Below are positions 1-64,000 of a DNA stretch of 64,000 nucleotides, piece after piece (the stretch's first letter is position 1; each line of letters begins with the position of its first letter). The notes beneath the pieces are model-generated. The model worked only from the letters and a program-made list of their open reading frames with translations, did no database searches and was not told the origin of the DNA. Both the position numbers and the translations under genes were made by a program. Source of the DNA: Botryllus schlosseri (lineage: Eukaryota); the NCBI GenBank assembly GCA_051294905.1, contig CM119375.1, positions 7,006,001 through 7,070,000 on the forward strand, written 5' to 3'.

Positions 1-431
1 GTCATGGCGCACAAGGCTTGAATAGGCGATAAGTACCAATGTCGTCGTTGTATATAATAATAATTATCATCATTCCATTCAAATCTCTGCATCATTGTCT
101 AAGATACTAGATATGTCCGTTATTATTTGAAAATAAAATGAACTGGAATACCGTTGTGAAATCTCGTCAACGAGAGAATTTTGTCTATTTTAAACCCTAC
201 CCCGGCACGACCGCACTATTACGTGTTACCTGAATCAGGTTAAACACCGGGAAGATCGACTAATTTCATTTAATAAAATGTCATCATTATTTCATTGTGG
301 CGTCACATACGCAATGTATACCTGAATTGCTCAACTTCATGAGGATATTTTGCCTCAGCCGTTCTCTCAATTTCAGTAAAGGCTTCGCATTTTCTGTATG
401 GCGGTATTATATTAGAAATATGCATTATAAT

Positions 432-943
432 TAGGGCTGGGCAAAATCGAGTACCTGAGTGATTCGATTCTGAATCACGTATTCTGCTTCGATTCGATTC
501 GAGTATCACTCATTATGACGTAATAACAGAATGTAATATGCCAAAGTTCAAATATGTACCTATCATGTCACCACAAAGAATATTATGCCTGTTATCCATC
601 ACATTAAAGATACTTCGGCATTTTTTCGACCATACCTACTTCATTGCACTTTGTTACAATGTTGTGGGACGATCACGTTTTCGGAAATGTGTTGTTTCCA
701 CTAACGTTAGTAGCTTTTTACTATATGTTTCTAATGCTGCGATACGGCCAATCCAGGTTCTAAGTCTTCCACAGTGAGAAATGGTGTCGAAACTATAATT
801 CTCGTTGATAATTCAACTTTCAGTTGCCAGGAGCGTAGAATTTCAGTACTCGAAAACATCCGTATTTTACAATTCTCGACCCGAATCATTAAAATTAATG
901 CTCGATTCAGATTCGAGTACTCGAATCATTGTGCCGAGCCCTA
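432..943. mobile_element. hAT-type MITE with GATTCG-rich subterminal repeats
   Basis: TIRs tagggctgggca / tgccgagcccta; perfect 8-bp TSD ATTATAAT at 424-431 and 944-951. Confidence 0.85.
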
Positions 944-2055
944 ATTATAATATACAATGTACAATATTCGTTGAAATACCACTTGGAGTCAGAAACGGAT
1001 CCTGTAGTATTGTGGAATTCTATTGATGCGATTGTTTTGGGAAGAAACAAAAATCTGATAGTTACGTCACAACTGAGTCAGGCCTTCAATGAGGTTGACA
1101 TTGTGTGTTCAAAATATATCTCGAACTATAAATTAGGCCCGAATAATAAGTATGAACTTCAACCTTGGATTCTCAAAATTCGCCCCTAAATACCTAAACT
1201 AGGATAACCCATATATACGATTCCAGACATTCGACTCACAAAAGATTAGAAATCAAGAATGACACTGAATGTTACACCCTGGAACTACTGTTGCTGGTCA
1301 GACTTTGATTGCTACGCATCAGACATGCAATCTGAAGTGATGAAAACTGTCTTAACTCCTTAATTATCACACAAACCCGTAATTCTGACTCGGCAATCCG
1401 CAACCCAGAAATCGACATCGTGTGGAAATTCAAAATCGTAGAAGCCAACCTATTTTTTCAGCATTGGGTGAGGTTCCTGTCAACTTCAGCGATATAAAAT
1501 CAACTCCGTTCAGTTTAGTTTAACATCTTTTTTATCAATTTATACATTACAAGATTGTGAGGCGCAGCGAAAAAATAGGAAACATGCAAGTAATAAGTAT
1601 TTAAGCAAGTTGTGCATATACGCATTTCAGAGGGGTCAAAGTATTTGGCGTTGCTAACTGAAGTAGAAGTAGAGCGACCGCCGTAAAGTTCTACTCAATA
1701 GCAAGTAGAAGTAGCAATTTTCAAGACATGTCAAAATTACTTCAAGTGAAAGTAGAAAATGAAAGGTCATAAAAGTATTCGAGAAGGTAGGGTCGTAAAG
1801 TAGGTTTGATCGAGGGGTCCCATTGTGGTGGATACTTTTGAAATTACAAGATGCATCTCCCGGACTATATAACGCAAAATGACTATATTGACACTTCAAA
1901 TCGGTACGATTTTCAATAATATATTCAGCAGGTATACTGTAATGGATATTTGGCGCTGTTCACATGACAATTTGACGCAGAAAAGAGATGCAAACCTATC
2001 CCCAAACTACTTCCTACTTTTCAGAATCCCTAGTGTAAAATGAAAAAGTGCTAGG

Positions 2056-2409
2056 CAGGGGCTCTCAAACTTTTTTCGATACGTCCACCCGGGGCTTACG
2101 ATATTCAACGAATATCGTAGGCCCCGGTCCGCCATTATGACTGTCAAAAATTTCGCGCGCCCCTTATCGTGAAATAAAAATAACAATAATGAGAGCAATC
2201 AGCATGCTAGCAATCCCAACGGATAGTTTGATGACATTGAAGGTAATAGCTGTTGATGAGAAAATTCTGAAAGACGAAATTAGGTCAAAATACAAAGCAT
2301 TAATCAGGATATAAGGGTAAATCGATTGGGTGCCAAACATTTTAAAGTTAATTGCGGCTTCGCGCCCCCCCTTCAGAGGCTTTCACGCCCCCCAGTTTGA
2401 GAACCCCTG
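2056..2409. mobile_element. hAT (Charlie/Buster-like) MITE
   Basis: TIRs caggggctctcaaac / gtttgagaacccctg; flanks only loosely similar, no clean TSD. Confidence 0.7.
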
Positions 2410-2599
2410 AGCTAGAGTATATACGGGAGGAAGTTGTCTAAAACATATGAACATGAGCAAGTATTGTGCAATCGACAAAACCTACTTGAGCAATCCGAAA
2501 AAATGGAAGTAATTCGTTAGTTCAGCACCTGATGTGTGCATTTTTCATTTCGGTGATAGCTCAACATGCTGCTGCAAGATGGGGTGAGACACAAACAGT

Positions 2600-3690
2600 C
2601 ATGAGCATCGGGCGGACTTGGATGGAGTTCGGACCGGATTTTTCACAATTTTGAGACAGTCGGATCGGATTCGAATTCAAGGACAGATTTTGTTTCAGAT
2701 ATTTTCGGATAGTTGTAACTTCTGCTTCGGATATTTTTGGATAGTTCTTGCCTTACGTGACTTTTGATTTCAAGTCAAAAGAAAAAATCGTGCTATCGAC
2801 AACCAAACACGAGCAGTCAATAATACCTTTTAATAGGACTGGTAGCACTCTAAAGTTGTTCTGTCAAAGTTCCAAGCAAATATAAATCAGTTAACCCCAA
2901 CCTTAGCCTTTGTAAAGACTACTCATCTCAGGGGTACAATTATAGGATTCTTCATAAAAGTTATTCGATTCGGATTCTGGACGGCATTATTCGGATTCGC
3001 GTGGATTTTTGGTGGAGATTGCTCGGATTCGGACGGATAGTTCCTCGGAGACTTGAGGTGTCGGGCGGATTCGGATTATCAAAATTCAATATGGTACTAA
3101 AGTGCGGAGCATGGGCCAGAGCCGGATTGGATATCCGGCCGGATTTTTTCAATTTTGGCCGTAGCCGGATCAGTACTTTTTCTGTTACGGCCGGAGCCGG
3201 ATCACTACTTTTTTGATACGGCCGGAATCTTTATGGATAAGCATGAATTTTGCAACTAAATAACTACCAACCAACCACACGCAAGTAACCGCCAAGCCAG
3301 TGCGAAAATAGACGAGCCATATTTATAAATTCATGGAACCCCCGTCCCGTGTAGGGCCGGATTTCTAGACGGACTTTTTCATTTTTGGCTGGAGCCGGAT
3401 CAGTTTTTTTCCTGATACGGCCGGAGCCGGATCGGAGCCTGACCAGAGAATTGAAAAACCGGATCGGAGTCGGACCAGAGAATTTGTCGATCCGCTCCGC
3501 ACTACTAAACAATCCTTTAACGCCACCAAGCGTTATTATGTCGGTACCAGAAAGTGAGTTAATCGCACCTGTTTGCAACAACGCGATGCACTCCGTGTCA
3601 ACAGACCGCGAAACACACGTCGTTGCGTGAGCTGCGCACTGTGCAGTGTCGCAGACAAAGTTGAAGCTTTTGTCCCAGTGCATGGCTCAT
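2600..3690. repeat. CCGGAT/GGATTCGG-rich degenerate repeat, probably an old MITE
   Basis: Dense ccggat/atccgg/cggattcgg motifs; termini degenerate, no TSD found. Confidence 0.5.
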
Positions 3691-4311
3691 TGGCAGAAGC
3701 CGTAAAACACGCGTTCTCGCGCCAATATTTGTTATTAATCGTTTGACTTATGACGGAAACCTTCTCGTGTATCAGGTGCGAAATTCATCTTGGGTTGAAG
3801 TGGTGGCTGCTCCGAATTGAAGTTATATACAGCGGTGGACACTGATCAGTAACGAAGGGCTTCTAGGTTTTCGAAGTAGCCTACTCAAGTTGTTCTCTGG
3901 CTACTACGTCAAGGCCTACTGCGTCATATTTTGTGACTCAACTTATTTACTTTTCACTATTTACAGTTGTCAATTTAAAGTATTATGCCCTTTTAATAAG
4001 AGAGTGAGGGTGAGACCAAGAAGGAAAAAATTTCGGTCTGTTTTCGAGGAAAGTCCAGAATTTTCGTCATGCTTGGAGCAAAGGAGCAATGTTCCCGATA
4101 ATTTTTCATCAACTCACCAACTCACTGCGCGGTCCCTTGGACAACAGTGCGTAACAATAGGCTTACCACGGCTTGAATCCCAATTTACCCGCATTTTTTC
4201 CGATAATCTGTGGTGTTGACTGAAAAAAGGGTCATCACTTTGACTCGACTCCCGATTTCCCCGATTTTTACGAACTCATCTGAAGTTCGCTGCGTCCGAG
4301 TTGTTTTTATC

Positions 4312-4759
4312 TAGGCTTACCATATTTTGGAAATCTAAAAAGAGGACACCTTTTCAGAAATTTCAGACTTGCAAAACCGGAGAAGAATTGTCAAAAACCG
4401 GTAAATTTTTCCCACTTTGTGATCGGTTGACTGACTAAAAAAAAAAAAAAAAGGTCATCTTTTCCGCTCAGATCTCAAAATACCGTTTTTCTCCACGTTG
4501 CCAGGTGGTTGATAAAAAAAATGGTCAACTTTTCGCTCAGAGCTAAAATCACCGTTTTTCACTCCAAAATACCCGCCGGAGCTTCACTTCTGTGCTAATT
4601 TACCGCATATCACTCGCAATTTGCTCTAAACCTGACCTAAATTTTCAAAAAAGAGGACAAAATCTCAAAAAGAGGACAAAAGGGCGTCCTCCGAGGACAC
4701 TTTCAAAAACGTCAAAAAAGAGGACAAATCCTCTTAAAAGAGGACGTTTGGTAAGCCTA
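4312..4759. mobile_element. hAT-type MITE (TAGG-ended, AAGAGGAC repeats)
   Basis: TIRs taggcttacca / tggtaagccta; perfect TSD TTTTTATC; inverted family member at 11507-11884. Confidence 0.85.
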
Positions 4760-4972
4760 TTTTTATCGCGTTTTAATACATTTTCTGCGAAAAGAGATGG
4801 TGTCGCTTCGAAATGCTGATTACAAATTAGTTATGTATATTTGTACATCTGTAGTGATTGTATTTTTTTTTCGAACCACAGGTGGATTTTTTTGTGATCG
4901 GCACTAATTCTTCTGTGCGTGCGCGCGCGTAGTTCAGAGGGAACATTCAGTATAACCACTATCCCGGTTCGG

Positions 4973-5137
4973 TTTATTAACAATTTCTATTGGTTCAATT
5001 CACCAAAAAATTGCGATACAGTGAAAAGAAGGCGTCGAAACGATTTGGAGTATACTATAGTCTATGAGATCAGACACTCATCACCTTGGCCTAGCTAGGC
5101 GATATAGAGAGGAGGCATGCACATTGCATAGTTTCTG
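4973..5137 (-). mobile_element. L2/CR1-type LINE 3'UTR fragment (family B)
   Basis: Similar to 12320-12520, 50841-51030 and 54183-55996 (shared ccttggcctaggcgat...gaggaggcatgcaca core). Confidence 0.55.
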
Positions 5138-5190
5138 TCTGGCAAAACGAATGTGAAACCATAGTGTCCTGTATGGTGTCGACACAAGCA

Positions 5191-5513
5191 AATCTCACGC
5201 CTCAGTGAAATTGATTCACGTCACAATTTCCATTTGGCTACAGGCAATTTGACAGTCATGTTTGACCGGCTTGCCGAGCAATAAACTTGGTAAAACGGGT
5301 ATCAATCGAAAGCCGACTCTGCACTGATTTCGAAAATATAAATTTTATTCCGCTCGTGACCCTGGAACCCCCACAATCAGCCTCCAATTTTTCATTGTTA
5401 TGGAGATTGGCATGGGGACGCAACAATGCTGTCTGGCGAAACGAGAGAGTAGCTCAAGAGCAAAAGAGCGGCTGCGCAGCGAGAGTGGAGAACTCAGCTG
5501 GCGTCGCGGCAAT
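5191..5513 (+). repeat. Left arm of a ~320-bp inverted repeat pair
   Basis: Reverse complement aligns with 12003-12317 (cagtgaaattgattcacgtcacaatttccatttggctacaggcaatttgacagtc...). Confidence 0.85.
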
Positions 5514-6000
5514 GATACCGCTGTATTGCTTCTCACGCACGAGGTCTCTGGGAGTGTCTATAATTCGTGCATGTCGCCAATGTCGCCAATGTCGACGTGT
5601 ATCTATTTTGTCAATGTCGCCAATGTCACCAATGCCGCTCGGGGGCCGAAACTAGGGTACTGTAATGACAGGATTTCTGGTGACTCGACTTGAATCAATC
5701 TTGGTATTGACTTGACCTGTACTCGAATGACGTGGACCAAGTTATGACTCCAGACTGCATGGGATATAACTTTTCGACCAAACAACTCCAATTCTGAAGC
5801 CATGAAATTCATCACTCGGCTACTCAAGCACTTCGACTATCTCGCTACATACTACGCGATTCTTGACCTGAAGATTACATGGCCACAAACGCAAATTATT
5901 TATAACTAATCATAATATTTACATTTTTAGGCCTACGTTGAATTGAATAAACGTCGAAATCTTTATACATTCCAGTGTAAGATTCGCGATGAAAATACAC

Positions 6001-6075
6001 GACCGGGCGTAGGTACGCTGGCAAAAAGTACACTATCTCGCTCGGTTACGAGTTCGAGTCCGACCGAGGTTGGCT
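6001..6075 (+). mobile_element. tRNA-like SINE head remnant
   Basis: B-box-like GAGTTCGAGTCC at 6050-6061 enclosed by a ctcggt/accgag stem; A-box poor. Confidence 0.35.
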
Positions 6076-6183
6076 CTAGAATTCCTACCTAAGTGTTGCA
6101 GGTTTATCTAGACTCCTCGCTATTCCTACGTAATGTGTTTGAGGTTTATCTAGGCTCCTCCTCGCCATGTCATTCGTGTAAAC

Positions 6184-6633
6184 CAGGGATTGTCGGCAAT
6201 GGCGACATTGGTGATATAGCCGACATTGGTGACATTGGTGATATAGCCGACATTGGTGACATTGGCGACATTGGTGACATTGGCGACATTAGTGACATTG
6301 GCGACATTGACAAAATAGATACACGTCGACATTGGTGACATTGGCGACATGTACAAATTAAAGACACCCGGTCTCTGGCACTCGGAGAAATCCGAGTGTT
6401 GATTGAAAAATGATAAACCAAATTCCAACGTGAACGTCACTGTTCGGTTAAAACTCCTGTATTCCTGACAAGTGCTATATAGGCCTATAGGCTTGGTAAT
6501 AGAGCATTCCAGTGAAAAACAAAGGTAAGGATTTGGTGGTAACATTTTGGAATATTTTGACTGGTCCGGCCCGCAAGCTATCTAATAATGGATTGAATCC
6601 GGATCGCGATCCCAGTTTAGTTCGACAACCCTG
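6184..6633. mobile_element. hAT-type MITE containing a 9-bp tandem array (GGYGACATT)n
   Basis: TIRs cagggattgtcg / cgacaaccctg; degenerate TSD gtgtaaac/ctgtaagc; array at ~6198-6350; inverted partial copy at ~5565-5636. Confidence 0.7.
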
Positions 6634-6648
6634 CTGTAAGCCTTTTAT

Positions 6649-7862
6649 TATAGAAATTAAACATGGAACGGCAACGACCGACCGATTTTGCAGCTTCGCC
6701 GAGGCTGGAGTGGAGAATTGTTTTGCGTAAGCGACTGTGGGATTTCTGGCAATCCAAAAGCTATCTTCCCGAGCGCAGAAATTACTGAATCTGGTCTTGA
6801 TCGAAAGCTACTGTTGCACCGATTCCGAAAATATAAATTAAAATAATGATCAGGCACTAATCCACCTAGAATCCGTCCTCCAAGTCTGAAATATCGGCAT
6901 TGTTCGAACAATCGAAGAGTCGCAATGGGTCATTGTTATGGCCATTGTGTTGCGGTTAACCGATTGTTCTGAACAATGCCGATATTTCAGACTTGGAGAG
7001 AGAGAGAGAGTCTTTATTTTCATCGAACCAAAATACATAACAAACGGCAGTGATGGTGGTCCAGAAAATATGCGTGCACAGTATTCGGTATTAGATAGGA
7101 ATGATCGATAAGACCGTGAAGGTCATCTAGTCTGATCACACCAGCATCAAACAGGTACACTTGACTCAGAACAGTCTGGCTGTGAAAAAATGTTTAGTTA
7201 GGAAAGGAAAACATAAAAAATAATTAAACAATGGTAGCAAATGATCAATGAAGCAATGTCTGGGCGAGGTAGGGCAACAGTGTTAGTGTAACGACAAGAG
7301 GCGATCAAGTAGGGCTTTTTTGAATCTATTATAAGGCAATTCACGGATATGTGATGGTAATGCATTCCAGATGATAGGTCCCGAGTAGTCGATAGATCTC
7401 TTAGTTAGGTTGCTATTGGGTTGGGGTAAGTAGACGTTTCCTTTAGACGAAGATCTTGTGTAATGGGAATGGACATGTTTAGCAGGTATGAAAAAGTCAT
7501 CAAACACAGGAGGGAGACTATTGGAAAAATATTTGTGAACAACTTTTGATACTTCGAAGCGATACAGTTCATCAACTCGCAAAATTCGATGCTTACTATA
7601 GTAAGGCGATAAATTGGTACGTAAAGGTACAGATTCCAGGTGGATCAGTGCCCGAACATTATTATAATTTATATTTTCGGAATCGGTGCAACAGTAGCTT
7701 TCGATCAAGACCAGATTCAGTAATTTCTGCGCTCAGGAAGATAGCTTTTGGATTGCCAGAAATCCTACAGTCGCTTACGCAAAACAATTCCCCACTCCAG
7801 CCTCGGCGAAGCGGAACGAAGCTGCAAAATCGGTCGTTGCCGTTCCATGTTTAATTTCTATA
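6649..7862. mobile_element. Foldback-like element with ~225-bp TIRs and 7-bp TSD
   Basis: 6649-6873 is the reverse complement of ~7633-7862; cttttat flanks both ends (6642-6648, 7863-7869). Confidence 0.7.
6999..7632 (-). mobile_element. 5'-truncated L2/Crack-type LINE (ORF2 C-terminus, 3'UTR, (CT)n tail; family A)
   Basis: Frame reads ...HRILRVDELYRFEVSKVVHKY...HSHYTRS...KRSIDYSGPIIWNALPSHIRELPYNRFKKALL*, typical of CR1/L2 ORF2 ends; AATAAA followed by a (CT)n tail near 7000. Confidence 0.8.
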
Positions 7863-7897
7863 CTTTTATCAACATTTTACCTGCTGCATTCGCGGAC

Positions 7898-8169
7898 CAA
7901 GTCAAGGAAAGGCTGGTAATGTGTGCTCACACTTGACCAATGCGACTATAGATAGTATCAACAGCGCAACGTGTCTCTGCTGGAGCCATACACAACAAGC
8001 GGGTTAGGGCAATCGATATCATAATAATCTGACATATCTAATGTAGACACCTACTTAGACGGATCTCTATAAGTTGAAGGATGATGCGCGATAATTCGTA
8101 GGATCCTAATGCATTCTGTGGACCCAGATCTACCCTTACAAGTCAAGGAAAGGCTGGTAATGTGTGCTC
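7898..8169 (+). repeat. 31-bp exact direct repeat, 241-bp period
   Basis: caagtcaaggaaaggctggtaatgtgtgctc at 7898-7928 and 8139-8169. Confidence 0.85.
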
Positions 8170-8605
8170 GCTTCTACCGAAGCGTCTATAGCCGTGGTTC
8201 CCAACCTTTTTGGCTTTATTCCCCACTTCAGATTTATTCCGAGTCTTCATTCCCCACAACCCCAAACTCTTGAATATCTTTAAAAATGCCCCTCCATAAC
8301 ATTTTGCCCGAAGTTTAGCATAAGAACTTGCTATTGGAAAACCACACCAGTACGCAAGACAATCGCCTATAACTTCAACATAAAACGTATTGTGAACTGA
8401 TACCGGTAACTCTCAAAATTTAGCGAAAGAGTTATATCACGCCATATTGGGGGTGATGCATGTGTTTGTAACGCCATCATTTGTTATCCAGAGTTCAATA
8501 ATGAGTTTTGGTGAACAAATACATTTCGATACATCCATTCCGGAGCAATTAACTGGTATCGTTAATCGCGCGTGTCTTCGTAAATATGTAGACTATCCTG
8601 TATAT

Positions 8606-11496
8606 CAGGGGTGGGCAACATACGGCCCGCGGGCCGGATCCGGCCCGCGAAGGGATTTTGTCCTGCCCGCGGACAGTTTTCCGTTTTACATGATAATGTG
8701 ACCCGCGGCCCTAGTCTGCCGAGATTTTCCACTACTTGCTTACAACGTCAAAGTTTAGTGACTGCCTACTGCATGTTATTATATACGTATATGCGCAGCG
8801 TGCTAGAGTGGAGCTTACGCGTAATTTCGTCGAAGCGAGAAGACTTGCATTATCGGCATTTGCCAGTGGCGGCTCGTCCTATAGGGCAACTGGGGCATTG
8901 CCCCACCTAAAATTCTGTTCAATAACAGTTCTTTACCATTTATAGACGCACAGCAATCTATATATACCGAAATCACAGCAAAAATCGTATTCTTCTTGTC
9001 CTTTCGCTTGTAAATGCCCATATATATAGCGAAGTCTCTGCGAAAATCGAATTCTCTTCGTGTTTTCGCTTTGCAAATGCCTAGCCGGGGCATGCCCCGG
9101 TAGCGCTCATAACAAGCTTTCACTGTCTATTCTCTCAAAGCTGCGCACAATAAAGAAACAGTGATTTACTCTCTCCTATTCATAAAATGACCGAGCAACC
9201 GGGGCAACATAGCCTGCTCGCCCTTAAGGTGTGATGTAACAATCGTATCTACATCTGAACTCGGTTACCGTCATATGCGTTTAGTCGACCTTTGCTGGTA
9301 TAGGTCGATTTTGATGGTGTTTCACACCATGATAATTCTTGAAACTTGGTATGTCATGTCGTGATGGTGGTATTTAACATTGTCCCAAGTTTCAGGGTTT
9401 CTACTTAAAGTTTAGGGTAGTAATTCCGTTTCCGAAGTTGAGTGTGTGCTGATTCGTCATGTATCGCAAACAGATTTTACTCAAAAGCCGGTATTGGTAT
9501 CCATTGATTTTGACGATGTTCCATACCGAGATCGGTCATGACATTTGGTACGGTAAGTCTTAATGTTAGTATTCAACGCGGTACCAAGTTTCAAGTTTGT
9601 CACTGTACTGTGTTAGTGGTAATTTGGTTTCCTAAGTCGAGTGAGAGCTGACTCGTCATTTATCGCAAACATATTTTACGCAAAGCCGGTATTGGTCTCC
9701 ATTGATTTTAACGATGCTCCTTACCTAGATCCGTCATGAGCTTTTGCATGGTATGTCTTGATTTTAGTATCGAACGCTGTGCCAAGTCTTAAGGTTGGCA
9801 CTCAATGATTAGGGCAGCAATTTCGTTATCAAGGTCGAGTATGTTAAAGATGTGCGCTGATCTGACACTTAGCCTACCTAACGCATTGCGGATTTCACGC
9901 AAAAGTCGGCGTATCTGTGTTAACGCTAACTGTGTTCCATACTGAGATAAGTGATGAGATGATGATATCATGAAACAGTTTACTAACATCCTCGGTTTGC
10001 ATTCAAATATTTACTTTTATTTTATATTCTCCAATGTCAATTTTGACCGTGAAATTGTGGCCTTCAGGCCATTTGCTTACAATTACAACCCCTGTCAAGC
10101 GCGATAGCTGTTTCGTTTTCGATGGCGGCTAACAGCTGATCGCTTGATCAATGATAAGCCTATTCCTCAGTAAATTTTACGCAAAATTCGGTGTTGGTCT
10201 GTTTGTATTAATTTTGACAGTGTACCATACCGAAAACGGTCATGAGGCTACTTCTCGTTGATTTCATGTAACAGTGTACCAAGTTTTCGGCTTTCATCCA
10301 CGTATTTATTCGGTAATATATTTTCCAAAGGCGATTTTGCAGCAGACATATAGACCGTAAGCCGTATGTGTCGTGTGACAGTCTCCAGCATCAAGGCCAA
10401 AATATCTCCTATGCTGTATCGGGACCGAATTTCCGAGGCTGCTATCCGTAGTTCTTCAGAATTATGTTTTGGATTCAATATGACATTGTCCAATCTATGA
10501 GATAACAATTGCGTATGTGTCCGAACACGTTGACCTTTCCAGCTAGGCTTACGCAATCTCTCGAGTTATAGTCATTTCCATTTCTGCAGATAATTAGTCA
10601 AGTCAGGTATAGTGCGAACATGAGCCGTGTGAAATCTTTGTTCCGCACGCCGTTTACGCAGTTACCACACTTCAAGTCACAGCTCACCGGCAGACCTCTC
10701 GCGGCACATACGTTACATCACTGTTGTCGGGAAGTTCGTGTTACCGTAGTTCGTACCAATAAGTTACTTGTTTACGTTGGAAAACTCCATTGTGACGTCA
10801 TCTTGATAAAAAGTCGCTTGCAGCCCTTGCCCCACCACCCGATATTGTCACGAGCCGCCACTGGCATTTGCGATGTACTCAACCCTAATGTCGTTTGTGG
10901 TAATCATGGTGTTTGTCGACAACAATGATCAATTACACCAGGCTGATATTTCTTATTTTTCATTCTGTAACCGCCGACTTGTAGCATGGCACACTTCTAG
11001 GCTTTTGTAAGACGAAAACACTGCTTATACCAAGGGGTCGCCAACTCAAAACGGGTCGCGGGCCACTTTTCAAATTTCGTAGAGGTCGCGGACGGCATGA
11101 ATTCATTATCGAGATTTCTCAGGCCACACAGTTGAACAACGATGCTATCTCGTCACCTACTCAACCCTAACGTAAATTAGGTACCGGGGTTATCGAACTC
11201 CTTGAAATCTTAATTGAGGATTGCACCGTGTGTTGATTGATCAGATAGAAGCAGACATGGCGGCGCCTGTATGACAATGCTATTCTCAAATCCACATTGT
11301 CTTCGTCATTATCGGCGAGAAATGGCTTTGAAGTGACATTACTGTCGTTAAAATGTATTCATTAAATGCGATTTATTCCTTGTATATGTGGAATGTGGAT
11401 AAATGGGCGAATATTGTATCGATTCAGCAATCCGGCCCGCCAAGTACTTAATTTTCCTATATCCGGCCCGCCGACTCGAGAAGTTGCCCGCCCCTG
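8606..11496. mobile_element. ~0.88-kb hAT element (GGCCCGC repeats) interrupted by a 2-kb insertion
   Basis: TIRs caggggtgggcaac / gttgcccgcccctg; perfect TSD CTGTATAT; uninterrupted inverted copy at 35480-36361. Confidence 0.85.
8864..10863. mobile_element. 2.0-kb non-autonomous hAT-type element with internal ~190-bp repeats
   Basis: TIRs cagtggcggctcgt / acgagccgccactg; perfect TSD GCATTTGC; host sequence resumes exactly after it. Confidence 0.85.
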
Positions 11497-11506
11497 CTGT
11501 ATATAA

Positions 11507-11884
11507 TAGGGTTACCATACGTCCTCTTTTTTGACTTTTTTGAAAGTGTCCGCGGAGGACGCCCTTTTGTCCTCTTTTTTGAAAATTTAGGTCACATTTA
11601 GAGCAAAATGCGAGTGATATACCGTAAATTAGCACAGAAGTGACGCTCCGGCGGGTATTTCGGAGTGAAAAACGGTGATTTAAGCTCTGAGCGAAAAATT
11701 GACCTTTTTTTTTTCTTTTTTTAGTCAACCACCTAGCAATGTGGAACGGGATTTTGAGCTCTGAGCGGAAAGTTGACAAAGTGGGAAAAATTCACCGATT
11801 TTTGAGAATTCCTCTCCGGTTTTGCAAGTCTCAAATTTCGGAAAAAGCGTCCTCTTTTTAGATTTCCAAAATATGGTAAGCCTA
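11507..11884. mobile_element. hAT-type MITE (TAGG-ended)
   Basis: TIRs tagggttaccata / tatggtaagccta; perfect TSD GTATATAA; inverted relative of 4312-4759. Confidence 0.85.
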
Positions 11885-12002
11885 GTATATAATGTTTAAC
11901 AACTGCGTCTATTCCCCACCGGTTGGGAACCACTGGTCTATAGAAAGCATAAACAGCGCGCCGGGATTGCGCTTCGAAGTTCAATACACAAGCTCATTTC
12001 AT

Positions 12003-12317
12003 ATTGACGCGAAGCTCTCTCCCTCTCACTGCGCAGCCACTCTTTGGCTCTTTAGCTATTCTCTCGTTTTGCCAGACAGCATTGTTGCGTCCCAATGCCA
12101 ATCTCCATAACAATGAAAAATTGGAGGCTGATTGTGGGGGTTCCAGGGCCGCGAGCGGAATAAAATTTGTATTTTCGTAATCAGTGCAGAGTCAGCTTTC
12201 GATTGATACCCGTTTTACCAAATTTAGTTCTCGGCAAGCCGGTCAAAAATGACTGTCAAATTGCCTGTAGCCAAATGGAAATTGTGACGTGAATCAATTT
12301 CACTGAGCCATGAGATT
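12003..12317 (-). repeat. Right arm of the ~320-bp inverted repeat pair
   Basis: Reverse complement of 5191-5513. Confidence 0.85.
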
Positions 12318-12319
12318 AG

Positions 12320-12690
12320 CCATCAGTTCAATACACCACGAAAATTCGACACAATGAAAAGAAAGGAAGGTGTCAAAGCGACTTGGAGTAGTCTTTGGAA
12401 TCAGACACCCACCTTGGCCTAGGCGATGTGAAGAGGAGGCACGCACACTGAAGATAGTATAGAAAAAAGCAAGCGAGAAAAAATGGGGTGGCATGTCATG
12501 GAAGGCGAGATCGATAGGTCAGGCCGTGGTCCGGTAATCTTTAGGATGAACTAGTATTTATTTAGTAGTAATTGCTTGTATTGGTACTTGAATGTGGACA
12601 TGCTCGTCGATTGTCGAATGGCCGGCGGGATACTGTTCCACACGTCAGGTCCGATATATTTGATAGAGCGATGATCTTTTCGGTCGATCA
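12320..12690 (-). mobile_element. L2/Crack-type LINE 3' end (family B) with ORF2 C-terminus
   Basis: Minus frame reads RKDHRSIKYIGPDVWNSIPPAIRQSTSMSTFKYQYKQLLLNKY* (stop at 12553-12551), followed by the 3'UTR shared with the other copies. Confidence 0.75.
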
Positions 12691-12910
12691 TATGATATAT
12701 GGAGCATTATGAGCAAAAAGCTATCAGTATCACTGTAGGAAGTATCTAGTATCTCCGTGTTCTTCAGTGATATGAAGCAAAGAAATGTAGTAATACCGAA
12801 TAGCAATTTTTTGTGTTAAAAATTGTTTTAAAATGAGAAAAAAACTTTGCAGAACCATCACGAATCACGTGACCATTATCGATTGCATACCTATACTGCC
12901 TCCAATGGGC

Positions 12911-12925
12911 ATCACCAATAGCGAC
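12911..12925 (-). promoter_or_regulatory. Candidate RFX X-box upstream of KIF3A
   Basis: GTCGCT-ATT-GGTGAT is a degenerate match to GTNRCC-N0-3-RGYAAC, ~140 bp upstream of the ATG of a ciliary gene; an E-box CACGTG lies nearby. Confidence 0.3.
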
Positions 12926-13065
12926 GGCTCATATTACGACAAGCTGGTCTAGAAGCGGAATGCTGTGGTGTGTTATAGAGTTGAGCACCTCCACGATTCA
13001 GCTATAGTTTCGTTGAGAAGGAGATTTGTCAGTTGATTATAGCGAGACCAAACTAAGCACTAACT

Positions 13066-15111
13066 ATGTCATCATCGAAACCGGGCGACAGCGGAGACAA
13101 CGTCAAAGTAGTCGTGAGATGCCGCCCACTTAACGACAAGGAACGTGGCCAAGGTTTTCAAAGTGCAGTTGAAGTTAACGAGGTACGCGGGCAGATATCT
13201 GTCCGCAAAAACGTTGCAGGAGCAGAACCCCCAAAGGTATTCACCTTCGACACCGTATTCGGACCAGACAGCAAGCAAGTGGATGTTTACAATCTGACTG
13301 CACGACCTATCGTAGATTCAGTTTTGGAAGGATATAATGGGACTATCTTCGCTTATGGACAGACTGGAACTGGGAAAACATTCACTATGGAAGGTGTTAG
13401 ATCTGTTCCAGAATACAGAGGCATAATTCCTAACTCTTTCGCCCAAATTTTCGGCTATATCGCAAAGGCACAAGGCGAGTCACAATTTTTAGTGAGAGTA
13501 TCATATTATGAGATTTACAATGAAGAGGTCCGTGATCTCCTTGGAAAAGATCAGCATGCGCGACATGAAGTTAAAGAGCGCCCTGATATTGGCGTGTACG
13601 TAAAAGATTTGTCCATGTTTGTCGTTAACAACGCAGATGACATGGACAGGATTATGACGCTTGGTAACAAAAATCGATCAGTCGGTGCCACTAACATGAA
13701 TGAACATTCGTCTCGTTCTCACGCGATTTTCAGTATTACAGCCGAACGCTGTGAAAAGGGTGTGGATGGTGAAAATCACGTCCGAGTTGGCAAGCTTCAT
13801 TTAGTAGATTTAGCTGGATCTGAGAGACAGACTAAAACAGGTTCGTCGGGTCAAAGGTTGAAGGAAGCCACCAAAATTAATTTGTCACTATCCACATTGG
13901 GTAACGTAATATCCGCGTTAGTTGACGGTAAAAGCACACACATTCCGTACAGAAACTCAAAACTCACGAGGCTCTTACAAGACTCGTTGGGAGGTAACTC
14001 AAAAACAATGATGTGCGCGAATATTGGCCCGGCCAACTATAACTACGACGAGACTATTTCCACTCTACGGTACGCTAACCGTGCCAAAAACATTCAAAAT
14101 CGTGCGGTCATCAACGAAGACCCAAAAGACGCATTGCTACGGCAATTTCAGAAAGAAATCGAAGACCTTAAAAAGAAATTACAAGACGGTGGTGGAGATG
14201 GCTCTGGTAGTGAATCAGAAGAGGAAATTGGACCTGACGGTACTGTAACTCGAAGGAAGCGTACTGGCCATAAGTCCTCCGCGAAAATGCTGGCGATACA
14301 AGAAAAAATCGAAGAAGAACGTAAAAGGTTGTTGGAGCAAAAAGAAATGGCGGAAGAGCAAAAAAATAAAGTCAAAGCGGACTTACAAAAACACGAGGAT
14401 GAGTTAAAGAAAGCAAAAGAGGAACATGATCAGTTACAAGACCGTCTTAAAGCTATCGAACGTAAAGTCATCGTAGGTGGCGTGGACCTACTGAAAAAAG
14501 CGGAGGAGCAGGAAAAACTTCTCGAAGAATCCAATATGAAACTGCAAGAACAGAAAAGACAGCAGGATGCTCTACGGCAGCAGATTGAAGAGAAAGAAGC
14601 TGAAAGAGTTAACATTGAAGAAAAGTATAGTTCTCTGCAAGATGAGGCTGTCGGAAAGACTAAAAAGTTGAAAAAACTGTACTCCATGTATTTAGCCGCG
14701 AAAGCAGAATTAGAAGATCTTTCTCAAGAGCATCAGAGAGAGATGGAAGCTCTTATTGATGGAATTCGCGACACTTCGAATGAGCTTGAAAAGCAAACTT
14801 TAATCTGCGACGCGTACATCCCGCCTTTGTACTGGGCGCTTTTACAGGACCAGGCTCAGTGGAACGAAGAGGTTGGCGAGTGGCAGATGCCTTGTATCGC
14901 GTACACCGGGAATAACATGCGACGGCCCAGTCCTGGTCCGGTTAAAAATGATGACGACGATACTGCGGCGGACTTGTCCCACGTTTATTTGGCGTACACA
15001 GAACAAGCGTTGCACGAGCAGTATGGTAAAAAGCCTTCGAAATCAGGAGGTCGTGGCGTGAGGAAAAAGAAACGCACTACGCAGGCTGATATCAACGCGG
15101 TTTTGGAATAG
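13066..15111 (+). CDS. KIF3A: Kinesin-2 motor subunit KIF3A, single-exon CDS (681 aa)
   Basis: P-loop [22 protein letters not shown], coiled-coil stalk, KIF3A-type tail [21 protein letters not shown]. Confidence 0.95.
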
Positions 15112-15275
15112 TGCAATTTACCTTAACGACTAAGTGGATGTTATTGTACCAAGTAAGCCAAAAGGAGGAATCGCACCTTTGGAAATTAGTGTTCTGAAAG
15201 TCGTGGCGTTTTATTTTGGTGTGCCATACTAGATAATTGTATTGTGACATTGTGTGATTGATATTTGTCCGTACT

Positions 15276-15765
15276 CAGAGGGGGTCAGTAACAAGGTACT
15301 TCTACTTCTGTGAGTACTCGAGTAGATTTTGCGTACTTCAACTACTTACTCTAGTTGTTATGTTTTTACCCTGGTTTTAGATATTTGTACTTCAGTTTTT
15401 AAGGTAAAGAACTACTTTCGTTTTTAGACTTGGGATTTTGTAAATTAGGATGCAATATCGGGGTGCGTTTGGGTCACCTTTACGAGTGAAATTGTGATAC
15501 CAACTGCGAAAAATAGCTTCCGTTCCACGGTTAAGAAAAATATTTTCGAAAATTGCAACCGTTTGTAGTGACATTTGTAATTTTGTGTGACCTCGCGATC
15601 GAATCTGCTTTTTGAAATCACTTACTTGAGAACTTTTCATACCTTCATTATCCACTTCCACTTGAAGTAGTTTTGACATATCTTGGAAGTGGCTCATTAC
15701 TTTTACTTGTATTCGAGTATAAAGTTACTTGAGTACCAGCGATGGCTACTTTCTGACCACCTCTG
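15276..15765. mobile_element. hAT-type MITE with TACTT/AAGTA arrays
   Basis: TIRs cagagggggtcag / ctgaccacctctg; family fragments also at ~1628, 22812-23328, ~25549-25814, ~28955, ~41745. Confidence 0.7.
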
Positions 15766-16628
15766 AGATACTATACATCCTATACATACTGATATTCATC
15801 ATATACATACAACTCACTTGGTTGTTGTCTACTAACTGACATGGCCCTACTGTAATTCAACGCAGTGAAGAAATCCAGCAACTTTGTCCTCGCTGTCAAT
15901 ATTCAACTCATTACATTGCAATATTTGCTCCTGAAATTTTCATCCATACCAACCTTATTCGATTGCTGTATTTGCACATATACTTTAGTTGCGTGTTATA
16001 CTCGTTTCTTGATATTTCACATGCAGAATATATAGGTGATATTGTATTTGAGTGATGTGTATGTGCTTCACCGTGTTACATATTCTATATTACCTGTTAT
16101 TATGATGCTATATTGATGTTCTATCGCATTCTCTGTATTATTTAGTATAGGTCAAGTTTTAAATTACGGTATGTTGGCAAAACTCCGTAGACAACTTTAA
16201 TTCAGAGTCAATCATATGATTCTAGCATATTTTGTTCTATGTTGCAAAGACCACTTCATGTTGTCATACATATTAGAAATGGTTCATGTTGTGGATTGTG
16301 TAGTAGTCCGTTATTTACTTAATGTGTTACAATAATTGCACAATATGTGTGAAACGCATACCCTTGTAGATAAATGTGAGGAATCAAATTGCAGAAATTC
16401 ATATCTTTACACATTTATATCCACAGCTGTATACGGGCACGACACAGAGTTGATGTCGTTGTAAGTATTTTCATGTCCAACTAAATGTAATATGTTTTCA
16501 ACTTCGGTGAGCCGCGTTTTCTGTAATATTCTGCGCTCATGTGATACATCGTATTTCGGGATCCTCAATCATTTTTTGTATCTTACATTTATTACAGTTT
16601 ATACATAATACAACCTTGTGAAACGACC

Positions 16629-19600
16629 ATGGGCTCTGTGATTACTCGTGCCGCCCACTGGACCTCGGTATCCGAGAATGGAACTGGCAAATTGGAATTC
16701 TCCCCCCTGAACGAGATGCTCTTAAATGAGATTATCCAGGTTGGATATTTATTCCAGTGGGTATATAAAAGCCAAGGCACTTAGCACTTCTCCTGGATTG
16801 GATGGTAACGAAATGAGCAGTCTTCATTTTCATTCGACGTGCTCAATATATAGATTGTGATATACCACAAATATAGTGTTGGTAGCGTATGTAACATAAA
16901 AGCAATTCAATTCAACCTATCATCCATCCGGTTTCCTGATTCATGTACCATTCCACTACGATTGATGAAAATTGTGTCAAGGCTTGCTGTCAGCAGTTAC
17001 CACTCGGACGATGCCTGGCTGATTTGAATTACCACAATTCAACAAGCTTATGATTTTTCTGATTTAAAAAATCTAAGCTAAATACCGTGATTTTATTCAT
17101 GTTTCATGCGCGATTGCTCTTTCTTTTAAAGTACGTGGATAACTTTCCATTGAAACACTCCAACGAAGCCAATCTCCAGTTCAAAGACCCTTTGACGTGG
17201 ATGTCATCGATTCCCATCAATGCGTTCAGTCAGTATGATGGAAGGTAATTCAAAGTTTTCATCTGCTATGAGTATGCTGTGATTCTGTGGTATACACTAT
17301 CACGGTTTTGCATTTGGAGATAATGATCTGGTGTTCTGGAACTTGTGCAGGGTAGTCCTAGTTTTATCTCTCAGTCTGGCTGTATTGAAACCTGTCAAAT
17401 TGTTTTAAATCACAATTTATAATATACATTTTGAATGTGATTGAGTATACCATTACTGTAATGTGGATATTCCTTTTAGCACATCCAAGATAACATCTGC
17501 CGAGCAAGATGATCAAGGCAATCCGTTACTGGTCTATGACGGACAAAAGATTCAAGTGCGAACAATGAAATTCCTAGCCACAGTGTTGGGCAATGCACGG
17601 GACCAAAAACTTGCCGAAGCGCGAGCCTGTCTAGAAGGTATGTGATTCTTTACAAGTAATTTCAATGACCATACAGTTACCAGTCTGATTGCAGAACAAA
17701 ATACAACGTAGCAGATTGGAAGCCCGTGCTGAAGTCAAAAATGTCCTTTCTAATGATTTATGTTGTTGCTACATTCTCGCTACAGGACAATAGAGAACAT
17801 TGAGGTGGAAGCAGCAGTGCAGTGATTGAAAATGTAACAGGTATCCAGTGCAGAAATGAGTTTAGATGGCAATATGCAGTGTTTTGGGTTATGTTTAAGT
17901 CAGTTAGTTCATGAGTAATTCCCTGTCAACATGCAAATATTTTTTAAATCCGTCTCCACACCCTCTCAGATTTTTCTCTAAATCTACATACAACTAAAGT
18001 ATCTAGTTCTGAGTACAACAAAATTTATTTCGGACAATTTCGTTGAACGGTTCTCGAGTTATTGCAGTTTGAAAAATGATAATTTTGTGGTTACTCAACC
18101 ATGAAATTTGGTAACACAAAACCTGTGTATGATTGTAACTGATATAGCTCAGAGGTTACGTAGAGTAAAGGTTTGAATGTTATTTAGCAATAATTGTTGG
18201 TACATGTTCTTCACTTACCACGAATATCCCCGCTCCACAGTATTGGGTCAAGGTTCAAAACGCGATTTCAAAATTGGCATATGTTAAAATCGGTGATGCA
18301 TAACGATATTTTTCAACTCATCTGGTGCAATTCTATTTAAACCAAAATTCACAAGCAAGGTGTCATTTGAAAGCTGTTTCCAACTAGAATGCACGAAACA
18401 TAGTTTTATTATTGATATTTGACAGCAACATGGTTAAAAATATAATATGGTGCATAATGCAAAATAGGTCATTTTTTAATTAATTTTAATTATATTAATT
18501 CAGTGATTATCTGATTTTGCCATTATTCTACTCGTTATATGATAATGTGTTTCAGTAGATAATTATTGCCATGCTCAGAAAGTACCTTTATTTATTGCCT
18601 GTGCATTATGCTTGCAAGGGTGCTTTTGGGTTTACCGACTATCAGTAATTCGAGTCAACATCCAAATAATATTTCAATTCGTCTTCACACCCTCTCAGAT
18701 TTCTCTGCAATATCATGTACAACTAAAGTACCCAATTCTGAGTAGAATAGAATATAATTAATATAACTTTATTGATCGGTTCTTGAGCAATTGCAGCAGT
18801 ATGAAGAATGAGGATTTTGTGCTTACTCAACCATGAAATTTGCGTATAATTATAACTGCTAAAATCATACTTATACAGGCTGCAGGTAGTAATGCTCCTG
18901 TTTGGAATCGGTGTCCTGTGCTCACACTATATTTATTTTTTTAATTATTTTTTATTAAATTACTTCAACTTGGAAAATCATCGCTGATCCCCTGATATAT
19001 CAGGCAAAAAGGCCAGCGATTCCAATCAGGTAATGCTGGTAAGCAATGATTGGTAATACATGTTCTTCACTCACTAGGAATTCCCCTCCGCATTACAGGA
19101 TCAAGGTTCAAATCTTGATTTGAAAATTGACATACCAGTATGTTAAAATCAGTGATGCGTGACGATATTTCCTAATCTCTGGCACGACTCTATCTAACTC
19201 AAAATTCATAAGTAAGGTGTCATATGAAAGCTCTTACCAATTAGAATCCATCAGACTTGGTTATAAATTGAATATAAGATTGGAATACGGTTAAAAATAT
19301 ACTTTGACACTTTATGCAGAACACGTCATGCACTATTTAGAGCGCATCTTTTCAATTAAGTTTTAGACAAGTGGCAGTCAAATATCACATGCAATACCAA
19401 TTCAGCAATGTTCTACTCTTTCCAAGCTTCCATTTGACACCTTCCTAGAAAAAATCGGTTTAAATAGAATTACGCTAGGCGGAGTTGCATATTTGTTACG
19501 CATGGCTGATTTCGAAAACATGATGACTTTGAATTGACATTTGACCCCTAACCCCCATTAGTAAAGTTAAAAATTTAGGTCTATCACAATAAGCATATAC

Positions 19601-22600
19601 CAAAATATCTTACTACAGAAATTTAAGTCTGCCCGGCAGCAATTTGATCACTATAATGATAATTACAATTACACACAGGTTCCAAGCGGTATAGCGTCAC
19701 GGCCGAGTGAGCACAAAATGTCATTTTTCAAATTGCAATAACTCTGTAACGAATTGTCCGATGTTCTTGAAACAAAGTTTGTTATGCACCAAATTTAATG
19801 CCTGATCGATGTGAAAAGTTTCAATTTGATCTGAAATGGGTGTGGAGACGGGCGTTTGCATGTTGAGAGGGAATTACTCTCATGTGATTTATTGTATAGA
19901 AGGCGACATGCAAGGAAGAAATTTGGGTATATAAATCCAAGTCTGGAGCTAATTGAAATGATTTGAGTTGAGGAGTGATGTTGAATCCTGTACTAGAAGA
20001 AGCTCATATCCCCTAACATTGCAACCGCTCCTGAGCAGTTTTCAGGCTTTTTCCTATTAGCATACAGGATTAGAAAAGGGTATCTGTATCATATTTAACA
20101 GTGGTTTGCATGTATCATGGTAACACGGTTTACATCGCAGTCATCACTATTTGTTTCACATTGCGTACCCTGTCATGTCTTTGTGTGAATGAATAATTTA
20201 TTAGTTGTCACAGGAAGTAGATAAATTTATTCCATTAAATCTGTTCGCCTGTGTTTGCAGTCATGGTTCAGCAAATTCATTTTGCCATATTAAATATTCA
20301 TTTGAAGTAAAACAAACCGCGAGGTGTTAAATCCATGTGCAATAGCTGCCACCATATCAGCCACTCATGACAAATGAGTCAAGTATGCCATCTATGATTA
20401 TTTGTACCAGGTTTCACTGCTTGCATTGGGCATATCATCTCACTTTTGTGATGAAGATTCGGGCACTAAATTACAGAGACATTATATCGTTCATTACTGC
20501 ACAAAATTTCAATATTTGTAGTGAGTAGTCAACAATTGAAGGTAAACAAGATATATTCAGTCACTCAGTCCAGTTCTATCATGCATACAGTAAATTTGAC
20601 TAAAAAATTGCCTGCCTGAGTAACTCCTAGTGAAGCAAGTACAAATGAATCAACATTGCCTGTGACAAATATTCTATTTTAGCTAACAGGGATCCATTGG
20701 TGAAGATATTGGGTCCAGGCTTCGCCACCATTGAAGGAGAGGACACAACCGTGATTCGTATGGTTGACAAGGTTTGGTTTATCTGGACGAACTTTCAGTC
20801 GAGCTTCATGTATTAACACGCAAATATTTTCTAAAGATGAAAAGTGAGAACCAGGAAGAAATGTCAACCCAACTGAGGTTCCTGCTTTTGATTCAACAGT
20901 TTGACATGAAACTTCTAAACTCGTCGTTGCAACATATTTCCAAGTGAGAAGCATTCTTTGTGTGTTAACTTAATTTGCATTGTGGACCTAAGCCAGGGGT
21001 GGCTAACCTTTTTGCTATTCGCGGCTGCATTTCGATTACTGATGTAGCCTACAGCCCCATTCCAGGACATAGTCGCAATGAACTAACCTTTGATCACCTC
21101 TGGTTACTGTGCGTGAATACGAGTTTGTCTTGTTCCCATGTAGATTTTTGGTAATATATACTCCTTCTAATACAGCGTATCATTACATGGTCATTATCCT
21201 TTTTTTCAGAGAGGTAAGGCTCACTCCGGCTTCGGTAAACGATGAAGTAGCACTGCTTCAGTCTTTCTGCGGTGACGATCCTACTACTCCCCTGTTGGAT
21301 ATTCAATTCACGTCATGTGAGTAAAGTTGCATAATTTGGTAGAGAATGATGAAGTCTAAATTGTGAGCACTTCTTGTCTTGTAGTCGTAATGATAATATC
21401 TGCGGTATTGTGGTCTTAATTGACTTTGAATTTGGCGGCCTATTGTTTTACTGTGACATATATGTCTTCTATGTTTTAGCGCACATGTTCAGTAATGGCT
21501 GCCGCGCTGTGCCTTGGCGTCAGGTTCACGGCGACATTTCCTACATCATTATCAAACCCCATGACGGCGACAGCTTTTGCATCACAGCAAGCAGCTATGG
21601 GTGTTTTGTCAATGGGGTACAGTCATATGATTGTTTACGAAGGTTCCGGTTGAAATGCATTCTTCTTTACTGATAGGGTGTGGAGCCGGAAAGTAAAGAA
21701 GTCAATCACGAAAAGAGGTCGGATGTGTACAAGGATATCGCTTCCCTATTGATGGCAAAGTCTGTGAAGTTTTCAGAAAACATCAAAAATAAGGTACTGC
21801 TTGAAAATTCCTATCTTGCTTGAATAAAATGTTGTGAGTTTCTTGGAGGTACAGAATTGCAATATGCAATCTAATAATATATTCATATGAATATAAACCC
21901 GAATATTTCCGGCTGACACTCGTCAGGGGTAATCGTCAGCAACTACCAACTAGTATTTCCAGTATCTGGATCTCTTCACCTCGATTATTCGAAATTTCAT
22001 GCCGGTTACGCCATATTAGGTGATAGGATTGTTGATGTACAATTTTCTTTTCAATTCTTTAGTAGTTACTGGCGATTACCCCTGTGGAGTGTCAGCCGAA
22101 AATATTCGGGTTTATTTCAATATGAATATATTATTCAATGGTATAAAATGTGTTCTATTTTAACTATATCATTTATCGACATCCCTTCTATTAGCAATCA
22201 CTTCAGTGACAAAAATAGATTTCTGTTTGTAAAGTTCCTGTAAATAATTCAAGTGTACTGCCTTTTTCCGAAAGACAAGTATGTCAGTTTTCTCGAAGCA
22301 ACACTCTTTGTACTTGGCTTGATGTTGAGCGAATCTCAAACTTCAACTTTGCAGTACTTGGCCTGATGGTGCCTATAGTTATTGTGTTATCGCTTCGTAA
22401 GAGATCTCAGCGCAGTAAGCCAAATGTGGTGTCGGTGTACATATCCAATAGAAAATTTGATATTATAATGGATTCCTGTGTGAAAGCCGGAACGACCCCT
22501 TTGATAATAACATATGCGATGGTATATTGTGTTGATGACATGACCTCATTGAACATCGTGAACCTCGTACAGACCTTGGTCTTTTACCCATAAGTTTTTT

Positions 22601-25600
22601 AATATTGAGCATGAACATTGTAGCGGTTTGCTGCCGGAGAACCAGATAATATTGAAACTGAAAGTGAGACAATCGAAACAAAGGAAAGTGCCAGGGAAAA
22701 AGCGAAGCTGGACGCTTCCTCCACCGATTTGAAGAACACTACCGCCATGAAAAGTCAAGGCAAGAAAGGTATGGCCTTTTCGTTGAAAATAGATAAATCT
22801 CTCGTAATATGCAGAGGTGGTCAAAGAAGACAGCCTTGCTACTCAAGTAGAAGTATAAGTGAAGACATGGATTTTTATTCAATTGCAAGGAGAAGGAGCA
22901 ATTTCCTAGACACGTTAAACTACTTCGAGTGAGAGTGGAAAATGAAACTTCAGAAAAGTACTCAAGTCAGCAGCTCGAAAAGTAGATTGATCCAGTGGTC
23001 GCATACTTTTTTAGCAATTAATCAAATTATAAGATGAATAATGACACCACAAATTGGAACAATCTTCGAAAATATATTCAATTACCGCGATACAGAGGCT
23101 ATTTCGTGACAACTTCACTTTTGAAAGTGATGTCCGTAGTGTTAAAACTGGAAGTAGTCCAAACGCATACCCACTTCTGCAAGTTGGCAAAAACTAGTTA
23201 AGTACTGTAACAAAATATGAGTAGGGTTAAAGTTGGGGACGTTTTGTTCCGTTCCTGAGCATTTTGGCTGAATAATGCGGTTTCCGGTGTCCGAATTAAG
23301 CGCTGTATTTCGTTACTGACCACCTCTGCTCACTTTTCGTAATACATGTGTGACACACATCATTTTTGCCCGGCTTTGCAGCTAAGAACGCGAAGGATAA
23401 GCGCAAAAACCATCAGCCATCGTTGAAATGGAAAAATTTGGAAGAGACCAAAGTCACCGAGCAGAATGTCGCGGAGGTGAAAGTGACCAAAAAGAAAAAC
23501 AAACCGAAAGCTTCTTCGCCACTCGCTTCCCGGCGTGCTTCCATGAGGTTTGTATAGTCGTTATTGTGGAGACATGTTGACGGGCGTGACCGAAATGAAA
23601 AGAGGCGTGTCAAAAAACTTTGCAACCATGCCATCTCGTCGATGATTTGTCGTAATGTTAGGCAGAATTTCGTTAGATTAGATTACGCTAGGCAGAAAGT
23701 TCAGCCAGTTTCTCTGAAGATATCACGCAGATATTAAGTACCAGCAGTGTGAGGTCATAAATGGACGTAAATAGCTGAAAGGCTGCGAGAAGCCATTGAT
23801 TGATTGATAAAATGTACTTGAGTACTCGGAAAAAGTAGAATTATTTTTCCACCTCTGGAGATGGGTCAAGGGTGCGATCGTCTCGGATGTAAATTTCGCA
23901 GCTGAATCGAGAAATTATCAACATTTGAATATCGTGCGGGCGAAGGAATTGTGAACCAGGCGAAATTGTAGGTAAGCATGCGGAGAGTGGTTAATGCGGT
24001 CACCCATTGGACATTGTAACATTTGTAAGCAGACAGCTAGGCAGAATGTTGCCTTTCTCGTTGGCATAACAAGTTATGCATCGAAGTGAATATGGTATAC
24101 AGCTTCAGTTGTGATACCAGGATAGCTTACAATCTATGGAGCGATGATAACAATACGATAACTGATACCGTCATGGCGAGTCGAGTGCCATTCATGATTC
24201 CGTCATACATAGTAAGAACTAATTTCAAAGTTTAAATTTGCGCCCTTTATACCATGAGAATGGAAATGGCGCCAGTTACATTTACCAAATTAAATATTTA
24301 ACCGTAATCAGGACTAAGCGCTTCAACAGAACACCAAATATTTTCTATTAACAATTAGACCAGCGTAAATGCCTGCAACACTGTTTCGTATGATGCAGTC
24401 AATCGAATTTTCAGGGCTTCGGCGGTCACGGAAATGAAATATGTGTGAATTAATCACCTTTTGGCCCATTCAGATATATCGAGATATCCCTGGGGCCAAA
24501 CAATATACTTGACTGCAGGGTCGTGATTTGCTATTACGCCCGATTAAGGAAATGTGTAAAATGAGCGCTGGTTCACAGAAAGCAAATGTTATGCTGCTTC
24601 ATTCCATTTTATTATGTGAGTAAATATGGCGTCATCGCTATTTCCAAGTTTAGCCGTTATAAATCTGTAAAGGCTGTGATCCAGGAGATTCTGACGAGGT
24701 TACCTATATGCTGTAGCAGCAACGTAGCGTTCGTTTCGACTGAAGTACAAATACATAATAAAATATTGCTCTTTTGATTTGGCATTATGACGTCATCATC
24801 GATATTTTATCCCCTGGAAACACCAGAAATGGAATCCAAAACATTTCCATTTGCAACAATTTGATACCCCAGTATCGTCGTTGAAATGAGTAGGAATCGC
24901 CAAAGACCCAATAGCATAACCGAAAAGGATGTACGTACGAGCGTTGCATACCTTATGCAATTAGCAGCGGGCAGAGAGTGAGTGAACTAAATACATTATA
25001 TTCTCGGTGCCGATACGTTGCGTCGCTCGCGATTTGAATAGGCTCCGTTTCACTGATAACATTCTGCAGTGTCGATTGTATTTTTACGTAGTATTCAAGA
25101 CTTTAGAGTTCAGGATTTTTGAAAATACTAGGAGGATCGTTTCGGGTGAATTTTGTGACGCAATATAGCATAATCGAACCTTGTACCGGTAGCGCCAAAA
25201 CACAGATTGCATTTCACTAGTGTAATCTATATTGAAACTAATTTATACATGGCATTCATTATAACTCAGAATAATCGTGTGATGTTATCGTCGCCGTAGC
25301 GATAAAACGCATTTACAGATCACGCGTTATTTGTGATTGCCTTGACTTGGCCAGTGTTGTGAAAAGTGATTGCGTTTATCGCGCAATGGCGCGTGTCGTG
25401 CTACTGCTTCAAGAGACGCTATTCCTCCTCATTTTTGGCCTGTGATACTCTATTTTTTCTCTAGTATTTAGTTTTTGAAGCTGTATGTATCACATATAAA
25501 GTATAGTGGTCTGATGAGGATCGCCGTTTGGATGGCACCAATTATAACCAGCGTGGTCAGAGTAGTCAGTGCTGCTACTCAAGTAGAAGTAACGCCGTAA

Positions 25601-28600
25601 AATTCTACTCAAGTACAAGTGGAAGTAGTGATTTCCAAGTAAATCGAAAAGTAAGTATTCTTGGCCTAGTTTTGCATAAAAGAGCTGAAAACTGTAGACG
25701 GGGAAGCAGTCTAAAATCATAACCACTGGAGTAAGTATGGCAAGTAGACAAAACCTACTTTAGTAGGTACTCCGAAAAAGTAGAAGTAGGCTACATTGTT
25801 ACTGACCTCCTCTGACTGATCATACCTAACATTGAGGTCTGAAGGTTTAATTTTCCAATATAGTATTTAGATATAGAAAAATCGCAGTCTTATCATTCCA
25901 TAATATTTATCAAGGAGGACACCCGGTATGGATGATGATGACATGACTGACAGCTCTGACGAGTCAGAAGAGGAAGATGAAGGCCAAGACAGGAGACAAG
26001 AATCCGGAACCGATCTGCCCTCGGAATATTGGCAGATACAGAAGCTCGTCAAATACCTCAAGGTGCATATTAGATATTATGCCTAGGGCTAGAACTGATA
26101 TCCTGACCCAATCCCGATCATGCCTTTTCCTTACTAAGTTTGGGATTTCAATCTGGAAAAGCATCCTGTCAATGTATTGCCTCATTTGCAGGAGATGTCA
26201 TTAATGGAGTAGCCTACTTCTAACTTTTTTGTAGGGATTTTGTCTACTTTCACTGTTTACTTTTGGATTTTATAAAGTGAAAAGTAGTTATTCGATAGGT
26301 TTGCACCATAACAACTGTGCGAACTAACCCCTGTAACACATTAACTGGATATATTTATAAAATTGTTACAGATTTGTAGTGTCATTAATTAATTTTGTGT
26401 TAGTCACGAAAATGCGCCCTGCAGTTTCAAGAGTACAAGAGGTTACATTGACATGAATTCACAATATGGAGACAATATGGAGAGCTGAGGAATGTAAACA
26501 TAAATTCTTGTTTCTAGGGGGGAAATCAAACTGCTACAGTCATTGCTCTTTGCGCCATGCGGGATTTCAACCTTGCGCAGGAAACCTGTCAGCTTGCCAT
26601 CAGAGACGTCGGCGGATTGGAGGTTCTCATTAATCTGCTGGATACGGAAGAGAGTAAATGCAAGGTATGAATTTCGTATCTATTGGAGGAGAGTTTGGTA
26701 TAACACACGACACTTTACAAAAATCGATGGATATTAAATATTAGTTTCGAACTGACTTTCGCAACCAATTCAACCATTTCACACATTTTTATGTAAAAAA
26801 ATTGTGAAAACTTTCAATATGAGCTAATTTAGGAGTAGCCTACATACTTTGTTACCATGTATGGCATGATAAATGCACGAGGTATAGACTTCATGGGACT
26901 GCTGCACTAGTTACTTAAGTGCTTTTAGTTCGTTTATTCTTTACAGCTTTCAACAGTACATTCATATCTTTATTGACTCGAAGAACTTTTCGCGTGACTC
27001 TTATCAAGTTCAACAGGCACAACAAAGGATATAGAGCAGAGTTAGATTCAAAACCAAATGGCGATTCACTTTCTCTTGAAGTAGTTTTGACACTTCTTTG
27101 AATGTGATATTTCTACTTGTAATTGAGTAGAAATTTACACTGTTAATTCACTGCACTACTACTCCCTATAAGTTTATCGCTCCATTTACGAGCGCTCACA
27201 TCTTGTATCTTTGCTCTTCCACTTTAGATCGGATCTCTCAAGATCTTGAAAGAGATCAGTAAGAACATTCAAATAAGACGCGCCATCGCCGATCTAGGCG
27301 GTTTGCAGACCATGGTGAAAATACTCAAGGAAAGCAACAAGGAGCTGAAATGCCTCGCGGCCGAAACAATAGCGAACGTAGCCAAGTTCCGGCGCGCGAG
27401 ACGCACAGTCCGACAACACGGCGGCATCAATAAACTAGTAAGATTCATCTTCGCTTCAATGACTTGAGTGCTGAGATCGCGACTTTACAGAACTTCAATA
27501 TTGCAAAAAACGATACGTTTATATTAACACATTTTTTCCACTCGAAACTTTTCGACTGACTCTTATCAGGAGCGAACGACGGTAAATGCAGTTAACCAAA
27601 TTTGAAATATAGGAAGAATTTTGTTGTTATGACGTAATAATGACAAGTTGAGAAAGGCAGATAATAAAGCACAGTTATAGTCAGTCGAAAAGCTTTGAGT
27701 GGATTAAATTTGACAGTATGAACAATTGAACACATTGTTTGTTACAATATACATTATAATCATTTTGTTTTGCATGAATAATAAGATAATCTTGTTTTAA
27801 TGATTTTGTCCGTTCAACGCTGTTGTTGATGCACTGTTGATTTTGTGCACCCGTATTCTGTAGGAATATGTTAGATGTGTAATAGGGTTGTCCAAAATTT
27901 GGAAAATTTTTAAAATGCTGGGTTGTAACGTCTCATCCTATAGGTTATTGATGAAAAACATGAATGAACCTGCAAAAAGCCCATAGAAAAGCAGTCAAGA
28001 TTTCGTGCAAAGCGTTTGAAAGTAGCAGCCGGAGAGTGGGCGTGCCACCGACCATAGAACGGCGAGAAGACTAGTATCCACGAAGTCACGACTGTTGATT
28101 GGCTAATCGGCTATGCTTCAATAATCACGATGGCGCCGGCTTGAGCGCTTTTTGCAAGCTCTTTCATGTTTTTTATCAATAATCTTTACAACGCAGCATT
28201 TTTAACGTTTTCCAAATTTTGGACAACCCTAATGTGTAATGTGATCGATTTTTGTTTTTGTGACTAGGCCAAAATTTGGGGTACGCTGATCGCTGAAGGC
28301 TTGTAGTTTAGTTAGGGTTGAGGTTAAGAACCACCGTGTTTAATTCACCGATAAGATTTGTGCAAAGTAACAAAACTTCAAGTCAAACGTGTTCTTCTAT
28401 CCAGGTCGGCCTCCTCGATCAAAAGCCCTCGTCTCACCCGCACTCCCACTCCCACAGCAACGCCGGTAGCGATGTCGAAGTGGCCAGATGCGGCGCCCTG
28501 GCCTTATGGAGCTGCAGCAAGTCCACGAAAAACAAACACGCCATCAGGAGAGCTGGCGGTATCCCACTTCTGGCCAGGCTGTTGAAATCTACCCACGAAG

Positions 28601-31600
28601 ACATGCTTATCCCAGTAGTAGGCACGCTGCAGGAGTGTGCATCCGAGGTATGTCTTGGTACATTCTGACTGATACATCTTTGGGATGTGCTGACTGGAAT
28701 ATCTTTGGGATGTAATGACCGGAACATCTTTGGAATCTACAAACGTGTTTCTTATGCAATGTTGGAATTTTTACAGCCCAGCTATCGTCTCGCTATCCGC
28801 ACGGAGGGAATGATCGAAAGCCTGGTGATCAACTTGAAAAGCCAAAACCCCGAGCTGCAAATGCACTGCGCCGCCGCGATCTTCAAGGTTGGTGCTCTTT
28901 GTGTTATTTTACTCTCTACGCATTCGACTACTCAAGTTGAGTATCCATTGTAACCAGAAGTGGTCAGCGATGAAGTAGGCTACTTCTACTCTTTCAGAGT
29001 ACTCGAGTATGTTTTACTTACTTGTACAGCTTGCTCAAGTGGTTTACTCAAAACTAGGCCTGGAATACTTGCTTATTTACTTATTTGGAAGTATGCTGTC
29101 GAATAGGGTTGCCATATTTTGGGAATCTGAAAAGAGGACACTTTTTCAAAATTTTCGGACTTACAATACCGTAGTAAAATACTGACAAATGTTATATGGC
29201 TGACGACACTACAAATCGGTGCAGTATCTGAGATTATATGTTATTAATCACCTCTGCTTGAAACTACAGTGTGCCGAGGATAAAGAGACAAGGGACCTGG
29301 TCCGGTATTTCGGCGGTCTAGACCCGCTGGTGAAGCTTTTGGAGCAGTCTCAAAACAAAGAACTCCTGGCTGCCGCGACTGGCGCCATCTGGAAGTGTGC
29401 GATATCTCGCGAAAACGTCGAAAGGTTACTGATATTCCCACACTGTTAGACAGCGTAGGAACTGATCTCGTGTGTTACGAATTACAGATTTCAGGAATTG
29501 AAGTGTATCGAGCAACTGGTCGGGTTGCTGACTGATCAACCGGAGGAGGTGCTCGTCAACGTCGTCGGTGCGCTTGGTGAATGCGCGCAGGTGAGCACGT
29601 AGTACTTACTCTTCGTTTTGTGTCATCAAAGTACAAAATATCAAGCGCATAGTTGGACAAAAAGATTTTGCAAACAGGACATCTTAGCTTGGGTTATGTT
29701 TGAGCTAGACCAGTGGTTCTCAGCCACTGGTTCACCATATAGGCCTATTTTCTGTATCTCAATTGATGCAATAATTTGGACACTTGTCCATTAATGAGAG
29801 GTACGAAATTAGAATTTTGAATATATTTCAAAGTTTGGAACATGAACTTCATTGCATATTGTTGTAATATAGAGTTCATGATCTATTTTGGACCTGATAT
29901 ATGTCATAATACTGCAAGATTTTTACCAAACTGTTCAAATCAGCCCACAACTCGTTAAGACCAGTTATATGTGAAGGCTAAAAAGTCTTTTGAAACAAAA
30001 TTCGTACAATTTAATGCCAATTGGCAGTATCATAAATTCTAGCTGACGGCAAAGTCTTTCAGATGATGCCCAACAATCAAAATCAAGTTAGCGAATTTCA
30101 AGAAGGCTATTGTTATCAAAAATGGAGCAACAAATTTCTCATTAAATTGAAGTTTCCAATATTTGATTTCGAGTTGCGTACATTTGTCATAATTACATTC
30201 AGGGTTAATTTTGATTTTTGATGTTTGACCTGTTCCAGGCTAAAAAGGTTGAGAACCACCGTACTACACGGCGTAAAGTTTGTCGGATAATTCATTTAAT
30301 GTGTCGATTATTTAGGAACCGGCGAATCGCCTTACCATCAGAAAGTGCGGCGGGATACCTCATCTCGTTCAATTGCTGACAGGCACGAACCAGGCCTTGC
30401 TGGTGAACGTGACCAAGGCCGTTGGCGCTTGTGCGACGGAGCAAGACAATATGACGTATGCATTACGAATTTATGATTTTTAACATTGTGATTTAATTGA
30501 CTGTATGACAATACATAAAGAATACAATGCTAGTTTTATATCTCATAACAGATAATTTTGTATATTTTCGACCGTACTTATTTCGTTGCACTTAAATGCT
30601 GTGGGTTGATTACGACATCACGGATATATCATTTCCACTAACGTGTGTAGCTTTGCCATACATACCACCTGTTTTGTTACTGCAAAACGACCAATCGAGG
30701 TTTCAAGACTTACACAGTGGAACATTCACTTTAAAAACTCTAGTTCTTGTTGATAAATTAGATCTTAGTGGATAGGAAGCAGGGTTGTAACCAAGTCACA
30801 AGTCAATCTCACTTTTATAGTTTTGACTCGAGTCAAGTCGAGTCATTTTCAATTCACCACTGAGTCAAGTCCGAATCAGTGAGTAGAGGGTCGAGTCCGA
30901 CTCATAGTGTTCACTGTTCAGCAGGGTTGTAATGACTCGAATCATGACTTGACTCGAGTCACGATTTTCTGATGACTTGACTCGAGTCATTTTCTCAAAA
31001 TACGGAAATGACTCGCCTCGAGTCAATCTGTGTTTTGACTGGACTTGGACTCGAGTCATTGCGCATGACTCAAACGGCCAAGACCGACATTTCATTATAA
31101 ATTCGAATAGTAAAGTGACCACACTATTGGGATTTCGTCTATTGGTAATGGTACTTGAAAATGCGATCAAAAATTGCTAAAAGTGAGGAAAATGAGTATA
31201 TTATAAACGCGAATTATTCGATATCACCAATCACTGTTGTAAAACGTGAGTTTAACAAGACTTTAACTGGAAACTGAGCAGTCAACACAATGACTTCCAC
31301 TTGGACTCGAGTCATAATACCATAACTCGGACTCGACCCTCTGCTCGATGACTTGGACTAGGACTTGACTCGGTGGTGAATTTAAAATGACTCGACTTGA
31401 CTCGAGTCAAACTATAAAAGTGAGATTGACTTGTGACTTGGTTACAACCCTGGCGTTCAGTTTTGAGTTCAACCCACTTTTTGAATGGCTCGCATTCAAT
31501 ATATAGTAATTTTCCTCAGTCCTTACAGTTTCTGACCCTATTTTCCAAGTATCAGGACTGATAGACGAAATACCAATAATGTGGTGAAGTTAGAATGAAA

Positions 31601-34575
31601 TGTTTGTCTTGACCGCCCAAGTCTCGAGTCATATGACTTGATTCGAGTCATGCACAACGACTCGAGTACGAGTCGAGTCAATAAAAAAATTTACTTGAGT
31701 CGAGTTACCAAATAATCGTGACTCTGCAAGTAACCATATCTAGAACCGAGTTCGATTTGATTGCAGAATTATCGACAAGCTGGACGGCGTGCGGTTGCTG
31801 TGGTCCTTGCTGAAGAATCAAAACGCCCAAGTACAGGCGTCTGCCGCGTGGGCCGTATGTCCCTGCATTGAAAACGCGAAAGACGCAGGCGAGATGGTGC
31901 GGTCTTTTGTGGGTGGCCTGGAGCTTATCGTGTCCCTGCTCAAGTCAAACGATTTGGAGGTGAGGAATGACACAGTGTTGTGGTTATGCAACAGTGGTGA
32001 CCTTTATTATGCCGGCGTGCCCTTAAGCTAGGCTGCATGCGTTTGGCGAACCCAAATTTTTGCCTATGCACAAAAACAAAACCTACCTCATTAAACGGCT
32101 AATACATTATTGTACAATACTGGTGCACCAGATATACTGTCACAACAACAGTGTTAAGAGAACAAAACCAATAAAACATGATTTGCACAAAAACAAAAAG
32201 GTTATAATGAATAGTTACTGAAATTCAGTGTGGAAAATTCCCTTTGCTCCTTCCACTTGTGAATGTTTTGTAGTTAAAATTCAAAGGTTTTTGCTATCCA
32301 AATTTGTTTAGTACTGACATGGTTCTTCAGCTAGATTCTGCTGTGATTTCGTCGAATACAAAGCCGTGTGTTAAGTCTTGTTTACGAATGTCCATGCGTA
32401 GTGAATCGCACTTATACCCATCGCACAAAATTGTTTTGAAATTACAAGTTTTTGTGGAACTAATACAGGATTCTATGTCCCAAACTACATTTCCAATCTA
32501 CTTGCTCAAGTTGAAACGAACGACATTGGCTTTTTCCTTGGGCAATGTCAGCGGCTATCTTGAGCTCCCCTAGTATATGTAGTGGCGTGGGAAGGCATTT
32601 TCATTATGTCTGTACCATCGATGTTCTTTTACGATGGAGATGCAAAGAAACCATAAGGTTATCGAGTCAACATCACCAGGGAGAGATAGAATATATTCAA
32701 TTTGGGAATTAGTTTTAGCTACGTCACCATGTGCATTCAGGTCCATATTTGATAAAATTTGTGCATGTATACTGGCAATGCCTATGCGCACACATTATTA
32801 CGATTATTACAAGCCCGTTACATTGACACAGGTCTTGGCAAGCGTCTGCGCCGCGATCGCCAACATCGCCAAGGATGAAGAGAACCTGGCTGTCATCACC
32901 GATCACGGAGTAGTGCCAATGCTCGGGAAGCTGGCGTCCACTGTAAGTCTGCATCGATGTTAGCTATCGTAACTCGGGCTGAGCACAGTTATTCAATTAC
33001 GCAAATCTGACTGGAGTATTATTTTCAATTATTCGAGTCGTGTGAGTCGTTTTTTTCAAGTACCAAAATCATCGTTTTGACATTTCTTTGAATACGTATA
33101 GTGAAATCGCGGCCGTTTCACAGAGTAATGTCATACTTATGGTTGAAGATACAGTGTCATCGGTAATATTTTACTTGTCAGCGCATTAAAGGTGCATATT
33201 TAAACAGCTTCTTATGACGATTGACGTCATAATAATTCAAAGTTAAATGCTCGTAATCGAAATTAAATCAAATCAGTCTGCCCAGCTTTAATCATGAATT
33301 GATGTTGGAATAGCAATATCACGTGGTTTTTGTCCTTGATGTTTTTACGGCATATACACTGACTCATGCTATACACACACACGATCTGTGCATACTGCAT
33401 ATGCATACCATGAGTGCATGATGTGCCACTGGACAAGGAAGGTGCAGAAATAGACTCGTAAGGCTTTCTAAGTCTTGCACCACGCCTCCATGCAAACACG
33501 GAAATGGTGAGTGCCAATCGGGGAAGCCACAGATACCAGTGTTACTAATCAGGTCTTTGGTCTGACCCGGCCGGGGATGGAACCCACGACCTACCGATCA
33601 GGATGCCAGACGCTCCACCATTACGCTATGGTGTTGGATCTTGCTGTCTCAATTCTCCATACATTTCAATTCAGACCAACGACAAATTACGCCGGCATCT
33701 GGCCGAGGCCATCGCGCGCTGCTGTACGTGGGGCCACAACCGCGTGTCTTTTGGCAAGGAAGGCGCGGTGGCGCCGCTCGTGCATTATCTACGTTCGAAA
33801 GACGAGAACGTACACAGGGCGACGGCGCAGGCCCTGTATCAGCTGTCGAGAGATCCCGATAATTGCATCACGATGCACGAAAACGGCGTCGTCAAGGTGA
33901 GAGTTGTGAGACGAATAATTGTTGTTTTCGAACGGAATTTGTGTCAACCTAATTTCAAATATTCGACAATACTTCTAGATTCTAAGCAATTGTACAGATC
34001 CAGGAGTATAAATATACATTTTGCGCACAGATGGAATTTCCCAGTGTAACTACTATTTCTTTCAAATTCAAAATTTTCAACTCTAATAACTTCGCTTCTA
34101 CGGGTCCAAATTAAGCCAAATTTGTTAAGCATTGTTTTTTTTAGGCAACCTAACAGTTTCAAGCTGTAGCCAGTGAAATTTGTTGAAGAAAAAAAATTCA
34201 ACCTTCATAACTTTCCTTCAATGGGTTCGAATTGAAGTTTGATGTGCAGCGTTTTTTTGGGCAATCCGACAATTTCATAGGGTACCTAGCTAGTAAAATT
34301 TGAAAAACGAAGCTATTTTTGAACAAACCAACACCAAATATTTGGGCGAGAGCGAGGCTACGCTGTCGTGCATAGGCTCGCTACGAGAGGCCGACACGGA
34401 AATTGAGTGGGACAAATTCAGTCTGGTCACGTGACCGAATCGGGCTTCGCCTTGTTTTCAGCTTCTTCTTCACATGGTCGGCTCTTCGGACGAGGCGCTT
34501 CAGGAGGCCGCCGCCGGATGCATCAGCAACATTCGCAGGCTGGCGCTGGCCAACGAGAAAGTCAAGTACACTTGA
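16629..34575 (+). CDS. ODAD2: Outer dynein arm docking subunit 2 (armadillo repeat protein ARMC4), 22 coding exons, 1048 aa
   Basis: Phase-consistent GT-AG exons: 16629-16739, 17132-17244, 17480-17637, 20683-20771, 20837-20943, 21210-21316, 21480-21616, 21677-21793, 22624-22768, 23382-23547, 25915-26062, 26518-26664, 27228-27437, 28405-28647, 28777-28887, 29270-29424, 29488-29590, 30316-30455, 31767-31959, 32832-32942, 33675-33896, 34462-34575 (3147 nt). Motifs [56 protein letters not shown] and C-terminal [22 protein letters not shown] match ARMC4 as recalled. Confidence 0.95.
17913..19879. mobile_element. Sola-like non-autonomous DNA transposon in ODAD2 intron 3
   Basis: Termini GAG...CTC; imperfect ~55-bp TIR gagtaattccct.tcaacatgcaaa...ccgtctccacaccc; 4-bp TSD TCAT; internally duplicated blocks. 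Confidence 0.65.
18897..19030. mobile_element. 134-bp MITE nested in the Sola-like element
   Basis: TIRs cctgtttggaatc / gattccaatcagg; flanking direct repeat taatgct; same termini as 48752-49162. Confidence 0.7.
22812..23328. mobile_element. hAT-type MITE in ODAD2 intron 9
   Basis: Perfect 12-bp TIR cagaggtggtca / tgaccacctctg; no TSD retained. Confidence 0.7.
27883..28231. mobile_element. hAT-type MITE in ODAD2 intron 13
   Basis: TIRs tagggttgtccaaaattt / aaattttggacaacccta; perfect TSD ATGTGTAA. Confidence 0.85.
29711..30261. mobile_element. hAT/Charlie-type MITE in ODAD2 intron 17
   Basis: TIRs cagtggttctca / tgagaaccaccg; degenerate TSD agctagac/tactacac. Confidence 0.6.
30922..31452. 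mobile_element. hAT-type MITE with TGACTCGAGTCA arrays
   Basis: TIRs cagggttgtaa / ttacaaccctg; near-TSD ctgttcag/gcgttcag; family copies at 54727-55261, 56211-56706, 63923-end. Confidence 0.8.
33380..33635 (-). mobile_element. tRNA-derived SINE in ODAD2 intron 20
   Basis: Minus strand: A-box-like tagcgtaatgg, B-box-like ggttccatccc, then body ggtcagaccaaagac; 3' boundary approximate. Confidence 0.6.
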
Positions 34576-35479
34576 ACCTGGCGCGGCGCGCGGATCGGTG
34601 CTTTTTTATGACAGAGAATTTATTATGTGATATAGTATTAAATGTATTTAGTAGAGCCGGATTTTTCAATAAACCAAATTTTGAAGCCATGTGTCGACTG
34701 GTGGAGTGGTGGTGTGTGGCAGCTTGTTACGAAGCGGTATATTTATCGTTTGTCGTCAGGATTACGCTCGTAAGCTTCGGCGTTTAATGGATAAGGCTTG
34801 TATGGTCGGGATGGAAGCTATTTAGCGTATTAACTCATTTATTACTCCAAGTATATGCAGGCGTAGTCAATACAAATGTTGTTCTACATTTTAGGGGTAG
34901 GCTACTTGACAGATTTTAGTCAAAACTGGGTCCAGAATATTTACTTTCTTACTTGGAAATCTCTACCTGAAGTGAGAAAAAATTTACGACGATACTTCTG
35001 TCGACCTTGACTACTACCAACTCTGAGTATATGACAGCAATTTTTTGTCTGATCCGCGTCAAATGCCGTGACGGCTTTTTACAGATAGCCTACATCCAGA
35101 TATGGGGTAATCGCGATTAGTAATCGTAATCGATTACGACGATTACAGCATTTTCAAGTAATCGCAATCGATTACATTCGAAAAAATCTCGAAGTAATCG
35201 TAATCGACTACTTCCCATAATTAATCGATTTCTTTGTGAAAGAACGATTACTTTTTATTTGTACGAGGACTGTGACATAAACTGAACCAGACATGGGGTA
35301 ATCGCGATTAGTAATCGTAATCGATTACGACGATTACAGCATTTTGAAATAATCGTAGTCGCAATCGATTACATTCGAAAAAAATCCGAAGTAATCGTAA
35401 TCGACTACTTCCCATATCTAATCGATTTCTTTGTGAAAGAACGATTACTTTTTGTTTGTACAAGGACTATGACATAAAC

Positions 35480-36361
35480 CAGGGGCGGGCAACTTCTCCA
35501 GTCGGCGGGCCGGATATAGGAAAATTAGGACCTTGGCGGGCCGGATTGCTAAATCGATACATTATTCGCCCATTTATCCACATATGAAAGGAATAAATCG
35601 TATTTAATGAATGTAATTTAACGACAACAATGTAACTTCAAAGCCATTTCTCGCCAATAATGTCGAAGACAATGTGGATTTGAGAACAGCATTGTCATAC
35701 ATGCACCACTATATCTGCTTCTCTGTGATCAATCAACACACGGTGCAATTCTTAATTAAGATTTCAAGGCGTTCGATAAGCCTGGTACCCCAAGTTTACC
35801 AAGATATCGAGTCCTTATAGTCATTAGATTGCGTGGTTGTTCACTGTTCAGCTATGTGGACTATTTTATCTCGATATGGAATTCTTGCGGCCCGCAGCTT
35901 CCACGAAATTTAAAAGTGGCCCCCGACCCATTTTGAGTAGGCGACTCCTGGCATAAGCGGTGTCTTACAGAAGCCTTGAAGTGTGCCGTGCTACAAGTCG
36001 ACGGTTACGGAATCAAAAATAAGAAATATCGGCCTCGTGTAAATGACCATTTTAGTCGACGAACACCATCATGATTACCACAAATGACATTAGGCCTGAG
36101 TACATCGTAAATGCTGATAATGCAACAAGTCTTCTCGCTTCGACGGATTTACGCATAAGCTCCACCCTCGCTCGCCGCGCAAGTGCGCACTGCGCATACA
36201 TGTGTATAATGACATACAGTCACTAACATTTGACGTATGTAAGCAAGTAGTGGGGAATCTTGGATGATGACTTGGGCCGCGGGCCACACCATCATGCAAG
36301 ACGGAAAACTGTCCGCGGGCCGGACAAAATCCCTTCGCGGGCCGTTTGTTGCCCACCCTTG
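35480..36361. mobile_element. 0.88-kb hAT element, inverted relative of 8606-11496
   Basis: TIRs caggggcgggcaac / gttgcccacccttg; perfect TSD ACATAAAC. Confidence 0.85.
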
Positions 36362-37661
36362 ACATAAACTAAATATTCGTGTACAAGAATGAGATAATAT
36401 ACCACGTTAGCGATAGCACAAACATCTGATTTTCAAACGCCACTACTCATTGTTACATCAGAAGTATTAGCTCCGCTCGTCATTGCGTAAGAAGTATCCA
36501 CACATAGTAAACACTAAACAGGCATGCGATGGACATTGTAGTATGATTGTAAGAACACCCCCGGTGGTGTATACTGTATATCAGGTTATCAATACACTGC
36601 AGAAGCCCCTATATCGCAGCAGGATATTGATCACCACTCTGCCTATAGTTTCAAATAGTAACTTATGTATTGATGTTTGGTTGTGCTTAGTTAAACTAAG
36701 TTTCAACGTTGCAGCTTGGCGAGCAGTAGGCCTATACGTACGCACGTACACCTGACAAAAATTCGGAATTTTGTACTCGTCGAATAAAACATTGCAGTTT
36801 CCACAACGAAGCATTACAAATAAACAGCTGCTGATATATATCATAACCGAGCCGTGCTTAGCCGTTTCTCGTAACAGCAGCTCGCAGTATCTGTATTAAG
36901 TTGAAGGCAGAATTTTTATGTTCACTATATCTTATTCTCATATAACTACTTCGTTACTCAGCATTTGGACCTGCCGCCATAACCATCCGCTTATATAGCC
37001 TGACATGTTAGCGTGGATTGTAGCTAGAATCAGAACCAACAGCAATTCGTCCCCCAGTCCGACCGTTGGTCAATTTTCAAAAGTGAATTTCGTCAATAAT
37101 ATTGGTCATTGCATTAGATTACTATTCATTTTTAACCTCTCTCAGCCCCGAGTGTCAGATTTACCTGTAGAGCTGGGGCACGTAATTCATAATTATAGCA
37201 TCTGGTATGTTGTTATAATTACTTTATTGTAGGTTGTTAATTCGTGACCTCCAGTCTGTTGATTAATCAAAAGATATTGTACTCGCCCAAACGTAGCAAA
37301 CTAAAAGAATATCTTTCGCGAGACGCACACACAAATTGTCATGGCTTTATTCCTATGTGGATGCGCCGGGTGGCATTTGCATTGTGGGCTCAGATTGGAA
37401 GGACAGGACTATTAACAGTCACGCCCACTCAGCGCGGCTATTGACAATTGATGAATACCGTAAGTTTCGGCCAAGGTATTTCTTTGGTATCGCATCCCGT
37501 GGAGTTGCGTGTTGGCTGAAACTGCATATGTCTTTGGGTGTGCTGTGGGATCGTGACGCGGTAATGACCTGCTCCGAAATGCCTGTTCCCATAAAATATC
37601 CTATGCATGTTTTGTCTTGAGGGGGAGAGGTATGCATGTCAAACCCAGCTATCTACTGGAG

Positions 37662-38141
37662 CAGGGGTCACCAACCGTTTTGAAACAAAAAACTACTTCT
37701 TGTGTAGTGTGTACTGATTATTGCAACGACCGACGGGTTACCACTCACTCCAGCCGTTTATCCGTGCTCAGTTGGATCTATTCACTTAATGTAAGACAAT
37801 CAAAGCACTGGGCCGGGTTTCCGCCCCTTACCAAGAACAAAAAACGCTCACTCGCCGGGACTCACACCAGCTCCTCCGGACTCAGTTGCGTTGCTGCAGT
37901 GCGCGCCAAAGCGCTAATCTCCGCGTCTAGACTCGGGAATATTAACTATAGATTCCCGTTGAGCCACCGCGTGGGCAAAGACGAGCAATGCCCCGATCGA
38001 CTGCGTTCGTATTCCTTGGGGTCGGCCGACCCATGTTCAACTGCTGCTCATATGAAACCAGCTTCAACTTTCAAATCTTTCATTTGAATATTTGCTACAG
38101 CGACCGCGGGCGACTCATTTGGTTCGCTTTGGTGACCCCTG
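37662..38141. mobile_element. hAT/Charlie MITE carrying a 28S rRNA fragment
   Basis: TIRs caggggtcaccaa / ttggtgacccctg; TSD tactggag/tactagag; empty site in the paralogous copy near 40000. Confidence 0.8.
37800..38098 (-). pseudogene. Degenerate 28S rRNA fragment
   Basis: Plus strand gacccatgttcaactgctgctcatatgaaacc and ttcaaatctttcatttgaatatttgctac match the antisense of conserved LSU sequence (GTAGCAAATATTCAAA...GGTTCCATGTGAACAGCAGTTGAACATGGGTC, recalled); weaker collinear match upstream; left boundary approximate. Confidence 0.8.
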
Positions 38142-40907
38142 TACTAGAGACATATGAATCACGAAGAACATTTTCAAGAATTAATTAAATTCTCGAAAAT
38201 ACTCTATAATTTATATTGGTTTACGAAATACTTTTGAGTCCCCTTCAAGCACGCTCCCCACCCTATTAAGGAATTTGGGGTGCGGCAGGTAAAGACCTGG
38301 CAATAATGCAAATCGCTGGGTGCGATAAATCACCCCAATAAAGTTGGGCAATTCGTATATTATGACGTAATAAGCAAATTACGCATGATGTATGAAGAGA
38401 GTTGATATCTCATTAAGCCTTTTCATCGTAATCCTTGTATTGTCTTCCAATATATCCTTTAAGATTATAGTACTAAGAAGCAAAACAAATGTAATCGTGA
38501 TTACTTTTCCAATGTAATCGTAATCGTAATCGACTACTTCCTGATTTTGCTGTAATCGTAATCGTAATCGCGTGATTCTGAAGTAATCGTAATCGCAATC
38601 GATTACATTCATGAAGTAATCACCCCATGTCTGAACTGAACACTCGTGAACAATGAATAGATATTATACCAGTTATTGAGAGAACAAACGTCTGATTTTC
38701 AAATGCCACTGCTCATTATTACGTCAGAGGTAGCCTATTGGCTTTGCTCGTCTTTGCGTAGGAAGTATCCACACATAGTAAATATATATTCGGTGCACAT
38801 TAGTGTGATTGTAAGAAAACCCACCGTGCTGTATATCGGTTTATCAATACATTCCAGACGCCACTACCTCGCATCATGATAATTAATCATAATTACCTCT
38901 CTGCTGCCTAAGTTAAAATAGCAAGTTTTGTATCGATGTTTGATTATGCTTAGTTAAACTATAGAATGTAATAGTTCCAATTCTATAGTTAAATGCAGTT
39001 TCACCGTTGCTGGATGGCGAGCAATAGGCCTATATGGTACGAACGCACAGCAGACAAAGGTTTAAAATTCTGTACTCGCCAAATAAAACATTACGATTTC
39101 CACAACGAAGCATTAAAATCAACAGCTGCTGATATATATCATCATAACTGGGCCGTTGTTTTGCCGTTTCTCGTAATGGCAGCTTGCATTACATTATCTA
39201 CATTAAGTTGAAGGCAGAATTTTTTGTTCACTTTCTGTTATTCTCATATTATTCTACTCAAAACGGGTCGCTATTTCATAATTCTTTACTGAGCATTTGG
39301 ACCTGCCGCCATAGCCATCGGCTTATATACCATGTTAACCATAGTTATAGCTAGAATCAGGATCAAAACAGCAAAAGCGTCCCTCAGCCAAACTTTGGTC
39401 TTGGGCCCCCATAGGGTAGTCAATTCTGAAGTTGAAGATTTAATTTCGTCAATAATATTGGTAATTGCATTATATTGCATTTTTAATCCTATCTCAGCGC
39501 CCGATGGTCAGATTTACCTGAAGAGCGCGCGGGGGGGGGGGGGTAATTCATAATTATAACATCTGGTGTCTTGCAATAATTACTTTATTGTATGTTGTTA
39601 ATTCGTGACCTCCGGTCTGTTATATGGCAAAAAGATATTGATTGTAGTGGCCCAAACTGCAGACTAAAAGAAAAACTTGCGTGAGACGCACACACAAATT
39701 GTCGTGTCTAATGCTCTGTGGGTGCCCGGGTGGCAATTGCATCGTGGGCTCAGATTGGAAGGAATGGACTGTTATTCACGCCCAGCCATCGCGGCTATCA
39801 ACAGTGGACACATACCCTAAGTTTTGGCCAATGTCTTTCTTTAATAGCACACTTCGTGGGGTCTCATGTTGGCCGAGACTGCATATGTCTTTGGATGTGT
39901 CGAGGAGCGGTATTGACTGAACCCTAAATGCCTATTACTATGAATTATGCATGCTTTAATTCTTGAAGGGGAGACGTATGCATTTCAAAATCAAGCTTTC
40001 TAGAGGCATTTAAATCGCAAAGCTCAAAGAGAAATTCCAAGTTAATGAAATCTCTCGAAAATGCTCTATAATTTATGTTGGTTTACAAAATGCTTTTGAG
40101 TCCCCTCCAACCACGCTCCCCACCCTATTGGGGAATTAAGGGGTGCGGCAGTTATGGACCTGGCAAGAATGCAAGTCACTCGGTGCGATAAACCGTGCTC
40201 TATCAAATGGGCAATGGGTACATTATGACGTAACAAGGAAACGTCCCATCTTTTTTTAAAGACAGTTGTTATATCATTTGGCCTTTCCGGCGCAATCCAT
40301 GTATTGTCTTCCAATATAACTACTACGATACAAAATAAATGTAATCGTGAGTAATCGTGATTACTTTTCCAATGTAATCGTAATCGTAATCGACTACTTC
40401 CCGATTTTGCTGTAATCGTAATCGTAATCGCGTGATTCAGAAGTAATCGTAATCGCAATCGATTACATTCATGAAGTAATCACCCCATGTCTGCCTACAT
40501 CACCTGTTCCTTCTCGAGAACATCACATCCCTTTCCCGAAAAGATTTGCTAATAGGCTACTTTGGTGTCCGATGGTTCAACAGATTCAGAACGCATTGTT
40601 ACTTCCGGAATTAATAAGAAGAGATTGGGATTGTCCATTCTCAAATATAGGCCTATCCTAACCAAACAAAGAAGTTGTCATCAGTCTTTTTGATAAAACC
40701 CGAGAATAAGAACTGAATAAAGCGGGTGTTTTAACACGCTCGGGCGGGTCCAAATGATAGGTCCCATAATGTGTGCGATGAGTCGTGTAAACCGTAATTT
40801 GGGACTGCGCTTCATATATTGGTACAGATGGCCAAGTTTTTTCATAGTTCGGGCCACAGGGCGTTAATATTGTATGATACTGACACGAAATACGCTTTTA
40901 AGTGGCA

Positions 40908-41667
40908 ATGAGCAGCAGTGGCGAGTCTTTGCTCTCGCCGTCTACATCAATCGAGTCCTTGGAGTGGGACACGCTCTCTGAACCGATTGCTGAAGATGCT
41001 CTTCGAGGACCGACTTCCAGCGGTTGCCAACTGAGCATGCGGGTTGCAGATTTACACTATTGGTTGCAAGAATGCGAACGTGCAGCGTACGAAGGCTTAG
41101 ATACACTTGCTGGATGGGAAGACGAATACCTGAGATCGAAATTCGCTGAAAATAAAGTATGATTCCGTTTGCAGCTAACCTCCGAGAAATCCTCCCTTAA
41201 TCGTCCTATATTCATTATGCTAGGTACTGGCGGTTGAGACGGCGACAAGATTTGACTTACTGACTGGCCCGTTTGGTCTTGAAACACCATCCAACGCCGA
41301 AAGAGATATTAAAATCATGTGGGCAGTCCTAATGGTTAAACAGCGACTCTTGAATCTCTTCATTCAGTCAATAAACCTGGAATGTACTCTCGACGAAAGA
41401 TTGGATTTCGTACGGAAGGTAAACTAGAATCTCTTCTGATTCAGGACTCATTGCACGTGAATCGATAACCTTAGGAATCATATATATTTCACAACGGGAT
41501 TGTAATGCAAAAGACGCATAGGCTATGGATATATACCTTATTACCTATACTTCTAGATACCTCGCTCCCCCAATTTCAAGATGCATCCAGCGAGGGACGT
41601 TTGGACCGAAAACGAAGAAGTCGCACCACTGCGAAGCGAATTTGAAAATGAGGATTACGAAATATGA
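40908..41667 (+). CDS. Uncharacterised 3-exon protein, 184 aa, with LEWD motif and spectrin-repeat-like segment
   Basis: Exons 40908-41156, 41224-41418, 41557-41667; both introns GT-AG (67 and 138 nt), both phase 0, all frames open, terminal TGA. Confidence 0.7.
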
Positions 41668-42528
41668 AAATAGGACTATTAATTGTAAACGCATAGTTCA
41701 GAGATATAAAGGCTCCGTACATACACATGATATAGTCAGAGATAGTCAGTAACGAAGTACTTCTACTTTTTGGAAGTACTCAACTAGTTTTCCACTACTT
41801 CTGGTACTTACTCAAGTAGATCTGATTTTCTCCACTTACTTGGTATTATTTTGTGATCTATACTTACTTACTTTTCGCTATTTTCGGTTTGTCAAGTAGA
41901 AGTTGTTTAATCCCCCAACACGAATGGTAGCCTGAGGAAATTCGGGGCTGTTTTCACGCAGTACCAACATTTTATATTCATAAAAGTCAAGTAAAGCCCA
42001 GAATTTTTTTGCGCTTCGCGCACAGTAGCCTAGTTATGGAGTGACAAATATGTTTCACGACAGTATCAGTGAATACAATTTAGGCAGCGGATTGCTTGGT
42101 TCCGCTCACACCGCATTGTCTTGTCACCCATATCAAATATTTCATCACAATAAATTTGGCAGACCATAACGTTTGAAACTACCGTTTCGCAATCTAGCAA
42201 TTACCTATCATATCGTAATCTAGCAGTGACGCGTCCTGCAAATCTGGAAAATGTGGCTTTTTGAAGGTTACACTAGTTAATCAGATCACGTTTGAAGCTT
42301 TATGGACAAAAGACATGAAATATACTTTTCGCTTTTTAGAAGTGGTATTTGTATTTCACTTTTAATTCCGAGTATCATATTTTGAGTTCTAATTACATTC
42401 AGTTCTTTTGTCTGCAGAACATACCTGTTGAAGTATAAAAGCGATTGTAGTAATGCCTCTATTTTCCGAAAATAAAGATACACTAAATATAAATTTTACG
42501 ATCCACAATATTTGATATTACAGTATAC

Positions 42529-43705
42529 CAGGGGCTCTCAACTTCCCTCGTATAACGGGCCACATTTTCACACCAAAAGACGCTGTGGGACGCAGAACAT
42601 CACCTTGTATTTGTCGGCTACTATTAAATTTAGGCTAGGCCTATTTACCAGTCTTCTACGGGCATTTAGTACATTTTTATGCATTCTAAAGAATTAATGG
42701 AGAGCGTTCGTAGGTTTGCTGTTTTTTGTGAGAATATATATCTTCAAGTGACGCAAGTAAATCCCTTCATGGAGCGTACATTCCATTGGCTGCCATGTCG
42801 TTGTAATGTACACAGTATACACCCTTCCACCAGAGAACAGAACTCTCTGTTTAAACGCGTGAGGGAGCAAGTATAAAATTACGGTGACTTTTTCGTTAGA
42901 GGGGTCATTATCACTTTGAGCTCTCAGTGATATAGATATAAGTCAGACATTCGGGGTCATTTCTGATCAAACCAATCAACTCTTCCCTTTCCTTCCCTTC
43001 CATGGCTGGAGCCCTACACAAATAGTTACTGAAGTCAGCTTTGTCATATTGATGTTTTTCACTAGTCCCCTTCCCACGTTTGCCCCGTCAGCATTTCCTC
43101 TGGATATATGCCCACTCTGATAAAACTTACCTGGATAATTAGCTATGCAATGTGTGCAGCCGATGGATCCGTCCAATGCTAGGCTAAAGTAGTCTATACG
43201 TGGCAACGTGTTTCAGAACATGCGATAAAATATCGACCGAGATCGCTGTTACTCTTCTGGCGACTGTTGAATCAGACAACTGTAGCTTCGAAATTTGTCA
43301 GATGATGTTGGACTTGCTGCTAAGTTCCGGAAACAACGAATATTCGCACACTACGTTAAAGTTTTATTGAAGTCACACCTTCTCTAGCAGATTCTTGGGT
43401 TTAGCGATATTCCAAGCAATTTTGAACAATGAGTCTGTCACGTCGTCGGCAACTTTAAAAATGCCTCGAAATATGGATTGCTGGGCTTGAAACCAAGCTA
43501 GCAACGTTTTCTCTAAGATCAGGCGATATGTATAACTCCAGATGAAACTATCGTGATATCATTTCAAGCTTCTGGGCTTTGTTACAACAACTGTTCTTCG
43601 ACAAATGTGACACATCGGTCTTCCATAGCAATACTGTGCCAGTAATTGCGTTCATACTGAAATATGTCGTGGGCCGCAAAAGAATCGTCTGCGGGCCGCA
43701 TCTGT
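42529..43705 (-). mobile_element. Decayed hAT element with transposase remnants
   Basis: Terminal caggggctctcaac at 42529; gggccgca subterminal motifs at ~43670-43700; right end approximate. Confidence 0.55.
42976..43495 (-). pseudogene. Frameshifted hAT (SPIN/GTF2IRD2/Buster-like) transposase fragment
   Basis: Collinear blocks FQAQQSIF...FKIAWNIAKPK, ISKLQLSDSTVARRV, YFSLALDGS (cf. FSLALDEST) and KLTSVT, broken by stops and frameshifts. Confidence 0.75.
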
Positions 43706-45871
43706 GTCTTTTCATAAGAACTTCAGCAACTGCACCTCCACACAAAAGAGATCAGTTCAACAACAATTTATCACAGCAACATACACCTACATTTTGGAAA
43801 TATTGCGAAGCATAAAACTATTGATTGAAGAGCACGAGGAACATTTCTCTAACCAAACTGCGACTCAAACTATACAGACGAGGGTATAAAAATGGAGATA
43901 TATAGAGAGAAATCAAATAATATCACAATGCGAGTCAGATTAAGCGCTGAAATTCAACCAATCTGACATCGCAAGGTGCATAATTGGTAATTGCATACGG
44001 TTTATCGATTGTATATCACAGAATGCTGACGCTACCAATAGTTCCATTAGCTATCGCTGTGCGAGAGAACAATCAGAAGTGCAATGATTTGCATCGTTCC
44101 AAACTGACAAGAAGAATGCTCAAAGCGACACATTATCATACTGGTAGGAATTTCACGCATGAGACAGCGTTCACAGAGTTATCATTCAGAAACTACGCAA
44201 CGTTGGCGATGGCCGTTAGAGCCATTGCAACTCATACACCGAATAGCACGCGCTAACAGAAACCAGGAAATGAGTTCCACTTGGACGAATATGCTTACCA
44301 CGCGAGATTTAAGAATAGGCTGAACAATTTTCTTACAATGGCCACGTACCGTCGGGAACCACCACGCTTTACGTAGGAGATTGTTCGGGTGCCTCACGTT
44401 TGATTTCCCCAACCTAGTCGGCAGATATTCGCGAGTGCTGATGCGCATGTAATGCCATTCATACAGAAGTGCACAGTGTGCATTGCACACATACAATGTG
44501 CGAGCTTATAATAGAAATTTGTGGATGCTAGTCTATTGAGAAGTGCATTCACCCGTGAGTCACGGCCAATGAATTTGCAGTGCGAAAATATGTACAACTG
44601 GGAACTTTGGAATAATATACACATATAGGTAGTTACAGTGGTGGCTGATGCCAACAGTGGCCATAAACGACAACGACCGATTCTTCGCCCGCTGGATACA
44701 GTCACGGAAGGACTAAGTCAACATCTATACACAATGCACGTCATTCTAGACTAGCAGTTCCCAAACTAGGGTCCGTAAAGCAGTTAAAGAGGGTCCGCAA
44801 TGAGAATTTCCTCAACATGAAAAAACAAATACAGAAACTGATGAAGTACGGGACTTGCGATACCAAACATTGACGGCGTAATTGCAGCAAAACAAGTGCG
44901 TCCGCCCCATCAAACGCTTACCGCATTTGATAGTTTTTGCCTTTTCTGTTATTGGCGTGGTGCAGCCGTGCATTATCAAAATAATTCCAACAGGAAACAG
45001 ATTTGATAAAGTTTCGGAACCTCTGTTCTAGACGCAATTAGCCTGCATCACAAGTGCAGTTGGTATGTAAAACCAGCTAATAATTTAAACAGGCGCAAAA
45101 GTGAGTACTGAACAGCGATGATATCTTTTTAGCTTCACTTACACAGACAAACAGTGGGAAGTATTTCAGCTGGAATGCGAATCAGTCCAGGCTCTCGGCC
45201 GATTATAATACGGTTATTGAGTTGCCCACGCACGACATCAACATCTGTCAGCCTGGGTATTGTGGGCAATAGCAAATCAACATGAAACACGGAAACGATA
45301 ACATGATAAAACGCAGGCCTTAGCCGTCTAAAGGTGCGGGTGTGTAACCATTTCAACGAGATTCATACCATACTGCACTACACACAAAACAATATATAAT
45401 ACTCTCAATCACTAAACTTTGTCAAAGATATTCATGCACAAGTTGGCACATGCACATTTCATTTGTTCCTTCTCCAATCGCACTCGTGCTTAGCACAAAC
45501 ATACCGGACTGTAACCCAAGTACGCGAGTTCTTCATAAGTCAAAATTCTGTTAAAACAAGTTATTCGTGTCCAAAGAGCATTTTTTGTTTTGTTTTTCTA
45601 GGTCAAAAAATAATCGCGCTACTAATAACAATTGCATTACAACTGGTAATCATCAGGGCGTGATGAGGGTTGGGCGTCTTTTTTTAGTGATCAGCTTCAC
45701 AATAGGAGCCCATATAACTACCCAAAATAATTTAGGGTTCTGTGCTAAAAGGAGGTGAAGAAGGTGTGTTGTAAGGGCAGGGGCAACAGTCGTTCAATAG
45801 GCCTATCGATTAAATACAAATTAAAAAATAAACGTGGGAAACTGTTATATTATCATAATAATTATTACGCA

Positions 45872-47632
45872 TCACAGCTGTTCCAATTCCGCCTTTGCGT
45901 TTTCCATATCCCTCGCCACGTCTGAAAAACCGGGCCTGTCGTCAGCCTCGTAAGTCCAACACCGCAGCATGATATCGTAATACACGTCGGGGCACAATTC
46001 AGGCCGGTCCAGCCTCTGCCCGGCATCGACCATCTGCAAAATCTCGTTGCCCTTCATTTTCTTGTAGGGCCGCCCACCGTACGAAAAAGCTTCCCACAAC
46101 GTCACGCCAAAACTCCACACGTCGCACTTTGTCGTAAATTTGTAATAGTGCAGTGCCTCGGGCGAGTACCACCGCAGAGGCCACCGTCCCGGCTGCGTGG
46201 ACCGGTAATAATTCTCTGTGTTCATCAGAACTTTGGACATCCCGAAATCTGACACTTTCGCGAAATTCCGATTCACAAGCAAAATATTCCTTGCAGCCAA
46301 GTCCCGATGGACAATATTCTGACTAGCCAGGTACCGCATACCATAGCAGACTTGCGTCATCAAAGAGGCCACATCGGTTACAGGAAATGAATCTGGAGTG
46401 TGGTTATCGATGAACGCTTTAAATGGACCGCCAGGAGCAAGTTCTAACACCATCATGATCTCAGCGCCATCATCGCAGACCCCTAAAAGCCTGACAATGT
46501 GCGGGTGGTCTAATTTCTGCATCACGGTCGCTTCTTTTATCAACTCTGTTTTGTTAGCGACGATATCGTCGCCTTTCAAGTACTTTACGGCACACGCGAT
46601 TTTCTCTCCACGCAAACGACAGTACCCTAGGCATACTTGTCCGAAATTTCCATCGCCTAGTCGCTCTTTCACGAAGATATCCCCCCTGTTGACTAGTAGG
46701 TCAGGTACCAGCCCGTCTGCGGCGTGATTCCAGTATATGCTTTTAAACGATTGCTGCTGTTCTGCGTCCGCGCATTTTTCCATATATTCCGAAAGCCATT
46801 TGTGCTTTTTGCGTAACGCGTCTATGTTTACAGTGGCGCCAGCCGCAAGACGCGAGTCTTGGTCCCATCGCATTTCCCCGATCCTCTCTTCAAAATCAGA
46901 CGGCAAAACCGGTTTTGACTGATTCCCTTCTTGAAACCCTTCTTGAAATCCAGACGGTTTTGGACATGCGACGGTCAGCTTCGTCTGTATACCTGTGTCC
47001 TCAGGACTGGCGAACCGATGAAACTCCACAAACTTTTCAAGGGACGGAAACTTGTGTTTCTCCGTGATAAAATACAATCCCGACGTCATATCTTGCACGA
47101 TGATATACCGATAAACGCGCGCGGATTTCACAAGACTTAAAACGTACTTGCGGTCTTCCTTCTTCCTAATCAAAAACAGCCCGTCCGCCTTCAATGTCCG
47201 GTATCCTTGCGTCAACCTTCTGGAATCTTCCTCGCGAGATATTTCATTGTGAAACCAATCAATTTCAGTCACATACGTGGAGTCTTCTACTGCATCGACT
47301 GGCTCGGCGTTCATATATTTTGGTTTGTTGGCACCAAGAACCGGTATTGGATAATCAAGCCTGACCTTCAAGCCGCCTTTCGAGTTTCTGTAATGCTCGC
47401 ATAGCAGTTCCAAGCTCGGAAAAGGAGTGCCGTTTTGTATCGAGTACATTATAGACCCTGTCGCGTTCTTTTTAGGGTTTATGCTGTAGTGGTAGCAAGT
47501 GCCTTGGAAAGCCAGCGAGATTACGTAAGTATCTCCTCTTTTACTTTTACGCAAGAGAAAAGTGCCGTCGTCTCGGCCATTGACAAGCTTTTCCGCGTCG
47601 TCCCTGCCCATGAGACCGTGAAAAAACTCCAT
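45872..47632 (-). CDS. SYK: SYK/ZAP70-family tyrosine kinase (tandem SH2 + kinase), single-exon CDS, 586 aa from first ATG
   Basis: SH2 cores FLLRKS and FLIRKK; GDGNFG, HRDLAARN, DFGMSK, activation-loop NYYR, WYSPE; no ankyrin repeats; the ORF track starts at an upstream TTG; symbol denotes family, not proven orthology. Confidence 0.88.
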   Translation of the reverse strand: MEFFHGLMGRDDAEKLVNGRDDGTFLLRKSKRGDTYVISLAFQGTCYHYSINPKKNATGSIMYSIQNGTPFPSLELLCEHYRNSKGGLKVRLDYPIPVLGANKPKYMNAEPVDAVEDSTYVTEIDWFHNEISREEDSRRLTQGYRTLKADGLFLIRKKEDRKYVLSLVKSARVYRYIIVQDMTSGLYFITEKHKFPSLEKFVEFHRFASPEDTGIQTKLTVACPKPSGFQEGFQEGNQSKPVLPSDFEERIGEMRWDQDSRLAAGATVNIDALRKKHKWLSEYMEKCADAEQQQSFKSIYWNHAADGLVPDLLVNRGDIFVKERLGDGNFGQVCLGYCRLRGEKIACAVKYLKGDDIVANKTELIKEATVMQKLDHPHIVRLLGVCDDGAEIMMVLELAPGGPFKAFIDNHTPDSFPVTDVASLMTQVCYGMRYLASQNIVHRDLAARNILLVNRNFAKVSDFGMSKVLMNTENYYRSTQPGRWPLRWYSPEALHYYKFTTKCDVWSFGVTLWEAFSYGGRPYKKMKGNEILQMVDAGQRLDRPELCPDVYYDIMLRCWTYEADDRPGFSDVARDMENAKAELEQL

Positions 47633-48751
47633 TTTCAAGACATTGATATTCTTGCTTATTAAGGACAGACTCGAAATACTGCAGAGGAAAAAATAGCACC
47701 GTCATTAGACACCGGATGTTGCTAATGTAACAAAAATTGAAATCGAATAGAAAGTTAAGTTATCCGCGCTTTATAGTAATGTGTTGAAAATGATATTGAA
47801 GCAGAGAGCTGTGAAGTTGCTTGCTTAGAAGATGTTCTGTAAATTGTGTCACCGTAACGATCAGTGAAAAGCTCTTTGTGATATATCTGATAAACGAGTA
47901 CGGGCTTCATTATATGCTATCTGTTATGCGCAGAGGTGGTCCACTGGTCCAATAGAAAATTATCATCTTTTCCAAATAACATCAGAATTATGGTTACAAA
48001 GTATTTTTCCAGATTAGATTTAAATTAGAATTATAGCTATACAGTTTTTCCAAATTAGATTAGAAATACTGAAGTCGCGAAAACTGGGACATTAAATAAG
48101 TTCAGTTCACATCAAATGATAGCGTCACGAGAATGAGAATAGTAAATGTATGTGCACCAAGCTTGCCTCGTTTCCCACTGTACAGTTTTCCTATAGCATA
48201 TAAATAACTACAAGAAATTAGATCAGAATTAAAGAATAAAATCATTTCATAAATCACCTCTGGCTATACGTGTTTCAATGTAATGTGCTAGAAATGATGT
48301 TGATGCTACTAGAAAAATCAACATTTTTTATGGTATAGGCTCTATCTGTGGCTATCTGCTATATGCATCTCATTGTAATGTGCTTAAAGTTATATTGATA
48401 CAAAGAGCTGTGAGGTAGATCCTCCATTAGTCATGCAAACCTATTAACTGTGCAAAAACATTGCAATATTTGTGACAAATGGGTACAGGCTTTATTTAAT
48501 GTCTAAATGCTAATGATTGGCCTAATGCAGTGGTTCCCAACCTGTGGTACGCGTACCACTAGTGGTACGCGAAGGTCTTCTAGGTGGTACGCGAGTAGAT
48601 TCTGTTGTTTTATTCGGCCGAAGGGAGTTATTAGTTCAGGTGAGGTTAATTTTGTATTTTTTGAAGATTTTTGACTAGTGGTGTAAAAACAGTTCCATGC
48701 ATCCCATCAACCCTGGTTGATAATGTCATGTTTAATATAATTTGTTATTAC

Positions 48752-49162
48752 CCAGTATGGAATCGGTGTCCAAGGCACGCAGGATCACGCCGACTTGGTC
48801 GCCAGTTGCACGCGGTCACGCCATCACGGGTCGTTGATTTCATTAAAAAAAAAAAATAGAAAAAAAAATTGAAAAAAAGTCAATGTTCTCAGCCACCCCA
48901 AATGCTATATTCCAGTTAGTATGTGGTATATAATGTTTTGATCTAATCCTCAAGCCGGGATCTGCTGATTACTGTCTGTTGGTAAAGTACTTGCACCTTA
49001 CCAGTTGCTAACCATTAGCATCTGATCTCCTGCCACTGGCTTAACACAGTCATTTGAAGTCAGTAACCTTGCTTGTCACGCCGCAAAGTTGGCTCTGTCA
49101 CGCGAAAAAAGCTCCTATCACGCGGGATTTATTTCAAAAAAAGGACGGAGATTCCAATCAGG
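48752..49162. mobile_element. Nested MITE with CCWG..TGGAATC termini
   Basis: ccagtatggaatc / gattccaatcagg (10/13 match); GTTATTAC on both sides. Confidence 0.7.
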
Positions 49163-49170
49163 GTTATTAC

Positions 49171-50003
49171 TAGGGCGATTTTTTGACATGTCAAAAATAT
49201 GTCAAAATTTTGTCAAAATTTAAGCGTTAGGTCAAGAAATTGTCAATTTGACCCTCTATTTCGTTTGTATCGTAGATTTTGCACTGTCGGTGAACTCATC
49301 ATTTGATATTTTACAGCTTGTAGCCTACTTTATAGGCCTACCGTTGTGGAGGGCCCATTGTCTGCTCATCGTGAATCATAAACGGTCAAACGAAACAAAT
49401 AGGTTGACAATTGACATGATGTTGTGGTCAACGAACCGCTATCTGAAGTAGGACTGCTTGGGCATTGCATGGTTCTTATATCAAGAAGCGCATGATGAAA
49501 AATTTTGAAGTATACAATATTGTCAGAATGACCCAGCACGGTGTGTCTATAGCAGTGTACGCACAACTTCAGTGTTGTCAGCCAACAACTGCTGCTGTTG
49601 AACGTTCTTTCTCCATTCTTGGCAAGCTACTAGTAAGGACAGACATTTTCTACCCGGGAATGCAGGAAATTATCTTTCGTTGTACTACAACAAATTTTAA
49701 TTAACTCTACCATAATACGTGGTGTACCTACTGAAATTCTTCATACGGCCAGATATAGTAGTTTTATCATATAAAAATTTTCAGTTATAAAGTAAAAAAC
49801 GCTTTTTCAGGCCAAACTACTTCTTAAGGACAAACAGTCCCAGCCAGAAATGAATATAATTTCTACAATTTTATCATCAGGTGCGAAAACACCTAATTTG
49901 AGGTCAAAATTTGGTCAAAATTAAGCTTTTTCAAGGTAAAAAATGTCAAAAATTTGATTTTTAAGGTCAAAATCTTCTGTTTTTAAGGTCAAAAAAATCG
50001 CCA
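49171..50003 (+). mobile_element. Nested hAT deletion derivative retaining the transposase C-terminal motif
   Basis: Termini tagggcgatttttt / aaaaaaatcgcca; TSD GTTATTAC; frame at ~49550-49700 reads QPTTAAVERSFSILGKLL, like a hAT dimerisation domain. Confidence 0.75.
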
Positions 50004-50840
50004 GTTATTACACCCCACATAGGTCGAATACATGATTATGACGTCATAAATGGTGGAAACATTTGGACCGCCAACTTCGTCCGTAACGTATGTAGGTGGT
50101 ACGCGAGCACTGCATAAAACCTCGAAGTGGTACGTGGGTGGGAAAAGGTTGGGAACCACTGGCCTAATGGATGTCAATAAATGTGAGAAGTACAATCACA
50201 TAAAGTGAAAGTACAATACATCGGCATAACATTTTATCACCAGGCTGAAGGCTTTCTTGAATAAGCCTGGAACAAGCGGCTGTGTCAATATCGTTAAAAT
50301 CAACTCTGTTACATTCAAATACACACGGCTGCGATAGTCATAGCACAGATCGTGAAGGAAATTCACATTCTAGCGCCGAGATATATTCATTACGTCGAAA
50401 GCCTCGATTGGTCTTTATTGGTATTGTATTGTACCGCAGATTGGCAAGGATAACCAAACAACGATAAAAACAATCACTTGGTTGAGAGCTAAAAACCAAG
50501 TAGGTGTCATAATTTGACCACTATTCAAGGTACGCTACTCATACTACCAACAAGGCATTAATTCTGGTCAAGGAAATGGAGAATCTGGTATATTACTACT
50601 AGATCTGGTGTAATGGAGTGGGAAAAATTATGAAAAAATTATTCTCAGAGGGATAAAAATAATTTGCTCAATCTTACTCCACGGGCACTCAAGAGATGGA
50701 TATATATATAAGTTGGAAACAATTGATCGATATTAAGGGGTGTCGTGATACGACAAATTGGTTCTTGACCTGAGAAAATTCTAGAATGTAAAGCTCTAGA
50801 AAAGTATTAACAATTTGATCGAAGAAACTTAATTGAAGTC

Positions 50841-51056
50841 ATCATCATTGGTTTATTAGTAATTTTATCAGTTCAATACACCACAAAAATGCGATACAAT
50901 GAAAAGAAAGGAAGATGTCGAAGCGACTAGGAGTTGTCTATGGAATCGGACACCCAACTTGGCCTAGGCGATGTAAAGAGGAGGCATGCACATTGCACAC
51001 TGAATGAAAGTAAAGAAGATAGTGTAGAAAAAAAATTGCTAATAAACCAATGATGA
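50841..51056 (-). mobile_element. LINE family-B 3' fragment with an inverted second tail
   Basis: tcatcatcattggtttattag (50839-50859) and ctaataaaccaatgatgatga (51039-51059) are inverted; tgaagtc flanks both sides. Confidence 0.6.
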
Positions 51057-53003
51057 TGAAGTCCTGATTCTTGGTCACAAATATATTATAGGCTAATAAT
51101 GGATTAAGGTATTCCTAATAAAAATAGACTAAGTTGGCCTATTTTAAAGACATATTTTACCATTGTGAAGGAATATCTGAAGATACATGTTAAGAACACT
51201 TCTTCAAATTATTAAAATGCCAACTAAATGAACCAATCATCAATCGTTTGATCAATCAATTAGATTATTATTGATAACTTTGTTTCTTTGCCAATGAACA
51301 AATATGACTAATTCATGGACAACATAACTGACACAACACAACGGAAAGCACTTGAAGAATCCATGAAATACATGGCAGATGGCATAATACAATTACAATG
51401 CAAGTGCTATTATTAGGAATAAAGCTCAACTCTGACTAGACGACTTGTTGCGAGCTTGCGACAATATCAATAACTGTTTCGCTGTGCTGTGATTGCTCAG
51501 TAAAGCTACCAATTTTCAAATTCGAGTAACTATTGTACACTATAGTGCCACAGTACCCTATTGAACTACTCATACTCAGAATGTGCAGTCAGTTATAATT
51601 TCATTAGAACTATGGAACAGTGTCATATAATTTTACCAGCTTACAACGATTCTAGTATAGATACCACATCAAAATGAACTACAATGCAATCAAAACAAAA
51701 TAAGGGCTTCAAACGACATGGTGCAGCTGTGGTCACTCAATGATAAAGCGGCACTTGATATGCAGTGCTGCGAGACTTGCGGCATCTTATACCTTTACCA
51801 CACAGTCACACACACACACACATGCCATCGCGCGTTACAATGATTACATTATTGCTCAGTCGACCAATAATAACGAACTGTCAGAGTTATATATTTCTTA
51901 TCTGATTCTGCCGACTAACACGATGCCATTCTACATTAGGAGCAGCAGTCAAAACGAAAACCTATATATTGCAAAGTGTCAACATTCCAAGTGGGAAGCG
52001 GAAGTGCAGTTTCCTTTTCCTACTATTTGCCCTCTGCCTCCCTTCAGTGATAGCGTTTCGAAGACATCAAACTGGCAGCCTAGACTCCGATTGACACATA
52101 TTTATCAGACATCACAGAATTTAAACGGAAGATATATAAATTGACATGAAAGCGTTCTTTTTGGGATGCAATTCCCACCTATCTAGACTGAAGTTGGTTT
52201 CTCTAATGAGAAACAATTCGTTATAGCGAAAGTTGTATTTCCTGTATCTATTCGGGGTAATTCCCGATTGACCAGCAATCCAGCATGAGAATTTCGAATT
52301 ATAATCCCATTCCGGCGGGATAAATGTAAATTGGCTATTTAAGCCGTATTTTCTACTTGCTAGTGTTCTGAAAACTCACAATTGCTCGGCTTTACCATCC
52401 TTTTCGTTGAGCATTGTACATTGTGTCTCGTAGTGAACATGAAGAGATGAAAATACACCGGTGATCTGATCTGACAATTATTGATAATGTCCAGCTTCAT
52501 ACTGATACGGTACATAATAGGAATTGCTCTATGCGGGTATGGTGGTCCTTCTAATAGTGACGGTTCTGGCTGACATTGCTGGGTGTTGTTCCAGTCAAGA
52601 ATAATAATTGATAATATTTACTATAATACTTTACTACCGTACTAATTTACTACTAATATTTTACTATAATATCTACTATAATATACTATTAAATTGTATA
52701 TTGAAGTTCTGTTCCTCCAAGTAGCTGTTCAAATACATATTTAATAAATATATCTCTTTCTGATTAACAAACTCATACCGTAGCTATATGAAATCATGGT
52801 GTATGATGAGAGAATAACCCAATCGCTCACTACAACTTTAGCCTGGCACAAAACATTCATTTGTCAAAATTTGACAAGCTGTATAAAATATAGCTGCTCA
52901 TACTCTCCACACCGCCCCAACACCGGTTTTCATAGTATATGTTGCGACATCATTCATTTCCGATACTGACCGGAAAGAATAAATGGTTAGACTTATGATT
53001 CAG

Positions 53004-53083
53004 GTATGTAAAGTCTTCTGATGTAAGATTTCATGACAGATTTATGCAATCTCAATCAGAAAACATGTCATCACTTCCTGCAG
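53004..53083 (+). other. Predicted 80-nt 5'UTR intron of DPH7
   Basis: CAG|GTATGT donor and tcacttcctgcag acceptor 36 nt upstream of the ATG. Confidence 0.55.
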
Positions 53084-53119
53084 TAACCTCTACCAGTTTA
53101 CTTACTCTACACAACCTCA

Positions 53120-54160
53120 ATGTCGAACGAGCAATCACACCGGTACATTTTAACCGATTCAGTAGTCCTGGAAGAATGCCCAGACACTGTCGAAAAAGTA
53201 CCTGACGAAAAGTCGAATATGTTCATCTGCGGAACGTACGAACTCCTCGAACAAACCAGCGAAAGTACACCGGCCCACCTCATGAACAGAAAAGGAAGTG
53301 TCTACTTGTTTTCTGTCGAAAACGGCAAACTCGAGCAACATAGTGTTATCGCGACTGAAGCTATCCTTGATAGTAAATGGCGTTCAGCAAAGACCGAAAA
53401 TCACATGTTTGGTACAGCTGATGCTGTCGGGGCTGTTAACATCTACAAACTATCCTCTGGTGATGCCACAGATGGTACCTATCATATGAGCATGATTTCC
53501 AGCATATCCGCAGTCAAAGAAGGACTAGCTCTATCAATAGACTGGTCTGTGAACGGTTCATCCATAGCATGCAGTGGGTCAAACGGTTCTCTCTCAATCA
53601 ATTCTCTCTCACCGTCAAGCACTCAACAAGTTTGCTCCTGGCATGCGCATGACGCAGAAGTTTGGATTACATCCCATGACATATGGGATGAAAATATATT
53701 GTACTCCGGCGCAGACGATTGCAAATTCCGCGGTTGGGATTTACGATCGAAAAAGCCTACGTTTACAAATTCGTCGCATGACGCTGGCGTATGTAGCTTG
53801 CAGTGCAATCCTTTATCGCCTCACACTATCGCTAGCGGTAGTTATGACGAAAAAGTCAGAATATGGGACACAAGATCGATACGCCGTTCTCCTCAGTGTG
53901 AGGTGAACGCAAAGGGTGGTGTGTGGAGAATAAAATGGCACAAGCAAAGAAAAGACATGATGGTCGTAGCATCTATGTATGGAGGGTTTGATGTTTTTGA
54001 TTTCACGAACATTGGTAATCCAGTGAGCAACACTTCCTTTAACGTAGCGAATGGGTCGTTGGGTTATGGTGTTGATTGGTTGTACGATGACGCAGAAAGT
54101 ATTGCATCATGCACATTTTACGATAAAAAACTGTTTGTCGGCACTTTGGAAAAGTGTTGA
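53120..54160 (+). CDS. DPH7: Diphthine methyltransferase / WD40 protein (WDR85), single-exon CDS, 346 aa
   Basis: FICGTYEL, ILDSKW, LALSIDWS, WHAHDAEVWITSHDIWDENILYSGADD, SGSYDEKVRIWDTR, GGVWRIKWH, SLGYGVDW, IASCTFYDK. Confidence 0.9.
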   Translation: MSNEQSHRYILTDSVVLEECPDTVEKVPDEKSNMFICGTYELLEQTSESTPAHLMNRKGSVYLFSVENGKLEQHSVIATEAILDSKWRSAKTENHMFGTADAVGAVNIYKLSSGDATDGTYHMSMISSISAVKEGLALSIDWSVNGSSIACSGSNGSLSINSLSPSSTQQVCSWHAHDAEVWITSHDIWDENILYSGADDCKFRGWDLRSKKPTFTNSSHDAGVCSLQCNPLSPHTIASGSYDEKVRIWDTRSIRRSPQCEVNAKGGVWRIKWHKQRKDMMVVASMYGGFDVFDFTNIGNPVSNTSFNVANGSLGYGVDWLYDDAESIASCTFYDKKLFVGTLEKC

Positions 54161-54319
54161 TCGCGCCCGTGGAAAATCAGTTAGGTTACAGTCCCACGAC
54201 TGAACTATCGATCTCGCCCTTCATGACTTGCCACCTCATTCTTTGTTGCTTGCTTTTTTCTATACCATCTTCTTTACTTTTCATTCAGTGTGCATGCCTC
54301 CTCTTAACATCGCCTAGGC

Positions 54320-55858
54320 CAGTGGTTCCCAACCTTTTTCATCTCGTGCCTCCCTTGGCCGAAATTTTAGCCAAAATTCCCCCCTTAGGATAAATCTGCC
54401 CGATGAATAAAAATGCTCATTTTTACCGCGCAAACACCTGTTGACTGTGAGAATAAGACGGGCGGTATCGAGTGTTTGTTTCTAGCAGTGCTGTAATAAC
54501 ACTTTGTAGAACTCCCAAAACCATGGTCTTGGTCCCAATCACACAAATTCTGGAAGGCTTGACTCAACAGACCCCCACACTTCCATTTGTGTTTTCGGCT
54601 TACCGTGCACCAATCGCTAATATAACTACTGTGAAAAATCAGTATCCATAAATTTACTGGTCTCGCGATTTTTTTCTCAAGTTTGCGTATGCATTTGGCC
54701 AACAATAGTCGTACTTTCATATATAGAAGGGTTGACCAGACTCGAGTTTGACTCGAGTCACCATTCTCTGATACCTAGACTTGACTCGAGTCATTTTCTC
54801 AAAATACGGAAACGACTCGACTCGAGACAATCTGGGTATTGACTCGACTTGGACTCGAGTCATTGTGCATGACTCGAACCAAGTCATATGACTCAAAACT
54901 ATAACACGGCCAAGACCGACATTTCATTGTAATTTCGAAGAACAGTAAAGTGACAACCCTGTTGGAATTTCGTCTATTGATCCTGGTACTTGACAATGTG
55001 ACAAGAAACTGCTCAAAGTGAGGAAAATTAGTATGTCATAAATCCAAATCATTCAACATCACCAAACAGTGTTGACTTGAGTGGGACTTGGACTCGTACT
55101 CGAGTCATAATACCATGGCTCGGACTCGACCGTCTGCTCGGTGACTTGGACTCGGACTTGACTCAATGGTGAATTGAAAATGACTCGACTTGACTCGAGT
55201 CAAAACTATGAAATTGAGATTGACTTGTGACTCGGAGCCTCATGACTGGGTTACAGCCCTGATATATAACATACACGTGATCAGATTCCCTGCTGGAGCG
55301 CATTGAAATTTAGGACACCCATTACGTTTCGGCAACATTGCACCAAGTTTACCACGTCTTTTTTCGATCGGGTAGCTGTTCACTAAAAATAAAGCAAGGC
55401 TATATAGCGGTATCTTTGACTTGAATTGATGACGTTGGAATATTTAGTCACTGTCTGAAAATGTTGACTTTAAAATATAAGATAAATACTTTCACTAGAG
55501 GCCTTGTTGTGATAGATTCGGCACGACATTTACTCGCTTAGGATATATTTGATTGAGAAGCCGTCGCTGGCCTACAAAATTGTCTTGCGAACTGCAGCAC
55601 ATCTGAACTAGTTAGAAAGAAAAGAAAGGTTGGGGGGGATTTGTATATGAAAAAGAGATTTTAGATAGCATTTGAACATACTTTCAGCAAACAAAAAACA
55701 GCCATAAGGAGCATACGTTCGGATATAGCTGGTTGTCTACATGACAGTTCGAACATGAACAATTTGGGAAATCCGTTACAATTCTAAAGTGGAATTCCTC
55801 CCTAAAAATTGCACAATTCCCCCCAAGGGGGGAATTCCTCCCCGGTTGGGAACCACTG
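54320..55858. mobile_element. hAT/Charlie element hosting a nested MITE
   Basis: TIRs cagtggttcccaacc / ggttgggaaccactg; perfect TSD GCCTAGGC. Confidence 0.85.
54727..55261. mobile_element. TGACTCGAGTCA-array MITE (nested)
   Basis: Termini aagggttg / cagccctg; TSD atatatag/atatataa. Confidence 0.75.
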
Positions 55859-56210
55859 GCCTAGGCCAAGGTGGGTGTCCGATTCCATAGACTACTCCAA
55901 GTCGCTTCGACACCATCCTATCATTTCATTGAATCGCATCTGTGGCGTATTGAGCTGATAAAATGGCTAATAAACCAATGGTGATGATATGATGATTGTT
56001 ACTACTAGTTATGCTACTGTTATTGATATTTAGTAATGCCAGCGGGTCAAGATCTACATTATATTGATGTACAGTTATTGGTCGTTTCGATATCATGCCA
56101 TAGTCCTATCTTGGTGGTTCTCAACCTTTTGTTCAACTCGCAGTGCCCTCCCTAGCGCATGGAGTAGGCCTATCTTGAGTGAGAGATTTTTGGTCTACTG
56201 GGAATCCAAA

Positions 56211-56706
56211 CAGGGTTGCAATGACTAAGTCATGACTCGAGTCACGATTTTCTGATGACTCGAGTCACGATTTTCTGATGACTCGAGTCATCTTTTTCAA
56301 AATACGGAAATGACTCGACTCGAGTCAATCTGTGTATTGACTCTACTTGGACTCGAGTCATTGCACATGACTCGAGACTCAGACGTCCAAGACCGACATT
56401 TCATTGTAATTCCTAAGCCAACGCACTAATGGGATTTCGTCTGTTGGTACTGGTACTCGAAAATGAAACCAGAAACTGCTAAGAGTGAGGAAAATTGGTA
56501 TATTTTAAATGCGAACCATTCGATATCACCAAACAGAGTTATAAAAACTGGGTTTACCAAGACTTCAACTGGAAACTGAGCAGTGATCACAATGACTTGG
56601 ACTCGAACCTCTGCTCGCTGACTTGGACTTGACTCGGTGGTGAATTGAAATGACTCGAGTCAAAACTATAAAAATGAAATTGACTTGTGACTTGGTTACA
56701 ACCCTG
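56211..56706. mobile_element. TGACTCGAGTCA-array MITE
   Basis: TIRs cagggttgcaa / ttacaaccctg; near-TSD aatccaaa/aatccgag. Confidence 0.75.
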
Positions 56707-57131
56707 AATCCGAGCACCTCTGCCCTTGATCAACCCAAATTGCACCCGGGTTGGGTCAGTGCATTTTGTATCCCGTGTTTAGATGGCCTAGGACATAACA
56801 AAATTTTATATAAAATTACATAATAAAATTTGGTGAGTTTTGTTTGCATCACTGCTTCTATTCACAACTGAGTAAACTTTCCTCATAACTTACTCGAGCC
56901 TATTCCAGACTATTTTGGTGCACTGTTTAGCACCGTATTGCATTCAGATTCTGCCGGAACTTACCATTGCCAATCTCATATTGTATGAACCAATCCTAGA
57001 ACTACATTTACCTTTACGTAGTCTGAAAACAGTCACTCCGAGCAAGTAGACCAAATACTTTAGTAGATGAAAAGGCAGAAAAACATTGTCTATGGCCATG
57101 GCCATTCCTTCCGAGGACGAAAACCATAGCC

Positions 57132-57648
57132 CAGGGCAGGCAACATACGGCCCGCGAAGGGATTTTGACCGGCTCGCGGAGAGTTTCTATCGTGAAATTT
57201 AATTTCTATTCTGAAAACATCGACAAATTTTTTGCGTCACAAAATGAATCCAAGAAAGACGGACATGAAAGAAACTTCTTGCCCTGTTTGGGTCTTCATA
57301 CATCTTCGACCATGACCATTAACGAGGCTGCGTTTCAATATAACTGATGTTCACATGAATTTTTTACCAACGGTTTCTACATAAGACATGCAGCCAGAGT
57401 TCGAAGAACTCGCTGACAACTCTGGCCGACCACAGATATCTGATTGATTTCAACAGCTACTGTTAATAAATTCATTTAATATTGATTTTGGTTTCTATGC
57501 TTCAAACGATTGAGTTAACATTACATGAGATTTATTCCTTGTATAGGTGGATAACTACGCGATTAATGCATATATTCTGTAATCCTGCCCGCCAAGTACT
57601 TCATTTACCTATATCTGGCCCGCCGACCGGAGAAGTTGCCAGCCCCTG
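57132..57648. mobile_element. hAT MITE with ends related to 8606-11496
   Basis: Termini cagggcaggcaacatacggcccgcg / gttgccagcccctg; degenerate TSD. Confidence 0.65.
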
Positions 57649-57822
57649 GCATAATCCCATTTCCTGTCCATATCCGACCCAAATGTAATCTCCAAAATAA
57701 CCGGTTACACAAATGCCGGCAGCTTTGTTAGATGACAATCACAACATTGTTGTACGCGGAGATAACGAATTGCATCATTTTCAACTTCACAAAGCGAATT
57801 AGTGGCGCGGACCACAAAAAAA

Positions 57823-60800
57823 TCAAGCTTTGCCGGCCCTCTTCCCTTTGCTTTTCTGCCCTTTCTTCCGGCCCGACTTTGCTGCGCGCACCATACCCTC
57901 GAATTCTCCACGCAGCTTTTTCTGTTTCCTGCAAACAAGAGTTTTGTCGACGGAATTAATTACAGAATTACCCACCGAAAACACTATTTTTCTCAAATCC
58001 AAAACTTTATACTCCAAGAACTTAGCTTCTACTGGTTGGAATCGAGGTAAATTTGTTATGCATCGCTCTTTTAGACTAGGGTTACCATATTTCTATGGCT
58101 CCAAATCCGGACACTCGTTAGCGCCCACTAGCGGATTAAAATCAACTATACGCACATTGTCTGTCACTGTGACGTCATACTAGCAAAGCTTTAGCTATCA
58201 ACCAGAGGTGGCCACAATCCCGTTCAGGAGTATGTGCTTGTGAGTGATAACGAGGACCGAAACCATATTTTTTCAGCCCCTCCTGCAGGAATAAACACTG
58301 AACTTGGGAGGTTGGGCCCACCACAGGGTAATGGAAGCGGCTTCTGGGAAGATTGCTATATGCATCTTGTCGTTCAATTTTTGAAAAAAATTCTTTCAAT
58401 AATATTGGTCCTTCCATATGGTCACAGTCAGCGGTAGAGCTGGTGGAGGATGATGACTTCGAAATTGCAGGAAGCGTAATTGTATATCGTTAAGTCATGT
58501 TCAGGTCACATCAATTTATTTATCAGCCTAATGCCGGTGCCCACTACTGAGTTATATAAACACCACATGTCCGGTGGTGTCCAAACTTCTATGGTCGCGA
58601 CTCCGTTTCCAATTTGAAAACGTTCCATGGCCCAGCTGAAAATTTGACTGACTGAAAAAGCTAGCAGCTTTGCCCAAACGTACTCGCGACCTATTTTGGA
58701 AGCTGATTACGCTCAGATTTCTTCGCGAGCCCCAGCTTAAATGCAAACGATCCCCCAGGTCACTATCTTTGAATAAAGCATATAAACGGCCTTAAACCAC
58801 TCTAGGAATATACCTTCGTCCTACAATTGCGATCACAATTAGACTTATTTCAGTGAAGGAAGGTTATTTTTATTGATACATATTTTCGATTGCAGTTTCC
58901 GCGAGGGCGGTAGCCCCGTTACTAAAATCATTATAGCCTGTGTGATACTCATTCGCGCGCAGCACGAAGAAAAACTCCAATTATAGCATGAATCTGCCCC
59001 AAAATAATGTTGTTCATGTTAATTTATGAAAAAATTATGAGCCCACTTTAAGCCCTAAAAATTCCGGACATTCAGGCATATTTTCGAATTACCTCCCGGA
59101 CGCAGATTCAACAGTGAAATTCCGGACGTATGGCAACCCTATTTTAGACAACCAAACACTTATATCAACTAGCCAGTAAAATTTAGGAAATCTGGCCTGT
59201 ATAATATACCTATAAAATTTTCTACTATAGTTATGCTTCTTCAAGTACGAGTTTTGCCAAATTAGACTGACGTGCAATGTTTTTTTTAGCCAACATAACA
59301 ATATTACCAATGAGCCAGTAAAAAATGGCAAAAATAGTTATTTTAAACAGCCCTACTGCGCTCAGCGGCGCACTCACCTCTTATTCAAGACGGATTTCTT
59401 CAACGGTATGTAGGCGTACGGTTCATGAGCTTGTTTCGTTTTCGCCGAGCGTTTCTCCTTCTGAAACACAAAGTCCACCGTCAGACGGGAACCTACATTT
59501 GCGTTGTCGTCGCGATTGTCAAATTCTCTCAGCCAGCAGGTTTCCAAACTAGGTACTCGATATGAGAGCTGTTTTCAAGCCGCCGGGCAGAGTGTCGCAA
59601 GACACGCTATTGCCGTAACCGGCAGAGATGAGCGAATTTGAAATTGCTATGTCCGAATCCAATCCAAATCCGATATAAACTTAGAATTCCTCTTTATAAA
59701 GCCGACATCTCAGGTCTATAATTCTGTAAGAAGACATAAAACGCGTAATTAGTGCCAACGTACATGAAGTAAGACTTTGTGTCGCCATTCGTCATCAATC
59801 TCTCCGAAAATCGGTAACTCAAATACTCATCTTAATCCATCATTTCAGAAAATCGGAAATCTAATCCAAATCCGACAAAATTTCACAAATCCTAATCTAT
59901 GGTCATCTCTGGTAACTGGGTACGACTTACGACTTAGTTTAATCCCTGTTGTCGATAAAATACAACTAGATAAAAACAAACTCTCACTACCCGAATCGCT
60001 GTGCGTAGCCCTAGTATTAGCCGCACCCAGTACCAGTGCCATTAGTTGAACAGATGTAACTAACGCTCTTTCCCGGCTACTTCGCTACGTCTGCATAACA
60101 CAGAATAGTGTGTCATCACTTCCATAACGCCGACAGCTATTCGTTAGCAGCACGCCGTTATCTCACCTTGATGACTTTATCGTCGTTGATCTTCCTGTGT
60201 ATGCCGATACCGCCGTGAGCGTACGCTTTGTCGGCGCTGCCTTTCGCCGTTTCCACGTCATCGTCTATTTCGGCGTCGCCGCGACTCAGCTTTTCGAATG
60301 ACGACAACGGTTTGTTGCCGTCTCCCGCTGGGAGAGCTCGCATTTTTAGTTACGGAAAGGAACCACCACTAGGGGGCGTGTAACGCGTCAATTACTGTAC
60401 GATTACACAGAAAAATAATCGCGATTACATCGATTTTGCTTCCGGCAACTCCACGATCGGCAACAGTAGCTTGAAATTTTATAACTACTTTGTAATCGAT
60501 TAGGATTAGGACAAATTGAGTATCTAAGTGATTCAATTCTAAATCGAGTATTTATATTAGGTTTCCAGTTGAGTCTTATAGCTAGCATAACTGATTATGA
60601 CGTCATGACGGCCTGGATGATGCAGAAAGCTCAAATATGCTATTCGATGCGACAACAAGGTAACAATATTGCCATAACCAGACTTGTACAAACTAAACAT
60701 TTAGTTAGTTGATGGTCAACCAACTAACGGCTTTTCGAGTAGTCGTAGTTCTAGTCGAGGATTTTGAAAATTGGGTAGTTCCAGTTCTAGATTTTGAAAA

Positions 60801-63617
60801 TTGAGTAGTTGTAGTTCTAGTTGCAGATATGGAAAATTGGGCAGTTCTAGTTGCTGATTTTGAAAATTGAGTAGTTGTAGTTCTAGTTGCAGATATTGAA
60901 AATTGGGTAGATTTAGTTCTTGTCGCGGATTTTTAACATTGGGTAGTTCTAGTTGCGCTTCTTGAAAATCCATTTGTTTGTACAAGTCTGACCATAACAC
61001 ATCGCATCAGAGGAAATTTTGCTATTTTTCAGTCCGTAGACCTGCATGTGTCAATGTGAAAACGTTGCGTGTTGATCACAACTTCCCAGAAATGCCGGTT
61101 CCACTTGCGTAAGTAGCTTTGTGCTATGTTTTAGATGCTGCGATACCACTGATCGAGGTAACGAGGCTTCGACGGCGGAAAGGAAGTATCAAAGCCAAAA
61201 TTCACGTCGATATTACAACTCTTATTGGAAAAAAGGGTACAATTTCTTGACTTGCTAACTCATAAAAAAACATTGCATATCAACAATCGTATCACCAAAT
61301 AAGTACGATTACAAATCACGATCATCCACGTTTGACCATGACGCAAAAATTAGTCGCAGCTACTCGGAACAAGAATTGTAGGCGGGTCTACCTGTCGTGG
61401 CTTTATCAAAATCTTCGATGATCATCCTCCCGTCTTCGGACTTTGCGAACGGCTGATCGGTCCTACGCCGCTTCTGCGCGCGTCGGTCCAGAGTGGCTGA
61501 AAAGATAATCGGCACCGCGTCAAATTCCACAGCGAGACTATATGCTGGGGTTACCAAATTTTGGACACGGGAAAAGAGGACACTTTTATCAAATCTGAAA
61601 AGTTGGTTGACTTGAAAAAAAAGTTGTCATTTTCGTTCGACTCCCGAATTACCCACTCGAACATCTTTATTTGCTATTTAGCGTCATTTATGCCCATTTT
61701 CAGTCGAACCTGTCCATTATCCTAGCTGTAAACGCTGTTAAGGAGGACGAATTGCAAAAAAGGTGGACATTTAGGCACCCCCTTAGGACATTTTCAAAAA
61801 CCTGGAAAAGTAGGACGTATGGTCACCCTACGATATGCTAGCTTGAAGATATAGTAACCATCACTATGCTGCAGTCAGCTACCAAATTGGGTCATCGCAT
61901 AAAGGTCGCGGTCAATGTTCCCTCTAAGCTGCGCAAATGCGCAGTGCTGACACAGAAAATGTAAGTTGCGCATAAAAAATCCGAAGTGATGAGTTTTTTT
62001 TAGTCATTACGCACTGTTGCCCAAGAGTCTGCGCAGTGCGTTGGTGAACGTGTGCAGACTCGTCGAAAATTAGAGGGAACATTGGTAGCGAGTTTCAACT
62101 TTAAACTGTCTATGGAAGGAAGGGGTACATAATGAGTCATAGTGTGTACTGTAGGTGGACTTGCATGACTCGATAATTCGAGCAGTCTGATCAAACTAAT
62201 TACAGCGAAATGCCGGTACTCCAATTACGATATAATTCGGGAAATGTTTCTATGCTATTATTTGAATCCCAGCTCTATCCAAAAGTACGGGTTAGCAGAT
62301 ACCGAAAGGCTTTCCGTAATCTCAAAGACGTACCGACGACGTTTCTCGAACTCCTCTTGTCGAGCAAGTCGAGCGGCTCGTCCCTGGACTCTTCTATGCG
62401 GTAACTCATGCGTTTCCTTTTCTTCTCTGCAGGTCTGCCTCCGTCGTCCGAATCAGAATCGGTCAGCAGTTCGTCGATACTAAATGCATCGCTTAGCGTT
62501 AGTCGTGGATGTTACCAGCGAATTGGGCACTTGGTGAATTCGGAATTAGTCCTTACCTCAACCTCTCCCTACCATAACCTAAAACTTTAACCCTATCTAC
62601 TGACCCTGACACTAACCTACCCTTAAACCGAATGCATCGTTACAGGGGTCACCAACACGCGGCTCGTGACCTGATTAAAGATTTCGAAAAATATCTTGCT
62701 AAAGCATTTGGAAATGCTGAAATTGCTTTCAGTTTGAAACTATTTTCACTATTCATCACCAGCTTCTACGGCTTCGCCGATGGTAATTGGTTTCCACGGA
62801 GGAAGAATGGCCATATTGTCTTGACAGAGCTATGGCTCGGACACCGCTTAGAAAACAAATTGTGGCTTCCCCACAAGCTCAAGCTTCAAGAGTTGATGGA
62901 AATACCATGTCTAGCTGACCCCAATATCGATTCATTAGGAAAGTGATGATCATGATATTCTTTGTTTTATTTGTAATTCTTTAAATAAAATATATTTCTT
63001 TACTGCGATTTCGGTGGTCGAATTTTTCGGTGAAACTTGTACTTCTACGTGTAATCAAGTAGAATATCTACACAACTCCAAGCACTCACTCGTTGGAGTC
63101 CTTCCCATTGTCCTCCTCGTCGCTACCGCTGTCGTCCCCGCCGCGTTGTCCCAGGCGTCTCTCTCTCTGCTGACGCTTCTGACGGTCTCTCGTCTTCCTG
63201 AAGTTAGCCATCTGCTTCTTGTGGTCATCTGGCACCATCGAGTGGATCATGTCGTAACTGCAAATCAGAGGCGGTCAGCAGTGAAGTTTTCAACTCATAG
63301 TATGCATATGGACAGATTCAGTGTATGTATATCATGAGTCGGTGTATATGCCGCAAAAACATCAAAAACATACAACTTCCTACCCTACGTCCCTTGCCAC
63401 TAGATTCCCCATATTCCAACTATGCAGCCCATAGCATCAAAACACTAATTGGTGACGCCGAAAGAATACTACCGTCAAAAAATGCTCTATCGAGCAAGTT
63501 TTAACACCACTGCAAATCGAATTACCCGAATTTCCGGACTAAACGTTCCAACAGTTTCTTCACCTTGAACCGGAAATGACGCCGGGTTTCCGAGCTCCAC
63601 TGGAACAGCGAGCCGAT
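57823..63617 (-). CDS. RRP12: Ribosomal RNA-processing protein 12, last seven coding exons (gene continues past the window end)
   Basis: Phase-consistent exons 63617-63526, 63257-63090, 62479-62334, 61496-61392, 60327-60167, 59460-59378, 57928-57823; motifs RRHFRFKVKKLLERLVRKFG, DEPLDLLD, SEDGRMII, GGIGIHR, EPYAYIPL, KLRGEFEGMVRAAK. Confidence 0.9.
58077..59141. mobile_element. 1.07-kb hAT-type element in the last RRP12 intron
   Basis: TIRs tagggttaccata / tatggcaacccta; perfect TSD TTTTAGAC. Confidence 0.85.
60740..60965. repeat. Minisatellite of ~30-36-bp subunits (about 66-bp higher-order period)
   Basis: Repeated tagttctagttgc.gat.ttgaaaattg.gtag. Confidence 0.8.
61546..61830. mobile_element. 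hAT-type MITE in an RRP12 intron
   Basis: Termini tggggttacca / tggtcacccta; TSD ctatatgc/cgatatgc. Confidence 0.75.
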
Positions 63618-63922
63618 CTGAAAACGGGAAGCCAAGTTACAATCGTCCTCTTACGATATCAAACTGAGCAATACAAATTCCACGCAGTCCTGATTTCAAG
63701 AAATACTGGCTTTTGAATCACGTGTTCATATTGAAATAAACCCGAACATTTTCAGTCGACACTGATGGGTAATGGTCAGACATTAGTAGCGATTCCAGAA
63801 ATGCTGTATATCAACAGTGCTATAACCAAATAAGATGTCACTGGCATAAAAATTCATATAAACAGAAATGTTCAGGTCGATTTTCAGGTCCAAATTGTGC
63901 CTTTCGTCCTGTTAGCGTCTAC

Positions 63923-64000
63923 CAGGGTTGTAATGACTCGACTTGACTCGAGTCATTGCGCATGACTCGAACCAAGTCATACGACTCGAGACTCAGAAAA
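63923..64000. mobile_element. TGACTCGAGTCA-array MITE truncated by the window edge
   Basis: Starts cagggttgtaatgactcg, as at 30922. Confidence 0.7.

Follow-up and report, generated by a model that had tools for sequence, protein, structure and literature searches.

An unannotated three-exon gene candidate for a small acidic protein with a conserved LEWD motif in the sea squirt Botryllus schlosseri

Introduction

Does a short interval of the Botryllus schlosseri genome encode a small spliced protein, and which kind of protein would this be? The window considered here is the whole stretch of 64,000 nucleotides that was analysed (GenBank assembly GCA_051294905.1, contig CM119375.1, positions 7,006,001 to 7,070,000 of the forward strand), and all coordinates below count from its first letter. 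At 40908-41667, an initial annotation had placed a hidden three-exon gene and described its product as a small, soluble, kinesin adaptor-like protein with several W-acidic motifs and a spectrin-like fold. The best explanation of the locus, in our view, is a genuine protein-coding gene, single-copy and unannotated in this sea squirt, whose three exons are essentially as described; we give it a probability of roughly 0.55. Exon 1 is likely spliced to exons 2 and 3, which would yield an acidic, soluble protein of 184 aa.

The gene model

Joining 40908-41156, 41224-41418 and 41557-41667 on the plus strand gives a frame of 555 nt, that is 184 codons and a TGA stop, and re-translation reproduced the three-exon, 184-aa chain of the initial annotation exactly. 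The two introns (67 and 138 nt) both have GT..AG boundaries and all junctions are in phase 0. The parts of the model, with the evidence on which each is drawn, are as follows.

40901-40907, plus strand: 5-nt leader preceded by AG (40901-40902), read from the sequence upstream of the ATG
40908-41156, plus strand: exon 1, codons 1-83, with the start, a disordered acidic and Ser-rich tail and the first long helix (homologues, codon usage, SNPs)
40944-40988, plus strand: residues 13-27, a conserved block that includes LEWD (residues 18-21, 40959-40970) (three-sequence alignment)
41043-41150, plus strand: predicted helix 1, residues 46-81, including GWED (AlphaFold2 with alignment)
41157-41223, plus strand: intron 1, 67 nt, GT..AG (splice-site reading, homologue divergence)
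41224-41418, plus strand: exon 2, codons 84-148, in which helix 1 putatively continues, followed by a loop and the second long helix (open frame, codon score, SNPs)
41293-41415, plus strand: predicted helix 2, spliced-product residues 107-147 (AlphaFold2, exon 2 by itself)
41419-41556, plus strand: intron 2, 138 nt, GT..AG (splice sites, indels, pyrimidine tract)
41557-41667, plus strand: exon 3, codons 149-184 and TGA, with a proline-containing linker and an acidic tail ending in EDYEI (codon score)

The remark that the gene is hidden from the ORF track was borne out, exon 2 being listed only as a 36-aa ATG fragment (41317-41427) and exon 3 being unlisted; exon 1 is found in the ORF list as the 86-aa ORF 40902-41162. 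The frame of exon 2 is bounded by the TAG that forms its acceptor and by a stop 6 nt beyond its donor, and the acceptor at 41556 has 15 pyrimidines in 20 positions, the best tract among the in-phase alternatives. No AATAAA lies near the stop codon, the nearest being at 42149, and a TATAAA is present at 41705.

The AG at 40901-40902 is a possible spliced-leader trans-splice acceptor, or the segment may simply be 5' UTR; in three bulk RNA runs (6-13% sampled) no reads were found over 40901-40907. An upstream coding exon joining an acceptor at 40902, which the initial annotation had considered, is unnecessary because the ATG start is conserved in all three homologues.

By itself, an open three-exon chain of this kind is not beyond chance and proves little, because open stretches of 65 codons that begin no more than a few hundred bases from a given point are estimated to be common at 41% GC and the splice sites were freely chosen by the reader. 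The chain is lifted out of the range of chance by three further observations, namely conservation of exon 1 at the protein level, an excess of synonymous polymorphism and codon usage.

Homologues of exon 1

When its 83 residues were compared exhaustively by phmmer with 1.84 billion representatives, exon 1 had two relatives and no more: P0001, of 86 aa (88% identical, E 1e-39), and P0002, of 94 aa (47-51% identical, E 3.6e-13); a word-indexed search returned P0001 only. The two relatives were called at the ORF level, on short contigs (3222 and 1118 nt) in the assembly of a single public run. Aligned with exon 1, they share a common Met start, 38 invariant columns and an end at ENK followed by Val (GTN), after which the three sequences diverge and reach stops 1, 3 and 8 codons further on. 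A shared Met start with divergence directly after ENK-V (GTN) is the pattern expected from a conserved start codon together with a conserved GT donor.

A DPH7 homologue in the same run shares 57% identity with the DPH7-like ORF of the window. As P0002 (47-51%) comes from that very sample, it is probably an orthologue in a fairly distant relative, and the degree to which exon 1 has been retained roughly matches that of a housekeeping enzyme. Protein-level constraint on exon 1 (83 codons) is shown by these comparisons, and both its ATG start and its end at a GT donor are conserved in a relative whose DPH7 is 57% identical.

In the B. schlosseri genome itself (495.5 Mb, 219 contigs) the locus is single-copy, and P0002 maps back to this place only. 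A transposon ORF was ruled out by the single copy in the 495.5-Mb genome, and a candidate paralogue (C7, E about 1) proved to be an unrelated ORF; no similarity to nesprin or to any other gene was found in this genome. It was also observed that one run assembly carries both the 88% and the ~49% version of exon 1, and this genome has one copy; the run may contain mixed related species, or there may be a paralogue that is missing from this genome, either of which would fit.

A metagenome scan with the three-sequence alignment returned no relative. When the DPH7-like ORF was searched as a control, its best matches were 59, 57 and 55% identical (run assemblies) and the best named one, from Styela clava, 46%; Branchiostoma was absent from the matches, which speaks against an amphioxus genome and for that of a sea squirt. 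As the databases lack a proteome from any near relative of the species, the missing annotated relatives count for little in favour of the orphan label given by the initial annotation; as far as can be seen, the candidate gene is restricted to the sea-squirt lineage.

Exon 1 alone or a three-exon gene

The conservation of exon 1 can be explained in a second way, namely by a single-exon micro-protein of 84-94 aa that ends shortly after ENKV, with exons 2 and 3 as chance open stretches. No homology was retrieved outside exon 1, the stops of the three ORFs follow ENK-V after 1, 3 and 8 codons, and open stretches of 65 codons are, as estimated above, common at this base composition. Exon 2 has no relatives in a database of 5.8 billion proteins. 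The initial annotation had looked to RNA-seq junction reads for support of its model, and these did not provide it: reads on 39000-43500 from three bulk RNA runs (6-13% sampled) contain no joint at either intron. Read depth on 40510-41717 is zero in two of the three RNA runs, a value for which no expressed neighbour serves as a yardstick, and the third run contributes about three short fragments, all of them within exons 1 and 2. Among the indexed RNA runs, none contains the exons.

Against an exon-1-only protein, however, stands the fact that similarity among the three homologues ends exactly at the GT, and several properties of exons 2 and 3 point in the same direction. In both relatives, ORFs were called at the expected downstream place: the P0002 contig carries a 66-aa same-strand ORF 167 nt downstream of exon 1, and the P0001 contig a 49-aa same-strand ORF downstream of exon 1 that runs to the contig end.

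Polymorphism was read from a contig of another individual with the same species label (X1), which is unspliced, looks like genomic DNA and covers 40989-41764. Compared with the window it carries 18 substitutions, and a further 5 positions are gaps that make up two deletions (3 nt and 2 nt). Both deletions lie within intron 2, with no indel elsewhere, and intron 1 has 3 SNPs in 67 nt. Together with two further differences from RNA-run reads, the exonic differences comprise 7 synonymous and 4 non-synonymous changes, the latter all conservative, a ratio with P 0.004-0.02 under neutrality (expected non-synonymous share 0.71-0.78); the same differences read in two wrong frames give 5:6 and 1:10 (synonymous:non-synonymous). 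Five synonymous and three non-synonymous SNPs fall in exon 1, and exon 3 has a single SNP, which is non-synonymous (N to D). Exon 2 has the lowest diversity of any segment and its two differences are both synonymous, which speaks against a chance open stretch.

Codon usage, with three long ORFs from the window as the training set and 107 open stretches elsewhere in the window as controls, gave exon 1 a score of 19.6 bits, above all 107 controls. Exon 2 scores in the top 8% of the controls and exon 3 in the top 4%, again contrary to what an exon-1-only protein would predict. On the combined sequence evidence exon 1 is very probably coding.

Predicted fold

Structure prediction also bears on the exon structure. 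For exon 1 with the three-sequence alignment, AlphaFold2 gave residues 1-44 low confidence and no stable structure, followed by a single helix at residues 46-81 (10-residue block mean pLDDT 71-95) with the conserved positions HxWL...E..AY.GLD.L.GWE..YL. This helix reaches the last residues of the exon uncapped, an awkward end for a micro-protein that stops shortly afterwards, and in the model helix 1 perhaps continues into exon 2. Exon 2 alone, predicted with no alignment, forms a confident helix at exon residues 24-64 (41 residues, block mean pLDDT 82-98), preceded by a weak short helix and then a loop; such a helix is not what would be expected if exon 2 were a chance open stretch. A complex prediction of exon 1 residues 36-83 with exon 2 scored 0.01 with pLDDT <50 and thus returned no answer. 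Weighing these points, we prefer the three-exon gene and regard the exon-1-only protein as less probable, though it is a serious rival that accounts for the evidence almost equally well.

The spectrin-like fold of the initial annotation was not recovered, as neither Pfam nor the PDB gave a significant match and the pieces are predicted as two long helices. In detail, a Pfam-A hmmscan of the three exon products at E<=10 returned 0 families, a search in which the split between exons 1 and 2 lowers sensitivity, and Pfam on P0001 and P0002 returned no families. PDB sequence searches gave nothing significant, with chance-level matches (E 0.32, 1.5) or none, and the ESM Atlas had no usable match to exon 1 or exon 2. 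Two predicted helices rather than three argue mildly against a spectrin repeat. The description of the product as soluble and KASH-less, on the other hand, agrees with its sequence, which has no transmembrane or KASH region, no KASH match in Pfam and an acidic C-terminus; the spliced product contains 34 acidic residues against 18 basic ones, and its pI is 4.5.

Genomic neighbourhood

The initial annotation placed the gene downstream of two ciliary genes. This holds for orientation only: a kinesin-motor ORF and an Arm-repeat gene do lie upstream on the same strand, but about 6 kb of repeats separate the Arm-repeat gene from exon 1, including a repeat-rich tandem duplication, and nothing suggests co-transcription. 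The neighbouring features are the following.

13066-15111, plus strand: kinesin-motor ORF, 681 aa, upstream
about 28.3-34 kb, plus strand: Arm-repeat exons, upstream
45872-47638, minus strand: 588-aa ORF
53120-54160, plus strand: DPH7-like WD-repeat ORF, 346 aa, intronless

The tandem duplication just upstream of the gene consists of two copies of a ~2.3 kb unit (36400-38630 and 38670-40490) with collinear blocks of 77-99% identity, the first copy being interrupted at about 37660-38140. A 31-nt tandem repeat closes each copy (38552-38621; 40412-40481). Around this repeat, at 40208-40509, RNA depth is 15-60 in two of the three runs and ~2-7 in the third, with thousands in a DNA-like run, and reads jump back 31-97 nt with short inserted letters. 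This interval looks like a transcribed, copy-number-variable repeat family that is present at many loci. On the other side of the gene, 41718-42019 is a very high-copy element, with a word depth of ~10,000-20,000 per bin (up to ~40,000) compared with ~8 in adjacent unique DNA. The element begins ~50 nt past the stop codon, so any 3' UTR of the gene would enter it.

The LEWD block and its possible readers

The motifs present in the spliced product are LEWD (residues 18-21), GWED (69-72), VWTE (162-165) and the C-terminal EDYEI, the last of which we take to resemble the Y-acidic ligand of JIP1. Where the initial annotation spoke of W-acidic motifs in the plural, one of them stands. L18-E19-W20-D21 fits the [L/M]-x-W-[D/E] core with acidic flanks in predicted disorder and is conserved among the homologues; GWED is conserved as well, but it is embedded in the helix (pLDDT ~90), and VWTE is off the [L/M]-x-W-[D/E] consensus. 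In the surrounding block of residues 13-27, the best-conserved one of the alignment, 13 of the 15 positions are invariant in all three sequences (T13-E25 except position 22, plus I27). AlphaFold2 gives the LEWD segment a pLDDT of 50-63 and no stable secondary structure, and it is in disordered segments of this kind that short docking motifs reside. LEWD is rare by chance, with two occurrences in the 128,000 six-frame residues of the window, this site included.

Nesprins, UNC-83, SKIP and further proteins carry W-acidic motifs of the LEWD type, which are ligands of the kinesin light chain TPR and able to release kinesin-1 from autoinhibition (PMC12581424; bioRxiv 10.1101/2021.03.12.434960), and Y-acidic motifs also bind the kinesin light chain TPR (bioRxiv 10.1101/2021.03.12.434960). 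Since the kinesin light chain TPR is the best-documented reader of LEWD, a role as a kinesin-1 adaptor acting through this motif is our leading single guess at a function, put forward tentatively and, in absolute terms, unlikely. It may be called a reasonable lead resting on a single conserved motif.

How might the 184-aa product of the three-exon gene work? Its N-terminal tail of ~45 residues would be disordered and would carry the invariant ...SIESLEWD.LSE... block. Behind it would come two long helices (~40-50 residues) with a short loop (~11 residues) between them, forming a helical hairpin which might pair or dimerise; the C-terminal tail would again be disordered and acidic. In this proposal the helical part would attach to a cargo or scaffold, or dimerise on it, and a reader protein would be recruited by the exposed LEWD block. 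The most specific form of this proposal, a soluble lineage-specific adaptor in which LEWD recruits and activates kinesin-1, with the JIP1-like Y-acidic end perhaps helping and the hairpin holding cargo, we consider quite unlikely.

The same block might serve another reader. The core of the LC3-interacting type of motif (LIR) is [W/F/Y]-x-x-[L/I/V] with acidic flanks. W20-D-T/A-L23 fits this core, with S17 and E19 upstream and S24 and E25 downstream, all of them invariant and situated in a disordered segment. Binding of ATG8/LC3 through W-D-T-L is our next guess after kinesin light chain, and it would make the product a small selective-autophagy or ATG8-binding adaptor, not a motor adaptor. However, four-residue cores of this kind are frequent by chance, and L18 and D21 are invariant too, which is relevant to binding by kinesin light chain and not to an LIR; we judge an ATG8-binding role improbable.

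A further reading follows the initial annotation more closely and takes the protein to be a nesprin-like, soluble, KASH-less kinesin-1 adaptor with a spectrin-repeat fold and several W-acidic motifs. It would account for an invariant LEWD in a disordered tail, as the LEWD of nesprin binds kinesin light chain, and for a helical region of ~100 residues with Trp in its first and last helices. Yet Pfam at E<=10 returned nothing for the exon products and the PDB nothing of significance, two long helices are predicted and not three, GWED is helix-embedded and VWTE off consensus, and no similarity to any nesprin was found in the species' own genome, so that this reading is distinctly improbable. That the locus is no gene at all, being a chance ORF chain or a decaying remnant, would agree with the essentially absent RNA support, the lack of an annotated relative and the lack of a nearby poly(A) signal, but it is very improbable in view of the synonymous excess, the codon usage and an ORF of 47-51% identity that begins and ends alike in a relative with only 57% DPH7 identity, where neutral DNA would not have stayed open or alignable.

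Implications

At present the locus is a gene candidate of an ordinary, lineage-restricted kind, and a single conserved motif makes it suggestive. Should the three-exon gene prove real, the tunicate gene set gains a conserved, unlisted small protein, and the case would illustrate how spliced small genes slip past ORF-based and homology-based annotation in fast-evolving lineages. If, in addition, LEWD binds kinesin light chain, the protein would be among the smallest natural kinesin-1 adaptors and a minimal chordate model of motif-driven motor recruitment.

Comparison with known systems

Like a spectrin repeat (PF00435), the candidate is predicted to be all-helical over ~100 residues, with Trp in its first and last helices. 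In contrast to the three ~30-residue helices of that repeat (~106 residues), two helices of ~36-50 and 41 residues are predicted here, and there is no Pfam match. With LIR-bearing autophagy adaptors it shares a W-x-x-L core, Ser and Glu upstream of it and a disordered N-terminal tail; it has no homology to any known LIR protein, and the motif match is short and putative. The likeness to the Y-acidic ligand of JIP1 consists of an acidic C-terminus (EDYEI) whose Tyr is the third residue from the end, and it is a likeness by eye in exon 3, the least supported of the exons.

A further parallel is offered by the W-acidic adaptors of kinesin-1. Outside the motif the candidate has no similarity to nesprin, SKIP or calsyntenin, and it possesses no KASH, transmembrane, RUN or cadherin domain. 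At 184 aa it carries one convincing motif in place of a tandem pair, and binding is predicted from the motif only. As in nesprin-1, -2 and -4, UNC-83, SKIP and calsyntenin, however, an exact L-E-W-D is set in acidic, Ser-rich predicted disorder, and it is conserved here too; if the adaptor reading is true, the protein would represent a membrane-free, minimal counterpart of the nesprin, SKIP and calsyntenin adaptors.
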